Shown here in pieces: positions 1-64,000 of a DNA stretch of 64,000 nucleotides. The translations under genes and the position numbers were made by a program. Numbering within the stretch: the first letter of the stretch is position 1; each line of letters begins with the position of its first letter. The notes under the pieces are model-generated. The model was not told the origin of the DNA. It saw nothing but the letters and a program-made list of their open reading frames with translations, and searched no databases. The stretch comes from Gammaproteobacteria bacterium (GTDB taxonomy: Bacteria; Pseudomonadota; Gammaproteobacteria; Eutrophobiales; Eutrophobiaceae). The DNA lies in NCBI GenBank assembly GCA_003250975.1, contig QKIY01000028.1, positions 195,248 to 259,247 of the forward strand, written 5' to 3'.

Positions 1-447
1 CAAAAGCGCCTTCAAGGCATCACCGTACAGCCTTTCGGCATTAGCTTCCGATAATTGATCCAGGTAAAGCGATTTACCGAGGTCACTCAGCAGCAAGAAG
101 CCTTTCTCCAGATCACTGGCCAGCACTTCAGGCACATTGAGCCCACCGCCCAGCAGCCGCGATGCGATGTCCATAAACGGCCTGCAGTCCTCCTGAGCGG
201 GGGGGGCGTCCATAACGATAAAAGACTGGCTATCCGTAACCAACCTGAAGTAATGCCGGAAACTTGCATCAACCGATGCCGTTGTCAGCTTGTAGCTGCT
301 ATAACCCAGGTCATGGCGCAACCATTTATGCATCAGGTCTTCGCGTGCGTTCATGAATGTAAGTTCCCCGAAATGCTTGTCTGTGCAGGTAACGTGATCA
401 TTTTCGTGGTTTGGATGTTTATCGAACTTCTCCGGTATTTCTGGCAT
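1..447 (-). CDS. APH-fold phosphotransferase, AmgK-like (MurNAc/GlcNAc kinase family), N-terminal fragment; gene runs past window start
   Basis: Minus-strand translation from ATG (complement of 445..447, in-frame stop shortly upstream) is open to position 1: MPEIPEKFDKHPNHENDHVTCTDKHFGELTFMNAREDLMHKWLRHDLGYSSYKLTTASVDASFRHYFRLVTDSQSFIVMDAPPAQEDCRPFMDIASRLLGGGLNVPEVLASDLEKGFLLLSDLG... RHYFR / VMDAPP / GFLLLSDLG resemble N-lobe motifs of AmgK/aminoglycoside-phosphotransferase-fold kinases. It is missing from the ORF track only because there is no in-window stop. The listed + ORF 55..456 is its antisense shadow. Confidence 0.55.
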   Translation of the reverse strand, partial: MPEIPEKFDKHPNHENDHVTCTDKHFGELTFMNAREDLMHKWLRHDLGYSSYKLTTASVDASFRHYFRLVTDSQSFIVMDAPPAQEDCRPFMDIASRLLGGGLNVPEVLASDLEKGFLLLSDLGKSLYLDQLSEANAERLYGDALKALL

Positions 448-480
448 TATCCCTAGACTGAGTAACTATAAAATAAATTT

Positions 481-1449
481 ATGCTTTTTGAATCTCTCGG
501 TATTATCGGCGGCTTGGTCCTGCTCGTATTTGGCGCAGACCGTTTTGTTGCCGGCGCCGCAAATATCGCCCGGAATATGGGTGTCTCGCCATTGATTATC
601 GGTGTCAGTATTGTCGGGATTGCCACATCTGCGCCCGAAATCCTGGTCAGTACCGCTGCTGCACTCGAGGGCAAATCAGAGATTGCTATAGGTAATGCCA
701 TTGGCTCCAATATTGCCAATATCGGCATGGTGCTGGGATTAACCGCCATCATATTACCGCTGTCAATTTCCTCCAAAACCCTGAGGCGAGAATATCTTTT
801 AATGTTTCTCTCCGCCGTCATCGCGGTAACGGTAATGCTTGATCTTGACCTGAGCCGCGTGGATTCACTGATACTGCTCAGTGTGCTTGCCTTTTTTATC
901 TGGTGGATCGTTCAAATGGCAAAGCGCTCTCTCTATACCGATCCCCTTGTCGGGGAATTTGAACAGGAATTGGCAGAAGTCACTTCTTTGCCACGCTCAA
1001 TTTTACTAACCTTTTTCGGTCTGTTATTACTACTCGCTGGGGCCGAGCTGCTGGTGCACTCTGCCGTTGCCCTTGCCAGATACTTCGGCATCAGTGACCT
1101 GGTCATCGGCCTGACCATCATTGCCGTGGGGACCAGCCTGCCGGAACTCGCCGCCTCTATTATGAGTGTTATCAAGAACGAGGCGGACATCGCCGTGGGT
1201 AATATCCTGGGCTCCAATATGTTTAACATGCTGGCGGTTATCGGTGTCCCGACCCTGATCAAACCTACACCAATCGCCCAGGAAGTCCTGTCCCGTGATC
1301 TGCCTGTCATGTTCGGGTTGACCGTGCTGATGGGTTTGATGGCCTTCAGGCACAAAGAAGGAAGATTTGCCCGTATCGAAGGGATCGTTTTACTGATATG
1401 TTTTGTGCTGTACCAGTTCTGGCTGTTTTCAAATATTACAAACATATGA
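481..1449 (+). CDS. yrbG: Ca2+/Na+ antiporter, CaCA family (YrbG-like)
   Basis: Polytopic membrane protein with two alpha-repeat motifs (GNAIGSNIANIG / GNILGSNMFNM). It sits at the head of the kdsD-kdsC-lptCAB block, as in E. coli. Confidence 0.85.
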   Translation: MLFESLGIIGGLVLLVFGADRFVAGAANIARNMGVSPLIIGVSIVGIATSAPEILVSTAAALEGKSEIAIGNAIGSNIANIGMVLGLTAIILPLSISSKTLRREYLLMFLSAVIAVTVMLDLDLSRVDSLILLSVLAFFIWWIVQMAKRSLYTDPLVGEFEQELAEVTSLPRSILLTFFGLLLLLAGAELLVHSAVALARYFGISDLVIGLTIIAVGTSLPELAASIMSVIKNEADIAVGNILGSNMFNMLAVIGVPTLIKPTPIAQEVLSRDLPVMFGLTVLMGLMAFRHKEGRFARIEGIVLLICFVLYQFWLFSNITNI

Positions 1450-1459
1450 GAAGCCGTTA

Positions 1460-2452
1460 ATGCGCCATGACGATTCAACAGCCGAGACCAGGAAACTGAT
1501 TGATCTTGGTCAGGCAGTGATCAAGACAGAAGCGGATGCTGTATCCGATTTGCTCGGACGTATCGACAAAAACTTCGCTGAGGCCTGCATGTTGATCCTT
1601 GCCTGCAAGGGACGCACCGTGGTGACTGGCATGGGCAAGTCCGGGCATATCGGTAACAAGATTGCCGCCACCCTGGCCAGTACCGGGACACCTGCCTTTT
1701 TTGTCCACCCCGGCGAGGCAAGTCACGGTGACCTGGGCATGATTACCCAGGATGATGTCGTCATTGCCCTATCTAATTCCGGTGAAACAGATGAACTGCT
1801 CACCCTCCTGCCAGTTATCAAGCGTCTGAACGTCCCGCTCATTGCATTGACGGGAAACACCACCTCCAGCCTTGCTGAGGCATCAACCGTTACCCTGGAT
1901 GTCGGGGTGGCGAAGGAGGCCTGCCCGCTGGGACTGGCGCCAACCTCAAGCACCACGGCCGCCCTGGCAATGGGCGATGCCATGGCGATTGCATTACTTG
2001 AGAAACGTGGTTTCAGTTCGGATGATTTTGCCCGTGCCCATCCCGGCGGCACGCTGGGCAGGCGCCTGCTCCTGCACGTAGAAGATATTATGCATACCGG
2101 CCCTGACCTGCCGAAGGTGTCCGAGACCACCCTGCTCAAGGATGCGCTATTGGTCATGACTGCAAAAGGTCTGGGCACGACAGCCATCCTCGATGACGAA
2201 GAACATGTCATCGGGATCTTTACAGATGGCGATTTGAGGCGGGCCCTTGATAATGAAATTGATGTACATAAGACAATAATCGGTGATGTCATGACACGAA
2301 ACTTCAAATCCATCACCCGGGAAAAGCTCGCGGCCGAGGCCCTGGCGACCATGGAAAAGTACAAAATAAACGCATTGCCTGTTCTGGATGATGACACTCG
2401 CCTGATCGGGATACTGAACATGCACGATCTGCTGCGCGCCAGGGTGCTCTAG
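1460..2452 (+). CDS. kdsD: arabinose-5-phosphate isomerase (SIS domain + tandem CBS)
   Basis: SIS motif VTGMGKSGHIGNKIAATLASTGTPAFFVHPGEASHGDLG; C-terminal CBS pair; synteny. ORF-track start 1403 overlaps yrbG, so I chose ATG 1460 (MRHDDSTAETRKLIDLGQ). Confidence 0.9.
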   Translation: MRHDDSTAETRKLIDLGQAVIKTEADAVSDLLGRIDKNFAEACMLILACKGRTVVTGMGKSGHIGNKIAATLASTGTPAFFVHPGEASHGDLGMITQDDVVIALSNSGETDELLTLLPVIKRLNVPLIALTGNTTSSLAEASTVTLDVGVAKEACPLGLAPTSSTTAALAMGDAMAIALLEKRGFSSDDFARAHPGGTLGRRLLLHVEDIMHTGPDLPKVSETTLLKDALLVMTAKGLGTTAILDDEEHVIGIFTDGDLRRALDNEIDVHKTIIGDVMTRNFKSITREKLAAEALATMEKYKINALPVLDDDTRLIGILNMHDLLRARVL

Positions 2453-2456
2453 GCCC

Positions 2457-2984
2457 ATGCAATCCGTAATTGCCAAGGCAAAACAGATCAAACTCGTGGT
2501 GTTTGATGTCGACGGGGTGCTCACGGACGGCGGTCTGATCCTTGGAGAGAGCGGAGATGAATACAAGATCTTCCATGTACGCGACGGGCTGGGTCTAGTC
2601 ATGTTGCGTGACAATGGCTTTCATCTGGCTGTCATCACAGCACGTACCTCAAAGATCGTGGCTGAGCGAATGAATTCACTGGGAATCGAATATGTTTATC
2701 AGGGACAGGAACAAAAGGCCGTTGCATTGAACGCACTCATGAAGAAACTTGGCGTCAGCAAGGAGGAGATCGCATACGTAGGTGACGATTTCCTGGACCT
2801 GCCTGCGATGCGCCTGACCGGACTCACCATCGCCGTTGCCGATGCGCACCCCCTGGTGCGCGAGAAAGTGGACTGGGTCACGCACGCGAAGGGCGGGCAT
2901 GGCGCTGCAAGAGAAGTCTGTGAAATGCTGCTTGAGGCCCAGGGCAAGCTGGACCCCCTGATCCAGAATTTCCTCGGTACCTGA
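2457..2984 (+). CDS. kdsC: KDO-8-phosphate phosphatase (HAD family)
   Basis: VVFDVDGVLTDG HAD motif I, GDD motif, ~175 aa; follows kdsD. Confidence 0.9.
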   Translation: MQSVIAKAKQIKLVVFDVDGVLTDGGLILGESGDEYKIFHVRDGLGLVMLRDNGFHLAVITARTSKIVAERMNSLGIEYVYQGQEQKAVALNALMKKLGVSKEEIAYVGDDFLDLPAMRLTGLTIAVADAHPLVREKVDWVTHAKGGHGAAREVCEMLLEAQGKLDPLIQNFLGT

Positions 2985-3016
2985 AACCTGACGCTTGTAA
3001 TCACGGTAAATTATAT

Positions 3017-3586
3017 ATGTCTACTCGCTGGAAAATTCTCATCGCTATCGCACCGCTGGCGCTTCTCTCCGCCTGGCTGTTCAATGCCGTTAATAAGGAG
3101 ACGGTGACTCCGGGTCCTACCGCGCGCCAGGGACCAGATTATTACATGGTGAACTTCCACTCTCTTGGTATGGACATCAACGGCCGGCCGGACAAAACCC
3201 TTGATGCCCGCTACATGACGCACTATGCAGACCAGGAACTAACCGAACTCGACAAACCGCTTCTGACGGTCTATCGGGAGCCAGGTCTGCCCACGTATAT
3301 TTCGGCCATGAAGGGCAAGGTCAGCGGGGGAAATGAGATTATCCTGTTGCAGGATGATGTAAAATTATGGCGTGAAGGACCGCACGGTAACAGGGAAATG
3401 GAAGTGCAGACCTCCAGGGCAACGCTTTATATTGCGACTGAAATTGCAGAAACCGACAGACCCGCTACCCTGATCCATAACACATCCCGGACGGATACAG
3501 TAGGCCTACGGGCCTTTTTTAAAGAAAACCGGCTTGAACTCCTGAGTAATGTACAGACAACTATACTACCGGAAACTGTTGATTAG
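3017..3586 (+). CDS. lptC: LPS export protein LptC
   Basis: N-terminal membrane anchor, ~190 aa; position between kdsC and lptA. Confidence 0.75.
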   Translation: MSTRWKILIAIAPLALLSAWLFNAVNKETVTPGPTARQGPDYYMVNFHSLGMDINGRPDKTLDARYMTHYADQELTELDKPLLTVYREPGLPTYISAMKGKVSGGNEIILLQDDVKLWREGPHGNREMEVQTSRATLYIATEIAETDRPATLIHNTSRTDTVGLRAFFKENRLELLSNVQTTILPETVD

Positions 3587-4097
3587 CGTCCTCTGCCTGC
3601 TAACAGGCCTGTTGCCGACCGCCCCTGCCTGGGGACTGTCAACCGACCGGGACCAACCGATTGAAATCGAAGCTGATGCGGCCGAACTGGATGATGAAAA
3701 AAAGGTAACTGTCTACACGGGTAATGTCGTCGTGATACAGGGAAGCATCCGTATGACCGGTGACACAATGACAGTCTATTACACTTCTGAGAACGAACTC
3801 GACGTAGTTATCTTGGACGGTAAACCTGCAACCTATCGCCAACTGCCTGACGACAGCGAAGTCTATGACGAGGCAGAGGCACTGCACATGGAATACTATG
3901 GGAAAGACAACTTGATTATCCTGACTGAAAAGGCCCTCGTAAAACAGGAAGGCCTGCGGTTTAGTGGCAAAAGGATTGAGTATGATACGGTGAAGAGCCG
4001 AATAAAGGCCCGTGGTGATACAAAAACACAAATGGGATCTGATGAAAGTGACGAAAACGGCAGGGTAAGGATCACCATTCAACCCAGGAAAAAATAA
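3549..4097 (+). CDS. lptA: LPS export periplasmic protein LptA
   Basis: Signal peptide, OstA-like beta-jellyroll sized protein; overlaps lptC end; precedes lptB. Confidence 0.8.
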   Translation: MYRQLYYRKLLISVLCLLTGLLPTAPAWGLSTDRDQPIEIEADAAELDDEKKVTVYTGNVVVIQGSIRMTGDTMTVYYTSENELDVVILDGKPATYRQLPDDSEVYDEAEALHMEYYGKDNLIILTEKALVKQEGLRFSGKRIEYDTVKSRIKARGDTKTQMGSDESDENGRVRITIQPRKK

Positions 4098-4154
4098 AAC
4101 AACGACACAGCAAATACTGCCTGCAGTAACAATGGTAACTGTTCGGCCACCACA

Positions 4155-4880
4155 ATGAGCAAACTCAGCGCAAAAAACCTGCAAAAGTCATTTCGATCAC
4201 GCATAGTTGTACATGACGTCAGCCTTTCTGTAGAGACCGGGGAAATCGTCGGTCTGCTCGGGCCTAATGGCGCGGGTAAGACAACCAGCTTCCACATAAT
4301 TGTGGGCCTGATACCTGCTGATAAGGGTAATATCGATATTGACGGGACGGAAATCAGTAATCTCAGTATGGATGCCCGCTCACACCTTGGACTGGGTTAC
4401 CTCCCGCAACAGACCTCAATCTTCCGACGACTTTCCGTGAGCGAGAATATCATGGCCATACTGGAGACCCGTAAAGAGCTCAGCCAACAGGATCGGCAAA
4501 ACCGCCTGGACAGGTTGCTTGACGAGTTTCATATCGCCCACCTGCATAACAGTCTTGGGGCAAGCCTGTCGGGTGGAGAGAAACGGCGTGTGGAGATCGC
4601 TCGGGCATTGGCTTCGGCACCCAAGTTTCTTTTGCTCGATGAACCCTTTGCCGGCATTGATCCTATTTCAATCAATGACATACAGCAGATTACCCGTTAT
4701 CTCAGTGAAAACGGCATTGGTATCCTCATCACAGACCACAACGTGAGGGAAACGCTGGGCAGCTGTGACCGTGCCTATATTGTTAATGAAGGGCACATCA
4801 TCGCAGAAGGAGAACCAGGCGACATTTTGGCAAACCAACAGGTCAGGGATGTTTATCTCGGAGAGAAATTCAATCTTTGA
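4155..4880 (+). CDS. lptB: LPS export ABC transporter ATPase LptB
   Basis: Walker [13 protein letters not shown] signature LSGGEKRR, Walker [10 protein letters not shown]; 241 aa. Confidence 0.92.
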
Positions 4881-4887
4881 CCTATTC

Positions 4888-4918
4888 AGGGTTCTGCAAA
4901 CCCTTTCTTTATTATTTT
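4888..4918 (+). terminator. weak stem-loop plus T-tract between lptB and rpoN (attenuator-like)
   Basis: AGGGTT-CTGCA-AACCCT followed by TTCTTTATTATTTT. Confidence 0.35.
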
Positions 4919-4935
4919 GAGTTAAAATTATCCTT

Positions 4936-6381
4936 ATGAAGGCCTCATTACAACTCAAGCTTGGTCAGAACCTGACCATGACTCCACAACTGCAACAGGC
5001 AATACGCCTGTTGCAGTTGTCGAGCGTTGAGCTACAGATGGAAATCCAGCAGGCCCTGGAAACCAATATGATGCTGGAGCTCGAGGAAGACAATGAGAAC
5101 GGGGATGAGAACCCGGTTACTGCAGAAGAATTCATGAGGTCGGTCGAAGATACCGATCTGCAGGACGCTGAGAATATCCCGGAAGAATTGCCGGTGGACA
5201 GCCGCTGGGACGATATTTATGACAGCAGCCTGAATTATTCCTCCTTTGCCGGCGAAAAAGACACGAGCTTTTATGAAGGCCAGGATATTGAGGAAAAAAG
5301 CCTGCACAGCCATTTGTTATGGCAATTAAATCTGACGCAAACGAGCGAGAAAGACAAGGCCATCGCCATTGCGCTCATTGATTCCCTTGATGACGACGGT
5401 TACCTGGGTTGCAGTCTTGAGGACATCGCCGAATCCGTTGGTGAGGATCTCGAAATTGAAATGGACGAGATTGAGGCCGTACTTCATCTGATACAGTCCA
5501 TGGATCCCCCCGGCGTCGGCGCTAGGGACCTGCGTGAATGCCTCTTGCTGCAGCTGTCGCAGATCGATGCAAACACGCCTTATCTTGACAAGGCAAAGGA
5601 ACTGGTCAGCCGCCATCTGCAGGTTATGGCCGGCAAGGACTTTAATCAGCTTATGCGACGCCTCAAGGTATCCCAGGAAGACCTGGAAAATATAATCGGC
5701 TTGATTCAGACGATGAGCCCCCGGCCCGGGTCCGGAATCCAGGCAGCAACTACAGAATATATAATCCCGGATGTTTATGTTAGGAAGGAAAAAGGTGTCT
5801 GGCGTGTTGAGCTTAACACCGAAGCGATTCCACAATTGAGAATCAACAACAGATACGCCAATATGATCCGGCGCGCAGACAATAGCGCCGATAATACATC
5901 GCTCAAGTCCCACCTTCAGGAAGCACGCTGGTTTATTAAAAGCCTACAAAGCAGGAGCGAAACCTTGCTAAAGGTGGCAAGTACCATTGTCGAGAAGCAG
6001 CGCGCATTTCTTGAACACGGGGAAGAGGCCATGAAACCCATGGTATTGCACGACATCGCCGAATCGCTTGACCTGCACGAGTCCACAATATCAAGAGTGA
6101 CTACACGTAAATACATGCACACGCCACGTGGCATATATGAGTTAAAGTATTTCTTCTCGAGTCAGGTCAGCACTGAAGAAGGTGGTTCGGCTTCATCTAC
6201 AGCTATCAGGGCGCTCATTAAAAAGCTGATCAATGAGGAATCACACAAGAAACCGCTGAGTGACAGCAAGATTGCCCAGCTATTATCATCACAGGGGATA
6301 CGGGTTGCTCGCAGGACGGTTGCAAAATACCGCGAGGTCATGGCAATTCCGCCTTCCAATGAGAGAAAACGTCTTATATAA
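4936..6381 (+). CDS. rpoN: RNA polymerase sigma-54 factor
   Basis: Gln/Leu-rich region I, acidic region II, HTH and RpoN box ([10 protein letters not shown]) at C-terminus; 481 aa. Confidence 0.95.
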
Positions 6382-6421
6382 GTGTCTATAACAATAAAAT
6401 CATCAAACCAGGAGCTATCAT

Positions 6422-6748
6422 ATGCAAATCAGCATCACCGGACATCATATTGACATTACAGACGCACTTCGTTCATATGTAGAAAGCAAGTTTACCCGCC
6501 TTGAAAGACACTTCGATAACATGACCAATATTCATGTAATTCTGGGTATTGAAAAAGAACGACAAAAGGCTGAGGCAACTATCCATGTCAGTCGTGGCAA
6601 TATATATGCCGATATTGAACATGAAGATATGTATGCCGCAATTGACGGGTTAATAGACAAACTTGATCGGCAACTGAAAAAACACAAGGAAAAACTAACG
6701 AAACATCGCAGGGGTGACTCTCCCCTAAAAAACCAGGAAATTTCTTGA
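6422..6748 (+). CDS. hpf: ribosome hibernation promoting factor
   Basis: MQISITGHHIDITDALRSYVESKFTRLERH signature of the YfiA/HPF family; follows rpoN. Confidence 0.9.
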   Translation: MQISITGHHIDITDALRSYVESKFTRLERHFDNMTNIHVILGIEKERQKAEATIHVSRGNIYADIEHEDMYAAIDGLIDKLDRQLKKHKEKLTKHRRGDSPLKNQEIS

Positions 6749-7236
6749 TAGCCATATCAGCCACGAGGGTTCCCAGAATTATGCAGATCTCGGAAATCAT
6801 TTCGGCTGACATGATACGGTGCAGTGTGCAGGCCTCCAGCAAAAAAGGCGCACTTGAAGAATTGTCCAAGCTGCTGGCAGGCTCCGAATCTTCACTTAGC
6901 TATACGGAGATTTTTGACTGCTTTACCTCGAGGGAGCGTCTGGGCAGTACGGGTCTGGGGAATGGAATTGCTATCCCTCACGGCCGTTTAAAACATATTA
7001 ATGCCCCTATTGCAGCGTTTGTGCAGCTTGAAAAAGCCGTCGATTACGATGCCGTAGACCAGAAACCGGTTGATCTGCTGTTTGGCCTGCTCGTACCCGA
7101 AGACTCAACGGATGAGCATCTCCAAATTCTTGCATCACTTGCAACCATGTTCAGCGATCATGACATTGTATCGAAACTGCGTGCAGGACAATCCGCCCAG
7201 GAACTACTTGAAACACTTACCAGCAACAAGGCATGA
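6745..7236 (+). CDS. ptsN: PTS EIIA-Ntr (nitrogen regulatory IIA)
   Basis: EIIA fructose/mannitol-type fold with GNGIAIPHGR active-site His; rpoN-hpf-ptsN synteny. The true start may be the internal Met at 6781. Confidence 0.85.
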   Translation: MIAISATRVPRIMQISEIISADMIRCSVQASSKKGALEELSKLLAGSESSLSYTEIFDCFTSRERLGSTGLGNGIAIPHGRLKHINAPIAAFVQLEKAVDYDAVDQKPVDLLFGLLVPEDSTDEHLQILASLATMFSDHDIVSKLRAGQSAQELLETLTSNKA

Positions 7237-8261
7237 GCGATATCCATAATAATATTCTCGTTGATGAACTCTTCCGGATTCATCAGGAAAAACTCGGGCT
7301 GCAGTGGATTGCGGGCCAACAGGGCGGCAAGAGACAGATCATCCCGGAAGAAATTAGGGGAAAGCCGGCTGACGAGGCTGATGATGATATCAATAATTCC
7401 CGCGGTCCAAGTACTAAGGCCACAAAACGTGGGCAGCGGCCATCTCTGATCGGTTACCTTAACCTGATACACCCTCACCAGATTCAGGTGCTTGGAGACA
7501 TTGAATTGAAATACCTTGAAGGACTCAGGGATATATCAAGGCAGGACGCGCTGCGGCAGCTTTTTTCGCACCAGCCAGCTTGCCTCATTATCACCGACGG
7601 CATTGAAACTCCCGTCTTTCTCAAGCGTAAATGCAACGAAAATAGCGTACCATTATTCACCTCTCTGCTCAGCAGCAACAAGCTGACAGACACGCTGCAT
7701 TACTATCTGGCCAATTTCTTTGCTGACATCATAACTATGCATGGTGTATTTATGGAAGTGAATGCCATTGGCGTTCTCCTGACAGGACCGAGCGGGATAG
7801 GAAAAAGCGAGTTGGCCCTTGATCTGATTACCCGGGGACACCGGCTCGTCGCGGATGATGCTCCACAATTTTCACGCATTGCGCCGGACATTATCAACGG
7901 CACATGTCCGGCTCCGTTACAGGACTTTCTGGAGGTTCGCGGCCTGGGCATTATCAACGTCAGGAAACTGTTCGGTGACAGCGCCATCAAGATTAATAAA
8001 TATCTCCGGCTGATTGTCTGCCTGGAGCCCATGGATAAGGAAGGATTGCTGGGCCTCGACAGACTCGAAGGCAGTTATCGGACACGGCGTGTACTTGATA
8101 TCGAGATCCCTGAAATCACAGTGCCAGTTGCTCCCGGGCGCAACCTGGCAGTCTTGCTTGAATGTGCGGCACGCAACCACATGCTCTGGGTAAGCGGTTA
8201 TAACGCCTCTAAGGAATTTTCGGGACGTCAACAAAGCCTGATTGAACATGGAGAAAAATAA
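7233..8261 (+). CDS. hprK: HPr kinase/phosphorylase
   Basis: Walker A GPSGIGKSE, C-terminal kinase domain; overlaps ptsN stop. It is 342 aa, with a charged N-terminal insertion relative to typical ~315-aa HprK. Confidence 0.88.
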   Translation: MSDIHNNILVDELFRIHQEKLGLQWIAGQQGGKRQIIPEEIRGKPADEADDDINNSRGPSTKATKRGQRPSLIGYLNLIHPHQIQVLGDIELKYLEGLRDISRQDALRQLFSHQPACLIITDGIETPVFLKRKCNENSVPLFTSLLSSNKLTDTLHYYLANFFADIITMHGVFMEVNAIGVLLTGPSGIGKSELALDLITRGHRLVADDAPQFSRIAPDIINGTCPAPLQDFLEVRGLGIINVRKLFGDSAIKINKYLRLIVCLEPMDKEGLLGLDRLEGSYRTRRVLDIEIPEITVPVAPGRNLAVLLECAARNHMLWVSGYNASKEFSGRQQSLIEHGEK

Positions 8262-8263
8262 CC

Positions 8264-9130
8264 ATGCCAGAGCAACGGCGGCTTATTATTATTAGCGGGC
8301 TGTCGGGGGCAGGAAAAACCATTGCGCTGAATACGCTCGAGGATATTGGCCTTTATTGCATAGATAACCTTCCGGTCAGCCTGCTGACGGATCTGACCAA
8401 TCAAATAGCCGACGGAACCATCAAGGCCACGACAGAAATTGCCATCGGGATAGATGCGCGCAGTCCCACCCGTGACATCAAAACTCTTCCGGACATCATT
8501 AATAATCTCAAAAAAAAGGATCTCAATGTAGACCTTGTGTTTGTCGAAGCCAACGATGATGTCCTTACACGCAGATTCAGCGAAACACGACGCAAGCATC
8601 CATTGTCCAACCGGAACGTATCTCTAGCGAGCGCTATTAAAAAAGAACGGCAAATCATGCAGACGCTCTGCGAGCACGCGGATATTAGGATAGATACCTC
8701 GCACACACTCATGCATGATCTGCGCGATATAGTCCGCAAGCGCGTTGCCAACCGTCCCTTGTCATCAATGTCCATACAGTTTGTTTCATTCGGTTACAAG
8801 CATGGCATACCCAGGGACGCAGATTATGTATTTGATGTCAGATGCCTCCCAAATCCTTACTGGGAAAAGAGCTTGAGAAATCTTTCGGGTAAGGATAAAG
8901 ACGTCATTCACTTTTTAACAAAACAGGAGGGCGTCGCGCAGATGATCGCGGATATCAGAAACTTTATGGACACATGGGTCCCACTTTTTGAAGCGGAGAA
9001 CCGTAGTTACTTATGTGTCGCAGTAGGTTGTACGGGAGGGCGTCACCGTTCTGTATATATTGTTGAAAAGCTGTCAGAATATTTTCACAAGAAGAAAAAG
9101 CACGTGATCACAATACATCGGGATATTTAG
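8264..9130 (+). CDS. rapZ: RNase adapter protein RapZ (YhbJ)
   Basis: P-loop IISGLSGAGKT, ~288 aa; follows hprK. Confidence 0.9.
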   Translation: MPEQRRLIIISGLSGAGKTIALNTLEDIGLYCIDNLPVSLLTDLTNQIADGTIKATTEIAIGIDARSPTRDIKTLPDIINNLKKKDLNVDLVFVEANDDVLTRRFSETRRKHPLSNRNVSLASAIKKERQIMQTLCEHADIRIDTSHTLMHDLRDIVRKRVANRPLSSMSIQFVSFGYKHGIPRDADYVFDVRCLPNPYWEKSLRNLSGKDKDVIHFLTKQEGVAQMIADIRNFMDTWVPLFEAENRSYLCVAVGCTGGRHRSVYIVEKLSEYFHKKKKHVITIHRDI

Positions 9131-9139
9131 GATATTTCT

Positions 9140-9535
9140 ATGAGTGTTGGACTGCTTATTATCAGCCACAATGGTATCGGGCCTTCGATGCTTGGGACGG
9201 CGACATTCATGCTGGGAAACTGCCCATTGCAGGCCAAATTGCTTACCGCGTCCAGAGACTGTGATCCGGATGAGCTTATTGCCGAGGCCAATGAACAAAT
9301 TGAGCTTCTTGACGAAGGAGAGGGCGTGCTCATATTGACGGACCTTTATGGTTCAACGCCATCCAACATTGCCGGCAGGCTGTGCAAGAAAAACAACGTG
9401 TATACGGTTACCGGGTTGAACCTGTCCATGCTGATTCGCGTATTGAACTACCCGGACCTGAGTCTAAAGGAACTGGCGGAAAAGGCTTACACTGGTGGGC
9501 TGGACGGGATAAAGACGATTAGCAATGAAGATTAA
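9140..9535 (+). CDS. PTS EIIA, mannose/fructose (type 4) family
   Basis: LLIISHNGIG with the phosphorylatable His near residue 10; 131 aa. Confidence 0.8.
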   Translation: MSVGLLIISHNGIGPSMLGTATFMLGNCPLQAKLLTASRDCDPDELIAEANEQIELLDEGEGVLILTDLYGSTPSNIAGRLCKKNNVYTVTGLNLSMLIRVLNYPDLSLKELAEKAYTGGLDGIKTISNED

Positions 9536-9541
9536 ACAATC

Positions 9542-9811
9542 ATGGCAAGCAGGACACTTACTATTATCAACAAGCTTGGTTTGCATGCACGGGCAGCTGC
9601 ACGGTTTGTACAGGTCGCCTCAGAGTTTGAGAGTGATATAAATGTGATCCACGGGAATAAGGAAGTTAACGGCAAGAGTATCATGGGAGTGATGATGCTT
9701 GCGGCCGGCAGGGGCACTGAAATAAAGCTAGTGGCCAACGGCCCTGACGAGGACAGCGCGCTGGATAAGCTTCAGGGACTAATAGAAGGCCGTTTTGGAG
9801 AAGACGAATGA
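9542..9811 (+). CDS. ptsH: phosphocarrier protein HPr/NPr
   Basis: His15 motif KLGLHARAAA and regulatory Ser46 motif NGKSIMGVM; 89 aa. Confidence 0.85.
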   Translation: MASRTLTIINKLGLHARAAARFVQVASEFESDINVIHGNKEVNGKSIMGVMMLAAGRGTEIKLVANGPDEDSALDKLQGLIEGRFGEDE

Positions 9812-11568
9812 GCATTGCCTTGCATGGCATGGGAGTATCACGCGGCATCGCGATTGGCAATGTTCATGTGATTCAGCGCGATCAACCTGATGTTCACGAA
9901 TACTTCCTGAAAAGTAATGAGGTCGAGGATGAAGTTAAGCGCTTCGAAACCGCCATTACATGTGCTAGGGAACAACTGCGTGCAATACGTAAACATATTC
10001 CACATGCTACAGATACGGATATAGCGGCATTTATCGACACTCATCTGTTAATGCTTGAAGATTCGGCTCTTACCCATGAACCCATTCGTTACATACGCGA
10101 ATACAAGTGCAATGCTGAATGGGCTCTCAAGCAGCAGCGTGATGCACTGGTCAGCGTATTTGATGAAATGAATGATGCCTACCTGCGCACAAGGAAGGAC
10201 GATGTTGATTATGTTGTAAGTCGCATTCAAAGATTCCTGAGCAATCGCAGTCCTCTGTTACATGAGGAACCCGGCAGCCATTCACGGTTATCCGGTTATA
10301 TCGTGCTGGCCAATGACCTGACGCCTGCGGATACGGTCATGATGCAACATAACGGTATAACCGGATTCCTTACCGAGTATGGCGGGCCAACTTCACACAC
10401 GGCCATTCTTGCACGTAGCCTGGGCCTGCCTGCCATCGTCGGTGTTCAACATGCCTTAAAATACATCAACGAGGAAGACTTCGTCATACTTGATGGCACT
10501 CGTGGCGTATTAATAATTGATCCCGACAGGCGGACACGCACCCAGTATGAAAGGCTGCAAAGAAAGGAAAAGCGTTATTACGCGGATCTGAGAAAACTCA
10601 AGGGCAAGCCTGCCGTCACCCTGGACAAGGTGGTTATCGACCTGCAGGCAAACATCGAGCTACAGGATGACTTCGAGACCGTAAAGGAAGTGGGCGCGAA
10701 TGGCGTCGGACTTTACCGTACGGAATTTCTTTATATGAACCGTGATGAACCGCCGGACGAAGAGGAACATTACGACACCTATACCAAGGTCATAAAGGCA
10801 CTTGGCGGTCTGCCACTGACTATACGCACGCTGGATCTGGGCGCAGACAAGCAAGTGGATGGCGGCAGCAGGCAGACCAGGCCAATCGCAGCCAACCCCG
10901 CGCTGGGCCTGAGGGCCATCAGGCTGTGCCTTAAGGAACCGGGTCTCTTCAAACCACAGGTCAGGGCCATACTCAGGGCCTCTGTCCACGGTCCTGTTCG
11001 AGTGATGATCCCTATGCTATCAAACGTGCACGAGATGACCCAGGTGCTGCAGATGGTTGACGCTATAAAGACCGAACTTGACGAAAAGAACATAGACTAT
11101 GACCATCACATCCAGTTCGGCGGCATGATAGAAGTCCCTGCCGCAGCCGTATGTGCGGAGATTTTTGCGCGCCATATGGATTTCCTTTCCATAGGGACCA
11201 ACGATCTCATTCAATACACCATGGCCATTGATCGCGTTAACGATGAGGTCAACTATCTTTACGATCCGCTGCACCCGGCGGTACTGAGACTGATACACGG
11301 CACCATCAGGGCGGGAGAAAAGTCCCATATTCCCGTTGCAATGTGCGGCGAGATGGCCGGCGAATGCCAGTATACCCGGCTTTTACTTGGGCTGGGCCTC
11401 AGGGAATTCAGTGTTCACCCGGCAGTATTGCTGGAAATTAAACAGATCATTACCCAGAGTGATATTGGCGAGCTGTCCCGCCTGGCAAAAAGAGCACTGA
11501 ATGCCGAGAACGGTGTTGAGGTAGCCGATATCATGTCCCTGGCCAGCCCTATGACTCTATCGTCATAA
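9808..11568 (+). CDS. ptsI: phosphoenolpyruvate-protein phosphotransferase (PTS Enzyme I), no GAF domain
   Basis: 586 aa; phospho-His region GGPTSHTAILARSLGLPAIVG, PEP-utilising TIM-barrel motifs (GTNDLIQY, MCGEMAG); overlaps HPr stop. Confidence 0.9.
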   Translation: MSIALHGMGVSRGIAIGNVHVIQRDQPDVHEYFLKSNEVEDEVKRFETAITCAREQLRAIRKHIPHATDTDIAAFIDTHLLMLEDSALTHEPIRYIREYKCNAEWALKQQRDALVSVFDEMNDAYLRTRKDDVDYVVSRIQRFLSNRSPLLHEEPGSHSRLSGYIVLANDLTPADTVMMQHNGITGFLTEYGGPTSHTAILARSLGLPAIVGVQHALKYINEEDFVILDGTRGVLIIDPDRRTRTQYERLQRKEKRYYADLRKLKGKPAVTLDKVVIDLQANIELQDDFETVKEVGANGVGLYRTEFLYMNRDEPPDEEEHYDTYTKVIKALGGLPLTIRTLDLGADKQVDGGSRQTRPIAANPALGLRAIRLCLKEPGLFKPQVRAILRASVHGPVRVMIPMLSNVHEMTQVLQMVDAIKTELDEKNIDYDHHIQFGGMIEVPAAAVCAEIFARHMDFLSIGTNDLIQYTMAIDRVNDEVNYLYDPLHPAVLRLIHGTIRAGEKSHIPVAMCGEMAGECQYTRLLLGLGLREFSVHPAVLLEIKQIITQSDIGELSRLAKRALNAENGVEVADIMSLASPMTLSS

Positions 11569-11682
11569 AAAAGACCTTTTCCGTATCTATTATTAAACAG
11601 GCGCGTTCCGGCATTACAAACGCTACCGGAATAGTTATTATCTAGCCACTACCCGCTAATTCACAGGAGACAGGCTACGGCC

Positions 11683-13041
11683 ATGAATGACGAGTCGCAA
11701 CAACCTGAGGATACGGAGATCATCGATCGTCTGTATGAGTCGCTTCATCAAGACGACCTCGATGTTGCGCGTGATTCTCTGGAAAAACTACACCCTTCAG
11801 AGATCGCAGACGCGCTGGAAAGCCTGCCAGGCAAAGAACGTGAACAGCTCTGGGACCTCGTCTCGCCTGAAATCGAGGGCGAAGTCATCTCTCAACTACA
11901 GGCCACCGTCCGGACGGAACTGCTCGGCCAGATGCAGCCACATGAAGTAGCCGAGGTTACCCGGGATCTCGATACCGATGACGTTGCCGACATCATCCAG
12001 GAGCTCCCTGAAGAGATAAAAGACACCGTCCTGTTGGCCATGGACGAGCAACACCGTCAGGAACTCACCTCCGTATTGTCTTTCCCTGAGGATACCGCTG
12101 GCGGACTGATGAATATTGATGCGGTATCGGTACGTGCAGATGTCTCGCTGGATGTTGTCATACGTTATCTCAGGCAATTGGGCGACATACCGGAACGAAC
12201 CGATAGCCTGATGGTGATTGACCGGGGAAACAAGTTCCTGGGGACCCTCAGCCTATCCAGCCTGCTCAGTAATGATCCGGAAAAGACCGTCGGCGAACTG
12301 ATGAGCAGGGGCACTGGTATACCTGCCATGACCCCGGCCAAGGAAGTAGCAAGGATGTTTGAACGTCGTGATTTTTTCTCCGCAGCTGTCGTCAATGATG
12401 AAAACATCTTGCTGGGAAGGATCACAGTTGACGACGTCGTCGACGTTATACAGGAAGAAGCAGAGCAATCCCTGAGAAACATGGCAGGACTGGGATTCGA
12501 TGACAATATGTTTGCCCCCGTCTTTACCAGCGCCCGCCGGCGGGCAATCTGGTTGGGAATAAATCTGGCGACTGCTTTTTTGGCAGCCTGGGTCATCGGT
12601 CAGTTCAAGGAAACCATTCAGCAACTAGTGGCCCTGGCTGTTCTGATGCCCATAGTCGCGGGCATGGGGGGCATAGCCGGTAGTCAGACACTGACGATAG
12701 CCATACGCGGTATCGCTGTTGGGCAGCTCGGCAAGACAAACTCGCGTGCCCTGATGGCAAAAGAGATCTCGGTGGGCATGCTTAACGGCCTGCTCTGGGC
12801 CAGCGTGGTCACCCTCGTCGTTGTGTTCTGGTTTGGAAATTGGCCGCTTGGCCTGGTCATTGGCGCGGCCATGGTCATCAATCTGGTCATTGCCGCACTG
12901 GCTGGCGCCATCATCCCACTGGCCCTGAAGCGCTACGGAATCGATCCTGCAATCGCCGGCAGCGTGTTGCTAACGACCGTAACAGATGTGGTTGGCTTTG
13001 TTACTTTCCTGGGACTGGCGGCCCTCCTGCTAATACCTTGA
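11683..13041 (+). CDS. mgtE: magnesium transporter MgtE
   Basis: N-terminal acidic MgtE_N domain, CBS pair, C-terminal 5-TM pore domain; 452 aa. Confidence 0.9.
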   Translation: MNDESQQPEDTEIIDRLYESLHQDDLDVARDSLEKLHPSEIADALESLPGKEREQLWDLVSPEIEGEVISQLQATVRTELLGQMQPHEVAEVTRDLDTDDVADIIQELPEEIKDTVLLAMDEQHRQELTSVLSFPEDTAGGLMNIDAVSVRADVSLDVVIRYLRQLGDIPERTDSLMVIDRGNKFLGTLSLSSLLSNDPEKTVGELMSRGTGIPAMTPAKEVARMFERRDFFSAAVVNDENILLGRITVDDVVDVIQEEAEQSLRNMAGLGFDDNMFAPVFTSARRRAIWLGINLATAFLAAWVIGQFKETIQQLVALAVLMPIVAGMGGIAGSQTLTIAIRGIAVGQLGKTNSRALMAKEISVGMLNGLLWASVVTLVVVFWFGNWPLGLVIGAAMVINLVIAALAGAIIPLALKRYGIDPAIAGSVLLTTVTDVVGFVTFLGLAALLLIP

Positions 13042-13054
13042 CTGGTTACGGCGG

Positions 13055-13498
13055 CTAGCCGCTCCAGTGGCCCTTATTAAATGACTGGTAAAAGCGTTTA
13101 CAGGAACGCAGATAGGCGGCCAGGTGCATTTCCCTGAACCGTGTCAGCTCCCAATCCCTACCCGTCAATAAATGGCGGTATGAAGCACTGACCACGTAAA
13201 CCTCCGCCTGTACTGTATTATTTCCCTGCCAGTAGACTGGCAGACTTTTCCGTTCATAGAGCACATCCTCAAAGGCATCCAGAAGGACCATCGCCGGAGG
13301 ATCAACTTCGTGGTAAATAGTGCCGCAAACCTGATGACCGGGTTGCGGAAATATGCCGGGAAAGACCTCGTTGCGGATGCAGGAACGGGCAAAACCATGG
13401 AGTGTGGCTGGGTCTGAATCAAACGCCCGGCCGGTAACAGCCTGCATGACCTCCTGCAACTGCAGGGTGCCATAGGTAAAGACCGTGTTCATGAGCAA
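13055..13498 (-). CDS. gamma-glutamyl cyclotransferase-like (AIG2/GGCT fold) protein
   Basis: N-terminal VFTYGTL motif characteristic of the GGCT/AIG2 family; 147 aa. Confidence 0.65.
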   Translation of the reverse strand: MLMNTVFTYGTLQLQEVMQAVTGRAFDSDPATLHGFARSCIRNEVFPGIFPQPGHQVCGTIYHEVDPPAMVLLDAFEDVLYERKSLPVYWQGNNTVQAEVYVVSASYRHLLTGRDWELTRFREMHLAAYLRSCKRFYQSFNKGHWSG

Positions 13499-13531
13499 GG
13501 CGAAAGGTGGGTAGTCAACCCTGGTGGTGGA

Positions 13532-13900
13532 TCACCATTTAAATATCACCCACTGCGGAACAGAGATGTTGGAATAAATGTCATTGACCCGAGACTCAAG
13601 GTTGCCGTCGCCATCATTATCAATCAGGTAGTAAGGCTTGCCCACGTCTGGTGTGATCTTGATCATATAAAGCTGTCCATTGACACGGTACTCCGATATC
13701 GTCGCCCCCTCTTTTTTGATGATTGTGACCTCGGGTTCAATCGGTTCACCACTTTGCACCGTTGATGGTAATTCGGGTGGCTCCGGGACCTCTTCCAGGT
13801 CCTGACGTCCTTCTTCGGCTGCAGAGACCATCAGGCTGAGGGCCGCCAGCAATGCAGTGATCAGGAGGTTTCTTGCAATAAATGAGACGGATCGAAGCAT
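13532..13900 (-). CDS. small periplasmic protein with signal peptide (DUF2782-like)
   Basis: Cleavable signal peptide, acidic Pro/Glu-rich linker, C-terminal beta-rich domain; 122 aa. The family assignment is from memory of composition only. Confidence 0.45.
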   Translation of the reverse strand: MLRSVSFIARNLLITALLAALSLMVSAAEEGRQDLEEVPEPPELPSTVQSGEPIEPEVTIIKKEGATISEYRVNGQLYMIKITPDVGKPYYLIDNDGDGNLESRVNDIYSNISVPQWVIFKW

Positions 13901-13905
13901 CGCGG

Positions 13906-14631
13906 TTAAAGCTCCAGTTGACGTCGTTTCTCTTCCGGGGTCATTTCGATTCCCCTGTCCTTATAATAATCAAAAATGGCATCGACCACCTCCTGGGGTT
14001 CCTCCACTGTCCGAAACAGGGACATGTCCTCCGGGTCAAGCATCCCCTGCTTCACCAGCGTGTCTTGCAGCCAGTCAATTAAGCCTATCCAGAATTCCCG
14101 TTTGACCAGAATTATCGGGATACGCCGGCTCTTCCTGGTCTGTACCAGCGTAAGAATCTCCACCAGCTCATCCAGCGTACCAAAGCCTCCCGGCAGCACC
14201 ACGTATGCGGAGGCATATTTGACAAACATGACCTTGCGAGAGAAGAAATGCCGGAAGTAAAGCGAAATATCCTGGTATTCATTGGCGCCCTGTTCATGCG
14301 GTAACATGATGTTCAGGCCTACACTTTGTGAACGCCCACCATAGGCGCCGCGGTTGAAGGCCTCCATCAGGCCCGGCCCGCCGCCACTGACCACCGAGAA
14401 ACCAGCATCTGACAACATGCGCGCGACCTGTTCGCCAAGATCATAGAGAGGATGGCCCAGTTCTATGCGCGCCGAACCGAACATACTTACTGAGGGCTTG
14501 ATGGCAACAAGCTTCTCGAAACCTTCAACGAACTCCGCCATGATCTGAAACACCTTCCAGGATTCCCGTGTGAGATCCGAGTCATTGATCATGGGTTGGG
14601 CAGACTTGTTACGATCGTTCATAATGACCAA
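13906..14631 (-). CDS. LOG family cytokinin riboside 5'-monophosphate phosphoribohydrolase-like (TIGR00730 Rossmann protein)
   Basis: GGGPGLMEA and PGGFGTLDEL signature motifs; the start may be the internal Met (MINDSDL). Confidence 0.8.
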   Translation of the reverse strand: MVIMNDRNKSAQPMINDSDLTRESWKVFQIMAEFVEGFEKLVAIKPSVSMFGSARIELGHPLYDLGEQVARMLSDAGFSVVSGGGPGLMEAFNRGAYGGRSQSVGLNIMLPHEQGANEYQDISLYFRHFFSRKVMFVKYASAYVVLPGGFGTLDELVEILTLVQTRKSRRIPIILVKREFWIGLIDWLQDTLVKQGMLDPEDMSLFRTVEEPQEVVDAIFDYYKDRGIEMTPEEKRRQLEL

Positions 14632-14664
14632 CTATCATACTTGCTTTTTAGCCGCCGGAATACA

Positions 14665-17358
14665 ATGAAGAAAAAACTGCTGATCCTGGTTGATGGCTCC
14701 TATTATATGTTTCGTGCCTATCATGCCCTGCCTCATCTGAAGAACCGGAACGGTGAGGACACCGGCGCGATCTTTGGCGCCGTCAACATGCTGCGAAAAC
14801 TGATCAACGACTACCAGCCCGATTACTTTGCTGTAGTGTTTGATGCCAAGGGAAAAACCTTTCGCAATGATCTCTATCCGGAATACAAGGCCCACCGCCC
14901 AGAGATGCCCGAGGACCTTGCGACCCAGATTGAGCCGCTACACAGGCTGGTCAAGGCAATGGGGCTACCATTGTTAATGGTAGATAACGTGGAAGCGGAC
15001 GATGTTATCGGCACATTGTCACTGGAAGCTGCAAAAGAGGGCATGGAGGTATTGATATCCTCAGGTGACAAGGATCTGGCACAACTGGTCAACGGTAACA
15101 TACGGATGATCAATACCATGAAAAATGTCGTAATCGATCGGCAAGGGGTGATGGAAAAATATGGCGTCACACCGGAACAGATCATTGACTTCCTTACACT
15201 GGTCGGCGACAGCGTCGACAATGTTCCCGGCGTTCCCAATGTGGGCCCGAAAACGGCAGCCAAGTGGCTGAGTGAATACGGCGACCTGGATACCATTATC
15301 AAAAACGCCGATAACATCAAGGGCAAAGTCGGCGAGAACCTGCGCGGGGCCATCAACACGATCCCCCTAACTAAACAACTTGTGACATTGAAATGTGATG
15401 TACCACTGGAACTGAAACCCGGCGACCTGTTGCCCAGTGACCCCGACAAGGCCCGGTTGAAAGAAGACTACAAACGCTGGGGCTTCAACTCATTGCTGCG
15501 TGAGGTGGAGCAGGACGATGAGTCTCCCGTCAAGCAGCAAATGGATGATGACTGCCATTACGAGACTATCCTGACCGATACACTACTCGACGACTGGATA
15601 AAAAGACTGGAGGGAGCGGAGCTTTTCGCCTTCGACTCGGAAACAACCAGCCTGAATTATATCGAGGCAGAAATCGTTGGTGTTTCGTTCGCCATTGATG
15701 AAACCCGGGCAGCCTACGTGCCACTGGCGCATGACTATGAGGGTGCGCCAGAACAGCTTGACCGCAACAAGACTCTAGCCAAGCTGAAGCCTCTGCTTGA
15801 GGACGCACAACATGAAAAACTGGGGCACCACCTCAAATATGATATGAACGTGCTGGCCAATCACGGCATAGACCTCCGGGGGTGTCGACATGATTCCATG
15901 CTGGAGTCTTATGTGTTAAACAGCACCGCCAGTCGACATGATATGGATACGCTGGCATTGAAGCACCTTGGAAAGACTACGATCCATTATGAAGACGTGG
16001 CTGGCAAGGGAGCCAAGCAGATCCCGTTTAACAAGGTCACCATAGAGGAGGCTGCACCGTATGCCGCCGAAGACGCCGAGGTGACTCTCAGACTACACCG
16101 ATATTTCTGGCCACAACTAGAAGGATCCGCTGGCCTGCGGGAGATTTATGAATCCATCGAGATCCCCTTGCTTCCGGTTCTCTCAAAAATGGAGCGCAAC
16201 GGAGTATTAATCGATGTCAAGCTGATAGCAATACAGAGGGAGGAACTGGGTGCGCGGTTGAAGGAAATCGAGGAGGCGGCTTACGCAGAGGCAGGCACGA
16301 TGTTTAACATCAGTTCACCTAAACAGATCCAGGAGGTCCTTTATGATAATCAGGGGCTCCCGGTCCTGGCCAAGACTCCCAAGGGACAACCGTCAACGGC
16401 AGAGTCGGTGTTGCAGGAACTGGCGGCGGACTATACGTTGCCCCGGCTCATACTCGAGCACCGCGCCCTGAATAAACTTATCTCCACCTATATCGATCGG
16501 CTCCCGGAACAAATCAGTCCGAAGACCGGTCGGGTACATACCTCCTACCATCAGGCTATTGCAGCGACTGGCAGACTTTCATCCTCCGATCCGAACCTGC
16601 AAAATATTCCGGTGCGCAGCGAAGAGGGCCGCCGGATCCGGCGCGCCTTTGTGGCCCCGAAGGGACAAGTATTGCTGGCCGCGGATTACTCACAGATCGA
16701 ACTGCGGATCATGGCCCACCTGTCGGGCGATAAGGGGCTGCTGGCGGCATTCGAGGCAGGCGAGGATATACATAGAATGACGGCAGCCGAGGTCTTTAAT
16801 ATACCTCCTGAAAAGGTCAGCGCGGACCAGCGGCGTTCAGCAAAGGCCATCAACTTCGGCCTCATCTACGGGATGTCCCCTTTCGGGCTCGCCAGACAAC
16901 TCAGTATCGGACGCAGCGAGGCCAAGGCCTATGTCGACCGGTATTTCGAGCGTTATCCCGGCGTCCTGAAATATATGGAACAAACCCGCCGGCAGGCGCG
17001 GGAAACAGGCTTTGTAGAGACCGTTTACAAGCGCAGGCTTTATCTACCCGACATCAACTCCAAAAACGCTGCCCAACGGCAATACGCGGAACGCACGGCT
17101 ATTAACGCACCAATGCAGGGCACCGCGGCAGATATCATCAAACGCGCAATGATCTCTGTCGATGCCTGGCTCGCGGAAAATGACCTTGATGCCCGATTGA
17201 TCATGCAGGTCCACGACGAACTGGTGCTGGAAGTCAGCGAGGACATCCTGGAGAAGGTGCGTGGCAAGGTTCACGAATTGATGATCGGTGCTGCTGATCT
17301 GGATGTGCCTCTGGAGGTCGATCTTGGAACTGGCAGGAACTGGGACGAAGCCCATTAG
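14665..17358 (+). CDS. polA: DNA polymerase I
   Basis: 5'-3' exonuclease N-domain (KLLILVDGSYYMFRAY), 3'-5' exonuclease and Pol A palm motifs (RRSAKAINFGLIYG, QVHDELV). ORF-track start 14596 trimmed to ATG 14665 (MKKKLLILV). Confidence 0.95.
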   Translation: MKKKLLILVDGSYYMFRAYHALPHLKNRNGEDTGAIFGAVNMLRKLINDYQPDYFAVVFDAKGKTFRNDLYPEYKAHRPEMPEDLATQIEPLHRLVKAMGLPLLMVDNVEADDVIGTLSLEAAKEGMEVLISSGDKDLAQLVNGNIRMINTMKNVVIDRQGVMEKYGVTPEQIIDFLTLVGDSVDNVPGVPNVGPKTAAKWLSEYGDLDTIIKNADNIKGKVGENLRGAINTIPLTKQLVTLKCDVPLELKPGDLLPSDPDKARLKEDYKRWGFNSLLREVEQDDESPVKQQMDDDCHYETILTDTLLDDWIKRLEGAELFAFDSETTSLNYIEAEIVGVSFAIDETRAAYVPLAHDYEGAPEQLDRNKTLAKLKPLLEDAQHEKLGHHLKYDMNVLANHGIDLRGCRHDSMLESYVLNSTASRHDMDTLALKHLGKTTIHYEDVAGKGAKQIPFNKVTIEEAAPYAAEDAEVTLRLHRYFWPQLEGSAGLREIYESIEIPLLPVLSKMERNGVLIDVKLIAIQREELGARLKEIEEAAYAEAGTMFNISSPKQIQEVLYDNQGLPVLAKTPKGQPSTAESVLQELAADYTLPRLILEHRALNKLISTYIDRLPEQISPKTGRVHTSYHQAIAATGRLSSSDPNLQNIPVRSEEGRRIRRAFVAPKGQVLLAADYSQIELRIMAHLSGDKGLLAAFEAGEDIHRMTAAEVFNIPPEKVSADQRRSAKAINFGLIYGMSPFGLARQLSIGRSEAKAYVDRYFERYPGVLKYMEQTRRQARETGFVETVYKRRLYLPDINSKNAAQRQYAERTAINAPMQGTAADIIKRAMISVDAWLAENDLDARLIMQVHDELVLEVSEDILEKVRGKVHELMIGAADLDVPLEVDLGTGRNWDEAH

Positions 17359-17498
17359 TCAGCGCCAGTTACTGGTAATAAAGGAAAAGTTTTTCAAAAC
17401 ATAAATCCCTGCTAATATTTTAATGTAACTAAAGACCGCAGAGAAAAATTCAAGCTGATAATCCCACGCTTTTGTAAGTCTGATTCTTTGAAAAATCC

Positions 17499-18251
17499 AT
17501 GTTATTGATTCCTGCAATAGATATAAAAAATGGCCGTTGTGTCCGTCTCCGGCAGGGGCGCATGGACGAAGAAACAGTCTATGGCGAAGATCCTGTGAAG
17601 ATTGCAAAACGCTGGGTCGACGCGGGTGCCAGGCGGCTTCATATCGTTGATCTTGACGGGGCCATTGCGGGAAAACCGGAAAACGCGGATATCATTCACG
17701 ATATCGCCGAGGCCTTCCCGGAGGTGCCCCTGCAGGTGGGTGGCGGCATTCGTGATGAAGACACGATACAGACCTACCTGGATGTTGGGGTAACATTTGT
17801 TATTGTCGGTACCAAAGCCGTAACCACACCGCATTTCGTCTCGGATATCTGTCTTGAGTTTCCGGGCCATATTATCGTTGGCCTGGACGCCAAAAACGGC
17901 AAACTGGCGACCAATGGCTGGTCCAAGCTATCCCATCATGGTGCCATTGATATGGCAAGACGCTTCGAAGAAGACGGTGTCGCCGCCATTATCTTCACCG
18001 ATATCGGCCGTGACGGTATGATGAACAGTATCAATATCGAGGCTACGCTGGAGCTTTGCAAGGCAATTACTATCCCGGTGATTGCGTCCGGCGGGATTAC
18101 CAACATGGATGACATCCGCAGGCTTTGCGAGGTGGCCGAGGAAGGGATAGCCGGCGCCATCACCGGGCGCGCCATTTATGAAGGGACGCTGGATTTTGCC
18201 GAGGCCCAGAAACTCGCTGACGAAATCTGCACCTACATACCGCAGAGCTAG
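17499..18251 (+). CDS. hisA: ProFAR isomerase
   Basis: [18 protein letters not shown]-terminus, (beta/alpha)8 HisA motifs. Confidence 0.9.
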
Positions 18252-18254
18252 ACA

Positions 18255-19022
18255 ATGACCCTGGCTAAACGAATCATCCCCTGCCTGGACGTAGATGCAG
18301 GAAGGGTGGTCAAGGGTATTAAATTCGTGGATATCAGGGATGCCGGCGATCCGGTGGAGGTAGCCAAGCGTTATGATCTACAGGGTGCAGACGAGATTAC
18401 CTTTCTGGATATAACCGCCAGCAGCGACGACCGCGACACCATGGTGCATGTGGTGGAGGCCGTTGCGGCACAGGTGTTTATCCCCCTTACAGTCGGCGGC
18501 GGGATCCGGACGCTGGACGACATTCGCAAGATGCTGAACGCCGGCGCCGACAAGGTGAGCATCAATACCGCGGCAGTGAAGCAACCGGACTTTATCAATG
18601 CCGCGTCCGGACGGTTTGGTTCCCAGTGCATCGTTGTGGCGATCGACGCTAAACAGTCATCCAATGCCCCTTCTGGCTGGGAAGTGTTTACCCACGGCGG
18701 ACGTAACCCTACCGGCATCGATGCAGTAGAATGGGCCAGGGAAATGACAGCGCGCGGTGCCGGTGAAATACTGTTGACCAGTATGGACCGGGACGGTACG
18801 CGCAACGGTTTTGACCTGGCTTTGACGCGCGCGGTCAGCGAGGCAGTCAGTATCCCGGTGATCGCCTCAGGCGGCGTGGGCACGCTGGAACACCTGGCGG
18901 AAGGGATACTCGAAGGCAAGGCTGATGCGGTACTGGCTGCCAGCATCTTTCACTTTGGCGAGCATACGGTGGGCGAGGCCAAGACTCTGCTCCGTGAACA
19001 CAATATCGAAGTAAGGCTCTGA
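18255..19022 (+). CDS. hisF: imidazole glycerol phosphate synthase cyclase subunit
   Basis: [26 protein letters not shown] motifs; 255 aa. Confidence 0.92.
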
Positions 19023-19026
19023 TGGT

Positions 19027-19434
19027 ATGGTTGAAAAATCCGACACAGACTGGCTTAACGATATCCGCTGGGGCGACGATGGCCTTATTGCCGCTATTGC
19101 CCAGGATGCAGATAGCGGCGACGTGCTGACGCTGGCCTGGATGAACCGGGAGGCTCTGATCGAAACAATAAAAAACGGCTATGCCGTATACTGGTCTAGG
19201 TCGCGGCAGCGTCTCTGGAAAAAAGGCGAGCAGTCCGGCCATACCCAGAAGGTTCAGGACGTATATCTAGATTGTGACAAGGATGCCGTGCTGTTACGCG
19301 TTTCTCAGACCGGTGGTATTGCCTGTCATACTGGGAGGAAGAGTTGTTTTTTTCTGAAATTTGAGGATAAGCGGTGGGTGGAAAGCAGCCCTGTGCTCAA
19401 GGACCCCGATGAAATCTACAAACGTGATCACTAA
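19027..19434 (+). CDS. hisI: phosphoribosyl-AMP cyclohydrolase
   Basis: LIAAIAQD...LAWMNREAL...DCD core; 135 aa. Confidence 0.85.
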
Positions 19435-19452
19435 CCCCTGTAATACTGACCT

Positions 19453-19773
19453 ATGACAAAAGATGTTTTAAGCACCCTGGCCAAGACCCTGGAACAACGC
19501 AAGTCTGCGGACCCGGAGAAATCCTATGTTGCCAGCCTGTACGCGAAAGGCCTGGGTGCTGTCCTCAAGAAGATCGATGAAGAGGCGACCGAGGTCGTTT
19601 TGGCTGCAAATACGGGCGAGAAACAAGATATAATCCATGAAACGGCGGACCTGTGGTTTCACACACTGGTCATGCTGGCCCAGCTCGGACTGGGGCCGGA
19701 CGATGTGCTTGAGGAACTGGAGAGGCGTTTCGGCCAATCCGGGATTGAGGAAAAGGCACAACGAAAGCGGTAG
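19453..19773 (+). CDS. hisE: phosphoribosyl-ATP pyrophosphatase
   Basis: MazG-like all-alpha fold, EEATEV / ETADLWFH motifs; 106 aa. Confidence 0.85.
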
Positions 19774-19814
19774 GCCCGGGCCGGACACACACTAAATAGC
19801 TTGGAGAATGATCT

Positions 19815-20054
19815 ATGGGTCGATTTAGTATCTGGGAATTATTAATCGTATTGGCGATCGTCATACTACTGTTTGGAACCAAAAAGCTGCGCAATATTGG
19901 CAGTGACTTGGGTAGCGCATTGAAGAGCTTCAGGAAGGCCATCAAGGAAGAAGATGCGGAGACACCATCAGACGAACCAGCTTCTCCTGCAGGCAATGTG
20001 ATAGAGGGGGACGCGGATTCCACTTCCGATAAAGACAACAAAAAAGAGTCCTGA
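19815..20054 (+). CDS. tatA: twin-arginine translocase TatA
   Basis: [42 protein letters not shown]. Confidence 0.9.
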
Positions 20055-20106
20055 CTTCCCCAGAGCCATAGATTGCTCATTACCCCCGGAATTTTCATAA
20101 CCTCTT

Positions 20107-20394
20107 ATGTTTGATATCGGCTTCTGGGAACTGGTCGTGATCGGCATCGTGGCATTGCTGATCATCGGGCCTGAAAAACTGCCGGGTTTCGCAAGGACTG
20201 CGGGACACTGGATTAGCAAGCTCAGACGCTTTATCAATAGCACACGTCGTGAGCTGGAACAGGAACTGGGGGAACACAGTGATTACACACAGAACCTCTC
20301 CAGCCTAGATGATTTGATAAAAGACGCGCCAGACCGGGCCCCGGGTTTCAATAAGGACAAGGGCCAGAAGGACACGGATAAAGACAGACAATGA
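20107..20394 (+). CDS. tatB: twin-arginine translocase TatB
   Basis: MFDIGFWELVVIGIVALLIIGPEKLP; longer amphipathic tail than TatA. Confidence 0.85.
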   Translation: MFDIGFWELVVIGIVALLIIGPEKLPGFARTAGHWISKLRRFINSTRRELEQELGEHSDYTQNLSSLDDLIKDAPDRAPGFNKDKGQKDTDKDRQ

Positions 20395-21152
20395 AGGCGC
20401 AATCAGAGCACCCCGCTGCCAATGAAGGACAACAACCGCTGGTTGCCCACCTTATGGAACTCAGGCAACGCCTGCTCTATTGCCTGGTGGCTATTGTGCT
20501 GGTCTTTGCGGCCCTTTGTCCTTTTGCAAACATCCTTTACGGCCAAGTGGCGGCGCCTCTGATCAATCACCTCGCACCAGGCAACCAGATGATTGCGACG
20601 GAAGTGGCGGCAACATTTATCATTCCTATTAAGCTGGCCTTTTATCTGTCTCTAGTGATTGTCATGCCCTACCTGCTTTACCAAGGTTGGGCCTTTATCG
20701 CGCCTGGGCTTTATGAAACCGAAAAGCGTTTCGCCTTGCCGCTGCTCGTAATCAGTATCTTGCTATTTTATAGCGGGATCGCCTTCGCCTTTTTTATAGT
20801 CTTCCCTCTGTTGTTTGCCTTTTTTACTTCCGTGGCACCGGAAGGGGTTGCCGTAATGACAGATATCAGTCGATACCTGGATTTCATCATGAAGCTATTT
20901 TTAGCTTTTGGGCTGGCCTTTGAGGTACCGGTCGTCACACTGCTGATGTTGCGCACCGGGATAACTACCGTTGCGTCTCTGCGCAGGAACCGGCCCTATA
21001 TTATTGTGGGCGCCTTCGTGCTTGGGATGTTGCTCACGCCGCCGGACGTTGTGTCCCAGCTTCTGCTCGCCATGCCCCTGTGGTTGTTGTTTGAACTGGG
21101 CCTGCTGCTGGGCTACAGATATGCCGCGACGGGGGGCGCGGAAGAGGTTTAA
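20391..21152 (+). CDS. tatC: twin-arginine translocase TatC
   Basis: 6-TM protein; overlaps tatB stop. Confidence 0.9.
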   Translation: MKAQSEHPAANEGQQPLVAHLMELRQRLLYCLVAIVLVFAALCPFANILYGQVAAPLINHLAPGNQMIATEVAATFIIPIKLAFYLSLVIVMPYLLYQGWAFIAPGLYETEKRFALPLLVISILLFYSGIAFAFFIVFPLLFAFFTSVAPEGVAVMTDISRYLDFIMKLFLAFGLAFEVPVVTLLMLRTGITTVASLRRNRPYIIVGAFVLGMLLTPPDVVSQLLLAMPLWLLFELGLLLGYRYAATGGAEEV

Positions 21153-21161
21153 TCCACTGCC

Positions 21162-21623
21162 TCAGGATTGCTCCCACGGCAGGTTATGAAATCGCCAGCC
21201 ATTTATGGTGTTACGCTGGTTCTTACTGTCACGATCGCCCTCAAAGCCTTCTTCGATATTATAGACCTGCTGGAAACCGTCCTTTACCAGCGCCTCTGCC
21301 GCGTCCATTGACCGCTTGCCACTACGGCAAATGGTCATTACCGCCAGGCTTTCAATCCCCTCGTTTTTGCCCGTCCGCTTGCTGATAGCCTCTCTGACCA
21401 GTTTGACGAAATCAGGGTTGACTTCCCAGTCCGGCGCCTCTTTCCAGGGCACATGAATGGAGTCCATAGGGTGGCCGACGTATTGATACTCCATGGTGGT
21501 CCTGACATCGATCAATACTGCGCCAGTCTGTGACTGCAAAATCTCCCACGCCTCAGGGGGCGTGATCTCCGTTACCGCCGTGTTTCCCATAATTGTATCT
21601 GCCTGCCAGTAGTATCCACACAT
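21162..21623 (-). CDS. rhodanese-domain sulfurtransferase
   Basis: Active-site loop CRSGKRS with catalytic Cys; 153 aa. Confidence 0.75.
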   Translation of the reverse strand: MCGYYWQADTIMGNTAVTEITPPEAWEILQSQTGAVLIDVRTTMEYQYVGHPMDSIHVPWKEAPDWEVNPDFVKLVREAISKRTGKNEGIESLAVMTICRSGKRSMDAAEALVKDGFQQVYNIEEGFEGDRDSKNQRNTINGWRFHNLPWEQS

Positions 21624-21703
21624 CGATCATAGCAAACATATATCAATTTCCTGAATCATGAAATCACGGCAGACACAGCAAAAAACTTTGGCATATTGTG
21701 AGA

Positions 21704-21714
21704 TTGATATATCA
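21704..21714. promoter_or_regulatory. candidate ArsR-family operator: palindrome TTGATATATCA with two related half-copies nearby (21637..21648, 21721..21730)
   Basis: TGATATATCA is self-complementary. It lies in the 111-bp divergent region between the rhodanese and ArsR genes. Confidence 0.35.
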
Positions 21715-21734
21715 TAATTAGTCGATATATTTCA

Positions 21735-22082
21735 GTGTCCGGGACCGCGATGAGTGCCTCCGCAAAAAAACTGACAACACAGGATAACAGGCTGTTACCG
21801 CTTGATGATCTGAAGGTGGCGGCTGAATGGCTGAAGTGTGCTGCACATCCTCATCGCCTACGCATTATCGAGATCCTGTTACAGGGTGAGTATACCGTCG
21901 ACATGATCGCCAGCCAGTGTAAATTATCCCAGCCGGCCACCAGCGGGCACCTGCGCCTGATGGAGTCCAGGGGGTTGCTGGTGAGCGAGCGATCTGGTCG
22001 CACTGTTTACTATTCAGTCGCCGAACCTAAACTCAAGGCAATAATTGAGTGTATTAGAAGCGGAATCAAGATAAAAAAATAA
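21735..22082 (+). CDS. ArsR/SmtB-family transcriptional regulator, two-Cys (SqrR/BigR-like layout)
   Basis: Winged-HTH core (HPHRLRIIEILLQGEYTVDMIASQCKLSQPATSGHLRLMESRGLL). Cys just N-terminal of helix alpha2 (LKCAAHPHRL) and Cys near the C-terminus (IIECIRSG). Divergent from the rhodanese gene. Confidence 0.7.
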   Translation: MSGTAMSASAKKLTTQDNRLLPLDDLKVAAEWLKCAAHPHRLRIIEILLQGEYTVDMIASQCKLSQPATSGHLRLMESRGLLVSERSGRTVYYSVAEPKLKAIIECIRSGIKIKK

Positions 22083-22183
22083 CCCTCGACTTGCTTCCCT
22101 GATCCCGAAATTGTCAGAACACCTCGAGTTGTGGTGGAATAGCGAACTTACTGACCTGATTAATAATTATTGTTTGAGGAGAG

Positions 22184-23113
22184 TTGACGATGCCGATGAG
22201 CGATCGGGATGGCGTCATCTGGCTTGACGGGACTTTCGTCCCCTGGCGAGAAGCCAAGACTCATGTGTTAACACATACCCTGCATTATGGCATGGGGGTG
22301 TTCGAGGGCGTGCGCGCCTATGCAGCAGCAAATGGCACGGCTATCTTCAGGTTGTCGGATCACACCGACCGCTTGTTCCAGTCCGCGCATATCCTGCGCA
22401 TGAAGATCCCCTTTGACAAAGACACAATTAATCAGGCTTGTTGTGATTCCGTGAGCAAAAATAACCTGAAAAGTGCTTATATCCGCCCGATGTGTTTTTA
22501 CGGCGCCGAGGGGATGGGGCTGCATGCCGATAACCTCAAGGTCCATATGATTGTGGCCGCCTGGTCCTGGGGCTCCTATCTCGGCAAAGAGGCGCTGGAA
22601 AACGGGATCCGGATCAAGACCTCGTCCTTCACCCGCCACCATGTGAACATCACCATGTGCAAAGCCAAGGCCAACGGCAACTACCTAAACTCCATGCTCG
22701 CGACACAGGAAGCCCAGGATTGCGGTTATGATGAGGCGCTGTTGCTGGACAATGAAGGTTACGTGGCCGAGGGCAGTGGTGAAAATATTTTTATCGTCAG
22801 GCATGGCGAACTTATCACACCTGAATTGACCTCGGCGCTGGAAGGCATCACCCGCGACACCATCATAACACTGGCCACGGACCACGGTATCAAGATAAAG
22901 GAAAAGCGGATCACCCGTGATGAAGTCTATGCGGCCGATGAGGCCTTCTTTACCGGTACCGCGGCCGAGGTGACGCCGATCAGAGAACTGGATGGGCGGC
23001 AGATAGGCGCGGGCCATCGTGGTCCGATCACAGAGCAATTACAGTCCCTGTATTTCGATCAGGTTCATGGCCGCAGGAAACATTATGCCGACTGGCTGAC
23101 TTATACCGGATAG
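22184..23113 (+). CDS. ilvE: branched-chain amino acid aminotransferase
   Basis: Fold-type IV PLP enzyme; 309 aa. Confidence 0.9.
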   Translation: MTMPMSDRDGVIWLDGTFVPWREAKTHVLTHTLHYGMGVFEGVRAYAAANGTAIFRLSDHTDRLFQSAHILRMKIPFDKDTINQACCDSVSKNNLKSAYIRPMCFYGAEGMGLHADNLKVHMIVAAWSWGSYLGKEALENGIRIKTSSFTRHHVNITMCKAKANGNYLNSMLATQEAQDCGYDEALLLDNEGYVAEGSGENIFIVRHGELITPELTSALEGITRDTIITLATDHGIKIKEKRITRDEVYAADEAFFTGTAAEVTPIRELDGRQIGAGHRGPITEQLQSLYFDQVHGRRKHYADWLTYTG

Positions 23114-23120
23114 GAGACTT

Positions 23121-23339
23121 ATGAGTACGACCCGACAGTTACACGAAGGCAAGACCCCCAATGACCAGCGGCATTACACTGTGCAGAAAAAAGACCTGCC
23201 GCTGCATTGCCCGCTGCCGGATATGACCCTGTGGAATTCCCACCCTAAGGTGTTTCTGCCCATCGAAGACACCGGCGAAGCGAAATGCCCTTACTGCGGC
23301 GCTGAATTTACCCTGGCCGATGAAACCTCAGCGGGCTGA
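23121..23339 (+). CDS. small zinc-finger (CHCC-type) domain protein
   Basis: LHCPLPD...CPYCGAEF motif; 72 aa. Confidence 0.5.
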   Translation: MSTTRQLHEGKTPNDQRHYTVQKKDLPLHCPLPDMTLWNSHPKVFLPIEDTGEAKCPYCGAEFTLADETSAG

Positions 23340-23372
23340 CGGCCACCGTTTAATACTGATAACCACGGGTTA

Positions 23373-24284
23373 ATGGTTGTCTGGCGAATATATGACGGCA
23401 AGCCGGGTCACGATAACCAGAGCCGGGGCCTTGTTAACGCTTTAACAGGACTGGGCCCTTCGCTCCGCTGTATCGATATCCCGGCAGAAAAACTCCGTGC
23501 CGGGGCGATAAATCTTCTTCTCGGCCGATACCCTCCGGGCAAAGACCTCGATCCACCGGACCTGATCATCGGCGCAGGTCACCGGACCCACCTTTCGCTG
23601 CTCTGTGCAAAACGGGCATATGGCGGAAAGACCGTGGTCATAATGAGGCCTTCGCTGCCCTCCGGGTTGTTTGATTTCGCGATCATTCCGGCTCACGACC
23701 GTTCCCGTCCCTCAGCACACACCCTGATCACCGAGGGAGCCATAAACCCGTTAACGCCCACCGCAGAACACGACATGGACCGGGGGGTGATCCTGCTGGG
23801 GGGGCCGTCGAAACATTATGAGTGGGATGGCCAGGAGATGCTGGGCCGGATCAGGACTATCCTTGAACGGGACTCATACATACACTGGGATATCACCGAC
23901 TCGCCTCGGACACCGTACGGCTTCTCCACGGAACTGGTGAGGCTGGCGGCAGATAATGCCAAGTTTCATTCATGGCGGGACGTCGGACGCGACTGGTTGC
24001 CTCAACAACTGCAAGAGGTTGGTTTTGCCTGGGTAAGCGAGGACAGCATCTCCATGGTATACGAGTCACTGACCGCAGGGGCCGCAACGGGTATACTCAG
24101 CTGCAGGCAAAAAAGGCCGGGGAAGATCCCCGCGAATATCAAGCGGCTGCAGGAAAAAGGCATGATCACGGCCTATGGGGACTGGTTGTCAGGCGCGAAT
24201 CTTACGCCCCCGGTGGAACAGCTGAATGAAGCAGGTCGCGCCGCGAACTGGCTCCTAGAAGGTCTTGCTTTACATACCGGATAA
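23373..24284 (+). CDS. ELM1/DUF1022-family protein (predicted nucleotide-sugar/glycosyl-transfer related)
   Basis: N-terminus VVWRIYDGKPGHDNQSRGLVNAL resembles the bacterial Mito_fiss_Elm1 (DUF1022) consensus; adjacent to two GT4 genes. Confidence 0.5.
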   Translation: MVVWRIYDGKPGHDNQSRGLVNALTGLGPSLRCIDIPAEKLRAGAINLLLGRYPPGKDLDPPDLIIGAGHRTHLSLLCAKRAYGGKTVVIMRPSLPSGLFDFAIIPAHDRSRPSAHTLITEGAINPLTPTAEHDMDRGVILLGGPSKHYEWDGQEMLGRIRTILERDSYIHWDITDSPRTPYGFSTELVRLAADNAKFHSWRDVGRDWLPQQLQEVGFAWVSEDSISMVYESLTAGAATGILSCRQKRPGKIPANIKRLQEKGMITAYGDWLSGANLTPPVEQLNEAGRAANWLLEGLALHTG

Positions 24285-24313
24285 ACGTCCGCACATAATC
24301 AACCGGAGTCAAT

Positions 24314-25435
24314 ATGCGTTTGACCGTCGTCCAGACCCTGCCCGCGCTCGATAGCGGTGGCGTTGAGCGCGGCACGCTGGAAGTGGCGGCGGAACTGGTC
24401 AGGCGCGGCCACCGCTCAATTGTTATCTCAGCAGGCGGGCGGCTGGTTGAACAACTTGTCAGGGAAGGCAGTGAGCATGTCGTCTTGCCCATTGGCCACA
24501 AGTCATTGCTGACAATAAGACACGCCGGGGCTGTCAGGCACATATTGCAAAAAGAACACGCAACCATCCTCCATACCCGCTCAAGACTACCGGCATGGGT
24601 ATCTTGGCTTGCCTGGCGCAGCATGGATAAAAACAACCGCCCTGCATTCATAACAACCGTGCACGGCCTTTATTCCGTCAACCCCTACAGCGCCATCATG
24701 ACCAAAGGCGATAAAGTCATCGCAGTATCAGAATGCGTTCGGGACTACATACTCGAAAATTACAAGGACGTCGATAAAGACAGGATAGAAATCATCCATC
24801 GCGGAGTAGACCCTGAAGTTTACAACAGTGACTTCAGCCCGTCCCCGCAATGGCTCGATGACTGGCAAAGACACTATCCCGAATTGAAAGGGAAGTTTAC
24901 CGTGGTGTTGCCGGCACGACTGACACGGCTCAAAGGGCACGAAGATTTTATAAGAATTATAAAGGCAGTTGCCGACAGCGGGGTTCCTGTGCACGGGGTG
25001 ATTGCGGGCGGCGCACATCCCCGGAAACGACACTACCTCAGGGAGATTGAATCGAATGCAGACCGGCTCGGCATACGCGATCGGATTATTTTTCTGGGCC
25101 ACCGGGACGACCTCCGTGAGGTCATGGCGGTGTCCGATGTTGTCATGTCTCTATCCGGCAAACCCGAGTCTTTTGGACGCACGGTACTGGAGTCACTCAG
25201 CCTCGGGACCCCTGTCATTGCCTATGATCATGGAGGGGTGAGCGAAATCCTGCGCGAGACGTTCCCCGAGGGCCTGGTCCAGGTCCACGACGTAGACGGT
25301 GCCGCCAGCAAACTTATAGCCTTCTACCGAAATAGACCGACGGTTTTGCGAGAGAACCCTTTTACACTGTCAGCTTTGCTTGATAAAACGATCGCACTTT
25401 ATGAATGCGTTGCACAGAACAGACAAGGGACCTGA
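24314..25435 (+). CDS. glycosyltransferase family 4 (GT-B), LPS-core-like
   Basis: N-terminal sugar-acceptor domain; C-terminal GT1/GT4 region (ESFGRTVLESLSLGTPVIAYDHGG). Confidence 0.8.
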   Translation: MRLTVVQTLPALDSGGVERGTLEVAAELVRRGHRSIVISAGGRLVEQLVREGSEHVVLPIGHKSLLTIRHAGAVRHILQKEHATILHTRSRLPAWVSWLAWRSMDKNNRPAFITTVHGLYSVNPYSAIMTKGDKVIAVSECVRDYILENYKDVDKDRIEIIHRGVDPEVYNSDFSPSPQWLDDWQRHYPELKGKFTVVLPARLTRLKGHEDFIRIIKAVADSGVPVHGVIAGGAHPRKRHYLREIESNADRLGIRDRIIFLGHRDDLREVMAVSDVVMSLSGKPESFGRTVLESLSLGTPVIAYDHGGVSEILRETFPEGLVQVHDVDGAASKLIAFYRNRPTVLRENPFTLSALLDKTIALYECVAQNRQGT

Positions 25436-25498
25436 ACGTATAATTATTTATTCCTATTACGGGTATTAAAAAAATAATACGGCGTTTTTGTATCAGAC

Positions 25499-26608
25499 AT
25501 GATCATCATATCGACACAATGTTTTCCACCGATCATCGGGGGCATTGAAAATCTCGTCTATAACCTGGCGCTGCATTTATCTATCCACGGTTATGATGTG
25601 ATCGTATTTGCTGATGCCTCGAAATGCGATGACCACGCCTTCGATAGAGAACAGCCTTTTCAGATCAGGCGCTTTTCGGGCTGGAAACCGCTGCGCAGGA
25701 GAAGAAAGGCGCGTGCCATACACCATCTACTGAAACAGGGCCAGTGTACTGCACTGATTACGGATTCCTGGAAGAGTCTTGAGCTGATCAGAACCGGCTT
25801 TAATGTCCCCCGGCTTTGTCTCGCGCATGGCACCGAATTCCCCTCCCATCCGAACAATGTAAAACTACAGCGCATAAAACGAGCTCTGTCAAAAGCGTCC
25901 ACTATTGTTGCCAACTCAAACTATACCGCATCCAGGATCTCTCTGTTTGTAGAAAACCAGAACAGGATTAACGTCATCTATCCGGGTATTTGCCGTTTTA
26001 CGGATCCCCCTGAAGAAATTATTAATCCGATCAAGACCAGGCTAAGCGGTCATAAGCCCGTACTGATCAGCGTTGGCAGGATAGAAAAACGAAAAGGCAT
26101 GGACACAGTATTGCGTGTATTGCCCGAACTACTGCAAGATTTCCCCGGCCTGATCTACGTCATTATCGGATCTGGTTCGCAAAAAGATGAACTACAGGCC
26201 TTGGCCAGTGCGCTTGGGCTCAGTAACCATGTTTTCTTTCTTGGGTTCCAGAACATGGATGCACGGAATAGCTGGCTGAAGTGTTCCGATGTCTTTATCC
26301 TCCCGGTGCGTCAGGAAAAAGATGATGTGGAAGGTTTCGGTATGGTCTTTACGGAGGCCGCAGTATTCGGCATCCCGGCCGTCGCCGGCAATTCGGGCGG
26401 CGCCAGGGAGGCGGTGATCCATAAAGAAACCGGCCTGGTGTGTGATGGCAATGACCCAGTGTCTGTCGCAAGCGCTATACGACAGCTGCTTGAAAACGAA
26501 ACCCTGAGAAAGTCGCTGGGAGAAAATGCGCGTCAAAGGGCTGAATCGTTACTCTGGGATAATACCATTAAGGAATATATCAGACTGTTAGGCCAAGAAA
26601 ACGCATAA
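25499..26608 (+). CDS. glycosyltransferase family 4
   Basis: EGFGMVFTEAAVFGIPAVAGNSGG (E-x7-E-like donor motif); 369 aa. Confidence 0.8.
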   Translation: MIIISTQCFPPIIGGIENLVYNLALHLSIHGYDVIVFADASKCDDHAFDREQPFQIRRFSGWKPLRRRRKARAIHHLLKQGQCTALITDSWKSLELIRTGFNVPRLCLAHGTEFPSHPNNVKLQRIKRALSKASTIVANSNYTASRISLFVENQNRINVIYPGICRFTDPPEEIINPIKTRLSGHKPVLISVGRIEKRKGMDTVLRVLPELLQDFPGLIYVIIGSGSQKDELQALASALGLSNHVFFLGFQNMDARNSWLKCSDVFILPVRQEKDDVEGFGMVFTEAAVFGIPAVAGNSGGAREAVIHKETGLVCDGNDPVSVASAIRQLLENETLRKSLGENARQRAESLLWDNTIKEYIRLLGQENA

Positions 26609-26621
26609 GAACCTTGTCTAA

Positions 26622-27971
26622 TTATTTGCCGATACAGAATTCCGAAAAGATCTTGTTCAGCAGGTCATCTGCCACGAACTCGCCGGTAATCTCACCCAGT
26701 GTACGATGTGCCTGCCGTAAATCTTCTGCCAATAATTCTGCTGCCCTGTGATCGCCATAAGCCTTCAGGGCGTCTTCCAGGATAAGCCGTGCACGGCCCA
26801 GTGAATCAAGATGGCGTTTCCTTGCCATGAAAGTGTCTTCGGATATATCCAGTATGCCCAGATAGTCTTTCAAGTGATCGATTAGGAGACCATATCCTTC
26901 CCCCGTTTTCGCTGACAAACGGATGTTTACACTGTTGCCTTTTTTCATTATGCCCGGCTTGCTCCCACTAAGATCGATCTTGTTATGCAGGGTGATTATA
27001 TGAATATTGTCCCCTAGGGAATTTATCAGCGCTGTTTCCTCCTGATCAGTCTCCTTGCCATCTTCCGTTACCAGGATAATGATATCCGCAGACATTGCAG
27101 CATGCCTGGCCCTTTTTATCCCCTCCATCTCGACGCGGCTGTCCGTTATTCGCAGGCCTGCTGTATCAACTATGTGTGCAGGGACCCCTTCGATTAATAT
27201 ATCCCTCTCGATAAGATCGCGGGTGGTCCCGGGCTCTTCGGTCACTATAGCGACATCACTTCCCGCCATCCGGTTAAGCAGTGTGGATTTGCCTGCATTC
27301 GTTCTGCCGGTAATAACAATGTTTACGCCTTCATTCAGTAACGACCCTGTCCTGGCTCGTGCAAGTATTTTCTGCAGCGTCGCAATACAGCTCTTTACCC
27401 TTTCTTCAAGTTCGTCTGCATTTATAAAGTTGATTTCCTCTTCCGGAAAATCGAGGGCACTCTCAATAAACATACGGATCGCTATCAACTCTTCCTGCAG
27501 CGAAGCGATGGCTTTCGAGAAATTACCAGACAAGGACCTGATTGCACTTCGGGCGGCCTGATCGGAAACTGCATTGATCAGGTCTGCGACCGCCTCAGCT
27601 TGTAGCAGATCAATCTTGTCATTATGAAATGCCCTCTGGGTGAACTCCCCGGGCACAGCGAGCCTTGCGCCTGCGCGTACTATCCGCTTCAACAAGGATT
27701 CGAGCACAACGCGGCTGCAATGGGCATGAAGTTCGAGAATATCTTCACCTGTATAGGACCCGGGACCTGGAAAGTAGATCGCCAGTCCAGAGTCAATAAC
27801 GGATTGGTCCTCGGCGAGAAAGTTACAGTAATGAGCTGTCCTTGGCTGCAGTGCGCGATCGAGTAGCGAGTGGATAATGGTCTTCACCTGTGGGCCCGAG
27901 ACGCGGACAATACCAATCCCGCCCTTGCCGGGCGGTGTAGCAATGGCGGCGATGGTGTCAGTTTTCATCAC
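26622..27971 (-). CDS. mnmE: tRNA modification GTPase MnmE
   Basis: IAAIATPPGKGGIGIVRVSGP N-terminus, G-domain (GRTNAGKSTL, DTAG), C-terminal CIGK. Confidence 0.95.
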   Translation of the reverse strand: MMKTDTIAAIATPPGKGGIGIVRVSGPQVKTIIHSLLDRALQPRTAHYCNFLAEDQSVIDSGLAIYFPGPGSYTGEDILELHAHCSRVVLESLLKRIVRAGARLAVPGEFTQRAFHNDKIDLLQAEAVADLINAVSDQAARSAIRSLSGNFSKAIASLQEELIAIRMFIESALDFPEEEINFINADELEERVKSCIATLQKILARARTGSLLNEGVNIVITGRTNAGKSTLLNRMAGSDVAIVTEEPGTTRDLIERDILIEGVPAHIVDTAGLRITDSRVEMEGIKRARHAAMSADIIILVTEDGKETDQEETALINSLGDNIHIITLHNKIDLSGSKPGIMKKGNSVNIRLSAKTGEGYGLLIDHLKDYLGILDISEDTFMARKRHLDSLGRARLILEDALKAYGDHRAAELLAEDLRQAHRTLGEITGEFVADDLLNKIFSEFCIGK

Positions 27972-27996
27972 CAGCGTTCAAGTTAAGTTGAGCGTA

Positions 27997-29652
27997 TCAG
28001 GTCTTGAGGCCCGATCGTTCCATGTTACGCACGATCAGCCACTGTTGCGCTATCGACAGGATGTTGTTAACCACCCAGTACAGGACCAGGCCGGACGGGA
28101 AAAAGGCAAAGAATACCGTAAACACGAACGGCAGGGTCATCATAACCTTTTCCTGTACCGGGTCCATAGGTGCCGGATTGAGTTTCTGCTGGATAAACAT
28201 GGTCACACCCATGACAACAGGCAGAATAAAATACGGATCAGGCGTCGACAGGTCCTTTAACCAGAAGATAAATCCCGACTGGCGCAACTCAACGCTCTCC
28301 AGCAATACCCAGTACAAGGCGATGAACACCGGGATCTGGATCAGGATCGGGAAACAGCCACCCAACGGATTGATCTTCTCTTCCTTGTAGATATCCATCA
28401 TGGCCTTGTTAAGCCTTGCCCGATCATTCTTGTAGCGTTCCTTGATCGCAACCAGCCTGGGCTGGACTCTGCGCATATTTGCCATGGATTTATAACCCGC
28501 GGCTGACAGGTTATAGAACAACAGCTTCAGCATCAGGGTAACCAGAATAATGGACCAGCCCCAGTTATTGGTGAAATGGTGAAACTGCTGTAGACACCAG
28601 AATAACGGTTTAGCAATAAACCACAACATGCCGTAATCAACCGTGAGTTCCAGATTAGGCGCTATAGCCTCCAGTTTTGATTGTATCTTGGGACCCAGGT
28701 AGAGCTTTTCCTCAAACAGACCCGATTCACCGGCTGACACCGTCTTTTGTGGCGATGTCATTCCGATCACGTAACGGGGCACTCCAAGCCCGCTGGTTCT
28801 TGGATCTAGATAAAGGGTGTAATAGTTATAGACATCACTTGAAGACCCGGGGATCAACGCGGTCACGAAATAATGTTGAATCATTGCGGCCCAGCCACCC
28901 GCAAAACTCCGCGACAGCTTTTCCTCTTCTATGTCATCGAGTGATATCTTTTCATAGCGGTTTTCATCGCTGGAGATAACGGCACCGGTATAGGTATACA
29001 CCATCCCGCTTTTACGCTTCGGTGCCGGTGTGCGCTGAAGCTGGTTATAGGCGCGACCGGACCATGCCGCTTCGCTCTGATTGGTCACCTCATATTTTAC
29101 CGTGATCAGGTGTTTGTCTCTTTGAAACCGAAAGGTCTTTTTCACCCTGATCCCTGAATCGTCTTCCCAGTAAAGCGGAACTTCCAGTATGTCCTCATCG
29201 TCGCTCATACGGTAAATGGATTGCGGCGAGGAGAATGCCGCCGTATGTGTTGGTGCAGGCCCCTTGCTCAGTAAACCACCCTGGGCGATATAGACAAGGG
29301 TCTCGTCATTATTCAGCAGGTGTACCGGCTTATCCGGTTCATCGAGGGATAGTGAATAGTCCAGCAGGTCGGCCCTGTATATTGTTCCTCCCTGAGTACC
29401 TATCTTTATCCGGAAAACATCGGTAATGACCTCTATTCCCTCTTCCGGTGCTTTTTCCTCTACCGATACCGCCGGGCTGTCAGCCTCATCAGTGACGATC
29501 TCGGGCAGGTCTGCCGGCTTGTCTGCGCCAGTCTCTGCTGTGACGGTCTCTTCTTCAGCCTTGAAGTCACCATAGTCCCGTTGCCAGGCATCCCATAACA
29601 ACATGATCACCAGACTGAGTGCTACGACTAGAATGAAACGCGTCTTATCCAT
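27997..29652 (-). CDS. yidC: membrane protein insertase YidC
   Basis: 551 aa; large periplasmic P1 domain then 5-TM core. Confidence 0.95.
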   Translation of the reverse strand: MDKTRFILVVALSLVIMLLWDAWQRDYGDFKAEEETVTAETGADKPADLPEIVTDEADSPAVSVEEKAPEEGIEVITDVFRIKIGTQGGTIYRADLLDYSLSLDEPDKPVHLLNNDETLVYIAQGGLLSKGPAPTHTAAFSSPQSIYRMSDDEDILEVPLYWEDDSGIRVKKTFRFQRDKHLITVKYEVTNQSEAAWSGRAYNQLQRTPAPKRKSGMVYTYTGAVISSDENRYEKISLDDIEEEKLSRSFAGGWAAMIQHYFVTALIPGSSSDVYNYYTLYLDPRTSGLGVPRYVIGMTSPQKTVSAGESGLFEEKLYLGPKIQSKLEAIAPNLELTVDYGMLWFIAKPLFWCLQQFHHFTNNWGWSIILVTLMLKLLFYNLSAAGYKSMANMRRVQPRLVAIKERYKNDRARLNKAMMDIYKEEKINPLGGCFPILIQIPVFIALYWVLLESVELRQSGFIFWLKDLSTPDPYFILPVVMGVTMFIQQKLNPAPMDPVQEKVMMTLPFVFTVFFAFFPSGLVLYWVVNNILSIAQQWLIVRNMERSGLKT

Positions 29653-29873
29653 TATTCAGTTACCGGGTCTACCGGGTCATAACCACCGGGATGATAGGGA
29701 TGACAGCGGCAGATCCGCCAGAGGGTTTTGAGACTTCCCTTGATGACACCGTGTTTCCTGATTGCCTCTTCCGCATAACAGGAGCAGCTGGGATAAAACC
29801 GGCAACACGGCCCGGTTAGCGGGCTGATAAGATAGGCATAACAACGGATAATTGTGATGATTATTGTTTGCAT
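29652..29873 (-). CDS. yidD: membrane protein insertion efficiency factor YidD
   Basis: CRFYPSCS...HPGGYDPV signature; 73 aa; 1-nt overlap with yidC start. Confidence 0.85.
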
Positions 29874-30220
29874 TTACACAATTTTTGCCAGTGTCCCTGG
29901 AGCGATTCACTTATTTCTTTATTGGTAGGCCTGCCTGGATTCTTGTTAGTCATTACCACAATATCAAGCCCGGTCAGCATCTCTTGATCTCGTCGAAAAC
30001 TTTCCCTGATCAACCGTTTAATCCTGTTCCTGTCTACGGCCTTTTTTACCCATTTTCTTGAGATTGCCATTCCCAGGCGAGCATGATCCAGACTATTCTT
30101 GCTGGCTATAACAACAAAATACCTGTCTACAGAACGGTCCTTGGAGCGGAATGCCCGTTTAAAGTCTGATGGATTATTTAGTCTGCTCTGCTTAGCAAAT
30201 CTTTCGCTTTGCCTGAGCAC
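29861..30220 (-). CDS. rnpA: RNase P protein component
   Basis: Basic 119-aa protein in canonical rpmH-rnpA-yidD-yidC order. Confidence 0.85.
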
Positions 30221-30224
30221 ATTA

Positions 30225-30359
30225 CTAAACAGATAAGCGCTTGCGGCCCTTGGCCCTGCGTGCCTTGATCACATCACGTCCGCCCTTGGTCGCCATACGG
30301 CTGCGAAAACCGTGCGTGCGTTGTCTCTTAAGTTTGCTTGGCTGGTAAGTACGTTTCAT
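30225..30359 (-). CDS. rpmH: 50S ribosomal protein L34
   Basis: Manual minus-strand translation: [44 protein letters not shown] (44 aa), near-universal L34 sequence. It is below the ORF-track size cutoff. Confidence 0.93.
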
Positions 30360-30491
30360 TTTCAGGGTCCTGTCGGGATCACAGGGCGCTTCCGCCTCAA
30401 TAAAAGGCGGCTATCATACTGGTCTGCCAACAATCTTGTCAATTTCGCGATATTTTCCTGCAAAATGCCCGCCAATAACCATTCATGTGCT

Positions 30492-30500
30492 TGTGGATAA
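30492..30500 (-). promoter_or_regulatory. DnaA box TGTGGATAA (perfect TTATCCACA on minus strand) in rpmH-dnaA intergenic
   Basis: Exact 9-mer consensus match ~70 bp upstream of the dnaA GTG start. Confidence 0.6.
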
Positions 30501-30538
30501 CTTTTCGTTTCAGGTATAAACTTCTCAACCTTCCCTGT

Positions 30539-30547
30539 TTATCCAAA
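30539..30547 (+). promoter_or_regulatory. DnaA-box-like TTATCCAAA (8/9)
   Basis: One mismatch to TTATCCACA, 23 bp upstream of dnaA start. Confidence 0.4.
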
Positions 30548-30569
30548 CCAACAAAAGAGGTGTGTTTTT

Positions 30570-31904
30570 GTGGCTGTTACTCCGTGGAAATACTGTCTTG
30601 AATGCCTGGAAGGAGAGCTGACACCACAACAATTCAACACCTGGATACGACCACTTCAAGCCATTGAGGACGATGCAGCCATTCACCTGCTTGCCCCGAA
30701 CCGCTTTGTCATGGACTGGGTTAATGACCAATACCTGTCGATGATAAAAGATTTCCTGAACCAACAGGATAATTCATCCAATCTCTCGGTGCTCGTTGAG
30801 GTCGGCAGTTCATCAAGACCGGTAAAAACTGACGATACATCTACTATAAGGCCCCAAGCGCCGGTTGTCAGGAACAGTAAGCATTCAAACAACCTGAACA
30901 AGGATTTCACCTTTGAAACGTTTGTCGAGGGCAAATCGAACCAGCTTGCCCGCGCAGCCTCCCTGCAGACATCACAGAATCCGGGTAATTCTTACAACCC
31001 CTTGTTTATCTATGGTGGCGTCGGTCTGGGCAAGACTCATCTTATGCACGCTATTGGTCACTCTATACTCCAGCATACCCCGGGAGCCAATATTGCCTAT
31101 CTGAATTCCGAGCGCTTCGTTGCAGACATGGTCAAGGCCCTGCAACACAACGCTATAAACGATTTCAAGCGCCATTACCGAAGCGTGGACGCCCTGTTAA
31201 TTGACGACATACAGTTTTTCGCCGGTAAGGAACGTTCACAGGAAGAATTTTTTCATACCTTCAACTATCTACTCGAAGGCCAGCATCAAATCATATTGAC
31301 CTGTGACCGATACCCAAAGGAAGTTAATGGTCTTGAGGAACGTCTCAAGTCCCGTTTCGGGTGGGGGCTTACCGTTGCCATCGAACCACCGGAACTTGAG
31401 ACTCGGGTGGCCATACTCCATATGAAGGCCGCCAGAAATAATTACACACTACCCGACGAGGTCGCCTTCTTTATTGCCAAGCGCTTCCGTTCAAATGTCC
31501 GGGATCTTGAAGGCGCACTGAATCGCGTTTTTGCACACTCTAACCTGACCGGCCAGGCCATTACGCTGGACTTTGTTCAGATGGCACTGAAGGACCTGCT
31601 GTTAATTCAGGACAAGCAAATCACCATTGAAAATATCAAGAAGATCGTGGCGGAATACTACAAGATCCGTGTCGCGGACCTGTTATCAAAGCGCCGTAAC
31701 CGGTCTGTTGCCCGCCCTAGGCAACTAGCCATGGCCCTGTCCAAAGAACTGACAGGTCACAGCCTACCGGAGATCGGGGATGCCTTTGGTGGCAGGGATC
31801 ATACAACCGTGCTACACGCGTGCAGGAAGATTACAGATCTGCGTAAAACTGACCAGAAGATTGAGGAAGACTATAATAATCTGGGTAAAATCCTTACTAC
31901 ATGA
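30570..31904 (+). CDS. dnaA: chromosomal replication initiator DnaA
   Basis: GTG start with AAGAGG SD; [31 protein letters not shown] domain I; AAA+ Walker [11 protein letters not shown]; C-terminal DNA-binding domain. Confidence 0.95.
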
Positions 31905-32051
31905 TGTGGTTATTGTGTTAATAAATCACTTTTTAACACAACAACTACTGTTCTGGGGTAAACTGTCCACAGGCAGATCAGATATTAAATACAGACCATA
32001 ATGACACACCCAATATAATCTAACTTTTTGTTTTTATGATGTTTATTTGAC

Positions 32052-32060
32052 TTATCCACA
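32052..32060 (+). promoter_or_regulatory. DnaA box TTATCCACA (perfect) in AT-rich dnaA-dnaN intergenic
   Basis: Exact consensus within a 200-bp stretch of roughly 75% AT. Confidence 0.6.
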
Positions 32061-32104
32061 ATCTTGTTAGGTATAAATTATAATAAAAACAATTAGGTAT
32101 ATAT

Positions 32105-33205
32105 ATGAAATTTAATATTAATAGAGAATTGCTCTTGCCCGCCTTGCAGACCGTCAATACCGTAGTAGAAAGGCGCCACACTCTGCCAATACTATCTAAC
32201 CTATTGATTTCATTGAATAAAAATACTATTGATATTGCTGGTACGGATATGGAAGTGGAAGTCATCACCACTCTTACAGCCAAAACCGGTGAGGAATGCC
32301 AGTTTACTATCCCGGGTCGAAAATTGCTGGACATCTGCCGTGCCCTCCCGGAATCGGCGGAACTGGATTTCTCTGTTAACAAGGACCATATCACCCTGAA
32401 AACAGGTAGGAGTCGCTTTACACTGGCAACATTGCCCGCTAAGGACTTTCCTATCACCGATATATCCGAGCCGATTGTTGAGTTTGAGATCGAACAAGGA
32501 GTATTCAAATCGCTCATCGAGGACACGATGTTTGCTATGGCGCAACAGGATGTCCGCTACTATCTGAATGGACTCCTCCTAGAGGCGAGCAATCAACGGC
32601 TCAGGGCCGTTGCGACTGATGGCCACCGCCTGGCGATGAAAGAGATTTCCCACAAATTGCCGATTGATGAGCAGATTCAGGTCATTGTCCCGAGGAAAGG
32701 TGTAATTGAACTTGCACGTTTGTTGGAAGACAGCGATGAAAAGGCCAGGTTTCAGATCACCCGAAACCACGTCCGGATTAATCTGAACAGCATACAATTT
32801 ACAAGCAAACTGATCGACGGCAAGTTCCCTGATTATGAACGTGTGTTACCAAAAGAAACCAGCACACCCCTGATCTCTGATAAGAATGCGCTTAAGCAGA
32901 GCCTCACACGCGCCTCAATCCTGTCGAATGAAAAATATAAAGGGGTGCGCATTGTCCTCAAGAAGAACAGCCTGCAGGCACTGGCCCATAACCCGGAACA
33001 GGAAGAGGCAGAGGAAGAACTCGAGGTGGATTACCAAGGCCAGGATATGGAGATTGGCTTCAATGTGACTTACCTGCTGGATGCGATCAATGCAATAAAG
33101 TCCGCCAGGGTGATCATGGCAACCAAGGACCCGGACAGCAGTTGCCTTATCTTGCCGGAAGAGGAAACAGGCTGTAAGTATGTCGTTATGCCAATGCGGC
33201 TGTAA
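32105..33205 (+). CDS. dnaN: DNA polymerase III beta sliding clamp
   Basis: 366 aa; MKFNINRELLLPALQTVNTVVERR N-terminus, C-terminal MPMRL. Confidence 0.95.
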   Translation: MKFNINRELLLPALQTVNTVVERRHTLPILSNLLISLNKNTIDIAGTDMEVEVITTLTAKTGEECQFTIPGRKLLDICRALPESAELDFSVNKDHITLKTGRSRFTLATLPAKDFPITDISEPIVEFEIEQGVFKSLIEDTMFAMAQQDVRYYLNGLLLEASNQRLRAVATDGHRLAMKEISHKLPIDEQIQVIVPRKGVIELARLLEDSDEKARFQITRNHVRINLNSIQFTSKLIDGKFPDYERVLPKETSTPLISDKNALKQSLTRASILSNEKYKGVRIVLKKNSLQALAHNPEQEEAEEELEVDYQGQDMEIGFNVTYLLDAINAIKSARVIMATKDPDSSCLILPEEETGCKYVVMPMRL

Positions 33206-33216
33206 ACCCAAACGGT

Positions 33217-34296
33217 ATGCGGTTCACGCAGCTTTCGATCCAGTCTGTAAGAAATCTTGCAGATATAAGCCTGAAGTGCCACCCAGGCTGTAATATCATC
33301 TATGGCAAAAACGCGGCGGGTAAGACAGCTATACTTGAGGCCATTCATATCCTCGCCCGCATCAGTTCCTTCAGGACCCCCAAGATCACCGAGGTCATTC
33401 AACGTTCGCAGGATAAGTTAACGGTATCCGCCGAACTCCAGGACCGAATGGACCGTGCCATCAAGACAGGACTGGAAAAGGGCAGGCTGAAAACACGGAT
33501 ACGCTTTAATGGCCATAAGGTCTTGCGACGTTCGGAACAGGCCAGAAATATTCCCCTCCTGACCATTACGCCAGAAAGCCACAGGCTTCTATTCGGTACC
33601 CCCAGGGAGAGACGCCATTGGTTGGACTGGTCATTGTTCCACGTGGAACAAGGCTATATCAGACATTGGCAGGACTATCACCATGCCCTGCGGCAAAGAA
33701 ATATATTGTTGAGAAAATCCGTACGAGGGGAACAACTAGACCCTTGGGAAAAGGCACTATCAGTCTCAGCAGCGCCGATTATCGTCGCACGCAATAGGTA
33801 CCTTCAGCGACTGGAGTTGACTCTGGGCCAATATACCGGTGAAGAGGTTATGCCGGTGGAACTCAAGTATACCGGGACAGAAGAGACTGAAGAGGCCTAT
33901 GCGAGAAAACTACGGGACAACCGCCAATCCGATAGCAAGGCGGGCCATACTCAGCTTGGGCCACACCGGGACGATATCCATTTTCAGCAGGGCAAACACA
34001 ACATAGGCAGTATCTTTTCCAGGGGGCAGGCCAAACAGTTTATTGTTTCATTGACACTGGCACAGGCCGATGTCTACAGGCGGGCCTGCAAGGTGTCACC
34101 CATCATGTTGGTCGATGATCTTACAGCTGAGTTAGACTTGGATGCTCTGCAATTTATCCTGGCGCGTTTGCAGGGACAGGACATGCAAGTCTTTATCACC
34201 ACAACCAGCCTGGAGCCACTGAGTTTGACGAAGAAAGGGCGGGATATGGGGGTGTTCCACGTGGAACACGGTAAGGTTGTAAAAGTGGTAGAATGA
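33217..34296 (+). CDS. recF: DNA replication/repair protein RecF
   Basis: Walker A GKNAAGKT, SMC-like signature, Walker B LVDD. Confidence 0.9.
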   Translation: MRFTQLSIQSVRNLADISLKCHPGCNIIYGKNAAGKTAILEAIHILARISSFRTPKITEVIQRSQDKLTVSAELQDRMDRAIKTGLEKGRLKTRIRFNGHKVLRRSEQARNIPLLTITPESHRLLFGTPRERRHWLDWSLFHVEQGYIRHWQDYHHALRQRNILLRKSVRGEQLDPWEKALSVSAAPIIVARNRYLQRLELTLGQYTGEEVMPVELKYTGTEETEEAYARKLRDNRQSDSKAGHTQLGPHRDDIHFQQGKHNIGSIFSRGQAKQFIVSLTLAQADVYRRACKVSPIMLVDDLTAELDLDALQFILARLQGQDMQVFITTTSLEPLSLTKKGRDMGVFHVEHGKVVKVVE

Positions 34297-34320
34297 CGGA
34301 TTCTTTAGAATGTTGAGTAG

Positions 34321-36735
<2,415 letters not shown>

Positions 36736-36918
36736 TTCACAGCGTACTGGCCAAGAACCAGGCCAGGAATTTAAAGACGGCAGGAGGCGGAAAGATAGGT
36801 AAAGATATCTCATCAGCTACGAAGTTACCCACCTAAACTATTCATTCTACACCCTTGGGACGCGATGGCAAGCGTAAACCCCTGATCACAAGCCCGGGTA
36901 TTTATCTCTCTAAACCGA

Positions 36919-36932
36919 TTGATATAGATCAA
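36919..36932. promoter_or_regulatory. FNR/CRP-family box 1: TTGATATAGATCAA (perfect TTGAT-N4-ATCAA)
   Basis: Exact match to the FNR consensus half-sites with 4-bp spacer. It lies within a larger palindrome ACCGATTGAT-ATAG-ATCAATCGGT (36914..36937). Confidence 0.6.
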
Positions 36933-36942
36933 TCGGTATCAA

Positions 36943-36956
36943 TTGATCTATATCAA
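36943..36956. promoter_or_regulatory. FNR/CRP-family box 2: TTGATCTATATCAA (perfect TTGAT-N4-ATCAA; inverted copy of box 1)
   Basis: Centre 24 bp downstream of box 1 centre; ~34 bp upstream of a TATATT -10 hexamer (36981..36986). Confidence 0.6.
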
Positions 36957-36980
36957 TGGAATTTTATTTTTTCGTTTGCG

Positions 36981-36986
36981 TATATT
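36981..36986 (+). promoter_or_regulatory. candidate -10 hexamer TATATT for the cytochrome cluster promoter
   Basis: Places the FNR box 2 centre near -43 and box 1 near -67 relative to a TSS around 36993, ~100 nt upstream of the first cytochrome gene. Confidence 0.35.
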
Positions 36987-37092
36987 GCAGCGCATATATA
37001 ATTATATTAAATCTAAGTTTCAAGGCGCACGCTGTCTCAAAGATGAAATGGGGCAAATGGGAATAACAACAATAACAAACGTGTAGAAAATA

Positions 37093-37707
37093 ATGCATTG
37101 GCTAAGAAAAATCTGGAATGCGCTACTTCGCCCAAGTTCCCGTTATTCTCTAGGGGCGGTTCTCCTGGTAGGCGCAGTTGGGGGTGTTCTGTTCTGGGGC
37201 GGATTTAACTGGGCGATGGAAATGACGAATACAGAGGCATTTTGTATCTCCTGCCATGAAATGGAAAACACCGTATATAAGGAATACAAAGAAAAGATCC
37301 ATTACTCCAACAATTCAGGTGTCCGGGCAGTCTGCGCTGACTGCCACGTGCCACATGATTGGGTTCACAAAGTGATTCGCAAGATCAAGGCCAGCAACGA
37401 GCTCTATCACAAGATTATCGGGACAATTGATACCGTTGAGAAATTCGAGGCCAAGCGATTGGAGCTTGCAAAGCATGTCTGGGAGGAAATGAAGGCTAAT
37501 GATTCCAAGGAATGCCGTAACTGTCACAGCATGACCGCTATGGATTTATCCAAGCAAAAACCCCGTGCCCGCGGTCAGCACGAAAGTGCCGCGGAAGAAA
37601 ATCAAACCTGCATCGATTGCCACAAGGGAATTGCCCATAAAGACATTCATAAGGAATTGGAGAAAGAGAAAGAGACTGAACCAACAGAAGAGGATTTTAT
37701 GTTGTGA
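37093..37707 (+). CDS. NapC/NirT/CymA-family membrane-anchored tetrahaem c-type cytochrome (quinol dehydrogenase)
   Basis: N-terminal TM helix (YSLGAVLLVGAVGGVLFWGGF) and four CxxCH motifs (CISCH, CADCH, CRNCH, CIDCH); 204 aa, typical size for this family. Confidence 0.85.
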   Translation: MHWLRKIWNALLRPSSRYSLGAVLLVGAVGGVLFWGGFNWAMEMTNTEAFCISCHEMENTVYKEYKEKIHYSNNSGVRAVCADCHVPHDWVHKVIRKIKASNELYHKIIGTIDTVEKFEAKRLELAKHVWEEMKANDSKECRNCHSMTAMDLSKQKPRARGQHESAAEENQTCIDCHKGIAHKDIHKELEKEKETEPTEEDFML

Positions 37708-37738
37708 TTGTTGACTCATGAAACTAAATGAAAGGTAG

Positions 37739-38713
37739 ATGAACATGAAACGCCGGGAAACACTAAGAAAAAGAAAGCTGTCTCAAGCGACTATTATTAT
37801 CGCTTCTTATTTAATTTCGACTGCGAGCGTACAGGCAATCGATTGGGGCAGCGTTCAAGGGAAAGATGTAACACTTTTTTATCCCGGACAGGCATCCTGG
37901 GAATGGGTGCTGACGAAGTCTGATCATAGTGGGGCTGATAAATTCAAGCAGGGAAAGAATTGCAAGGAATGTCACGAACGTGAAGAAAGCGATATCGGCA
38001 CAAAAATCGTAACGGGCAAGAAACTAGAGCCTGATCCTATTCCCGGCAAAAGCGGCTCGATCAAGGTAAACGTCAAAACCGCCCATGACAGTGAAAAGTT
38101 TTATGTCAGATTTGAGTGGTCTGAGACTCCCCAGGGCGATCAACCAATCATGGATAAAGATTTCGATTCCAAAATAACCGTGATGTTCGATGACGGCAAG
38201 GTACTGGCAGCCAAACGGGCCGGTTGTTGGGGCACATGCCATGACGACGCCGTGAATATGGCAAGCGCACCAACGGGAAAGGAGATCACCAAATACCTTG
38301 CCCAATCACGCACAAAACTCGGACGCAGCGGCGGCGGTGAGAATTATAAATCACCGTCCGAGCTTGATCAGTTACTGAATGAAGGAATATTCATGGAATT
38401 CTGGCAGGCAAAGCTTAATCAAGGTGCAGAACCAGTCGCCGTCGACGGATATATCCTGGATAAACGCCATAAGAATGACAATCCCTTGGTTGATGTCCAG
38501 GCGGAATTTAATGGCGGCAAATGGACTGTTACCATGAGCCGGAAACTGACAGTGTCAGAACCACATAGAAAAAATATCGCGGCCGGGCAAATCTATCCGG
38601 TAGGTTTTGCCCTGCATGATAATCATACCGAACACCGTTATCACTATATTTCACTCGAACATACATTCGCCCTGGACCAGGGTGAGGCGGATTTTATCGC
38701 TGTTAAGAAATAA
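37739..38713 (+). CDS. periplasmic c-type cytochrome, atypical (one CxxCH plus one CxxxCH), candidate electron shuttle
   Basis: Signal peptide ending VQA; CKECH near residue 75 and CWGTCH near residue 165. Otherwise a beta-rich soluble protein of 324 aa. Confidence 0.55.
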   Translation: MNMKRRETLRKRKLSQATIIIASYLISTASVQAIDWGSVQGKDVTLFYPGQASWEWVLTKSDHSGADKFKQGKNCKECHEREESDIGTKIVTGKKLEPDPIPGKSGSIKVNVKTAHDSEKFYVRFEWSETPQGDQPIMDKDFDSKITVMFDDGKVLAAKRAGCWGTCHDDAVNMASAPTGKEITKYLAQSRTKLGRSGGGENYKSPSELDQLLNEGIFMEFWQAKLNQGAEPVAVDGYILDKRHKNDNPLVDVQAEFNGGKWTVTMSRKLTVSEPHRKNIAAGQIYPVGFALHDNHTEHRYHYISLEHTFALDQGEADFIAVKK

Positions 38714-38718
38714 ACATT

Positions 38719-39714
38719 ATGGCTATGGGGGGCATAACAATGATTAATGCCAGTAATAGAAAAATGAAGCTATCAGGAGCCCTGCTTCTGTTAGGTATAT
38801 TCGGCAGCTTTCCGGTCTTCGCTGCCGATGGGGGCACCGATGAGGCGGGAAGAGAATACGCATTGAAAGGTGCAAAGACCTGCCTTAAATGCCACGACGA
38901 ATATCCGGTAAAGAATATTTTTCAGACCCCTCATGTGCAAAAGGCCGACAAGAGAACGCCGTTTGCAGCCCATGAATGTGAGTCCTGTCATGGTGCAAGC
39001 CCGGACCACCTGATAGAGCCGCCCAAAAAGGACCAGGGAGAAAAACATAAACCACCCCATCTCGTATTCGGGCTGAAATCGAAAAACTACAAGGTCTCAA
39101 GCGTTGATGATCAGAACAAAGTCTGTCTTGGGTGCCATGAATCGGGGATAAGGATGCACTGGCGCGGGAGCCAGCACCAGTCTGGTGACGTTCCTTGTGC
39201 GGCCTGTCATGCCATACACCAGCCCAAGGATCCGGTTCTGGTCAAGACCGACCAGGCAGAAGTCTGTTTTGCCTGCCATACCGACAAGCGCGCGCAGTTG
39301 CGCCGCCGTTCCAGACACCCAATCAGGGAAGGCAAGGTGGTATGTGCAGATTGTCACAATCCGCATGGCTCCGCCGGACGCACCTTGCTGGTCAAGAACA
39401 CCGTCAATGAAACCTGTTACCAGTGTCACGCTGAAAAGCGTGGCCCGTTCCTGTGGGAACACCAGCCGGTGAGGGAAGACTGCACAAATTGCCATAATCC
39501 GCACGGCAGCACACAGCAGAGGATGCTGGTACAAAGAACACCTTTCCTCTGCAATAACTGTCATTCGGAACGATTTCATCCGAGCACGCTCAGGGACGGG
39601 AGCGGACTGCCGCCTGTTGGTGCGGACAATCGGTTGCTGGGCAAGGGTTGCTTGAATTGCCATTCAAAGATTCACGGTTCCAATCATCCGTCTGGACCCA
39701 GGTTTACCAGATAA
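38719..39714 (+). CDS. decahaem c-type cytochrome, MtrA/MtoA/PioA/DmsE family
   Basis: Signal peptide (MKLSGALLLLGIFGSFPVFA) and ten CxxCH motifs in ~300 mature residues (CLKCH, CESCH, CLGCH, CAACH, CFACH, CADCH, CYQCH, CTNCH, CNNCH, CLNCH). Size and haem density match periplasmic decahaem conduits. The true start is probably an internal Met (38740 or 38764). Confidence 0.85.
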   Translation: MAMGGITMINASNRKMKLSGALLLLGIFGSFPVFAADGGTDEAGREYALKGAKTCLKCHDEYPVKNIFQTPHVQKADKRTPFAAHECESCHGASPDHLIEPPKKDQGEKHKPPHLVFGLKSKNYKVSSVDDQNKVCLGCHESGIRMHWRGSQHQSGDVPCAACHAIHQPKDPVLVKTDQAEVCFACHTDKRAQLRRRSRHPIREGKVVCADCHNPHGSAGRTLLVKNTVNETCYQCHAEKRGPFLWEHQPVREDCTNCHNPHGSTQQRMLVQRTPFLCNNCHSERFHPSTLRDGSGLPPVGADNRLLGKGCLNCHSKIHGSNHPSGPRFTR

Positions 39715-39777
39715 AGTTATGATGACCGAGCTGAATTTTTCATACAGAGATAAACAAGTTGTAACGGGGGCACTGTC

Positions 39778-42045
39778 ATGAACAAGTTAAAATACAATTT
39801 ATATGTATTGATAGCAGTCGCCTTCCTTTCCTCAAACAACGTCATTGCACAGGAGGAAGGGGGGTTTATGCTTGAGGAAGTTACAGAGGCACCAGCACCT
39901 GTGTATTTCAGTTTTGTTGAAGGTGGCGGCATCTATTCCAGTGCGGATTCCTTCAAATTCGGGGAATACAACGGCCTGGAAGAAGAGGGCTTTTACGCCA
40001 ATTTCAATTTCGGGGTGAGCCTATTGACCGCCTACGATGATAACAGTACGCAGTATGCGGATTTTTCAGGTACCAATGTAGGACTGGATAACCGCTCGTT
40101 GTACGGAGAATACGGTCAACAGGGAAGATACAGTGTCTATGCTGAATATGATCAAATACCCCACAACCGCCTCGATGATGCCCTCACACCCTTTGTCGGC
40201 GCCGGTACGAACAACCAGACCCTGCCGGCCAGCTTTTCTCCTACTGCCACCGTGACCACTCAATTGCCACTGCAATCAACTTTAAACCAGGTGGATGTCG
40301 AAACAGACCGCTATACGGCTGGCGCAGGTTTTACCTGGATCCCCCTGGAAAACTGGCAGTTAAGAGGAAACTACCACCATCAAATCAAGGACGGCACCGA
40401 GACCCTGGCCTCCATATTCGCCCAGGGTGGTGGCGGGAACCTTCGTTCATCGATACTCGTCGTGCCGGTTGATTACCAGTTCGATGAAGCTGATGTAGGC
40501 GTTGCCTATACAACCAAGCAATACCAGGTAGACCTCAGTTATCATTTTTCATACTTCAATAACTCAGAAGGAGCAGTGAACTGGCGCAACCCCTTCAATG
40601 AAGGCGGTGGTGGAACCGGCGCCCGATTCAATGATCCGGGCTTAATCGCAACGGCACCTGACAATACTGCCCACCAGGTGACATTGTCAGGCGGTTATAA
40701 CTTCGGGGCGACTTCCCGCCTATCGGGAAGCTTCTCCTGGGGACAGATGCTGCAGAGTGACAGTTTCTATAACTACAGCGTCAATCCGAGATTCCCCATC
40801 ACCACTCTGCTGCCGCGAGGCGATCTTGACGGGGAGATTCAAACTCTCTTTGCCAACCTGAATTTCACCACGCGGCCAATCAGGAATCTGAGCTTAGGGG
40901 CCCACTATACCTATGATGACAGGGACAACCAGTCCCCTCGGGATGTTTACTCGAGGATCCGGAACGATGCCTCCGCTCAGGCGGATCCTACCGATCCCAC
41001 CGATGAGAATAACAGGGTCCCGCGCCCCTACAGCCTGGAGCGGCATAAGGTTGAACTGGATGCTGACTATCGCCTGACCAGGATATTCAAGCTTGGGGCC
41101 GGCTATGAATTTGAACAAATAGACCGGGATTTATCGGAAGTCGATTCCACCCGGGAGCATACCGGTAAGGTCAAACTTTCCTTGACACCTTACGGCTCAA
41201 CAAGTGGCTGGATTAAATATGCCTTTTCAAGGCGCACCGGGGATGACTATGTCACCAACCTTCCATTCGTTGAAGGACAGACAGCAGCCCATATTGCGAC
41301 CCTGACATTCGATGAGTTGTTCGAGAATGATCCAACACTGCTTAAATGGTATATGAATGATCGGGATAAACATGATGTGAAAGGGAACATCAATTTTACC
41401 CCTGCTAACACGGTGTCATTAGGGTTGACCGGTGGCGTATCCCTTAGTGATTACAATGATTCAACAACCCTCGGACCATCGCTCGGATTACGCAAGGATA
41501 CCAGGGGCTATGGCACCTTCGATTTAGGACTGTATCCAACGGAAAATATTGATACCTATGCCTATGTGACATATGAGCGCATTCAGCGTGAACAGAATGG
41601 CTACGAACGTAACACCGTAGTTACCCCGCTATCCGTGCGTGACCCGGGCAGGTTCTGGGATTTAGATACCATTGACGATGTTTACTCACTCGGTACCGGT
41701 GTTAATATTCGTGACTTGATGGGCGGCAGGGTGGATATCAACGCAGATTACACATTTTCCTACGCTGACACCGAAATCGACCCTGTAGGCGGCACCACTC
41801 TACAACCCGTTTTCGATCTCACTCACCTGACGACGAGGACACACAGCTTTAACATCACGGGCGATTACAGGCTGAGAGATAATATGAAAGTAAGGCTTGC
41901 TTATCTCTTTGAATACTTCAAAACACGTGATTTTTCCCTTAGCCAGGTGTACCCGGATTCGTTAAATAACGTTCTTTTACTCGGTAACACCGATCCGAAT
42001 TACACAGCCCATGTAGGCTGGCTCTCATTCATTTATGAATTCTAG
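39778..42045 (+). CDS. outer-membrane beta-barrel, MtrB/MtoB/PioB-like (decahaem-associated porin)
   Basis: Signal peptide (MNKLKYNLYVLIAVAFLSSNNVIAQ). 755 aa rich in Y/G/N/D/T with alternating amphipathic beta-strand pattern. C-terminal ...SFIYEF with terminal Phe. Immediately follows the decahaem gene. Confidence 0.65.
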   Translation: MNKLKYNLYVLIAVAFLSSNNVIAQEEGGFMLEEVTEAPAPVYFSFVEGGGIYSSADSFKFGEYNGLEEEGFYANFNFGVSLLTAYDDNSTQYADFSGTNVGLDNRSLYGEYGQQGRYSVYAEYDQIPHNRLDDALTPFVGAGTNNQTLPASFSPTATVTTQLPLQSTLNQVDVETDRYTAGAGFTWIPLENWQLRGNYHHQIKDGTETLASIFAQGGGGNLRSSILVVPVDYQFDEADVGVAYTTKQYQVDLSYHFSYFNNSEGAVNWRNPFNEGGGGTGARFNDPGLIATAPDNTAHQVTLSGGYNFGATSRLSGSFSWGQMLQSDSFYNYSVNPRFPITTLLPRGDLDGEIQTLFANLNFTTRPIRNLSLGAHYTYDDRDNQSPRDVYSRIRNDASAQADPTDPTDENNRVPRPYSLERHKVELDADYRLTRIFKLGAGYEFEQIDRDLSEVDSTREHTGKVKLSLTPYGSTSGWIKYAFSRRTGDDYVTNLPFVEGQTAAHIATLTFDELFENDPTLLKWYMNDRDKHDVKGNINFTPANTVSLGLTGGVSLSDYNDSTTLGPSLGLRKDTRGYGTFDLGLYPTENIDTYAYVTYERIQREQNGYERNTVVTPLSVRDPGRFWDLDTIDDVYSLGTGVNIRDLMGGRVDINADYTFSYADTEIDPVGGTTLQPVFDLTHLTTRTHSFNITGDYRLRDNMKVRLAYLFEYFKTRDFSLSQVYPDSLNNVLLLGNTDPNYTAHVGWLSFIYEF

Positions 42046-42071
42046 GGGGTGTTTCTGATATTCAAGCTAAC

Positions 42072-42102
42072 ATGCATGACAGGCAGAATGCCTGTCATGC
42101 AT
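42072..42102. terminator. strong 13-bp-stem hairpin between convergent barrel gene and comF
   Basis: ATGCATGACAGGC-agaat-GCCTGTCATGCAT, perfect stem; no obvious T-tract on either side. Confidence 0.45.
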
Positions 42103-42144
42103 ATCTGAACAGAAATATCTTGCCGTTTTCCCCTGATTGACTGA

Positions 42145-42894
42145 TCACTCCTGACCTGGGCGTGCGCAGACCCAGGCATCAACCCGACTGGCCCCTGCCC
42201 GTTTTAAAGCCCGGGCGGCCTCGCGCAGGGTTGCCCCCGTCGTCATAACATCATCTATCAATGCCAGATGGCGGCCGCGCACATCCGCGTTGGCGGTTAG
42301 GGCAAAGGCGCCCCTCATGTTGCGGCGGCGTTGCGGCCTTTTCAGCCCGCTCTGGGCAATGGTCGGGCGCAGCCTTTGCAAAGTGTGGATTGTTGCCGGG
42401 ATTCCCGTGGCAGCGGAAAATGCCCTTGCCAGGCAGGCAGACTGGTTGTAACCGCGTTCCCGCAGCCGCCCCCTGTGCAATGGGATGGGGATCAGTTGCT
42501 CGGGCAGAACCAGGAGCCCGGCCTCAGCCAATCCATGGTAGGCAAGCGCGAAAAACCCGGCCAGCCCGGGGCGGGCGTGGAACTTCATCTCCTGTATCAC
42601 CCGGTCCACGGGATAGCTATAGCGGAAGGGCGCAATCACCACATCGAGAGCTGGTCCCGCGGCCCCCAGGCACTCGGCACAGATCTGACCATGGCAGTCC
42701 GGCAGGGCGCAGACGGGACAGGGGTCTCTATTAAGCGGGAGTTCCCGCAGGCAAGGCGTGCAAACGGGCAAGCGGCCTGAAGGGGCGTAGCACAAAAAGC
42801 AGCTACCTGGGATAGATTGGTCATTTATTAACCACCTGTTAAGACCATGCCGGGCCATTAACTTGACTGCCGTATCTTTCAGTGTAATCTCCAT
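42145..42894 (-). CDS. comF: ComF-family protein (phosphoribosyltransferase domain, N-terminal Cys4 zinc finger)
   Basis: CFLCYA...CTPC...CPVC...CAEC zinc-ribbon cysteines; C-terminal PRTase motif LALIDDVMTTGATL. ORF-track start 42996 would overlap bioB, so I trimmed to Met at 42894. Confidence 0.75.
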   Translation of the reverse strand: MEITLKDTAVKLMARHGLNRWLINDQSIPGSCFLCYAPSGRLPVCTPCLRELPLNRDPCPVCALPDCHGQICAECLGAAGPALDVVIAPFRYSYPVDRVIQEMKFHARPGLAGFFALAYHGLAEAGLLVLPEQLIPIPLHRGRLRERGYNQSACLARAFSAATGIPATIHTLQRLRPTIAQSGLKRPQRRRNMRGAFALTANADVRGRHLALIDDVMTTGATLREAARALKRAGASRVDAWVCARPGQE

Positions 42895-42931
42895 GCAGAC
42901 TTTATCCCGTTGACCAAGGACATCTTCCCTT

Positions 42932-43903
42932 ATGCAAAGCCCCGATACCTCAGGAGCAAATACTATACGCCATGACTGGTCTGAGGATGAAGTCACGGCC
43001 CTGTTTCAAACGCCATTTAATGACCTTGTCTTTCGCGCCCAGTCGCTCTATCGCCAGTTCTTTGACCCCAATGCGATCCAGCTCAGCACCCTGCTCAATA
43101 TCAAGACCGGCGGGTGCCCGGAGGATTGTGCTTATTGCCCCCAAAGCGCCCGCTATGCCACGGGTCTGAACGCCGAGCCACTGATGGACATTGCAGAGGT
43201 GAAATCGGCCGCTGTTCAGGCCAGGGAAAAGGGGGCCAGCCGGTTTTGCATGGGTGCCGCCTGGCGTAGCCCGAAGGACCGTGACCTAGACCAGGTGATC
43301 GAGATGATCCGCGTCGTCAAGGATCAGGGCCTGGAGGCTTGTGCAACGCTGGGGATGCTGACCAGGGAGCAGGCCGACAAGCTGAAATCCGCGGGCCTGG
43401 ATTTCTACAATCATAATCTGGATACTTCCGAGGCCTTTTACGAGACGATTATTTCAACCCGCACCTACCAGGATCGGCTGGACACCCTGGAGGCTGTCCG
43501 TGAGGCGGGCATGAAAGTCTGTTGTGGCGGTATCGTGGGCATGGGAGAAGGCCTGGCAGACCGGGTACAGATGCTGATCACACTGGCCAACCTGCCCAGT
43601 CACCCCGAGAGCGTCCCGATCAATCTGTTGGTCAGGGTGGAGGGCACGCCATTGGAAGATCAGGCCGATCTGGATCCCTTTGACATGGTACGGATGATCG
43701 CTGTTGCCCGTATCATGATGCCGGCATCCTATGTGCGCCTGTCCGCCGGGCGTAATGAAATGACGGATGAGTTGCAGGCCCTGTGTTTTCTCGCGGGCGC
43801 CAACTCGGTCTTCTATGGCGAGAAGTTGCTGACGACCGGCAATCCCGAATTTGCCCGGGACCAGTCATTATTCCGCCGTTTGGGATTAAAGGCCACGCAT
43901 TAA
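42932..43903 (+). CDS. bioB: biotin synthase
   Basis: Radical-SAM [11 protein letters not shown]; 323 aa. Confidence 0.93.
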
Positions 43904-43924
43904 ACATTTCATCCGGGCTCTATA

Positions 43925-45124
43925 GTGACCGATCTTCCCCCGCGCTTTCGGCAGGCCCTTGAGCAAGACAGACAGGAACGGGCCCGGCAGGGGCTGACGC
44001 GCCAGCGCCGTGCCAGAGAATTTGCCCCGCCCCCTTTTGCAATACTTGATGGCCGTTCGGTCATTAATTTCTGCAGCAATGATTACCTAGGGCTCTCGGG
44101 CCACCCGGCCTTGATTAAGGCCACGCGTGAAGGCCTGGATGAATACGGCCTGGGCAGCGGTGCCTCGCAACTGGTCTGTGGTTATTCAGCCGTGCACAAA
44201 GAACTCGAGGAAAGGTTGGCCGAACATACCGGCAGGTCACGCGCCGTGCTGTTTTCAAATGGCTATATGGCAAACCTCGCCATCATCGACAGCCTGCTGG
44301 GCAAGGGTGATTGTGTGTTTGGCGATCGCCTGAACCATGCCTCGCTGATCGATGCCGCCCGGTTATCGCGAGCAGTGTATAAGCGTTATCCGCATGGTGA
44401 TGTGAATGCACTAACCAGGCTGTTACAACACAACGACACCGGAAAGGCGCTGGTGTCAACCGATGCGGTTTTTAGTATGGACGGTGATATTGCGCCGCTG
44501 AAAGAGATGGTCCACCTGTGTACCGAGCATGGCGCCCTGCTGTCGGTCGATGATGCCCACGGTTTTGGTGTGCTGGGCCGGAAAGGGGCCGGCACGCTGG
44601 AGCAGCTTGGCCTGGGCCCGGAACAGGTGCCGCTCTTGATGGCGACCTTTGGCAAGGCCCTGGGCGGCTTTGGCGCCTTTGTCGCTGGCGATGAACTGAT
44701 CATTGACAACCTGGTTCAGCGTGCCCGTACGCTGATCTATACCACGGCCCCACCGCCCGCCTTGGCGAAGGCCGCTTTGCGGGCGCTGACTCTGCTAACC
44801 GAGGAGGCCTGGCGGCGGGAAAAATTGTCTGAACTAACTGAGCATTTTATTCAGGGTGCACGTGAGCACGGCCTACCTTTGGCCGGTTCAACAACCCCGA
44901 TACAGCCCGTCATCCTGGGTACGGCCGCCAAGGCGGTAATGGTCAGCAGGCAATTACTCGAGCGGGGATTCTGGGTCACGGCCATCCGGCCGCCAACGGT
45001 GCCCCAAGGCACGAGCCGTCTGCGGATCACGCTGAGCGCAGCGCACGAGATTGCCCATATCGATGCACTGCTGGATGCCCTGGTAGAAGTCCTGGGGCAG
45101 GAGGAACGGGCATGCGGTCAATAA
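43925..45124 (+). CDS. bioF: 8-amino-7-oxononanoate synthase
   Basis: Class II aminotransferase fold, PLP-lysine region SVDDAHGFGVLG...TFGKALG. Confidence 0.9.
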   Translation: MTDLPPRFRQALEQDRQERARQGLTRQRRAREFAPPPFAILDGRSVINFCSNDYLGLSGHPALIKATREGLDEYGLGSGASQLVCGYSAVHKELEERLAEHTGRSRAVLFSNGYMANLAIIDSLLGKGDCVFGDRLNHASLIDAARLSRAVYKRYPHGDVNALTRLLQHNDTGKALVSTDAVFSMDGDIAPLKEMVHLCTEHGALLSVDDAHGFGVLGRKGAGTLEQLGLGPEQVPLLMATFGKALGGFGAFVAGDELIIDNLVQRARTLIYTTAPPPALAKAALRALTLLTEEAWRREKLSELTEHFIQGAREHGLPLAGSTTPIQPVILGTAAKAVMVSRQLLERGFWVTAIRPPTVPQGTSRLRITLSAAHEIAHIDALLDALVEVLGQEERACGQ

Positions 45125-45858
45125 GGCTAAAGGTGCTGCCCGGCTGGGGACTGCCAGCTGCCGTGATGTTGGAATATGTCTCTGAACTGAGTGCTCACTT
45201 TCACACAGAGATAGTGAATTTACCGGGTTATGGAACGGATTACCCAGACAGGCTCCGGGATATGGGGGGGCTGGTCGATGCCTTAAGCCCGCAGATCAAG
45301 CAACCCTGCGTGTTGCTAGGCTGGTCATTGGGTGGCATGGCGGCCCTGGGTCTCGCATCAGAACTGGGAGACAAGGCGCTTGGGGTATTCTTGCTTGCCA
45401 GCACACCTTGTTTTGTCAACAGGCCCGGTTGGTCACACGGCGTATTGCAGGACGACATCGGGCGTATGTTGGAAATAGTTGAAGACCAGCCGGGCCATGT
45501 CTTGCAAGGTTTCGCTGGGCTGGTGGCAACCGGGGATGCTGCCGCCCAGACAACACTGCGCAGCTTGAAAGACGCGGTCGCTGAGCCCCCGGCAAGGCCC
45601 GCCACCCTGGCGGACGGCCTTCAAATATTGATGATATCGGATCTGCGTAACGAACTCGCGGGCCTGAAATGTCCTGCCGCGCTGTTGCTGGGCGGGGAGG
45701 ACCGGCTTGTCCATCGCGGGACAGCGGAGGCCAGTCACGCCCTCTTTCCCGGACTGCGTGCAGAATTGATTGAAGATGCCGGCCACGCCCCGTTTCTCTC
45801 CTGTCCAAGGGAGACGGTAAAAAAGACGCTGCAACTGCTGAAAGGAATGCAGATATGA
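45112..45858 (+). CDS. bioH: pimeloyl-ACP methyl ester esterase
   Basis: alpha/beta hydrolase with GWSLGG nucleophile elbow; overlaps bioF and bioC. Confidence 0.8.
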   Translation: MRSIRLKVLPGWGLPAAVMLEYVSELSAHFHTEIVNLPGYGTDYPDRLRDMGGLVDALSPQIKQPCVLLGWSLGGMAALGLASELGDKALGVFLLASTPCFVNRPGWSHGVLQDDIGRMLEIVEDQPGHVLQGFAGLVATGDAAAQTTLRSLKDAVAEPPARPATLADGLQILMISDLRNELAGLKCPAALLLGGEDRLVHRGTAEASHALFPGLRAELIEDAGHAPFLSCPRETVKKTLQLLKGMQI

Positions 45859-46727
45859 GCGGACGGGAAAAGATATGGGTGGCAGAGCGGTTTAACCGTG
45901 CTGCAAGGGATTATGACGAGCACGCGGTGTTACAGAAGGCCGTTGCCGAAAGGCTGTTGGCTCGTCTGGATTACCTGCGCATTTCTCCCTCGTGGGTGCT
46001 GGACCTGGGTTCCGGTACAGGCGCCTCGGCTCGGTCGCTTGCGGGCCGCTATCGACGGGCACGGGTCCTGCACCTGGACCTCTCGGTCGCAATGCTGGCC
46101 ACTGCTCGTGCCCAGGGGCCGCGGTTCTTTTCCCGGCATGCGTATGTTATGGCTGACATGGAGCAGCTTCCCCTCCCCGCCAACAGCATGGACATGGTCT
46201 ACTCCTCGCTCACACTGCAATGGAGCCATTCACCCGATCGTGTATTTCAGGAAGTACAGCGGGTCTTAAAACCGGATGGCCTTTTCCTCTTTTCCAGCCT
46301 CGGTCCTGACACCCTGAAAGAGCTGCGGGCGAGCTGGCAGGCCGTAGACGACAAGCAACATGTAAACATCTTTCCGGATATGCATGAAGTGGGTGACGGT
46401 CTGCTGCGCACTGGGATGGAAGATGTTGTTATGGATATGGAGATCATGACGATGCGTTACCCCGATTGCTACGGGCTCATGCGCGACCTGAAGCTCGTCG
46501 GCGCCAACAGCCTAATCGCGGGACGCAATAAGGGGCTTACTGGCAAGCAGAAGATGAAGGCCATGATGCAGGCTTACGAAAACTACCGCCGCGAAGGGCT
46601 GCTGCCCGCTACCTACGAGGTGGTCTATGGACATGGGCGTAAGTCCGTCAGGCCGGAGCAACATCTGCAGGACAATGTGGCCTATATCAGCGTCGATAGC
46701 CTGCGTCGGGGGATACGGAAAAGATGA
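45855..46727 (+). CDS. bioC: malonyl-ACP O-methyltransferase
   Basis: SAM-MTase motif I VLDLGSGTG; position in bio operon. Confidence 0.85.
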   Translation: MSGREKIWVAERFNRAARDYDEHAVLQKAVAERLLARLDYLRISPSWVLDLGSGTGASARSLAGRYRRARVLHLDLSVAMLATARAQGPRFFSRHAYVMADMEQLPLPANSMDMVYSSLTLQWSHSPDRVFQEVQRVLKPDGLFLFSSLGPDTLKELRASWQAVDDKQHVNIFPDMHEVGDGLLRTGMEDVVMDMEIMTMRYPDCYGLMRDLKLVGANSLIAGRNKGLTGKQKMKAMMQAYENYRREGLLPATYEVVYGHGRKSVRPEQHLQDNVAYISVDSLRRGIRKR

Positions 46728-47407
46728 AACCCGTTTCTGGTTACTTTATTACCGCGACAGACACGGGCGTAGGCAAGACCTGGTGCACCCTGGCTCTGAT
46801 GCAAATGTTCCAGTCGCAGGGACTCAGCGTGGTCGGCATGAAGCCGGTAGCCAGCGGTTGCCGCGAGAAGGGTGGGCACCTCCTGAACGAAGATGCCGAA
46901 CTTATCCAACAACAGGCCACAGGTATCCCTGACTATGAGCGCGTGAATCCCTATGCGTTCGCCCCGCCTATTGCCCCGCACATCGCGGCAGAAAAAGCCA
47001 AGGTGAAGATCTGTCTGCCAGATCTGCAAATAAGTTACAACGAACTGGCCGAAGGAAATGACAGGATCATCGTTGAAGGCGTTGGCGGCTGGCGTGTTCC
47101 TTTGGGACAAGACCAAAGCCTGGCCGACCTGGTGCGGCTGCTTGGCCTACCGGTGATCCTCGTTGTCGGCCTACGGCTCGGCTGCATCAGCCACGCCATA
47201 ATGACGGCGGAGGTGATCCGGGCTGATGGCCTACCGCTGGCTGGCTGGGTTGCCAACCACTGCCAGCGGGATTACGCGGAAGAAGACGCCACCTTATCCA
47301 CGCTCAGGAGCCAGATCACAGCGCCCCTGCTGGGAGTGCTACCATGGTTGCCCGCGCTGGATGTGGCCAGGCTGTCTGCCGGGTTGGATCCTACAGCCTT
47401 CACCTGA
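46724..47407 (+). CDS. bioD: dethiobiotin synthetase
   Basis: P-loop ITATDTGVGKT; 227 aa. Confidence 0.9.
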   Translation: MKPVSGYFITATDTGVGKTWCTLALMQMFQSQGLSVVGMKPVASGCREKGGHLLNEDAELIQQQATGIPDYERVNPYAFAPPIAPHIAAEKAKVKICLPDLQISYNELAEGNDRIIVEGVGGWRVPLGQDQSLADLVRLLGLPVILVVGLRLGCISHAIMTAEVIRADGLPLAGWVANHCQRDYAEEDATLSTLRSQITAPLLGVLPWLPALDVARLSAGLDPTAFT

Positions 47408-47550
47408 GTAGGAAAAAATTCACCGGATCAGGAGTAAAAACTTGCCAAAAAGCGCAAAGTTTTGGCATATTGGAGTCCGTGCGCAGTCTCACCTACCCGT
47501 GGTACAGGTTTAAAATAAAAGATTGAGACCAGAGGTCTCCGGGGAAAAAG

Positions 47551-48036
47551 GTGATATATCGTGTGCAAGGTTCCAACAAGACCCGCGTGGATTTTGTTGT
47601 GAAACCGAACCAGGCTATGTCCTGGCGTGCACAGATGACTATTTATTCGGGGGTAGCCGCAGTAACCATTACTATCGGGACCCTGTTTTACCTGAAGGGT
47701 CTGACCTTGATCTTGCCCTTTTCCGGATTAGAAATACTGGCGCTAGGCATCGCCCTGTATCTTTGCGCGTGGCGCAGCGGGATCCGCGAAGTGATCTCGA
47801 TAAGCAGTGACGAAATAGTTATTGAACGGGGGCGTACAGGCCCCGAGAATCGCCAGGTGTTCCAGCGTCCATGGGCAAAACTTGTATTAGAGCGTTCATG
47901 GAATAACTGGTATCCTAGCCGGCTGTTGCTCCGGTCGCATGGTAGGCAAACGGAAATCGGGGGGTTCCTCAACGAGCAGGAACGCCAGGGACTTGCGGAA
48001 TTGCTGGAGCAGGCCCTGGCTGACAAGACAGAATAA
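47551..48036 (+). CDS. DUF2244-type integral membrane protein of cytochrome oxidase clusters
   Basis: GTG start, two TM helices then a soluble tail; sits directly upstream of coxB as in other proteobacterial cox loci. Confidence 0.5.
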   Translation: MIYRVQGSNKTRVDFVVKPNQAMSWRAQMTIYSGVAAVTITIGTLFYLKGLTLILPFSGLEILALGIALYLCAWRSGIREVISISSDEIVIERGRTGPENRQVFQRPWAKLVLERSWNNWYPSRLLLRSHGRQTEIGGFLNEQERQGLAELLEQALADKTE

Positions 48037-48105
48037 TGAATTAGAAATTCTACGTTAAAATATTAAACAAAAATTTTTTACTACATTTTTGCCGAGGATA
48101 GCTGC

Positions 48106-49248
48106 ATGTTTTTCAATAAGCTGAGAAATTGCCTATTAGGGGCTGGAACGATGTTCTCGTTGTTATGGGCGGGGGCAGTAAATGCAGAGTGGGGGCTCAA
48201 TATGACACCGGGTGTAACCCCGGTCAGCCAGGATGTCTATGACCTGCACATGCTGATTCTATACGTGGTGACGGTCATTGGCATCATCGTCTTCAGTATC
48301 ATGTTCTGGTCAATTTTCCACCACCGCAAGTCAAAGGGCGCAGTTGCCGCCAAGTTCCACCACAGCACATTCGCCGAGATCGCCTGGACCATCGTCCCGG
48401 TGTTGATCCTAGTCGGCATGGCCGTTCCGGCAACCAAGACACTAATTAAAATGGAACAGACAGGTGATGCCGATATCACCGTCAAGATCACGGGCTATCA
48501 GTGGAAATGGAAATACGACTATCTTAACGAAGACCTCAGTTTCTTCAGCGTTCTGGCCCAGGACAGTAACGAGGCGCGCCAGCTGGGTTCAAACATAGAT
48601 CCGGCAAGCGTGGATCATTACCTGCTTAATGTGGATCAGCCAATCGTCCTCCCGGTCAACAAGAAAGTCCGCTTGCTGACCACGGCCAATGACGTTATTC
48701 ACGCCTGGTGGGTGCCGGCCCTGGGCTGGAAGCGTGATGCCATTCCCGGCTTTATTAATGATAACTGGGCCATCATCGAAAAAGAGGGGACTTATCGCGG
48801 CCAATGTGCGGAGCTGTGTGGCAAGGATCACGGCTTTATGCCCATCGTGGTCAAGGCTGTTCCGGAAGACGAATATGAAGCTTGGATAGAGGATATGAAA
48901 CTGGCACAAGCCGAGGCCGCGGCGAGCGGTGAGCGCGAGTGGAGCAAGGATGAACTGATGGCCAAGGGCAAGGACCTGTATGCCAAGAACTGTGCGGCCT
49001 GCCACATGGCCGAGGGGCAGGGGGTCCCGGGGATGTTCCCTTCATTGGCGGGCAGCCCGATTGTAGCGACCGCAGAGGGTTTGCCTGATCACATAGACAG
49101 GCTCCTCAATGGTAAGAACCTCATGCCCGCCTTCGGTGAACAGTTGTCTGATGCGGATATTGCCGCCGTCATCACCTTTGAGCGTAATGCCTGGGGTAAC
49201 GATACAGGCGACGTGGTTCAGCCGAAAGATATCAAGGCTGCACGTTAA
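48106..49248 (+). CDS. coxB: cytochrome c oxidase subunit II with fused C-terminal cytochrome c domain
   Basis: CuA ligands (H...CAELCGKDHGFM) and C-terminal CAACH haem c motif; 380 aa. Confidence 0.93.
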   Translation: MFFNKLRNCLLGAGTMFSLLWAGAVNAEWGLNMTPGVTPVSQDVYDLHMLILYVVTVIGIIVFSIMFWSIFHHRKSKGAVAAKFHHSTFAEIAWTIVPVLILVGMAVPATKTLIKMEQTGDADITVKITGYQWKWKYDYLNEDLSFFSVLAQDSNEARQLGSNIDPASVDHYLLNVDQPIVLPVNKKVRLLTTANDVIHAWWVPALGWKRDAIPGFINDNWAIIEKEGTYRGQCAELCGKDHGFMPIVVKAVPEDEYEAWIEDMKLAQAEAAASGEREWSKDELMAKGKDLYAKNCAACHMAEGQGVPGMFPSLAGSPIVATAEGLPDHIDRLLNGKNLMPAFGEQLSDADIAAVITFERNAWGNDTGDVVQPKDIKAAR

Positions 49249-49296
49249 GCAGGAATTCTTGTTCAGTTATTAAAAATTTATAAAGAGGATAGACAA

Positions 49297-50898
49297 ATGA
49301 GCGAAGCAGTCATCCACGAAGAACACCACGATGACCACGACCACAAGCCAACCGGCATCGGCCGCTGGTTGTTCTCAACCAATCATAAAGACATCGGCAC
49401 CATGTACCTCGTGTTCGCACTGGTTATGTTTTTCATCGGCGGTGCCATGGCGTTGGTGATCCGTGCAGAACTTTTTCAGCCTGGTTTACAATACGTAGAT
49501 CCGGTGTTTTTCAACTCAATGACCACTGTGCATGCACTGGTCATGATTTTCGGTGTGGTGATGCCCGCCGGCGTTGGTCTTGCCAACTGGCTGATCCCGA
49601 TGATGATTGGTTCGCCGGACATGGCCCTGCCCCGGCTGAATAACATGAGTTTCTGGATACTGCCGTTTGCATTCGCGTTGTTGCTTTCCACGATGTTTAT
49701 GGAAGGCGGCGCACCGAACGGAGGCTGGACCATGTACCCGCCGCTGACCCTGCAACTTGGCAACGCTTTTCCCTTCCTAATTTTTGCGGTCCACTTTCTG
49801 GGTATTTCATCGATCATGGGCGCAATTAACATTATTGCCACCGTCTTTAATATGCGCGCACCCGGCATGACCTTTATGAGGCTGCCGCTTTTTGTCTGGA
49901 CCTGGATCATCACGGCATTCCTTTTGATCGCCTCATTGCCGGTTCTTGCGGGCGCTGTGACCATGATGCTGACAGACAAGTTTTTTGGTACCAGTTTCTT
50001 CAGTGCGGCCGGTGGTGGTGATCCGGTAATGTTCCAGCATGTTTTCTGGTTTTTTGGACATCCCGAGGTGTATATCCTGATTCTGCCGGCTTTTGGCATC
50101 GTCTCCCAGATTATACCGACCTTTGCCCGTAAGCCGCTGTTCGGTTATGAGTCTATGGTGTATGCCACGGCATCGATCGCCTTCCTGTCATTCTTTGTCT
50201 GGGCGCACCATATGTTTACCGTGGGCATGCCGTTGGCAGGCGAACTGTTTTTCATGTATGCCACCATGTCGATTGCTGTGCCCACCGGGGTAAAGATCTT
50301 CAACTGGGTCGCCACCATGTGGCGAGGCTCCATGACCTTCGAAACCCCGATGCTTTTCTCCCTCGCCTTCGTGATCCTGTTTTCCATTGGCGGTTTCTCG
50401 GGGCTGATGCTTGGCATAACGCCAGCCGACTTCCAGTATCACGATACTTATTTCGTGGTGGCACATTTCCATTATGTGCTGGTTACCGGCGCAGTGTTCG
50501 CATTGTTTGCCGGTACCTATTACTGGCTACCCAAGTGGACGGGGCATATGTATGACGAGACGCTGGGCAAATGGCACTTCTGGCTGTCGACCATATCAGT
50601 CAACGTCCTGTTCTTCCCGCAGCACTTCCTTGGGCTGGCCGGTATGCCGCGCCGTATTCCGGACTACAGTGTACAGTTTGCCGATTTCAATATGATCTCG
50701 AGTATCGGCGGTTTTGCCTTCGGCTTTAGCCAGTTGCTGTTTCTTTATGTTGTCATCAAGTGTGTGAGGGGTGGCTCCAAGGTAAGCGACCAGGTATGGG
50801 AAGGTGCCCATGGCTTGGAATGGACATTGCCATCTCCTCCGCCGTTCCATTCATTTACCACACCGCCTCAGGTGACTGACGCGACGGCGCATTCATAG
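49297..50898 (+). CDS. coxA: cytochrome c oxidase subunit I
   Basis: 12-TM haem-copper oxidase core (WFFGHPEVYILILPAFG, HHMFTVG); 533 aa. Confidence 0.97.
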   Translation: MSEAVIHEEHHDDHDHKPTGIGRWLFSTNHKDIGTMYLVFALVMFFIGGAMALVIRAELFQPGLQYVDPVFFNSMTTVHALVMIFGVVMPAGVGLANWLIPMMIGSPDMALPRLNNMSFWILPFAFALLLSTMFMEGGAPNGGWTMYPPLTLQLGNAFPFLIFAVHFLGISSIMGAINIIATVFNMRAPGMTFMRLPLFVWTWIITAFLLIASLPVLAGAVTMMLTDKFFGTSFFSAAGGGDPVMFQHVFWFFGHPEVYILILPAFGIVSQIIPTFARKPLFGYESMVYATASIAFLSFFVWAHHMFTVGMPLAGELFFMYATMSIAVPTGVKIFNWVATMWRGSMTFETPMLFSLAFVILFSIGGFSGLMLGITPADFQYHDTYFVVAHFHYVLVTGAVFALFAGTYYWLPKWTGHMYDETLGKWHFWLSTISVNVLFFPQHFLGLAGMPRRIPDYSVQFADFNMISSIGGFAFGFSQLLFLYVVIKCVRGGSKVSDQVWEGAHGLEWTLPSPPPFHSFTTPPQVTDATAHS

Positions 50899-50940
50899 GC
50901 GTGAGGTAATATATTGGACCAGCAGCAAAAGGATCCCAGA

Positions 50941-51045
50941 ATGTCATCCGAGATGGCGGCTAAAAACCGGCGCCTGGCGATTATCCTTGCGCTGATCGCG
51001 GTCGGGTTTTATGTGGGTTTTATCTTGATGAATCTGAAGCAATGA
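50941..51045 (+). CDS. unannotated 34-aa single-TM peptide between coxA and cox11 (possible small oxidase subunit/assembly peptide)
   Basis: Manual translation MSSEMAAKNRRLAIILALIAVGFYVGFILMNLKQ. Stop overlaps cox11 ATG in an ATGA coupling. It is below the ORF-track cutoff. Confidence 0.45.
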   Translation: MSSEMAAKNRRLAIILALIAVGFYVGFILMNLKQ

Positions 51046-51617
51046 AGGACCAGGGCATAATCGGAACTACCGGAAAGCTGACTGCACTTGCTTTTTTGAT
51101 GTTCGGCTTCGGTTATCTGCTGGTGCCAATTTACAATGTGTTTTGTGATCTCACCGGGATTAATGGCAAGACCGGGACGATCACACAGGAACAGGCAATC
51201 TCAGCAGGGGTGGATGAACAGCGGCTGGTAACGGTCGAATTCGACACCAATGTTAATGGTGACCTGCCCTGGTATTTCAGGCCGAAGACACACAAGCTTC
51301 AGGTACATCCCGGAGAGGTATCGGATGTGTTATTTGTCGTCGAGAACCAGGCCGGACGTGAGATAGCAGGTCAGGCGATCCCTAGCGTCGCGCCAAGCCA
51401 GGCATCATTGTACTTCAACAAGACCGAGTGTTTCTGCTTTACACAGCAAACACTGGCGCCTCACGAAAGAAAGGAAATGCTGGTCAGGTTTATTGTTGAC
51501 AAGAAGTTGCCTGAAGAGATTTCAACCCTGACTCTGTCGTATACTTTTTTTATGGCACCGGGTGAAAAACAGACAGCGATAGATGACAAAGAAAACAAGT
51601 TACAGCAAGAGATCTAG
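51042..51617 (+). CDS. ctaG: cytochrome c oxidase assembly protein Cox11/CtaG
   Basis: N-terminal TM, CFCF copper-binding motif (KTECFCFTQQT). Confidence 0.9.
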   Translation: MKDQGIIGTTGKLTALAFLMFGFGYLLVPIYNVFCDLTGINGKTGTITQEQAISAGVDEQRLVTVEFDTNVNGDLPWYFRPKTHKLQVHPGEVSDVLFVVENQAGREIAGQAIPSVAPSQASLYFNKTECFCFTQQTLAPHERKEMLVRFIVDKKLPEEISTLTLSYTFFMAPGEKQTAIDDKENKLQQEI

Positions 51618-51652
51618 TTAAATACAAATAATATTGATAACGGGGAGCTATT

Positions 51653-52534
51653 ATGTCGGACGCACATAGCACTTATTTTATTCCTGAGCCAAGTCGCTGG
51701 CCGATCGTTGGCACACTGGCGCTTTTTGTCTCGTTCGTTGGCGGGGCGATAATGCTGAATGGTTCAGGTTTCGGCACTTTTATTCTTGGTCTTGGCGTCG
51801 CCGCGATCATTTATATGTTTTCAGGCTGGTTCGCGGATGTCATAGCAGAAAGCATTGCGGGTAAATATAACCAGCAGGTCGATGTCAGTTTCCGCTGGGG
51901 CATGAGCTGGTTTATCTTTTCCGAGGTGATGTTCTTTGCTGCCTTCTTCGGTGCCCTTTACTATGCAAGGCAGTTTTCAGTACCGTGGCTGGGCGGTGAA
52001 GGTGCCAAGCTGCTTACCCACGAATTGTTGTGGCCGGAGTTCTTTGCGGACTGGCCATTAATGGTAATTCCTGACCTCGAAGCCTTTGCGTCCTCGCTCT
52101 ACCATGAAGTTATCCCGGCATGGGGGATTCCTGCTATCAATACCGCCATACTGCTTTCCAGTGGTCTGACAGTGACCTTTGCGCACTGGTCGCTGAAGAA
52201 GAACAACCGCAAGGGCCTGTGCTGGTGGTTGTTTGCAACGGTTTTACTGGGCTTTATTTTCGTGTTCCTGCAAGCCGGTGAGTATATTCATTCGTATCAC
52301 GAGCTGAACGTGAAATTTGATTCAGGCATCTATGGGTCGACTTTCTTTATATTGACCGGTTTTCACGGTTTTCATGTCACGATGGGTGCCACCATGTTGA
52401 TGGTGATCCTGGCTCGGTCAATAAAAGGGCATTTCAGCGAACATAACCATTTTGCCTTTGAAGGTGTGGCCTGGTACTGGCATTTTGTGGACGTTGTCTG
52501 GCTGGGACTTTTTATATTTGTGTACTGGTTCTAA
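51653..52534 (+). CDS. coxC: cytochrome c oxidase subunit III
   Basis: 7-TM subunit III family; 293 aa. Confidence 0.93.
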   Translation: MSDAHSTYFIPEPSRWPIVGTLALFVSFVGGAIMLNGSGFGTFILGLGVAAIIYMFSGWFADVIAESIAGKYNQQVDVSFRWGMSWFIFSEVMFFAAFFGALYYARQFSVPWLGGEGAKLLTHELLWPEFFADWPLMVIPDLEAFASSLYHEVIPAWGIPAINTAILLSSGLTVTFAHWSLKKNNRKGLCWWLFATVLLGFIFVFLQAGEYIHSYHELNVKFDSGIYGSTFFILTGFHGFHVTMGATMLMVILARSIKGHFSEHNHFAFEGVAWYWHFVDVVWLGLFIFVYWF

Positions 52535-52580
52535 GCCGGGTTTTAACTGCCGGGCCATTGGATGGCGAGGCAATTAACGG

Positions 52581-52612
52581 AAAATGACACCCAAGGTGTC
52601 ATTTTCTTTTTA
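52581..52612. terminator. rho-independent terminator after coxC (11-bp perfect stem, 3-nt loop, T-tract); shared with convergent minus-strand gene end
   Basis: AAAATGACACC-caa-GGTGTCATTTT followed by CTTTTTAT. Confidence 0.7.
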
Positions 52613-52867
52613 TGGCAAGGTCTTTTCTGTTTCAGTCGGCGGTTCTTCTGGCATGATGCCGTGAGGCTTGATCATACCGGTAACCAGCCCGACGAAGAGC
52701 AATACGAAAAGCAGGATGGAGAGCGTGATTCTGACGGTAAGTGATTTAACAGTATTATTCGACTGGCCCTTGTCGCGCACGAGAAAAAACATTCCCGAGG
52801 CCAGCGAGAAGATAATCACCACCAGCAAGGCAAATACAACTATCTTGAACAGGATGGGTAACGTCAT
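52610..52867 (-). CDS. twin-TM small protein (DUF2909-like) of cox clusters
   Basis: 85 aa from Met MTLPILFKIVVF..., with two hydrophobic helices. The ORF-track ORF 52610..53167 extends upstream with non-protein-like sequence, so I trimmed it. Confidence 0.55.
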   Translation of the reverse strand: MTLPILFKIVVFALLVVIIFSLASGMFFLVRDKGQSNNTVKSLTVRITLSILLFVLLFVGLVTGMIKPHGIMPEEPPTETEKTLP

Positions 52868-52945
52868 TTTTAAATCGTCTTGAAGGGAACGGTCTAAGAG
52901 TATACGCCCGATACCGCTATATGGCAGCAGGTAATAAAGACCGAG

Positions 52946-53680
52946 ATGATTACGCACGCTAAATACAGCTTCAAACCGGGACTCTGGCCATCGCTTGTGA
53001 CACTGCTGGTATTTCCCTGCCTGCTGGCGCTGGGTTTCTGGCAATTGGACCGGGCCGGCCAAAAGCGGGATATGTACCAGGCTTTTCTTGATAACCAGGC
53101 AGCTGAACCTCTGGACATCAGCTGGCTTGAGGCAAGGGATGACGGTACACCGTACTTTTGGCGCCACACGGTGGTTTCAGGGGCCTTTGATCCTGGCGTC
53201 CTCGTGTTCCTGGATAACCAGGTGCTGAACGGAACGACCGGGTATTTTGTTTACGCGTTGTTCAAACCTGAAAGCATGCGCGAAAGTATCCTGATCAACT
53301 TTGGCTGGATCGCCGCCGGCAATGATCGGCAATCACTGCCTGCGGTGCAGCTCCCCGTAGGCAAGGTATCGATCACGGGCGTTATCAAAGGTGTTCCACC
53401 GACCGGCATAGTGCTCGGAGAGGCCGTGCCGGAAAAGATACAAGAGAATTACAGGGTGCAGGCGATTGATATTGATCAGTTATCAAGTCTGCTGAATAGC
53501 GAGATGATGCCGTTTATCGTGCGGCTCGGGGCTGATTCGGCATACGGTCTGACACGCCAATGGAGCCTGCCCGGCTCGGGCGAGGCTAAACACTTGGGCT
53601 ACGCGTTCCAGTGGTTCGCACTGGCCGCGACGCTGATCATCATTTACCTGGTGGTTAATCTGCGTAAAGAGAAAGAATAG
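52946..53680 (+). CDS. SURF1 cytochrome oxidase assembly protein
   Basis: N- and C-terminal TM helices flanking a periplasmic domain; 244 aa; canonical position between coxC and ctaA. Confidence 0.8.
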   Translation: MITHAKYSFKPGLWPSLVTLLVFPCLLALGFWQLDRAGQKRDMYQAFLDNQAAEPLDISWLEARDDGTPYFWRHTVVSGAFDPGVLVFLDNQVLNGTTGYFVYALFKPESMRESILINFGWIAAGNDRQSLPAVQLPVGKVSITGVIKGVPPTGIVLGEAVPEKIQENYRVQAIDIDQLSSLLNSEMMPFIVRLGADSAYGLTRQWSLPGSGEAKHLGYAFQWFALAATLIIIYLVVNLRKEKE

Positions 53681-54286
53681 TTGATGTCTGAACAGCACAA
53701 GAATACATGGCGGTCCCGTCTGACGATCATCGTGATCGTTGCGTTTTTTGTATTGCCGATCCTTGTCTCCTGGTTCCTGGTTTTCTTCACAGATTACGGA
53801 CGCGATAGCGTAGGCACACAACACGGTGTTTTGATTAATCCGCCGCGGCAATTGCAGGACGTGCAATTGACCGATCCCCTCACGGGGGAGAAAACCGCGC
53901 TTTATGAGAAGTGGACGCTGTTCCTGCCGGTAAGCGGTGACTGTGATCAAACCTGCCGGGATAATCTTTATGCCGTCAGGCAGATCCGGCTGGCCATGGG
54001 CAAGGAGATGCAACGTATGCAGCGGGCAAGTTATTTTCAGGGCAGGGATCAAATTGAGAATGTAGATACGCTATTTGCGGATTATGCCGGGCACCTGGTG
54101 TTATTTGCAAAGGACGTGAATGCAGACTTTGCGGCCAAGTTGCGGATCGAAAGCCTGGACACCACAAATGCCATGTATCTGATCGACCCCGCCGGATTTG
54201 TTGTGATCTGTTACCCAGAGGGCTCAAACCCTTCCGGGATCATCAAGGACCTGAAACGCCTGTTAAGGATTTCAAAACTGGATTGA
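53681..54286 (+). CDS. membrane-anchored cox-cluster protein with CxxxC motif (SCO1/SenC-like?)
   Basis: N-terminal TM; CDQTC (CxxxC) and a YLIDPAGFVV stretch reminiscent of SCO-family copper chaperones. The assignment is tentative. Confidence 0.4.
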   Translation: MMSEQHKNTWRSRLTIIVIVAFFVLPILVSWFLVFFTDYGRDSVGTQHGVLINPPRQLQDVQLTDPLTGEKTALYEKWTLFLPVSGDCDQTCRDNLYAVRQIRLAMGKEMQRMQRASYFQGRDQIENVDTLFADYAGHLVLFAKDVNADFAAKLRIESLDTTNAMYLIDPAGFVVICYPEGSNPSGIIKDLKRLLRISKLD

Positions 54287-54290
54287 GAAG

Positions 54291-55298
54291 GTGATAAGCA
54301 AAACACTTTTTACGGGGATGGCCAGGCTGACGTTACTGCTCGGGTTTGTGGTTGTCGTGCTGGGCGCCTATGTGCGCCTTTCAGACGCGGGCCTGGGTTG
54401 CCCGGACTGGCCGGGCTGTTACGGCGAGATGGTTGTGACCGACAGGATATCGGAGAACGGGCACCTGTACCCGGAGCGTCCCTTCGAAAGCCACAAGGCC
54501 TGGAAGGAGATGGTCCACCGCTATGCCGCTGGTAGCCTGGGGCTACTTATCTTTGCTATGGCATTTTTCTCGTGGCGTAAACGGGACGAGTTCAGGGTTC
54601 GGCCGGCCATACCGATCGTGCTTGCTGTCCTTGTGATCTTCCAGGCCTTGCTGGGCATGTGGACCGTCACCCTGTTGCTGAAGCCGGTAGTCGTCATGGC
54701 GCACTTGCTGGGCGGGCTGACTATCCTCTCCCTGCTGTTCTGGTTCAATCTGCGCCTGATAAGCACCGACAGGCCTGCGGATACGGCGCAATCCACACTG
54801 CTTTCCTGGGCCATCGCCGGCCTCGTTATCGTAATCCTGCAGATTTCCCTCGGCGGCTGGACCAGTGCCAACTACGCGGCCCTGATCTGTCCCGATTTCC
54901 CGGTCTGCCAGGGCAGCTGGTGGCCACCCATGGATTTCAGCGAGGGTTTTATCCTGTGGCGCGGGCTCGGCATCGATTATGAGGGTGGCGTTCTGCCGGC
55001 CGATGCCCGCACCGCCATACACATGAGTCACCGTATCGGTGCGCTGGTAACGGTCCTGGTGATCGGGACGACCGCGATACGCCTCATGCGTGGTACCGAC
55101 GGGTCCTTGCGCCTGACCGGCGTCGTGATGCTGTTTGTCCTGCTTCTGCAAGTGCTTTTGGGGGTCTCGAATGTCCTGCTACGCTTGCCATTGCCCATCG
55201 CGGTAGCACATAACGGGGTTGCCGCGTTATTATTACTGACCCTGGTGGCGTTCCTGTACCAGGCAGTCGTCCCGAATTCATCTAGGAGAACATTGTGA
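54291..55298 (+). CDS. ctaA: haem A synthase (COX15/CtaA)
   Basis: 8-TM protein with conserved His pairs; 335 aa. Confidence 0.88.
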   Translation: MISKTLFTGMARLTLLLGFVVVVLGAYVRLSDAGLGCPDWPGCYGEMVVTDRISENGHLYPERPFESHKAWKEMVHRYAAGSLGLLIFAMAFFSWRKRDEFRVRPAIPIVLAVLVIFQALLGMWTVTLLLKPVVVMAHLLGGLTILSLLFWFNLRLISTDRPADTAQSTLLSWAIAGLVIVILQISLGGWTSANYAALICPDFPVCQGSWWPPMDFSEGFILWRGLGIDYEGGVLPADARTAIHMSHRIGALVTVLVIGTTAIRLMRGTDGSLRLTGVVMLFVLLLQVLLGVSNVLLRLPLPIAVAHNGVAALLLLTLVAFLYQAVVPNSSRRTL

Positions 55299-56209
55299 GT
55301 AACCAGTCCGACATTGCCGTGCAGATTTCAAGCTGGCGTGACTATCTGGCCCTGTGTAAGCCCAAGATAGTTTCGCTGATCGTGTTCACGGCGGTCGTGG
55401 GGATGTTCATGGCGACACCCGGCATGGTGCCATTGAATGCCCTGGTCTTCGGGACTCTGGGTATTGCGCTCGCCGCCGCCTCAGCCGCGGCGATTAACCA
55501 TGTGGTGGATCATCGAATTGATTCCATCATGGCGCGCACCATGCGCAGGCCGCTGCCCAGGGGGAATGTCAGCCTGCAAAATGCAGTTATCTTCGCCTTC
55601 TTTCTCTGCGCCCTGTCGATGATCATCCTGACCTGGTTCGTCAACCTGCTGACAGCGGTGCTGACGGTGTTTTCTCTTATCGGTTACGGTTTTATCTACT
55701 CCATGTTTCTCAAGCGTGCCACGCCGCAGAACATCGTGATCGGCGGAGCGGCCGGTGCTGCGCCTCCGGTGCTGGGCTGGACGGCGGTCACCGGCACGCT
55801 GGACCCGTATTCACTGCTGTTGTTCCTGATTATCTTTGCCTGGACGCCCCCGCATTTCTGGGCCCTGGCCATTTACCGCTGGAAGGATTACCAGAGCGTC
55901 AATATACCCATGCTGCCGGTTACGCATGGCACTGATTTTACCCGTCTGCATATCCTGCTCTATACCATTGTGCTGTTTATCATCACGCTGTTTCCTTACC
56001 TCACGGTCATGAGCGGCCTGGTGTATCTGGTCGGCGCGATATTACTGGGCGGCGGGTTTTTGTATTACGCGATCAGGATGCAGTTTGACAAGAGCGACCG
56101 GCTGGCGATGAAAACCTTTTCCTATTCCATTGTTTACTTGATGGCGTTGTTTGCCTTGCTGTTGATTGATCATTACGTGCCGTTGATAGTTTCCATTATT
56201 TCCGGGTAA
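55295..56209 (+). CDS. ctaB: protohaem IX farnesyltransferase (haem O synthase)
   Basis: UbiA-family prenyltransferase motifs; overlaps ctaA stop. Confidence 0.92.
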   Translation: MSNQSDIAVQISSWRDYLALCKPKIVSLIVFTAVVGMFMATPGMVPLNALVFGTLGIALAAASAAAINHVVDHRIDSIMARTMRRPLPRGNVSLQNAVIFAFFLCALSMIILTWFVNLLTAVLTVFSLIGYGFIYSMFLKRATPQNIVIGGAAGAAPPVLGWTAVTGTLDPYSLLLFLIIFAWTPPHFWALAIYRWKDYQSVNIPMLPVTHGTDFTRLHILLYTIVLFIITLFPYLTVMSGLVYLVGAILLGGGFLYYAIRMQFDKSDRLAMKTFSYSIVYLMALFALLLIDHYVPLIVSIISG

Positions 56210-56277
56210 TTTATGCCCCTGGATCATCCGGGTTAACATAACCTGATTTCGAAGCGCACAATAAAAAGAGGAAAACA

Positions 56278-56664
56278 ATGTCTCTTATGATTCCTATGTC
56301 GTGTGGAGAACTGCTCGATAAGCTGACGATACTCTCTATAAAGAAGGAGAGGATAAACGACAAGGACAAACTCAAGAATATCAATAAAGAGTTTGATCAG
56401 CTTACGCAGATCTACGAAGAACAGGTTGATAAGAGCGTCGAGCTGGACGGGCTGGTTGCAGATCTGCGTGAAGTCAATGAAAGACTCTGGGATATTGAAG
56501 ATGAGATCAGGGCATGTGAGAAGCAAAAGGACTTTGGGGAACGGTTTATTGAACTGGCTCGCTCTGTTTATATTAGTAATGACAGGCGTGCAAAACTGAA
56601 ATACCAGATAAATTCCCTCTCAGGATCTGAACTGGTCGAAGAGAAGTCGTACGAAGATTATTAG
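56278..56664 (+). CDS. hypothetical 128-aa charged coiled-coil-like protein, translationally coupled to heptosyltransferase
   Basis: Lower GC than surroundings; TAG stop overlaps the GTG start of the next gene (taGTG). Confidence 0.4.
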   Translation: MSLMIPMSCGELLDKLTILSIKKERINDKDKLKNINKEFDQLTQIYEEQVDKSVELDGLVADLREVNERLWDIEDEIRACEKQKDFGERFIELARSVYISNDRRAKLKYQINSLSGSELVEEKSYEDY

Positions 56665-57584
56665 TGAGGTCGATACTTGTCATCAAGTTGAGTGCACTGG
56701 GTGATGTGGTACAGACCAGTGGTGCCATTCGTGATATCCGGGAACACCATCCCCATGATCGTATTACTGTATTGACGACTCCCCCATACCGGCGTTTTAT
56801 GGAAAAGTGCCCCTGGGTAGATGATGTTTTGATTGATCGCCGCCCGTCCCTGCTCAATCTTCCTGGCATACTGAAATTACGAAAGGACCTGCGCGCAGGC
56901 CTTTTCGATCGTGTGTATGATTTGCAGCAAAGACGCAGGACGCGGCTTTATCGCCGGTGGTTTCTGCCTGCTGTTGAGTGGTGTGGTGATGTAAAAGGCG
57001 GCATGGTCTACCTGAAGCAGGATGAAGTAAAAACCTTTGCCCAGGATCGACTGGCGCGCATGCTGAAGCTCGCCGGTATAGTCCCGCGCCACACTCTGAA
57101 GAACGACGCATCGTGGATGGCTGATCCGGTTGAGGATATTCTTGCCGAGGCTGGATTAAAGGATGCTTTCATCGTCCTTTTTCCCGGCGCATCGGCGGCG
57201 CATCCCGAGAAGCGCTGGCCCTACTTCAAGGAACTTGCTGAGCGATTACAGTCGCATGGCAAGCAGGTTGTTACCATCCCCGGCCCCGACGAGCTGGAAC
57301 TCTGCCGATCGCTCCCGGGTAAGATGCTGGTACCGGAGAATGGCTATTATGATTTTTTCAAGCTAGCCGGGATCGTTAAACACGCGCGCTATATCATTGG
57401 CAACGACACAGGGCCGACACACATTGCAGCGAACGTCGGCTGTCAAGGCCTTGCGTTATATGGAGGGCATGCCAAACCCGAGTGGACGGGGATCCAACTC
57501 ACGGGTTTTTCGTGGTTGCAGGAGGAAAACCTTGCGGACCTGAGTGTCGATACCGTCTGGGAAAAGATATCCGGATTAATATGA
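56664..57584 (+). CDS. ADP-heptose:LPS heptosyltransferase (GT9)
   Basis: ILVIKLSALGDVVQT N-terminal motif; C-terminal GNDTGPTHIAA. Confidence 0.85.
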   Translation: MRSILVIKLSALGDVVQTSGAIRDIREHHPHDRITVLTTPPYRRFMEKCPWVDDVLIDRRPSLLNLPGILKLRKDLRAGLFDRVYDLQQRRRTRLYRRWFLPAVEWCGDVKGGMVYLKQDEVKTFAQDRLARMLKLAGIVPRHTLKNDASWMADPVEDILAEAGLKDAFIVLFPGASAAHPEKRWPYFKELAERLQSHGKQVVTIPGPDELELCRSLPGKMLVPENGYYDFFKLAGIVKHARYIIGNDTGPTHIAANVGCQGLALYGGHAKPEWTGIQLTGFSWLQEENLADLSVDTVWEKISGLI

Positions 57585-57650
57585 TTTTGTGAATTGGAAG
57601 ATAGCAAGAAATATTTTGTTAGTTTGATGTTTTAGTTGGATATAAAAAAT

Positions 57651-58385
57651 TTAATAATCACATTTAAAAAAGTAATCATTTGAACCAGAATATTGTTCAG
57701 CCTTTGACAGATTTCCATCCTTATCCATCAGAAATGAGTGATATCCATATTCACTAAGGAACCGCCAGATATCATCCGGTTTGTAATTCATTCTGGCCGC
57801 CAGGCTTTCGTCAATTTCCAAATATAATATTGGCCTGAATTTTTTTAATACATTTTGTGCGCCACGTAGTACTAGTAATTCACTTCCTTCCACATCGATT
57901 TTAATAAAGTCGATTTTATTGATGGAATTCTTCTCAATATAAGAATCAAGCGTAACGGTTCTTATTTTTTCGGAAATATAATCACGTGAAGCTTCCGCTC
58001 CAAAATGTGAAAGGCCTATTCCGAGCTTTCCACTTTCTTTCACGGGAATAATTATTTCCTGTTCGCCATTAGTCTCTGATAATGCAAGATGCTCAATTTT
58101 CACGTTTGGCAGCTTGCCCACTATTAATTTCAGTATTGAATGGCAATAGTCAACTGGTTCAAAAGCGATTACCAGTACACTGTGGTCATGTATCATGGCA
58201 TATTCTTTGGTTAAATATCCAAAGTGTGCGCCAACTTCAATAACCACGCCGTTTTGCCGAATATGTTTAGACATGGCCATAACACGTGGCCTCTCCTTGT
58301 GTTTGTAGCGAGCCTTCAAATAATGGAGAAGCCAGGCAAATTTTTGCTTCGGATTTTTATAAACTTTTGTTCTATCCAGTTGCAT
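57651..58385 (-). CDS. FkbM-family SAM-dependent methyltransferase
   Basis: VIEVGAHFGYLTKEYA SAM-binding motif, 244 aa; markedly AT-rich coding sequence relative to neighbours. Confidence 0.7.
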   Translation of the reverse strand: MQLDRTKVYKNPKQKFAWLLHYLKARYKHKERPRVMAMSKHIRQNGVVIEVGAHFGYLTKEYAMIHDHSVLVIAFEPVDYCHSILKLIVGKLPNVKIEHLALSETNGEQEIIIPVKESGKLGIGLSHFGAEASRDYISEKIRTVTLDSYIEKNSINKIDFIKIDVEGSELLVLRGAQNVLKKFRPILYLEIDESLAARMNYKPDDIWRFLSEYGYHSFLMDKDGNLSKAEQYSGSNDYFFKCDY

Positions 58386-58449
58386 AATGCATGGCTTGTT
58401 TATTGAATCAACAGCTTTTTAATATCATAAATTATACACTTCTTGTGTA

Positions 58450-59184
58450 TCAGAGAATTTCTTCAAGGAATGCCAGAAAGCGTTTCCACGATGCCTTGTC
58501 GGCGTCCTCGCGGTAGCGGTCCGAACCATACACGGTAAAGGCATGAGGGGCGCCCGCATAGGTGATCATCTCGTGTGCAACACCGTACTGTTCCAGTTCG
58601 GACTTTAGTTCATTAAAGTCATCCATGGTCACGGCCGTGTCGGCCTCGCCGTGAAAAACCAGCACCTTTCCGCTGGTACGGCTGTAGTCCTGTCCTTCCG
58701 GTGTCTTGAGGCCGCCGTGAAAGGTCACAAAACCCTTCATGGGTGCGCCGGAACGCGCCAGTTCTAGTACGGCGGCGCCACCGAAACAGTAGCCCATCGC
58801 AACGGCATTACCGATATTTGCGCCCCTGCTTATAGCGGCATCGATCGCCCCGATCATGAGTGCACGCATTTTATTCCGGTTTTTATACAGCTCGCCGGTA
58901 TGCAGTCGCTTGTCCCTATCCTCAGTGGGCCGTACACCCTTGCCGTACAGGTCCGCCGCAAATACGGCATAGCCTTTTTCCGCCAGCATGTCTGCACGCT
59001 TGATCTCGTAATCCGTCAGTCCGTCCCAGTCATGCAGTAACAGGATAAAGGGTGCGCCGGGTGACGGATTGTTGTAATAACCTTCATAGGTCACGCCGTT
59101 AACTTTATATAATACGGTTTCCCCTGCTGCATGCACGGAGGAGGTGATGGTCAGGAAAATCAAGGATAAGAATATTGATCTCAT
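58450..59184 (-). CDS. dienelactone hydrolase family protein (secreted)
   Basis: Signal peptide; GYCFGG nucleophile elbow with Cys; Asp and His triad downstream. Confidence 0.8.
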   Translation of the reverse strand: MRSIFLSLIFLTITSSVHAAGETVLYKVNGVTYEGYYNNPSPGAPFILLLHDWDGLTDYEIKRADMLAEKGYAVFAADLYGKGVRPTEDRDKRLHTGELYKNRNKMRALMIGAIDAAISRGANIGNAVAMGYCFGGAAVLELARSGAPMKGFVTFHGGLKTPEGQDYSRTSGKVLVFHGEADTAVTMDDFNELKSELEQYGVAHEMITYAGAPHAFTVYGSDRYREDADKASWKRFLAFLEEIL

Positions 59185-59293
59185 GATGTGCTCCCTATTT
59201 TTCCGGTTTTTTCAATATGAAAGTTGATGATTTGATTAGTTTCAACTCCCGCTATTCTGAAGATGTCGCCATCGACTGCTTCAAGCAGAGTTA

Positions 59294-60433
59294 TTAAAAA
59301 TCGTAAGAGACCCCAAACATAATACGATAATCGTCTTTTTCGGGGATCGTGCCATCATCGGCTTCAGTGGGGTTATTGATGTGGTCCCAAATGAATGAAA
59401 TGTCTAGGTCAAAGGACTTGATTAGGTCGATTTCAACCGAGGTGACAAGGTGGTGCGTATAGCCACCTGATTCCTGGTTTACCCAGGTTATCTGGTAATT
59501 GAATAGATAATCGATCCAGTTGGTTAGCTCGGTATCAAAATCCGTTCCCAGGACCAGCGCGGGAGTGGTTTCCTTGTCGTCCTCACCCGGCAGTACGCTT
59601 TCAAAACGGGTTTCCTGGTAACCTGGGCCGCCGACAATGCCCCATTCCGTCTTGCTGGTGTCAATAAGGGTATAACCTACGCCGGTACCGATAGTAACTT
59701 TGTAATCGATGTTTTGAAAAGGATCGCGAAAATATTCTCCAAACAGTGGGCGAACGAAAAAGCGGCGTGTAATGAAAATATCGTATGAGCCGGTCACGCG
59801 GTGATTGTTACTGGTCTCGTCTCCCGAGGTTGAAGATATATTTCCGATATAGTCCATGATATATCGTGAAAAGGATGTCTCTCTCTTGATCTTTGTCTTG
59901 GCTGTATAATCTACCTGGTCGGTATTGCCGCTCCTGACATTGAGGCCAAGTGTAAATTTGGCCGTCCAGAAATCTTTCTCTTCTTCTCCACCAGTGATAA
60001 ACGAGACGATAAGTGATCGATCGTATTCCTCGACGCGCCCGTCATTTGTGACGACAATCTTGTCAGGTGTGATTTCAAAATAACCATATACGTTCCCGTT
60101 ACCTTCCAGCTTCGCACTGCCTGGAATGTGCGTCTTGACATAGCTGACATCTTCCCAGTCGATATTCAGTAAACCCAGTTTGTCACTGTCAAATTCAAGC
60201 GACTTGTTGTAAAGGCCCTTAATCTCCCCCTTGAGCCATTCGCCGGAGGTCAGCTGCACCCAGTCATACTTGGTCGCTACGGGCCGTGCGTTCTCCCAGG
60301 CGGCCGCGGCATCAGGGTTTGCTTCATCGGGATCAGAGAGAGTATTGCCCGGAGTGTTCCCGGCATATGCACAGGAAATAAAAAGCAGGCAGATTAGTAA
60401 TAACGATGTATAAAAAAAACGTTCAGACGACAC
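59294..60433 (-). CDS. DUF481-family outer-membrane beta-barrel protein
   Basis: Signal peptide, Y/G/T-rich strands, C-terminal ...VSYDF. Confidence 0.6.
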   Translation of the reverse strand: MSSERFFYTSLLLICLLFISCAYAGNTPGNTLSDPDEANPDAAAAWENARPVATKYDWVQLTSGEWLKGEIKGLYNKSLEFDSDKLGLLNIDWEDVSYVKTHIPGSAKLEGNGNVYGYFEITPDKIVVTNDGRVEEYDRSLIVSFITGGEEEKDFWTAKFTLGLNVRSGNTDQVDYTAKTKIKRETSFSRYIMDYIGNISSTSGDETSNNHRVTGSYDIFITRRFFVRPLFGEYFRDPFQNIDYKVTIGTGVGYTLIDTSKTEWGIVGGPGYQETRFESVLPGEDDKETTPALVLGTDFDTELTNWIDYLFNYQITWVNQESGGYTHHLVTSVEIDLIKSFDLDISFIWDHINNPTEADDGTIPEKDDYRIMFGVSYDF

Positions 60434-60532
60434 GACTATTATTCGAATTATCTGGAGTAGCCCTTATTATGCATCAAGATCGCCTATTATGTCTTCCCCG
60501 CTTAACAGTTAGGTCAGTTAAATCAAACTCTC

Positions 60533-60958
60533 TTATTCAAGGATGAGGGGCTTTTCTCCCGCGCGGCGGCGTAACCAGTCAACCGCGCGGTGTACTGGCC
60601 GTATTCGGATCAGGCACCGCTCCAGGCGGTATTTACCCGGGAAATTTAAAAAGATGATGCCCAGCAGTATGGTTAACAGACCCTGTCCCGGCAATACCAG
60701 CATGGCAACACCGAGTATGACAAATACAAGTCCAACAAGATTTTTTATCACCAGCAGTATCCAGCGAGTCAGCGGGTGCCGGCCGGACCAGGGGGTGGGA
60801 TGCCGTTTTTCCTCCGCGAAATAGTCGACAGGAATACGTACTACCAGCAAGGGAATGACCAGTAACGAGACACAGAACGTTACCACAGAGATAACACCCA
60901 GGGTCCACAAAAGCGGCTCGTTACTGCCGACTGATTTTAGAAAATCGATGAGAGGCAA
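60533..60958 (-). CDS. small membrane protein, PGPGW-like
   Basis: Three to four TM helices, LVLPGQG motif resembling the PGPGW family; 141 aa. Confidence 0.45.
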   Translation of the reverse strand: MPLIDFLKSVGSNEPLLWTLGVISVVTFCVSLLVIPLLVVRIPVDYFAEEKRHPTPWSGRHPLTRWILLVIKNLVGLVFVILGVAMLVLPGQGLLTILLGIIFLNFPGKYRLERCLIRIRPVHRAVDWLRRRAGEKPLILE

Positions 60959-61110
60959 GAATGCTCCTTCAATGTTCTCAGGTTATGAAGATATGATTAT
61001 GAATTCCAAAATTGGTTTCGTTTTGCCTGGTGGTCATGGCAATTTGTTTATTATCTGTTATCCACTACACTAATTATAAGGTGATCAACTCTAAATAACG
61101 CTTAAATACC

Positions 61111-62898
61111 ATGGACCCCTCGGTATCTATTTCCCCGGCTGAAGAAAAGCTTGGCTTCAATTATGTCCTCGACATGTTGCACAAGGACGGCATTATATCC
61201 AATCAGCAGTATGCGCAGGTAAAAAAACTTATCCCCACACCAGACGAAACTGTCCACCCGCTTGTGCTGATCGCCGACCAGGGGTTGAAGAGCGACACGA
61301 AGCCAGCCTATCCCCTTACACTGGAAAAACTGACCAGTTGGCTGGCGGAAAAGACAGGTTCTCCCTATCTGCGTATAGATCCCCTGAAAATCGATGTTAA
61401 CAACGTTACAAGGGCCATTCCGCAGGCCTACGCAAGCAAGCTTCATATATTGCCTGTCGAAGTGAATGCCAGAGAACTGGTGGTTGCTACCTGTGAGCCA
61501 TTTATCAGCGGCTGGGAAAACGAGCTTTCCAGAAGCACCAAGCTCCATATCAAACGTGTTATTGCAAACCCTAAAGATATCGAACGTTACCTCGTCGAAT
61601 TCTACGGTATCAGCCGCTCCATATTCGGTGCTGTCAAGAGCAAGGCCGCCGACGCCATATCGAAGATACAGAATTTTGAACAGCTGGTGGAAGTGGGCAA
61701 GGCGGGCGAACCTGATGCCAATGATCAGCATATCGTCAGTATCGTAGACTGGTTGTTGCAATATGCTTTTGAACAGCGCGCTAGTGATATCCATCTTGAG
61801 CCGCGGCGTGATAAGGGCAAGGTCAGGTTTCGTATAGATGGCAAGATGCAACAGGTACACGAGTTCCCCATGATCATCATGGGTGCTATCGCAAGCAGGC
61901 TTAAATCCCTGGGCCGGATGGATGTTACTGACAAGCGCAGGCCACAGGATGGCAGGATTAAGACAAAAACACCCGCGGGCACAGAGGTGGAAATGCGCCT
62001 TTCAACCATGCCGACCGCGTTTGGTGAGAAACTGGTGATCAGGATTTTCAATCCTGAGATGTTGTTCAAGGATTTTACGGCACTAGGTTTTACCCGGCAC
62101 GACTTGATGTGCTGGAAGGAAATGACCGGTCACCCACACGGCATCATCCTGGTGACCGGACCCACGGGCTCAGGGAAAACTACCACGCTTTATTCCGCAT
62201 TGAAGGACCTGTCACGGCCGGAGTTGAATATCTGTTCTATTGAGGACCCGATCGAGATGGTAGACCCGGAGTTCAACCAGATGCAGGTACAGAACAAGAT
62301 CGGAGTGGACTTTGCCTCGGGCGTCAGGACACTGCTAAGGCAGGACCCGGACATCATCATGGTTGGGGAGATTCGTGATTACGAAACCGCGGAGATCGCC
62401 ATACAGGCAGCATTAACAGGGCACCTGGTATTGTCCAGCCTGCACACGAACGATGCGCCCTCTTCCATTACACGTCTCGTCGATATCGGGGCACAGCCCT
62501 TCCTGATAAGTGCGACCTTACTTGGGGTAATGGCACAACGGTTGGTGCGAACGTTATGCCCGCATTGCAAGCAACATGAAACACTGGATAAAGCCTTGTG
62601 GGACAAGCTGGTTTCACCGGCTAAAGTAAAGTTGCCCGAAAAAACCTGCAAGCCGGTCGGTTGCGATGAATGCAGGCACACCGGCTATTACGGGCGTATC
62701 GGGATATTTGAAGCGCTTCCAGTCGGCAAGACCCTGAGGCAACTGATCACCGCGAATGCGGACATCGAGACCATACGCGCTACTGCCGTCAAGCAGGGTA
62801 TGTGGTCCTTGCGCCTGAGCGGGGCCCAGAAGGTGGCCGAAGGGCTCACGACACTGGAGGAGATCTATTCCGTTATTCCCCCGGACGACGCTGGTTAA
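61111..62898 (+). CDS. GspE/PilB-family secretion ATPase with N-terminal extension (orphan)
   Basis: T2SSE_N-like domain (ILPVEVNARELVVATCEPF), Walker A GPTGSGKTT, Asp box, Walker B, His box, tetracysteine zinc motif CPHC...CDEC; 595 aa. Confidence 0.85.
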   Translation: MDPSVSISPAEEKLGFNYVLDMLHKDGIISNQQYAQVKKLIPTPDETVHPLVLIADQGLKSDTKPAYPLTLEKLTSWLAEKTGSPYLRIDPLKIDVNNVTRAIPQAYASKLHILPVEVNARELVVATCEPFISGWENELSRSTKLHIKRVIANPKDIERYLVEFYGISRSIFGAVKSKAADAISKIQNFEQLVEVGKAGEPDANDQHIVSIVDWLLQYAFEQRASDIHLEPRRDKGKVRFRIDGKMQQVHEFPMIIMGAIASRLKSLGRMDVTDKRRPQDGRIKTKTPAGTEVEMRLSTMPTAFGEKLVIRIFNPEMLFKDFTALGFTRHDLMCWKEMTGHPHGIILVTGPTGSGKTTTLYSALKDLSRPELNICSIEDPIEMVDPEFNQMQVQNKIGVDFASGVRTLLRQDPDIIMVGEIRDYETAEIAIQAALTGHLVLSSLHTNDAPSSITRLVDIGAQPFLISATLLGVMAQRLVRTLCPHCKQHETLDKALWDKLVSPAKVKLPEKTCKPVGCDECRHTGYYGRIGIFEALPVGKTLRQLITANADIETIRATAVKQGMWSLRLSGAQKVAEGLTTLEEIYSVIPPDDAG

Positions 62899-62901
62899 TA
62901 G

Positions 62902-63588
62902 ATGGATTTTCAGGACTACACTGGGTATTGGCAGCTCCAGGCGCTGATTGTTCTGCTGAAACTCAGCCTGCTGGTCGGTGCCGTGCTGTCATTTGTCGGG
63001 GGCGACCTCCAGGCCGGCGTCATCACGCTCGGGATATTCTTTATCACCTTTCTCCCGATACTCCTGGGCAGCCGTTTCGAGGTCAAGATCCCCCCCGTGT
63101 TCGAAGTCCTCTCGGTGATCTTTATCTACGCCTCGTTATTTCTTGGCGAAGTGCACGGGTACTATGTCCGCTTCTGGTGGTGGGACCTGGTGCTGCATGC
63201 CAGTTCCGGGTTCCTGACGGGGATCCTGGGGTTCCTGCTGGTCTACGTGCTGAATGAAAAGGAGGAATTCGAGCTGGACCTGAACGCGGGATTCGTGGCG
63301 TTGTTCGCCTTTGCCTTCGCCATCGCCTTCGGCACATTCTGGGAGATCTTTGAATACATGATGGACAGCGCCTTCGGGGCTAACATGCAGAGAAGCGGCC
63401 TGGTGGACACCATGTGGGACCTCATCGTGAACAGCATCGGGGCGCTGGTGATTTCCATTCTGGGCTGGTGGTATCTGCGGGAGGAAGGGATCAATTCATT
63501 TCTTGAACGATGGATCCATGAGTTTATCCGGAAGAACCCCCGGTTTTTTCATCACAAGCGAAAGAAGGTGTACTGGGGTGATGACTGA
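62902..63588 (+). CDS. unknown polytopic membrane protein, coupled to the GspE-like ATPase
   Basis: Start 4 nt after the ATPase stop; ~5 TM helices; W/F-rich; basic C-terminus. Confidence 0.6.
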   Translation: MDFQDYTGYWQLQALIVLLKLSLLVGAVLSFVGGDLQAGVITLGIFFITFLPILLGSRFEVKIPPVFEVLSVIFIYASLFLGEVHGYYVRFWWWDLVLHASSGFLTGILGFLLVYVLNEKEEFELDLNAGFVALFAFAFAIAFGTFWEIFEYMMDSAFGANMQRSGLVDTMWDLIVNSIGALVISILGWWYLREEGINSFLERWIHEFIRKNPRFFHHKRKKVYWGDD

Positions 63589-63704
63589 CAGGTAAGATTA
63601 CTTTTTTGCTTTATTAATAACCGGTGTAAAAAAATAATAATCGACGCTGACCCTGATAATTTTAGCCCCTGCCGTGTAATCAATGATTTCTATATACTGC
63701 TTCC

Positions 63705-64000
63705 ATGCTTGAACAAATCCTGATCTTTCTCGCAGCTGCCGTCCTGGTAGTGCCGCTGTTCAAGCGATTCGGCTTTGGCACCGTGCTTGGTTACCTGACA
63801 GCCGGCATCCTGATCGGCCCCTGGGTCCTGCGCCTTGTTACGGATGTCGATACCATCCTGAATTTTTCCGAGTTCGGTGTTGTATTGTTGCTGTTTATCA
63901 TCGGCCTCGAGTTGCAGCCCTCGCGCCTGTGGGTCCTGCGCCGATCCGTGTTCGGACTTGGCAGCGCCCAGGTCATCATCTCGACCATTGTCATTGCCCT
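63705..64000 (+). CDS. CPA2 family K+/H+ antiporter (KefB/KefC-like), N-terminal part; continues past window end
   Basis: [40 protein letters not shown] matches the Kef N-terminus. Confidence 0.8.

Follow-up and report, generated by a model that had tools for sequence, protein, structure and literature searches.

In the oxidation or reduction of iron, porin-cytochrome conduits of the MtrAB/MtoAB type carry electrons across the outer membrane, and to our knowledge their regulation has been established experimentally only in Shewanella (by CRP) and in Rhodopseudomonas (by FixK). In the locus described here genes for such a conduit lie downstream of dnaA, dnaN, recF and gyrB, all on the same strand, which raises the question of what controls them in such housekeeping company, and what two near-adjacent FNR-type boxes in the intervening gap are for. 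The window referred to throughout is the whole stretch of DNA analyzed, 64 kb in length; the gap, with a GC content of 0.40 versus 0.515 for the window, is the 357 bp that separate the gyrB stop (36735) from the ATG at 37093.

The Operon and Its Upstream Boxes

Four tightly spaced genes follow the gap, and their coordinates are given in Table 1 with those of the other features discussed. The first-pass annotation had called them cytochrome conduit genes, and matches to Pfam and NCBIfam models for NapC/NirT, EB_dh, MtrA/DmsE and MtrB/PioB indicate that this reading is right, because of the content of the four-gene set. The EB_dh gene was found in every orthologous cluster that we compared. A search of the literature returned no paper linking mtoAB with FNR, or PF09459 with MtrB. 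An exact match to the CymA-like protein of the window was also found in two short Logan contigs, whose first bases lie 62-74 nt before the gene, at points downstream of the boxes; an exact look-up of the GyrB of the window had no match.

The same annotation had placed two perfect FNR-consensus boxes in the gap, 24 bp apart from centre to centre, and direct reading of the sequence confirmed both positions. These are the only perfect matches to TTGAT-N4-ATCAA in the whole 64-kb window (each 10/10), where 0.12 would be expected and where two or more appeared anywhere in 1 of 100 dinucleotide shuffles; when one mismatch was allowed, just two further sites were found in the 64 kb, which is the chance level. 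For the gap, the local composition gives an expectation of 0.00085 perfect boxes, and among 200,000 shuffles 184 contained at least one box and none contained two, in agreement with the earlier impression that two perfect sites were unlikely to have arisen by chance. Chance is excluded as the origin of the two boxes in the gyrB-cymA gap because of these shuffle statistics for window and gap, together with the conservation described below. No other closely spaced pair of perfect boxes was found in a scan of 1.46 Mb of fetched loci, which did return one-mismatch pairs 31 bp apart (L113, L148) and a Fur-like pair 23 bp apart (L039).

Table 1. Positions of the features discussed in the text, in window coordinates.
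Feature	Position	Strand	Basis and remarks
gyrB, upstream neighbour, last gene of dnaA-dnaN-recF-gyrB	34327-36735	+	Pfam; 87% identical to P0137
5.4-kb module (promoter, four genes, hairpin)	36738-42138	+	Absent from nearest relative
Extended 10-N4-10 perfect palindrome, ACCGATTGAT-ATAG-ATCAATCGGT	36914-36937	.	Surrounds distal box; read directly
16-bp inverted repeat with 8-nt loop; RNA hairpin	36918-36957	+	-21 kcal/mol, z = -5.55
Distal FNR-type box, TTGATATAGATCAA	36919-36932	.	Perfect TTGAT-N4-ATCAA consensus, read directly; centre 36925.5
Proximal FNR-type box, TTGATCTATATCAA	36943-36956	.	Perfect consensus; centre 36949.5; predicted class II site
T-rich spacer between box and -10, TTTTATTTTTT	36962-36972	+	Read directly; L164 also has a T-rich spacer, without hairpin
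TATATT, most likely -10 hexamer	36981-36986	+	Pairwise alignment; homologue TATACT in L164, TACACT in L163
Further -10-like hexamers, TATAAT (36997-37002) and TATATT (37004-37009)	36997-37009	+	Alternative candidate promoters
NapC/NirT-family tetrahaem quinol dehydrogenase (cymA-like), operon gene 1	37093-37707	+	PF03264, E 1.4e-77; NCBIfam napC_nirT
EB_dh-domain protein (haem b, DMSO-reductase type II gamma-like)	37739-38713	+	PF09459, E 1.5e-32; TIGR03477 weak
MtrA/DmsE-family decahaem cytochrome	38719-39714	+	TIGR03508, E 2.3e-89; Paired_CXXCH
MtrB/PioB outer-membrane porin	39778-42045	+	PF11854, E 3.2e-147

Evidence for an Inserted Module

The nearest relatives of the host by GyrB (87% identity; L178-L181, including GCA_041556555.1) share with the window the gene orders trmE-yidC-rnpA-dnaA-dnaN-recF-gyrB and comF-bioB-bioF-...-cox, and in these genomes gyrB and comF abut, 4 bp apart. 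Synteny with the nearest relative stops at position 36737 of the window and restarts at 42161, and both junctions carry a 7-bp direct repeat, CCTGATT (36731-36737 and 42132-42138), which includes the gyrB stop codon and occurs once in the relative. The insert is slightly lower in G+C than its flanks, and beyond the 7-bp direct repeat its ends carry no terminal inverted repeats or transposase remnants. Judged from these junctions, the operon and its promoter are evidently a 5.4-kb insertion between gyrB and comF that was acquired horizontally. Upstream of the box, the promoter of the window shares about 140 nt of homology with the promoters of L163 and L164, and so it arrived with the module.

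Conservation of the Proximal Box

When genomes and metagenome contigs were scanned with the CymA-like protein, all matches were NapC/NirT proteins of at most 69% identity, mostly from nap and nir operons, and closer relatives were reached through a protein database and exact look-ups. In at least six other lineages, each with unrelated genes beside it, this four-gene cluster is likewise preceded by an FNR-type box. The highest CymA identities were those of L163 (82%; box TTGATCTAGGTCAA; upstream neighbour off the contig) and L164 (80%), which carries the same box as the proximal one of the window, TTGATCTATATCAA, behind a porin-like gene. At 71% identity the cluster follows an SBF transporter in L165/L166 (box TTGATTTAGATCAA) and a tRNA-Pro gene in L175 (box TTGATTTAAATCAA). 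In L167-L169 (66%) a PAS kinase and a GAF gene lie upstream, and the box, TTGATCTGGATCAA, stands before the GAF gene that precedes cymA, while L170/L172 (67%) have the box TTGATGCAGGTCAA together with one perfect and one more near-perfect box, beside a divergent gene of the CRP/FNR family. One further candidate, L174, was dropped as an orthologous promoter despite 74% CymA identity; it sits after a NapB-like gene.

Perfect boxes were also found before the first gene of more distant Mtr loci that have other gene orders, in L046 (TTGATCCTGATCAA), in L039 (TTGATTTTTATCAA) and in L106. Three distant clusters (L088, L096, L029) had no box at up to two mismatches in the upstream sequence available. 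In the relatives the box precedes the first gene by 76-205 nt, and in a multiple alignment it forms an invariant island that matches the proximal box of the window (L163, L164, L165, L167). The motif set used here comprised ten boxes, the proximal and distal boxes of the window and those of L163, L164, L165, L175, L167, L170, L046 and L039.

Predicted Core Promoter Geometry

The first-pass annotation had named a TATATT hexamer as the -10 element, placing the boxes near -43 and -67, and the hexamer of the window that is homologous to those of relatives gives the same predicted centres. The hexamer of the window begins 24 nt after the end of the proximal box, 31.5 bp from the box centre, and its homology to the hexamer of L164 was judged from a shared TGCGTATA context (TGCGTATATT in the window versus TGCGTATACT in L164). 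In six of eight relatives (L163, L164, L165, L175, L170, L046) a [T/C]ANNNT hexamer begins 21-22 nt past the box, which corresponds to a box centre at about -40.5 to -41.5. With TATATT as the -10, the proximal box of the window would be centred at about -43 and the distal box at about -67; this is a prediction only, because the spacer from box to -10 is 3 bp longer in the window than in the relatives and two more -10-like hexamers lie downstream. Those two hexamers, which sit in a segment of about 22 nt that is absent from L164, would place the boxes at about -60 and -84, or at -66 and -90.

Candidate Regulators

With E. coli FNR, E. coli CRP and the regulator of L170 as queries, and at E values up to 10, neither tblastn nor a phmmer search of all 246 ORFs identified a gene of the CRP/FNR family in the 64-kb window. 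A weak tblastn match at 58047-58178 was rejected as such a gene, since it is an FkbM methyltransferase. In L170 (GCA_016179185.1), by comparison, a divergent gene with cNMP_binding and HTH_Crp_2 domains adjoins the cluster and has a perfect box of its own 82 bp upstream. An E--SR signature in the recognition helix separates FNR-type proteins, which read TTGAT, from CRP, which reads TGTGA, as established by Spiro, Bell, Guest and co-workers. In an alignment with the solved FNR, the recognition helix of the L170 regulator, SETLSR, pairs with ETISR and is of the E--SR type. An O2-sensing iron-sulphur FNR has an N-terminal Cys cluster and a central Cys; the L170 protein is without the N-terminal cluster, and among curated subfamilies it scores far under the cut-offs for Fnr, FnrL, FixK and CRP.

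Control of the conduit operon by a member of the CRP/FNR family, which the first-pass annotation had proposed in the hedged form "FNR/ANR/DNR-family," is supported at the level of the family by the conserved proximal box, by its class II distance to a -10-like hexamer, and by the regulator gene next to the cluster in L170. The hedge itself is appropriate, because the L170 regulator combines an E--SR helix with the lack of a Cys cluster and with scores below the subfamily cut-offs.

Proposed Mechanism

We put at roughly three in four the probability that the element serves as the regulator-binding part of the promoter for the cymA-like, EB_dh, mtrA-like and mtrB-like genes, comprising an FNR-type class II operator and a distal copy of it, and that it travels with the module. 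At the conduit operon, an FNR-family class II activator very probably uses the proximal box as its operator. A dimeric activator of the CRP/FNR family would read the TTGAT half-sites of this box through an FNR-type E--SR helix, centred at about -43 relative to a predicted transcription start near 36991-36993, and from this class II position it would contact RNA polymerase and substitute for the missing -35 element, so that the operon would be turned on when the regulator is active. If the regulator is an iron-sulphur protein of the FNR/ANR type the signal would be low oxygen; if it is of the DNR/NnrR or FixK type, the signal would be NO or an upstream cascade. The module would in either case depend on a regulator whose gene lies elsewhere in the genome. 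For the distal box, an origin in a template-switch or palindrome-forming event is probable, and a second dimer most likely binds there, near -67, because the site is a perfect consensus; such a dimer might increase occupancy, act as a co-activator or damp the promoter.

The Distal Box and the Inverted Repeat

The distal box lies within a larger palindrome, which the first-pass annotation had pointed out and which proved to be a perfect 10+10 match around that box. A second symmetry, recognized there only in part, joins the two boxes: with a flanking base added on either side, they form a perfect 16-bp inverted repeat, ATTGATATAGATCAAT and ATTGATCTATATCAAT, with 8 nt between the arms. When we searched the relatives for a counterpart of the distal box (a second site within 80 bp, at up to two mismatches), none was found in L163, L164, L165, L175, L167, L170 or L046; L039 is the sole exception, with a two-mismatch site 67 bp upstream of its box. 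By parsimony the distal box would be a gain in the lineage of the window, because the relatives compared have a single box (the two-mismatch second site of L039 aside). It is a recent exact inverted copy that probably also binds the regulator.

It could instead be proposed that the proximal box alone works, in an ordinary single-site class II promoter, and that a palindrome-generating, template-switch mutation left the distal box behind as a neutral by-product. The relatives all manage with one box, and the distal copy is an exact inverted match over 16 bp that extends to the unconstrained N4 and the flanks, which speaks for a copy event rather than for selection for a second site. At 24 bp, or about 2.3 helical turns, the two boxes are not on the same helical face (multiples of ~10.5 bp), as would be expected of tandem, class III-like sites, and the offset is out of helical phase with the classic class I positions. 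One site is all that 89% of E. coli FNR peaks contain (PMC3688515), and at pioABC, which has two canonical boxes, FixK bound only the proximal one in vitro (PMC3050613). A perfect site is nevertheless expected to be occupied when the regulator is active, given that cellular FNR in E. coli saturates even weak sites (PMC3688515), and a dimer 24 bp upstream would take up the usual docking place of the polymerase alpha-CTD, so that some effect is likely; moreover, deletion of the distal pio box altered expression in vivo (PMC3050613). On balance we consider it unlikely, while granting it real weight, that the distal box does nothing.

The inverted repeat might also act, mainly or additionally, as RNA, with read-through from the constitutive gyrB terminated or paused at the hairpin and UUUUAUUUUUU, insulating the operon under aerobic conditions; the distal box would then have been selected because it completes the hairpin. 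Folded as RNA, the boxes give a stem of 16-18 bp at -21 kcal/mol (z -3.8 to -5.6) that no shuffled sequence matched. It lies 183 nt past the stop of the co-directional gyrB, as a stable-hairpin terminator would, and a lenient consensus scan labels the hairpin and its T-run as terminator-like. Where gyrB and comF converge directly, as they do in the sister genome, no terminator is needed, suggesting that the insertion created a read-through problem, and gyrB is followed by just one other hairpin, a weak one without a T-run (-11.8 kcal/mol, z -1.7).

Against a role as RNA, the stem is AU-rich, with G-C pairs at 3 of 16 positions, and the sequence directly 3' of it, GGAAUUUUAUUUUUU, sets GGAA, four non-U bases, between the stem and the U-run, so that the tail scores 0.62 by a d'Aubenton-Carafa-type measure, versus more than 5 for a model tail. 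A rho-independent terminator has a G+C-rich stem followed directly by a U-tract, and the box hairpin does not have this form. L164 lacks a hairpin but shares the T-rich stretch, which therefore belongs to the promoter spacer. With few G-C pairs and the intervening GGAA, the hairpin and T-run score poorly as an intrinsic terminator. None of the compared relatives keeps the hairpin, and an Rfam covariance scan of 36600-37200 gave chance-level matches only (the best at 21 bits, where the gathering score is 46, with E ~0.7). We regard an RNA function as quite improbable.

A combination of the two functions, in an element that arose after the module landed, would have two FNR-family dimers bound on the DNA and a terminating or pausing hairpin with its U-run in the gyrB read-through RNA. 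One palindrome of about 40 nt would then both insulate the new operon from a housekeeping promoter and give it anaerobic control, and the bound regulator could also be a roadblock, but we regard this combination as a long shot.

It is scarcely credible that the boxes are operators for repression, or sites for Fur, CRP, ArcA, NarL or DnaA, or a chance AT-rich palindrome: FNR-family proteins can repress at sites overlapping or flanking the core promoter (PMC3688515), the region adjoins dnaA-dnaN-recF-gyrB, and the AT-rich box pair of the alphaproteobacterial Mtr locus L039 is as much Fur-like as FNR-like, but the boxes lie upstream of the -10 and not over it, the gap has no Fur box (at up to five mismatches), CRP site (at up to two mismatches) or ArcA site, and the shuffles and conservation exclude a chance palindrome. 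One isolated NarL heptamer is present in the gap, on the other strand. As for a replication origin, no DnaA boxes (TTATCCACA-like, at up to one mismatch) occur in 36736-37092, and perfect ones are found instead around dnaA, at 30492 and 32052.

Comparison With Known Systems

The class II operator that we favour for the proximal box has well-studied counterparts. At the class II FNR promoters of E. coli, such as narG, dmsA, nirB and nrfA, a TTGAT-N4-ATCAA site is centred at -41.5. The promoter of the window resembles these in its exact consensus half-sites, in their position just upstream of a predicted -10 with no recognizable -35, and in having anaerobic respiratory genes downstream, including NapC/NirT relatives. 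Among FNR-activated promoters of E. coli, 19 of 23 have a site at -41.5 +/- 4, with that of frdA at -45.5 (PMC3688515), and the predicted centre at about -43 falls inside this range. The promoter of the window differs from them in its second perfect site 24 bp upstream and in its host, an uncultured gammaproteobacterium, and the candidate regulator may not be an iron-sulphur FNR.

Two FNR sites in one promoter are also a feature of yfiD in E. coli, which was reportedly studied by Green and colleagues in 1998 and Barnard and colleagues in 2003, and which is said to have tandem sites at -40.5 and -93.5, the upstream dimer modulating the class II site and down-regulating transcription. The upstream site of yfiD is five helical turns away, whereas the sites of the window abut at 24 bp.

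Another parallel is the pioABC operon of Rhodopseudomonas palustris TIE-1, which is controlled by FixK and has two canonical boxes of the CRP/FNR family (Bose and Newman, 2011, PMC3050613). The proximal pio box is class II, with its edge 37 bp from the transcription start, and is bound by FixK in vitro, and expression is induced by anoxia (PMC3050613). Like the operon of the window, pioABC encodes homologues of MtrA and MtrB (PioA and PioB) behind two such boxes, the proximal one class II in pioABC and predicted to be so in the window. The two operons differ in that about 93 bp separates the pio boxes, at about -44 and about -137.5, versus 24 bp in the window, and these pio boxes form no inverted-repeat hairpin; in that pioC stands in place of cymA and the EB_dh gene; and in that the pio host is an alphaproteobacterium with a FixLJ-FixK cascade, whereas the host of the window is a gammaproteobacterium.

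In Shewanella oneidensis, omcA and mtrC are activated by cAMP-CRP (Kasai et al., 2015, PMC4417206), which again puts Mtr conduit genes under an activator of the CRP/FNR superfamily, as predicted for the window. There the motif is of the CRP type, TGTGA/TCACA, at a class I position of -61.5 and with cAMP as the signal, and this motif is absent from the gap of the window. The mobile cld gene of Ideonella offers a parallel of another kind, since it has a class II FNR box on an element without an fnr gene and needs a regulator supplied by the recipient (PMC7349173). Both it and the 5.4-kb module are horizontally mobile respiratory genes with an FNR box and no regulator gene of their own; the cld element has insertion sequences on either side, whereas the module has only the 7-bp direct repeat and no transposase.

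Taken with the conservation in relatives, the locus suggests that a family of cymA-EB_dh-mtrA-mtrB modules in uncultured gammaproteobacteria carries a built-in class II promoter of the FNR type, and that these modules may move between genomes with their own promoter, borrowing the O2 or NO sensor of the host. We would predict that such conduits are expressed in sediments and aquifers at low oxygen, and the box with its spacing could serve as a simple cis-marker for annotating the modules. A specialist would be unsurprised, because FNR-family control is the default expectation for anaerobic respiratory genes. The closest precedents are the class II FNR promoters of E. coli and the two-box, FixK-dependent pioABC promoter, and beside them the promoter of the window, with the binding predicted for it, makes a convincing, if ordinary, instance of a well-known type of anaerobic switch.

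Insertion of the module and its boundaries

In the closest relative (GyrB 87%), gyrB directly abuts comF; compared with it, the promoter and the four-gene cluster form a 5.4-kb insertion (window 36738-42138), which is bracketed by a 7-bp direct repeat, is slightly lower in G+C, and contains no transposase or integrase gene. The perfect inverted repeat beyond mtrB (-24 kcal/mol, z -5.5) has no T-run on either strand and probably marks a bidirectional transcript end that belongs to the module itself. Perfect DnaA boxes were also found near dnaA, in what is likely the dnaA promoter or an origin-proximal region; these have no bearing on the FNR-box finding. Coordinates of these and other features are collected in the table.

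Features of the window and of related loci (L-numbers)
Feature	Position	Strand	Context
Perfect DnaA boxes TTATCCACA	window 30492; 32052	-; +	just upstream of dnaA; between dnaA and dnaN
Direct repeat CCTGATT (7 bp)	window 36731-36737; 42132-42138		both flanks of insert
CAAGCrTAAAyyCC...CACrCCC	about 55-85 nt upstream of proximal box		shared with L163 and L164
(C)AGATGGGG motif	about 35-50 nt before ATG		5' leader; also in L163 and L164
Segment of about 22 nt	window 36987-37009		directly 3' of homologous TATATT; missing from L164
EB_dh-domain protein	window 37739-38713; L165 3874-4836; L167 6634-7596; L170 5037-5999
Perfect 14-bp inverted repeat ATGCATGACAGGCA / TGCCTGTCATGCAT	window 42072-42102		between convergent mtrB and comF
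Dienelactone-hydrolase gene	window 58450-59184	-
One-mismatch FNR-like box TTGATTAGTTTCAA	window 59232-59245		about 50 bp upstream of dienelactone-hydrolase gene
Small GAF-domain protein	L167 5257-5904; L177 3-650; L173 1-168; L170 9361-10017
CRP/FNR-family gene	L170 3108-3794	-	divergent; MAG GCA_016179185.1
23-bp pair TTGATAATAATCAT / TTGATAATTATCAA	L039 4889-4925		adjoins alphaproteobacterial mtrAB; also Fur-box-like
31-bp pairs of one-mismatch boxes	L113 198-242; L148 195-239		two metagenome contigs

Promoter region and leader

Two more blocks, at window 36866-36896 and 37036-37060, are common to the window and the orthologous loci L163 and L164, and the motif of the 5' leader opens tiny ORFs of 4-12 codons. 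The segment that L164 lacks bears two additional -10-like hexamers, TATAAT and TATATT, which would provide alternative promoter geometries, and may itself be a local duplication. Short-read contigs from Logan assemblies of the same strain (L001 and L002) carry an identical cluster and end 62-74 nt upstream of cymA in an AT-rich, low-complexity stretch; these ends fall just downstream of the boxes, so the contigs do not independently confirm the double box.

GATC is over-represented across the whole window (386 observed versus about 249 expected from base composition), and occurs inside both boxes (36927 and 36945) as well as in most orthologous boxes (TTGATC..GATCAA). Dam-type methylation could in principle touch the boxes.

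Other FNR-like boxes and a linked regulator

One-mismatch FNR-like sites, such as that near the dienelactone-hydrolase gene, are present in the window at chance level. Further closely spaced box pairs were found among the fetched loci, in L039, a more distant Mtr locus, and in L113 and L148.

The CRP/FNR-family protein encoded in L170 has the E--SR helix and is without the N-terminal Cys cluster. Its gene shares one intergenic region with the cluster, and because three FNR-type boxes lie there (3876, 4007 and 4165), one of them a perfect site 82 bp ahead of the regulator gene, the arrangement suggests autoregulation.

GAF-domain and EB_dh-domain proteins of the clusters

In several relatives, a gene lying just 5' of cymA or, in L170, 3' of mtrB encodes a small protein (about 215 aa) with a GAF domain and a hydrophobic C-terminus; this protein matched no NCBIfam model, and no homologue was found in the window. 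A literature search found no paper linking PF09459, the EB_dh domain, with MtrB. A constant member of the cymA-X-mtrA-mtrB module is the EB_dh-domain protein, which at about 320 aa is a haem-b protein resembling the gamma subunit of type II DMSO reductases.

Follow-up and report, generated by a model that had tools for sequence, protein, structure and literature searches.

Within the 64-kb stretch of DNA analysed here (the window), ORF calling placed four co-directional ORFs on the + strand at 37093–42045, separated by intergenic gaps of 31, 5, and 63 nt; the positions and strand are exactly those of the four tightly spaced genes reported in the first-pass annotation. ORF1 to ORF4 carry four CxxCH, one CxxCH plus one CxxxCH, ten CxxCH, and no haem motifs, respectively. 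The parts list of a conduit of MtrAB/MtoAB/PioAB architecture, as proposed in that annotation, was borne out by profile searches for all four family memberships, and since the family scores far exceed curated cut-offs, chance matching is no concern. The operon lies between gyrB, which ends at 36735, and a ComF-like phosphoribosyltransferase gene on the − strand (42145–42996), beyond which are bioB/F/H/C/D. The downstream oxidase, formerly read as aa3, is of the caa3 type, its CoxB having a fused cytochrome c domain. No MtrC/OmcA or other multihaem ORF was found elsewhere in the 64-kb window, and the earlier statement that MtrC is absent holds to the limits of that window.

ORF1 (37093–37707, + strand, 204 aa) encodes an inner-membrane tetrahaem quinol/quinone oxidoreductase of the NapC/NirT family (NirT/ImoA/CymA-like), with four CxxCH motifs and an N-terminal hydrophobic TM helix as anchor. 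It scored 260 bits against PF03264, as the initial NapC/NirT assignment would predict, and 298 against TIGR02161, just under the cut-off of 310.6. The narrower label of CymA-like did not stand: the protein is NirT-like, in the manner of ImoA of Sideroxydans, and it shares 64% identity with the NirT domain of a fused NirT-NirB protein encoded in a nirS cluster. ImoA itself oxidises quinol in vivo and substitutes for CymA (PMC9600427).

ORF2 (37739–38713, + strand, 324 aa) encodes a secreted periplasmic dihaem c-type cytochrome with an EB_dh/DOMON beta-sandwich, similar to NirB (cytochrome c-552). It has a Sec-type signal peptide, lacks a lipobox, and scored 114 bits against PF09459 (cut-off 33); membership of TIGR03477 was rejected (38.5 vs. 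a cut-off of 169.85). The CxxCH (C75), the CxxxCH (C163), M174, H293, and H302 are 99–100% conserved among 102 homologues. In Foldseek, the top folds for the AF2 model (pLDDT 78.6) were EbdC (2IVF_C, 3.8e-9) and NxrC (7B04_C, 1.6e-8), and the protein is 38% identical to each NirB domain of P0322. The middle cytochrome, previously described as atypical, is periplasmic, as had been said, but no orphan oddity: it is a member of a conserved EB_dh-fold dihaem family, kin to NirB of nirS-nirT-nirB clusters.

NirT and NirB form a tetrahaem/dihaem pair of which fusions are known (PMC13086519). We found NapC/NirT-EB_dh fusion proteins with Ala/Pro-rich tethers; the isolate Parasedimentitalea denitrificans encodes one of them, and independent contigs repeatedly carry a form of 924 aa. 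These natural fusions indicate that proteins of the ORF1 and ORF2 types work together. In Sideroxydans, experiments have shown PmcA, whose gene adjoins the NirT-like imoA, to be the partner of ImoA as well as of MtoA (PMC13390432). On the strength of the fusions, gene order, and conservation, we propose a relay role for ORF2, from ORF1 to ORF3. A replacement for MtrC it is not, because it has a Sec signal without a lipobox and its homologues co-occur with MtrC in other genomes. Genes for EB_dh dihaem proteins are also neighbours of PQQ- and molybdopterin-type dehydrogenase genes (L053, L033), a hint that the carrier is modular.

ORF3 (38719–39714, + strand, 331 aa) encodes a periplasmic decahaem cytochrome of the DmsE/MtrA/MtoA family, with a Sec-type signal peptide and no lipobox. 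Its true start is probably M8 (38740), judging from a GGAGG 8 nt upstream; this start gives 324 aa, as called on another contig. The protein scored 299 bits against TIGR03508 (DmsE/MtrA family; cut-off 192) and aligned end to end with MtrA (6R2Q_A; E = 2.3e-77, 45% identity), all ten motifs included. These two results place the secreted decahaem cytochrome in the DmsE/MtrA family, where it had been expected, and rule out an enzymatic multihaem family. ORF4 (39778–42045, + strand, 755 aa) encodes an outer-membrane beta-barrel sheath of the MtrB/MtoB/PioB family, which is cysteine-free, ends in Phe, and has a Sec-type signal peptide without a lipobox. It scored 492 bits against PF11854 and 467 bits against TIGR03509 (cut-off 240). 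The large C-terminal-Phe barrel had been anticipated to contain ~26–28 strands; the AF2 model (pLDDT 86.5) has 26 long ones, with a helix between strands 1 and 2, and 26 is also the number in MtrB (PMC7198977). ORF4 aligned with MtrB of 6R2Q, and Foldseek matched the model to the same chain (6R2Q_B; E = 6.5e-46, TM 0.90), the next matches reaching a TM of only ~0.4, so that the two profiles and the single good structural match rule out a generic porin. ORF4 lacks the N-terminal CxxC found in MtrB of metal reducers, a barrel signature that failed to discriminate within our own data set.

Upstream of ORF1, on the + strand, are two FNR/FixK/Dnr-type boxes: box 1, TTGATATAGATCAA (36919–36932), a perfect TTGAT-N4-ATCAA, and box 2, TTGATCTATATCAA (36943–36956), its exact reverse complement. 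The 64 kb contain no other perfect FNR/FixK-type box (two observed, 0.12 expected), and both are 5' of the operon, which supports the conditional, anoxic lifestyle suggested in the first-pass annotation. Boxes with at most one mismatch occur 5' of cymA at 24 of 63 related loci, at ~12 times the background density. The same type of box serves the Dnr/ANR regulators of nir genes. Two candidate −10 hexamers were read on the + strand, TATATT (36981–36986), which the consensus promoter scan did not list, and TATAAT (36997–37002). The centre of box 2 (36949.5) is 34 bp upstream of that of the TATATT candidate, a geometry that would approximately be class II, comparable to the FixK I box of pioABC, which sits at −44.5 (PMC3050613). 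The two boxes together also form a 16-bp hairpin (36918–36957) followed by a T-run, which could simply terminate gyrB. At the other end of the operon, a perfect 14-bp-stem hairpin (42072–42102, + strand) separates the stop codons of the barrel gene and the convergent comF and is likely to be the terminator; the RNA of this 99-nt intergenic stretch has a folding energy of −35.5 kcal/mol (z = −4.3), which none of 200 shuffles matched.

The 5.4 kb from the gyrB stop to the comF stop (36736–42144) hold the promoter region, the four genes, and the terminator hairpin. In three relatives with identical synteny, mnmE-yidC-rnpA-dnaA-dnaN-recF-gyrB-comF-bioB...cox (L083/L084, L085, and L086), gyrB directly abuts comF and the module is missing; these empty sites make the segment a true insertion, directly after gyrB as first described. 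The sister genome L002 has the module at the same gyrB-comF site, its copy being ~75% identical in nucleotides to that of the window, a divergence rate equal to that of gyrB. In L002, cymA is a pseudogene and the other three of the four genes are undisrupted, while L083, with a GyrB 97.6% identical to the L002 protein, has lost all of the module. The trait is therefore dispensable and partly decaying within the clade. The copy in Marinobacterium aestuariivivens (L016) looks fragmented. As for the near-origin position noted earlier, the module likely lies ~5 kb from the origin, since dnaA (30570–31904), perfect DnaA boxes at 30492 and 32052, and the cumulative GC-skew minimum at ~32–33 kb all agree.

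The order cymA-EB_dh-decahaem-barrel was found by strict criteria at 39 of the 80 closest genome loci and, with four more that were masked by over-long ORF calls, at no fewer than 43 (at least 43/80); another nine loci are cut off at contig ends and are consistent with it. The taxa that have this order are Gamma- and Alphaproteobacteria. The cymA-like and EB_dh genes are adjacent in ~63 of the 80 loci. This pair adjoins OmcA/MtrC-containing MtrCAB modules at four loci (L020, L038, L046, and L080) and is 5' of Cyc2-like cytochrome-porin genes at five. None of the 80 had a nirS-like gene within 10 kb.

The observations proper are the four-part hardware and its family memberships. The kind of conduit, MtoAB/MtrAB-type, is known; what is new is the NirB-like dihaem periplasmic link, not previously tied to such conduits. 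The reading that we put first, and to which we give about half of our confidence, is a horizontally acquired operon, probably induced by low oxygen, that provides a complete electron path between the quinone pool and the cell surface, with a slight lean toward uptake. ORF1, anchored in the inner membrane, would exchange electrons with quinol/quinone, and ORF2 would be its soluble, dedicated partner, ferrying electrons across the periplasm. ORF3 would thread through the ORF4 barrel, with its last haem exposed at the cell surface. Candidate extracellular partners are Fe(II), Fe(III) chelates, and humic/DOM quinones; because the operon has no MtrC-type surface cytochrome, we expect a partner that is soluble or has access to the mouth of the barrel.

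Sequence alone does not fix the direction of electron flow, and the conduit is probably reversible. We lean slightly toward uptake, which the first-pass annotation had favoured and in which extracellular Fe(II) or reduced organics would be oxidised as in Mto/Pio, because MtrC is absent from the operon and window, because the pair precedes Cyc2-like genes, of the Fe(II)-oxidase type, at five loci, and because Mto and Pio, the closest characterised architectures and both MtrC-less, are uptake systems. Possible as well, with an appreciable probability that falls short of even, is that the same hardware works outward: ORF1 would oxidise quinol under hypoxia and pass electrons through ORF2 and the decahaem cytochrome to soluble extracellular acceptors (Fe(III) chelates, humic/DOM quinones, flavins, or Mn), and an organism that is otherwise aerobic (caa3) would thereby have an auxiliary form of anaerobic respiration. 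The points just listed for uptake all tell against outward flow, as does the missing N-terminal CxxC, subject to the poor discrimination of that signature. Yet the NirT/NirB ancestry would suggest a quinol-to-periplasm path, and NapC/NirT proteins serve as quinol dehydrogenases, NirT, CymA, and even ImoA of an Fe(II) oxidiser among them. The pair also flanks genuine MtrCAB modules at the four loci named above, and an FNR-type promoter is no worse a fit for anaerobic respiration than for uptake. MtoA is able to function in the reductive direction, and the Olmsted preprint takes MtoA+MtrB to lack direction specificity; MtoA/PioA form no function-specific clades (PMC8805035).

It is improbable that the conduit forms no more than the membrane-crossing half of a larger system, with its terminal partner, at the surface or in the periplasm, encoded at another place in the genome. 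Such a partner might be an MtrC/OmcA cytochrome, a DmsAB-type extracellular reductase, or, via the NirB-like protein, a cd1 nitrite reductase, in which last case extracellular electron uptake would be coupled to denitrification. The homology of ORF1 and ORF2 to NirT/NirB of nirS clusters, the Dnr/ANR type of box, and the EB_dh genes beside dehydrogenase genes are in its favour, and MtrC, nirS, or other partners could lie outside the 64-kb window, which is part of a contig of at least 408 kb; however, the window itself lends it no support, the 80 closest loci are free of nirS-like genes within 10 kb, and the cassette is self-contained and tightly spaced at most loci. Very unlikely indeed is a disused evolutionary relic that is being lost in the lineage, even with the L002 pseudogene, the loss in L083, and the apparent fragmentation in L016, since all four ORFs of the window are intact, with haem motifs, signal peptides, and the terminal Phe preserved, divergence from L002 proceeds at the gyrB rate with three of the four genes there undisrupted, and the perfect regulator boxes and terminator hairpin are retained.

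Among known systems, EbdC, NxrC, SerC, and ClrC, gamma subunits of the type II DMSO-reductase family, share with ORF2 the EB_dh/DOMON beta-sandwich as a haem-binding electron-transfer module, but they bind one non-covalent haem b, whereas ORF2 has two covalent haem c sites, and they belong to alpha-beta-gamma molybdoenzymes, of which no alpha or beta genes are near ORF2. As in nirSTB of Stutzerimonas/Pseudomonas stutzeri, a tetrahaem NapC/NirT gene is followed by a dihaem gene, FNR/Dnr-type control being expected in both, and ORF1 and ORF2 are 64% and 38% identical to the halves of NirT-NirB fusions encoded directly downstream of nirS. Here, however, nirS is not near the operon or the 80 closest loci, the partner encoded downstream is an outer-membrane decahaem/barrel pair, and the ORF2 subfamily forms a branch of its own within the family. 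Shewanella MtrCAB-CymA (6R2Q) also combines a NapC/NirT quinol dehydrogenase with an MtrA that is 45% identical to ORF3 and an MtrB that the ORF4 model resembles in its 26 strands and cap helix (TM 0.90). In contrast to our operon, it has MtrC/OmcA and a barrel with the N-terminal CxxC, its cymA is unlinked, and its periplasmic carriers are FccA/CctA (PdsA in Vibrio and Aeromonas).

PioABC of Rhodopseudomonas palustris TIE-1 is likewise an MtrAB-type conduit without MtrC, and its anaerobically induced operon is preceded by two FixK/FNR-type boxes, one in a class II position (PMC3050613). It differs in that the periplasmic carrier is a HiPIP (PioC), PioA has a long N-terminal extension where ORF3 is of MtrA length, and the operon includes no quinol dehydrogenase gene. 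From Mto of Sideroxydans lithotrophicus ES-1 (MtoA, MtoB, ImoA/"CymA", PmcA, MtoD), the present operon differs in its gene order (nirT-like, EB_dh, mtoA-like, mtoB-like), in the absence of MtoD/PmcA homologues, in its link, a 324-aa EB_dh-fold dihaem protein instead of a monohaem class I cytochrome, and in its host, an uncultured gammaproteobacterium. Both, however, place a decahaem cytochrome in a barrel without MtrC, both have an inner-membrane NapC/NirT tetrahaem protein nearer NirT than CymA (PMC9600427), and both encode a periplasmic cytochrome beside the tetrahaem gene, in Mto the small PmcA that links to MtoA (PMC13390432).

All four genes proposed by the first-pass annotation were recovered exactly where it had placed them, in one direction on the forward strand: ORF1 (37093–37707 (+), 204 aa), ORF2 (37739–38713 (+), 324 aa), ORF3 (38719–39714 (+), 331 aa as called), and ORF4 (39778–42045 (+), 755 aa). 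Successive genes are separated by 31, 5, and 63 nt, the last of these gaps lying between the end of ORF3 and ORF4. By direct count, ORF1 carries four CxxCH motifs, ORF2 carries one CxxCH and one CxxxCH, ORF4 has none, and ORF3, annotated as a secreted decahaem cytochrome, does have 10 CxxCH in ~300 residues. Sec signal peptides were found on ORF2, ORF3 (ending in ...FPVFA), and ORF4, none of them with a lipobox. The most likely start of ORF3 is its eighth codon (38740), which has GGAGG 8 nt upstream; the resulting length of 324 aa is also that of a gene called on a different contig.

The module lies between gyrB (stop at 36735) and a ComF-like gene (42145–42996 (−)), downstream of which are bioBFHCD and, further on, a terminal oxidase (47551–50898). 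The latter had been described as an aa3 enzyme; it is of the caa3 type, with a C-terminal cytochrome c domain on CoxB. A gene for a DUF2244 membrane protein precedes it, and this arrangement is kept in all relatives examined. No multihaem ORF besides those of the module was found in the 64-kb window, the remainder of which is occupied by housekeeping genes (kdsDC, lptCAB, rpoN, ptsN, hprK, rapZ, ptsP, mgtE, polA, hisAF, tatC, and glycosyltransferases). The ptsN-hprK-rapZ cluster is at 6745–9130, 3′ of rpoN; the HPr kinase/phosphorylase gene is not universal among gammaproteobacteria. Also present are genes for a DUF481 outer-membrane protein (59294–60433 (−)) and for a T2SS/T4P-type ATPase with an MshEN domain (61111–62898 (+)). 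The cumulative GC skew turns at ~32–33 kb, and the replication origin is probably near dnaA, ~5 kb from the module. A perfect DnaA box is found on either side of dnaA, at 30492–30500 (−) and 32052–32060 (+); DnaA boxes are not enriched across the window (15 found vs. 13.9 expected), and the two perfect ones beside dnaA alone are notable.

The identity of the two outer-membrane components could be established with curated models and solved structures. ORF3 matches TIGR03508 (DmsE/MtrA) with 299.3 bits (cut-off 192.2) over the entire model (1–258 of 258), and aligns end to end with MtrA of the solved Shewanella Mtr complex (6R2Q chain A; E = 2.3e-77, 45% identity over all ten haem motifs). ORF3 is thus, by homology, assigned to the DmsE/MtrA/MtoA decahaem cytochrome family, and the alternative named by the first-pass annotation, an enzymatic multihaem protein, is ruled out by the curated HMMs and the alignments to solved structures. 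ORF4 matches TIGR03509 with 467.3 bits (cut-off 240.05; model positions 10–662 of 662) and PF11854 with 492.3 bits (positions 1–635 of 635). Its AlphaFold2 model, built with 40 homologues (pLDDT 86.5, pTM 0.78), has 26 long strands and a short helix (59–65) between strands 1 and 2 (E42–54, E71–83); MtrB itself likewise has 26 strands and a cap helix at this position (PMC7198977). In a Foldseek search, the sole strong structural match of the model was MtrB (6R2Q chain B; E = 6.5e-46, TM 0.90, rmsd 3.6 Å), followed by 22-strand TonB-dependent receptors with TM ~0.4. Both the HMM search and the structure prediction that had been suggested for this protein therefore fit MtrB/PioB, and ORF4 is predicted to be a decahaem-associated outer-membrane barrel of that family with ~26 strands. 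A generic porin, the other reading considered at the outset, is ruled out by the curated HMMs, the alignment to a solved structure, and the barrel model.

The terminal residue of ORF4 is Phe, and the protein has no cysteine at all, so that the N-terminal CxxC given as a signature of the MtrB of Shewanella-type metal reducers (Wee et al. 2014, as cited in PMC12175506) is not found in it. As a marker of direction this motif was uninformative in a test on 59 barrels, because it is also missing from the barrels adjoining true MtrC genes in four loci of other genomes (L020, L038, L046, and L080).

ORF1 matches PF03264 (NapC/NirT) with 259.8 bits (cut-off 24.1) and has, besides its four haem motifs, an N-terminal hydrophobic anchor at residues ~19–38, which upholds its description as a membrane-anchored NapC/NirT tetrahaem protein. 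Its scores are below the cut-offs of the NapC/NirT subfamily TIGR02161 (298.4 vs. 310.6), NapC NF007906 (276.5 vs. 349), and TorC (276.6 vs. 478.2), and no nap or tor genes are near it; therefore, ORF1 belongs to the family without being NapC or TorC.

ORF2 matches PF09459 (EB_dh) with 113.9 bits (cut-off 33.3). Its model (pLDDT 78.6) resembles the haem b gamma subunits of ethylbenzene dehydrogenase and nitrite oxidoreductase and, after these, CBM9 and DOMON beta-sandwiches. Gamma subunits of the EbdC/NxrC type bind haem b, whereas ORF2 offers two sites for covalent haem attachment, C75xxC78H79 and C163xxxC167H168, both 99–100% conserved in 102 homologues. M174, H293, and H302 are conserved to the same degree and H63 to 94%. 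These four candidate ligands exceed what two covalent haems require, and the ancestral EB_dh pocket of this family might hold a third, non-covalent one. ORF2 was also considered as the gamma subunit of a molybdoenzyme and rejected, as it scores 38.5 bits with TIGR03477 (type II DMSO-reductase gamma subunit; cut-off 169.85) and no genes for molybdopterin or Fe-S (alpha/beta) subunits adjoin it. The first-pass annotation had called this cytochrome atypical, but it belongs to a conserved family of NirB-like EB_dh cytochromes. In a profile search of the whole library, the EB_dh dihaem family numbered 169 cluster representatives at E ≤ 1e-30, rising to 429 at E ≤ 1e-10.

Among these representatives are fusions in which an N-terminal NapC/NirT tetrahaem domain is followed by one or two EB_dh domains. 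Read-through artefacts can be dismissed, as the linkers are Ala/Pro/Glu-rich tethers and not signal peptides, one fusion (WP_167685786.1) comes from an isolate, Parasedimentitalea denitrificans, and another, of 924 aa, recurs on independent contigs. Two fusions could be placed on contigs (L087 8001–9800 and L088 3603–6377), and one of them has two EB_dh domains. Both are directly 3′ of nirS, with a cupredoxin gene and haem d1 biogenesis genes 3′ of them, in cd1 nitrite-reductase clusters carrying nirE/C/F/D/L/G/H/J/N-type genes. The NirT/NirB gene pair of nitrite-reductase clusters has been known since Jungst et al. 1991 (as cited in PMC13086519), and in the nirS-nirT-nirB arrangement NirT is a tetrahaem and NirB a dihaem protein, with fused NirTB proteins noted previously (PMC13086519). 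Compared with such a nirS-cluster fusion, ORF1 is 64% identical to the NirT domain and ORF2 38% identical to each NirB domain. ORF2 also has the features of a NirB/cytochrome c-552-type protein, namely an EB_dh match above the cut-off, two haem c sites, and a position 3′ of a nirT-like gene. From the position of the fusions and these identities, ORF1 and ORF2 therefore constitute a NirT/NirB-type pair, and the fusions serve as Rosetta-stone evidence for a joint action of the two proteins.

A scan with one genome per species found 242 loci encoding a relative of ORF2, of which the best 80 were analyzed. These are from Gamma- and Alphaproteobacteria, nearly all MAGs, and their hosts include Methyloprofundus, Methylomarinum, Thioalkalivibrio, Thiohalomonas, Chromatiaceae, Arenicellales, and Lysobacterales, as well as Rhodospirillales, Magnetospirillaceae, Telmatospirillum, Acetobacteraceae, and Caulobacteraceae; Rehaibacterium terrae DSM 25897 and Marinobacterium aestuariivivens are isolates. 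Of these best 80 loci, 39 have the order nirT-like, EB_dh, decahaem, barrel by strict criteria; over-long ORF calls mask it in four more, and a further nine, truncated at contig ends, fit it. In L020, L038, L046, and L080, the nirT-like/EB_dh pair adjoins not only decahaem and barrel genes but also one for an OmcA/MtrC-type decahaem protein of ~700 aa (3537–5801 (−), 6943–9135, 29–2074, and 7213–9357, respectively). Three of the four have a lipobox, the L046 ORF being cut by the contig end, and the two that were scanned (L020 and L038) match TIGR03507 with 545–559 bits, placing them in the OmcA/MtrC family. These four loci look like full MtrCAB modules with the same inner-membrane pair. A further group of ~415-aa monohaem ORFs without any Pfam or NCBIfam match is found 3′ of the pair (L029 7170–8405, L056 4999–6270, L058 4172–5425, and L064 10988–12223) or of the EB_dh gene alone (L077 5896–7293). 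Their motif, ATPAFARST-x3-CxxCH-x4-PxL, fits the published Cyc2 signature (AxPxFAR..-CxxCH-4 aa-PxL, length >365 aa; PMC8406198), and they look like Cyc2-like fused cytochrome-porins. A nirS-like gene was found in none of the best 80 loci. Thus, the subfamily closest to ORF2 is tied to three kinds of outer-membrane conduit, and the nirS-linked NirB proteins appear to be a more distant branch. A role of ORF2 as an extracellular substitute for MtrC is disfavoured, since it has no lipobox, and elsewhere its relatives are encoded beside true MtrC or are fused to a membrane-anchored NirT.

Other neighbors were observed in individual loci. The EB_dh dihaem gene is beside a gene for a PQQ-dependent dehydrogenase in L053 (8109–9863) and beside one for a molybdopterin subunit of the xanthine/aldehyde oxidase type in L033 (6679–9039), which hints that the carrier may also serve other periplasmic dehydrogenases. 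Genes for heptahaem cytochromes that carry a C-terminal membrane anchor lie just 3′ of EB_dh in L022 (11014–11982) and L046 (6554–7600) and a few kb 5′ in L070 (6713–7801), with none in the window. Second, longer EB_dh-like ORFs (~450–510 aa, 84–104 bits) lie inside the cassettes of Thioalkalivibrio and Thiohalomonas MAGs (L035 8044–9414 and L051 13845–15374). In M. aestuariivivens NBRC 111756 (L016 10915–14178), the genes for the decahaem and the barrel seem to be broken into several ORFs, which could be due to decay or to sequencing errors.

The closest genome in the species set, a Gammaproteobacteria MAG (L002), is collinear with the window over 27.6–49.3 kb and carries the module in the same place, with ~75% nucleotide identity to it in the module and 75.6% in gyrB. 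Its EB_dh, decahaem, and barrel genes are intact. In contrast, the nirT/cymA-like gene of L002 (9474–9960) has become a pseudogene: TAA and TAG stops interrupt it once two CH motifs have been passed, and it also shows a +1 frameshift and lacks ~110 nt through a deletion. Three other relatives share the order mnmE-yidC-rnpA-dnaA-dnaN-recF-gyrB-comF-bioB...cox, and in them gyrB abuts comF. Empty gyrB-comF sites were recorded in L083 (11409–11420), L084, L085, and L086; such sites in three syntenic relatives agree with the earlier view that the module was inserted directly after gyrB. L083, L085, and L086 share 87%, 81%, and 76% GyrB identity with the window, respectively. The GyrB relatives are all MAGs of Gammaproteobacteria, and the host of the window belongs to an uncultured lineage of that class. 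By GyrB (97.6% identical), the empty-site L083 and the module-bearing L002, with its pseudogene, are a near-identical pair. The simplest history would be one acquisition of a 5.4-kb segment (36736–42144) in the ancestor of the window/L002/L083 clade, then vertical descent, followed by its loss from L083 and the onset of decay in L002. Base composition was set aside as a sign of foreign origin, the signal being weak (GC3 of 0.48–0.575 in the module vs. 0.55–0.69 in its neighbors, with upstream genes similar). In L085, an IS1595-family transposase gene and several small ORFs are found between comF and bioB (12276–13265), and the gyrB-comF-bioB junction seems to tolerate insertions.

Upstream of ORF1, at 167 and 143 bp, are two perfect FNR/FixK/Dnr-type sites of the form TTGAT-N4-ATCAA (box 1, 36919–36932; box 2, 36943–36956), the sole ones in the 64-kb window (0.12 expected). 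In 24 of the 63 related loci, the 350 bp preceding the nirT-like gene contain sites with at most one mismatch, whose density is 0.97/kb upstream of this gene vs. 0.078/kb over whole loci. The center of box 2 is 34 bp upstream of that of a candidate −10 hexamer, TATATT, read by eye from the sequence, which approximates a class II geometry; in a sigma-70 consensus scan, promoter-like sites were no commoner than in shuffles. Two FixK boxes, one at −44.5, are also known for pioABC of R. palustris, an uptake system of the MtrAB type that is induced anaerobically (PMC3050613). The two boxes are exact reverse complements of each other and form a 16-bp AT-rich hairpin (36918–36957) followed by the T-run TTTTATTTTTT, a structure that could also terminate gyrB. 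The barrel gene and the convergent comF are separated by a region that contains a perfect 14-bp inverted repeat (42072–42102; CATGCATGACAGGC...GCCTGTCATGCATG) and has a predicted fold of −35.5 kcal/mol (z = −4.3). No Rfam match at E ≤ 1 was found in 36.5–42.4 kb, including the 357-nt leader.

From these parts and their family memberships we infer an electron route through the module. ORF1 would exchange electrons with the quinone pool, ORF2 would act as its dedicated periplasmic partner and relay electrons to or from the decahaem ORF3, and ORF3 would cross the outer membrane inside ORF4. For the direction of flow, we give electron uptake about an even chance. It is favored because no MtrC is encoded in the window, because in other genomes Cyc2-like genes accompany the pair, and because Mto and Pio are the closest characterized architectures. 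The first of these points had already been claimed, and within the 64-kb window it holds: no OmcA/MtrC lipoprotein was detected with TIGR03507, a test that works because members of this family are readily detected in other loci.

Outward respiration through the same module has a somewhat lower, still considerable probability. The NirT/NirB ancestry of the pair corresponds to a path from quinol to the periplasm, ImoA, the NirT-like protein of Sideroxydans, acts on quinol as an oxidase of it in vivo (PMC9600427), other genomes have the pair linked to MtrCAB, and the promoter is of the FNR type. Phylogenies of MtoA/PioA-type decahaems do not form function-specific clades (PMC8805035), which also leaves room for respiration, and in general sequence does not separate oxidising from reducing homologues (PMC8805035; PMC9600427).

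MtoAB/MtrAB-type conduits are common in metagenome surveys, and the locus bears on the periplasmic step and on the direction of flow in those lacking MtrC. MtrC-less pairs of MtoA and MtrB are known from surveys of uncultured Gammaproteobacteria, including methanotrophs (bioRxiv 10.1101/2022.03.26.485925), as are NapC/NirT partners in such conduit clusters (PMC6295460). The periplasmic carriers known for such systems are MtoD, PmcA, Cytc1/2, PioC, FccA, CctA, and PdsA, and that of Sideroxydans was revised in 2026 from MtoD to PmcA (PMC13390432). In the literature searched, whose coverage is incomplete, a NirB-like EB_dh cytochrome was not found as a conserved periplasmic component of MtoAB, MtrCAB, or Cyc2 cassettes. 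The EB_dh dihaem protein would be a second carrier solution, unrelated to the PmcA of Sideroxydans and widespread, in at least 242 species-level genomes. Apparently inherited from the NirT-NirB pair of nitrite reductases, it accompanies outer-membrane modules of three kinds and even occurs in fusion with its partner. This offers a hypothesis that can be taken to purified proteins and a marker gene for annotating EET operons. Cultured carriers exist, such as R. terrae DSM 25897, and the presence, decay, or absence of the module among near-identical genomes amounts to a natural experiment on what the trait is worth for fitness. A broader proposal, unlikely as a whole, is that NirB-like EB_dh cytochromes are a general periplasmic adaptor family, with the third haem tuning reversible flow and, here, uptake linked to denitrification. 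Such adaptors may plug NirT-type quinol/quinone oxidoreductases into at least four terminal modules: the MtoAB type of the window, full MtrCAB, Cyc2-type cytochrome-porins, and cd1 nitrite reductase.

The module shows differences from each of the characterized systems. MtrCAB has the surface decahaem lipoprotein MtrC encoded beside mtrAB, whereas the window has none. PioABC includes the HiPIP PioC and an N-terminally extended PioA, while the module has no HiPIP ORF and ORF3 has 324–331 aa, aligned with MtrA from residue 45. In the NirSTB module, nirT-nirB is directly 3′ of nirS and accompanied by haem d1 biogenesis genes, an arrangement that L087 and L088 fit and the pair of the window does not; no nirS-like ORF is present in the window. 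In the Mto system of Sideroxydans, MtoA, MtoB, and ImoA have their counterparts in ORF3, ORF4, and ORF1, respectively, the likeness to ImoA being through the NirT domain. The periplasmic proteins of that system, MtoD and PmcA, are monohaem, whereas the module has the 324-aa EB_dh dihaem cytochrome between ORF1 and ORF3, and no small class I cytochrome is encoded in 36.7–42.1 kb. In Sideroxydans, both ImoA and MtoA interact with PmcA, which is encoded beside imoA, and not with MtoD (PMC13390432); by analogy, ImoA-PmcA-MtoA is the closest experimental precedent for the proposed ORF1-ORF2-ORF3 relay.

Follow-up and report, generated by a model that had tools for sequence, protein, structure and literature searches.

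Outside Shewanella and Sideroxydans, less is understood of how electrons cross the periplasm than of any other step in MtrAB/MtoAB/PioAB-type pathways. A four-gene locus within the window, the whole 64,000-nucleotide stretch of DNA analyzed here, raises the question of which protein might carry electrons between an inner-membrane tetrahaem cytochrome and the decahaem cytochrome of an outer-membrane conduit. In other systems this place in the pathway, from the inner-membrane quinol/quinone cytochrome to the decahaem protein, is taken by MtoD, PioC, FccA/STC, or PdsA, often encoded in the same cluster. The folds of these carriers (class I monohaem, HiPIP, small tetrahaem, and dihaem PdsA) are unrelated to that of the protein encoded here, and the likeness is one of functional analogy only. 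The reading preferred here, with a probability of roughly 60%, is that the protein serves as a periplasmic two-haem relay between a NirT-type quinol dehydrogenase and the decahaem conduit, at low oxygen and with outward electron flow favored.

The candidate gene (37739..38713, forward strand) is the second of four genes on the same strand. The first encodes a NirT-like membrane-anchored tetrahaem quinol dehydrogenase of 204 residues with four CxxCH motifs (37093..37707, forward strand; PF03264, E 1.4e-77). Its score against TIGR02161 (napC_nirT) is 298 bits, just below the cut-off of 310. The earlier note on this DNA had called this neighbor CymA-like; NirT-like describes it better, given that it is 60–61% identical to the NirT part of NirTB fusions encoded beside nirS. 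The candidate gene starts 31 nt downstream of the NirT-like gene and ends 5 nt before the gene for a periplasmic decahaem cytochrome of the MtrA/MtoA/DmsE family (38719..39714, forward strand; 331 residues, ten CxxCH motifs; TIGR03508, 299 vs 192 bits), in which Pfam finds five Paired_CXXCH_1 stretches. The fourth gene encodes an outer-membrane porin of the MtrB/MtoB/PioB family (39778..42045, forward strand; 755 residues; PF11854, E 3e-147; TIGR03509, 467 vs 240 bits). Adjoining genes for a DmsE/MtrA-family decahaem protein and an MtrB/PioB porin, the mark of an MtrAB/MtoAB/PioAB locus, are present, and no MtrC/OmcA-type gene is found at the window locus.

Upstream of these genes lie two boxes of the FNR/CRP family, TTGATATAGATCAA (36919..36932, forward strand), a perfect TTGAT-N4-ATCAA, and TTGATCTATATCAA (36943..36956, forward strand), also a perfect match to the consensus. 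They are the only two perfect FNR boxes in the 64 kb (0.12 expected), and both stand in the promoter region of this operon. Together they form a palindrome with a 16-bp stem (36918–36957), apart from which a generic promoter and terminator scan gave background levels. A −10-like TATATT (36981–36986) implies a start site, and the center of the second box would lie ~43 nt before it. Of 66 related loci, 28 have boxes with at most one mismatch ahead of their nirT-like gene, a density ~24 times that of the background. Since the four genes would form one operon behind these boxes, which are consensus matches, expression of the pathway is probably induced at low oxygen.

The 324-residue reading frame starts with ATG, and a Logan contig from SRR7216773 encodes an identical protein of 322 residues that begins at Met3. 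Residues 1–33 (37739..37837, forward strand) read as a Sec signal peptide with cleavage between VQA and IDW. Among the 120 close homologues listed, every presequence ends in a signal peptidase I site of the AxA type, followed at once by a conserved [IV]DW, and a lipobox is seen in none. The first haem-c motif, CKECH (C75, C78, and H79; residues 75–79, 37961..37975, forward strand), is located in an N-terminal helical extension. The second, CWGTCH (C163, W164, C167, and H168; residues 163–168, 38225..38242, forward strand), is a CX3CH motif within an insertion of the beta-sandwich. No cysteine occurs outside the two motifs, which together contain four. Each of the 120 closest homologues listed has a single CxxCH and a single CWxxCH, and C75, C78, H79, C163, C167, and H168 are kept at 98–100% in a further 120, more distant homologues, so neither motif is a product of chance. 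The earlier note had described a secreted, beta-rich protein with these two motifs, which holds for the reading frame, the signal sequence, and the predicted strands; the loss of the second motif in homologues, named there as evidence against the proposal, is not seen.

The protein probably carries two haems, one at CKECH and one at CWGTCH. This is suggested by the conservation of both motifs including their histidines, by the report of NirB as a dihaem protein, by the count of two haems given for the orthologue from Telmatospirillum, and by precedents for CX3CH haem sites, namely the putative haem-binding motifs of ImcH and Rhodoferax CymA. The homologue alignment also holds four more invariant potential ligands, H63, M174, H293, and H302. 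M149 was dropped as an obligatory haem ligand because it is only 88–95% conserved. That these four residues exceed the ligand need of two c-type haems could be taken to mean that haem is attached at the CxxCH site only, with the CWGTCH cysteines forming a disulfide or metal site, or with the EB_dh pocket holding a non-covalent haem b. CX3CH is a non-canonical motif, and the characterized EB_dh members hold haem b non-covalently. Against this, CWxxCH keeps its histidine as strictly as its cysteines across the 240 homologues, whereas a disulfide needs no histidine; the literature on NirB and the putative CX3CH motifs of other cytochromes also speak for a second covalent haem. A single c-type haem is thus quite improbable.

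The fold to which these motifs are added is that of the EB_dh family. PF09459 matches residues 34–303 at 113.9 bits (gathering score 33.3), covers model positions 2–234 of 236, and is present in all listed homologues. An AF2 model, built without cofactors, consists mostly of beta strands (mean pLDDT 86, pTM 0.84). Its top Foldseek matches in the PDB are EbdC (2ivf_C, E 3.6e-9) and NxrC (7b04_C, E 3e-8), with CBM9 and DOMON modules next in rank; OmcA is a weak match (E 7e-3, TM 0.23). Searched by sequence on its own, the protein drew only noise-level hits from the PDB (NxrC, E 0.007, and ‘Cake’ propellers, which are designed proteins), and recovery of NxrC and EbdC by sequence needed the family profile. 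The protein is built on an EB_dh beta-sandwich of the DOMON superfamily, which bears out the suggestion of a haem-binding beta-sandwich and of an EB_dh profile search as its check. Matches to cytochrome profiles remain below their gathering scores (PF13442, E 0.13; PF14522, E 0.0075), and the profile search of the 324-residue protein gave no match to a HiPIP domain. A class I cytochrome or HiPIP shuttle is ruled out on these grounds; with two motifs only, the protein is not a multihaem cytochrome of the MtrA type either, as had been proposed.

EbdC (2IVF chain C) and NxrC (7B04 chain C) share their fold and Pfam family with the window protein at ~12% sequence identity, together with a conserved arginine (R300 in the window protein) just before the position of the distal ligand. 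They differ in how haem is held. EbdC and NxrC bind one non-covalent haem b through Met and Lys and dock on an Fe-S subunit, whereas the window protein has two c-type motifs, a haem-bearing N-terminal extension, no molybdoenzyme partner, and, relative to EbdC, an insertion of roughly 50 residues. In the profile register, I304 takes the Lys-ligand position, four residues after the conserved Arg, and the invariant H302 comes two residues after that Arg. The CWGTCH motif appears to fall at the NxrC loop that carries the canonical axial Met. The common fold and family could indicate that the protein, like EbdC, NxrC, SerC, and DdhC, is a gamma (haem) subunit in a molybdoenzyme of the type II DMSO-reductase family. 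Its score against TIGR03477, the profile of these subunits, reaches 38.5 bits where the cut-off is 169.85, alpha and beta subunit genes are absent from the window operon and related loci, and c-type motifs stand in place of the Met/Lys haem-b site in the sequence register, which makes a gamma subunit exceedingly improbable.

The closest link to a named protein is to NirB, known since 1991 from nirSTBM denitrification clusters and reported as dihaem. In a tblastn search, residues 34–324 are 36–40% identical to the C-terminal NirB domain of NirT-NirB fusions (E down to 3e-66), and all five matches sit in genes named ‘NapC/NirT family’; for the fusions encoded beside nirS the identity is 37–40%. 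In both regions inspected, from Azospirillum and Ruegeria, the fused NirTB genes adjoin genes for cytochrome cd1 (nirS) and likewise encode one CxxCH and one CWxxCH. The EB_dh domain with this motif pair is common to NirB/NirTB and the window protein, as are the invariant residues H63, M174, K185, Y186, K204, Y286, H293, R300, and H302. The gene order is alike as well; NirB directly follows, or is fused to, a NirT tetrahaem cytochrome, and the window gene also follows a nirT-like gene. By these likenesses the protein is assigned to the known, poorly studied NirB or ‘cytochrome c-552’ family, and it is not a new kind of protein. The assignment rests on the names used in the sources (‘cytochrome c-552/C552’), the fused NirTB of the literature, and the nirS context rather than on the P. 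stutzeri sequence; Stutzerimonas NirB is not among the best 120 matches with the Azospirillum NirB domain or Marinobacter P0201 as seeds.

Within this family the window protein stands apart. A neighbor-joining tree places a conduit-associated clade away from the clade of NirS-associated and fused proteins. Among the subfamily-specific changes of the window protein are K73, where the other clade has Asp, and an inserted W222. The window gene lies beside genes of the mtrA/mtrB type, not beside nirS. The window protein's clade, sister to NirB, appears to have moved from nitrite reductase to outer-membrane electron conduits. In the fused relatives, linkers of 49–183 residues join the dihaem domain to the inner-membrane anchor, and such single-chain fusion in the sister clade argues for a physical interaction of NirT and the dihaem protein.

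Gene order was counted in the 80 closest species genomes, of 483 species genomes that encode a relative. Of the 80 best species loci, 68 have a NirT-like gene as the immediate upstream neighbor and 60 an MtrA-like gene as the immediate downstream one, while the complete colinear set of four genes is found in 47. An adjacent nirT is missing from eight of the 80 loci, and the gene has a PQQ alcohol dehydrogenase neighbor in two (L057 and L060), so the set of partners is not fixed within the clade. In six of the 80, a Cyc2-like fused cytochrome-porin takes the position of MtrAB. As defined by Keffer 2021, Cyc2 has at least 365 residues, one N-terminal CxxCH, AxPxFAR[Q/K][T/Y] upstream of it, and PxL four residues after the haem motif. 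The neighbors in question have 400–423 residues and a single CxxCH (for example, ‘ATPAFARATGAACNKCHSEMFPRL’), and show all of these features except [Q/K], which is replaced by A, S, or L; one further deviates with FSR (L032) and one with AAFAR (L042). Pfam and NCBIfam give no profile match to the porin part save a weak Porin_4, and the Cyc2-like label of these monohaem proteins is by the published motif only. Carriers of the cluster include methanotrophs, Lysobacterales, Acetobacteraceae, Telmatospirillum, and sulfur-oxidizing lithotrophs (Thiohalomonas and Thioalkalivibrio). Two of the carriers are cultured, Rehaibacterium terrae DSM 25897 (L029) and Marinobacterium aestuariivivens NBRC 111756 (L018); in the second, the tblastn match to mtrB comes as two pieces that overlap.

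These counts bear on whether the protein might be an ordinary NirB that serves a cytochrome cd1 nitrite reductase encoded elsewhere, with the mtrAB adjacency incidental. Homology to a NirB domain found beside nirS would suit such a role, as would promoter boxes of the FNR/DNR type, which are expected for denitrification control by the FNR/CRP family. Yet synteny with MtrA/MtrB or Cyc2 is kept across Gamma- and Alphaproteobacteria, the protein and the NirS-associated members fall in separate clades, and tblastn with the Azospirillum NirS query finds no NirS homologue in the 80 conduit-clade loci. The window ORFs examined around the operon likewise include no NirS-like product. An ordinary NirB is accordingly very improbable.

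One relative has a published context. Gagen et al. 2019 (PMC6933298) describe an operon of ‘cytochrome c-552 (2 hemes)’, MtrA, and MtrB in a Telmatospirillum MAG, the carrier being the inferred Fe(III) reducer of a goethite-reducing enrichment. The cytochrome (SA7853BIN3_04711, locus L075) is an orthologue of the window protein with 47% identity and the motifs CKECH and CWAACH. MtrA- and MtrB-like genes follow it directly, as in the window, with no adjacent nirT there. The authors did not recognize the EB_dh fold or the relationship to NirB; they proposed an MtrC-like role, BUSCA having predicted an extracellular location (PMC6933298). A 2026 Ferrovaceae paper mentions ‘another c-type cytochrome’, whose identity is not given, in a similar four-gene region. 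Literature on EB_dh/PF09459 with Mto/Mtr and on NirB/NirT with MtoA/PioA yielded no description of the present protein in Mto clusters. Of the ‘novel periplasmic electron carrier’ that the earlier note had suggested, the role of carrier agrees with the position of the gene and the conserved synteny, while ‘novel’ falls to the NirB/c-552 family and the Telmatospirillum operon.

The window gene and the genes of the outer-surface decahaem proteins MtrC and OmcA hold the same position relative to mtrA-mtrB. MtrC and OmcA are lipoproteins with ten or more haem motifs, whereas the window protein has two, no lipobox, and no match to PF22113; membership of the MtrC family is ruled out by the signal peptidase I site, the number of haem motifs, and the missing PF22113 match. 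An analogous function is a separate matter. The dihaem protein could be secreted to the cell surface and act on MtrAB as a terminal extracellular reductase, a minimal analogue of MtrC. The order c-552, mtrA, mtrB mirrors mtrC-mtrA-mtrB, the orthologue is extracellular by BUSCA, the operon has no other candidate surface cytochrome, and the DOMON/CBM9 superfamily contains many extracellular modules, with OmcA among the weak structural matches. Such a role is nonetheless doubtful. The listed homologues share the absence of a lipobox, and in the sister clade a covalent fusion holds the protein to an inner-membrane NirT on its periplasmic side. The more constant neighbor is nirT rather than mtrA, the pair also occurs with Cyc2, which is thought to need no surface partner, and two haems would span a very short distance. 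The place of the gene in the mtrC position of mtrCAB and the extracellular prediction for the orthologue (PMC6933298) remain observations that run counter to a periplasmic relay.

In the preferred reading, the periplasmic relay, the gene product would be a Sec-exported, non-lipoprotein c-type cytochrome with two covalent haems. A periplasmic location is suggested by the signal peptidase I site, the absence of a lipobox, and the fused relatives, which are tethered to an anchor in the inner membrane. The tetrahaem cytochrome of the NirT type, whose gene lies directly upstream, would exchange electrons with the quinol pool, and the dihaem protein would dock on it and carry electrons across the periplasm. 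The next partner would be the MtrA-type decahaem protein threaded through the MtrB-type porin. The dihaem protein would thereby assume the role that FccA/STC, PdsA, MtoD, or PioC plays in other systems. Flow from quinol to an extracellular acceptor is favored, with inward flow possible. NirT is required for nitrite reduction in Stutzerimonas perfectomarina ZoBell, which implies that it feeds electrons outward to a periplasmic reductase. This role of NirT and the carriage of the operon by the inferred Fe(III) reducer of the goethite enrichment both point outward.

The same relay could also run inward, as a true Mto/Pio-type uptake of electrons from extracellular Fe(II) or a cathode. Electrons would then pass from the MtoA-like decahaem protein to the dihaem protein and on to the NirT-like protein, which would reduce quinone, a model with a precedent in ImoA/CymA of Sideroxydans ES-1, as proposed there. 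The locus lacks an MtrC/OmcA-type gene, as do MtoAB and PioAB, and in six related loci the NirT and dihaem pair is followed by a Cyc2-like protein, of a family characterized as Fe(II) oxidase. On these two points inward flow fits at least as well as outward flow. Sulfur-oxidizing lithotrophs are among the carriers, an aa3 oxidase is encoded in the window, and FNR control also suits a microaerophilic oxidizer. In the other direction, NirT supplies a periplasmic reductase where it has been characterized, most carriers (the methanotrophs, Lysobacterales, Acetobacteraceae, and Telmatospirillum) are not known as iron oxidizers, and the only published physiological context is goethite reduction. Quinone reduction from a Cyc2-level potential (+208 mV) is also energetically uphill. 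Inward flow is a possibility to be reckoned with, although rather unlikely, and the label of a Mto/Pio-type cluster, with the Fe(II) oxidation that it implies, is not established.

The window alone is a modest result, one more typical member of this type of cluster; the wider set gives it weight. A large set of bacteria would use a denitrification-derived module, NirT plus a NirB-like beta-sandwich dihaem protein, instead of MtoD, PioC, or FccA/STC, and the module occurs with Cyc2-like porin-cytochromes as well. The dihaem protein is a testable candidate for the missing periplasmic carrier. It also offers a marker for the prediction of extracellular electron transfer, as screens that count only CxxCH motifs or require at least three haems will miss it. 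The function of NirB is obscure even in denitrifiers, and a first structure of a NirB-type protein is worth solving.

A broader proposal is put forward tentatively, with its parts held jointly at somewhat less than even odds. The NirT and EB_dh-dihaem pair may be a general FNR-controlled adaptor between inner membrane and periplasm that connects the quinone pool to whichever outer-membrane conduit a host has, a decahaem-porin of the MtrAB/MtoAB type or a monohaem-porin of the Cyc2 type. Its hosts would be hundreds of proteobacterial species that are not regarded as electroactive, among them aerobic methanotrophs, Lysobacterales, Acetobacteraceae, Magnetospirillaceae, and sulfur oxidizers. The CX3CH haem would occupy the ancestral haem-b pocket, with His168 in place of the Met ligand and His302 in place of the Lys ligand. 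If this is true, the CX3CH site would document the evolution of a c-type site out of a b-type one.

The gene at 37739–38713 of the window (+ strand) starts with ATG and encodes a 324-aa protein. The earlier note's reading of one CxxCH and one CxxxCH is confirmed, with CKECH at aa 75–79 (nt 37961–37975, +) and CWGTCH at aa 163–168 (nt 38225–38242, +), which account for all four cysteines. The N-terminus is a Sec-type signal that ends at VQA, directly before IDW. A NapC/NirT tetrahaem gene (37093–37707, +; 204 aa; PF03264, E 1e-77) lies 31 nt 5′, and a DmsE/MtrA-family decahaem gene (38719–39714, +; 331 aa; TIGR03508, 299 bits against a cut-off of 192) lies 5 nt 3′. An MtrB/PioB porin gene (39778–42045, +; 755 aa; TIGR03509, 467 bits against a cut-off of 240) follows 63 nt past the decahaem gene. 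The gene after it is on the opposite strand, so the operon is a four-gene unit.

The profile search against EB_dh-like families that the earlier note suggested gives an EB_dh (PF09459) match over aa 34–303 (113.9 bits; gathering score 33.3). In the Pfam scan of the protein, all cytochrome families stayed below threshold. In an AF2 model with 60 homologues as input (pLDDT 86, pTM 0.84), the fold is a beta-sandwich; CKECH sits in a helical extension at the N-terminus and CWGTCH in a partly helical insertion, roughly aa 155–218. The top Foldseek matches in the PDB are the haem-b gamma subunits of molybdoenzymes EbdC (2ivf_C, E 3.6e-9) and NxrC (7b04_C, E 3e-8), followed by CBM9 and DOMON modules. 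Neither the sequence search nor the fold search of the PDB yielded a structure for a c-type EB_dh protein. Assignment as a molybdoenzyme gamma subunit was rejected, with TIGR03477 scoring 38.5 bits against a cut-off of 169.85 and alpha/beta subunit genes absent.

Exactly one CxxCH and one CW[GAS]xCH are present in each of the 120 closest homologues (49–100% identity). Among a further 120 that are more distant, conservation is 100% for C163, C167, and H168 and 98% for C75, C78, and H79. The earlier note named absence of the second motif from homologues as grounds for refutation; CW..CH is kept throughout all 240. The His that invariably follows the second Cys of CWxxCH favours haem attachment over a disulfide. 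Putative CX3CH haem-binding motifs have precedents in ImcH, Rhodoferax CymA, and one MtrA branch. The CKECH/CWGTCH observation is real and non-random. Residues H63, M174, K185, Y186, K204, Y286, H293, R300, and H302 are also universal among the homologues compared.

The placement of the haems can be considered by comparison with NxrC, whose haem b is ligated by Met155 and Lys305. In the sequence register, NxrC I143 aligns with V155 of the EB_dh dihaem protein, so that NxrC Met155 falls at C167/H168. An Arg is common to NxrC (R301), EbdC (R197), and the EB_dh dihaem protein (R300); the Lys ligand of NxrC and EbdC is at +4 from this Arg, whereas the invariant His302 is at +2. These two correspondences lead us to suspect that His168 and His302 ligate the CX3CH haem within the ancestral haem-b pocket. 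The CKECH site would be an N-terminal addition whose haem has H63 or M174 as its distal ligand.

The relationship to denitrification cytochromes comes from fused genes. Five tblastn matches on plasmids (36–40% identity over aa 34–324) all lie within 541–595-aa genes annotated ‘NapC/NirT family cytochrome c’, and those of Azospirillum brasilense Sp7 p4 and Ruegeria AD91A are directly downstream of cytochrome cd1 (nirS) genes. The translated fusions run from NirT (4 CxxCH) through a long Ala/Pro/Glu linker to an EB_dh domain with the motif pairs CIGCH/CWSTCH or CTTCH/CWASCH. They are the fused ‘NirTB’ proteins of the denitrification literature, in which NirT is described as a tetrahaem and NirB as a dihaem protein, with reference to Jüngst et al. 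1991 for nirSTBM. The neighbour called cymA-like in the earlier note does belong to the tetrahaem NapC/NirT family, but is better termed NirT-like, being 60–61% identical to the NirT domain of the fusions; this identity makes the window pair a NirT/NirB module. The EB_dh dihaem protein is best assigned as a NirB-type cytochrome, with a link to P. stutzeri NirB itself that is indirect, via fused NirTB. The suggested novelty of the carrier does not hold: the family is known, if under-studied, the protein is typical of it, and this type of cluster has been noted once before. Many family members are named ‘cytochrome c-552/C552’ or ‘ethylbenzene dehydrogenase-related protein’ by their sources.

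An exhaustive profile search returns 780 clusters (50% identity) at E ≤ 1e-3, and the family architectures include NirT-EB_dh, EB_dh-EB_dh, NirT-EB_dh-EB_dh, and 8-haem-EB_dh. Unusual examples are a tandem of two EB_dh dihaem domains (P0241, 694 aa), a NirT-EB_dh-EB_dh protein (P0242, 924 aa), and a multihaem-EB_dh fusion (P0332, 524 aa) whose MtrA/NirT-like N-terminal part has 8 CxxCH and is joined to one EB_dh dihaem domain.

Relatives are encoded in 483 genomes (one genome per GTDB species scanned). The window's four proteins were mapped onto loci of the best 80 of these (43–80% identity), which span Gammaproteobacteria (Methyloprofundus, Methylomarinum, Lysobacterales, Rehaibacterium terrae, Marinobacterium aestuariivivens, Thiohalomonas denitrificans, Thioalkalivibrio) and Alphaproteobacteria (Rhodospirillales, Magnetospirillaceae, Telmatospirillum, Acetobacteraceae, Caulobacteraceae, Rhizomicrobium). 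A NirT-like gene is immediately 5′ in 68/80 loci and an MtrA-like gene immediately 3′ in 60/80, with the complete colinear four-gene set in 47/80. MtrAB is elsewhere in the locus in 7/80, and a contig end is too near downstream to judge in 5/80, one of them shared with the seven.

Six loci carry, directly 3′ of the EB_dh dihaem gene and in place of MtrAB, a gene for a 400–423-aa protein with one N-terminal CxxCH (L046:995-2248, L061:4999-6270, L063:4172-5425, L069:8988-10223, L032:7170-8405, and L042:8252-9454). These proteins bear the published Cyc2 cytochrome-porin signature, e.g. ATPAFARATGAACNKCHSEMFPRL, which consists of AxPxFAR..., CxxCH, and PxL four residues on (PMC8406198). The [Q/K] position is altered in all six, and they are therefore called Cyc2-like only. 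The replacement points to a probable second kind of outer-membrane partner for the NirT and EB_dh-dihaem pair. In a neighbour-joining tree, NirS-associated and fused proteins form one clade and MtrAB-, Cyc2-like-, or PQQ-dehydrogenase-associated proteins another, within which the Cyc2-associated proteins are a single subclade.

Several loci depart from this layout. In two Rhodospirillales MAGs (L057 and L060; Telmatospirillum, Rhodospirillaceae) the EB_dh dihaem gene lacks an adjacent nirT or mtrAB. In L057 it directly follows a PQQ methanol/ethanol-family dehydrogenase (6109-7863; TIGR03075, 777 bits), beside the ABC substrate-binding protein of that enzyme (9064-10209); a large 596-aa ORF (L060:6143-7933) has the equivalent position in L060. 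The cytochrome may accept electrons from that dehydrogenase. A second, divergent EB_dh-like paralogue (26–29% identity) lies within or just past the cluster in a Thioalkalivibrio MAG (L039:8227-8943) and Thiohalomonas denitrificans (L055:12118-12852). Cluster parts are duplicated as a second NirT and MtrA-like pair (L058:2748-4344), an upstream second MtrAB pair (L073:3215-6458), and tandem MtrB-like porin genes (L076:12453-14810). In cultured Marinobacterium aestuariivivens NBRC 111756, the MtrB-like tblastn match is in two overlapping pieces (L018:10305-12175) and the MtrA match ends at residue 286, which may reflect a frameshift, pseudogene, or assembly error.

The EB_dh dihaem protein would act as a periplasmic redox partner of NirT, giving electrons to, or taking them from, the outer-membrane conduit. 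This reading is drawn from the sister-clade fusions, the constant nirT neighbour, and the swapping of MtrAB for a Cyc2-like protein as outer-membrane partner. In 120/120 close homologues the conserved [IV]DW comes immediately after an AxA signal peptidase I site, with no lipobox found in their presequences, and in fused relatives linkers of 49–183 aa (median 81) tie the EB_dh domain to an inner-membrane anchor. Gagen et al. (2019; PMC6933298) described a Telmatospirillum MAG operon, ‘cytochrome c-552 (2 hemes)-MtrA-MtrB’, and proposed the dihaem protein as an extracellular MtrC analogue; the gene arrangement and two-haem count have thus been published once. Their SA7853BIN3_04711 is the orthologue in locus L075 (47% identity, CKECH and CWAACH). 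The searchable literature yielded no EB_dh fold assignment or NirB/NirT relationship for the conduit-linked protein, no wide synteny or Cyc2-like alternative partner of the pair, and no FNR boxes of the operon or periplasmic reading of the protein. As a lead, the protein is moderately interesting: it points to a NirTB-type periplasmic link, widespread among bacteria, that would serve outer-membrane electron conduits.

The 357-nt region 5′ of the nirT-like gene contains two perfect TTGAT-N4-ATCAA boxes of FNR type, at 36919–36932 (TTGATATAGATCAA) and 36943–36956 (TTGATCTATATCAA). These are the only perfect sites in the 64 kb, against 0.12 expected. The inverted boxes, 24 nt apart, form a 40-nt perfect palindrome (36918–36957) with a 16-bp stem. 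Relative to a -10-like TATATT at 36981–36986, the second box would be near the class II position. Among 66 related loci, 28 have a box with no more than one mismatch within 400 nt 5′ of the nirT-like gene; box density there is 1.15 per kb, about 24-fold the 0.049 per kb of the rest of these loci.

We lean towards outward electron flow, given the FNR-type control, the mostly heterotrophic or methanotrophic carriers, the feeding of a periplasmic reductase by NirT in its characterised setting, and goethite reduction as the sole published physiological context (PMC6933298). Inward flow through the same relay is a possible alternative, consistent with the absence of an MtrC-like gene from the locus, the association with Cyc2-like proteins, whose family is characterised as Fe(II) oxidase, and the lithotrophy of some carriers.

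Genes resembling dnaA-dnaN-recF-gyrB (30570–36735), read from translations, lie directly 5′ of the four-gene operon, so a likely replication origin adjoins it. An apparent biotin operon, bioB, F, H, C, D (42932–47407), also read from translations, comes after it; among these neighbour assignments, from dnaA to bio, bioB alone is corroborated, by Radical_SAM and BATS domains on a matching Logan contig. About 6 kb downstream of the operon is an aa3-type cytochrome c oxidase cluster (48106–56209) encoding a CoxB fused to a cytochrome c domain, together with CoxA, CoxC, CtaA, and CtaB, and the organism therefore respires oxygen too.
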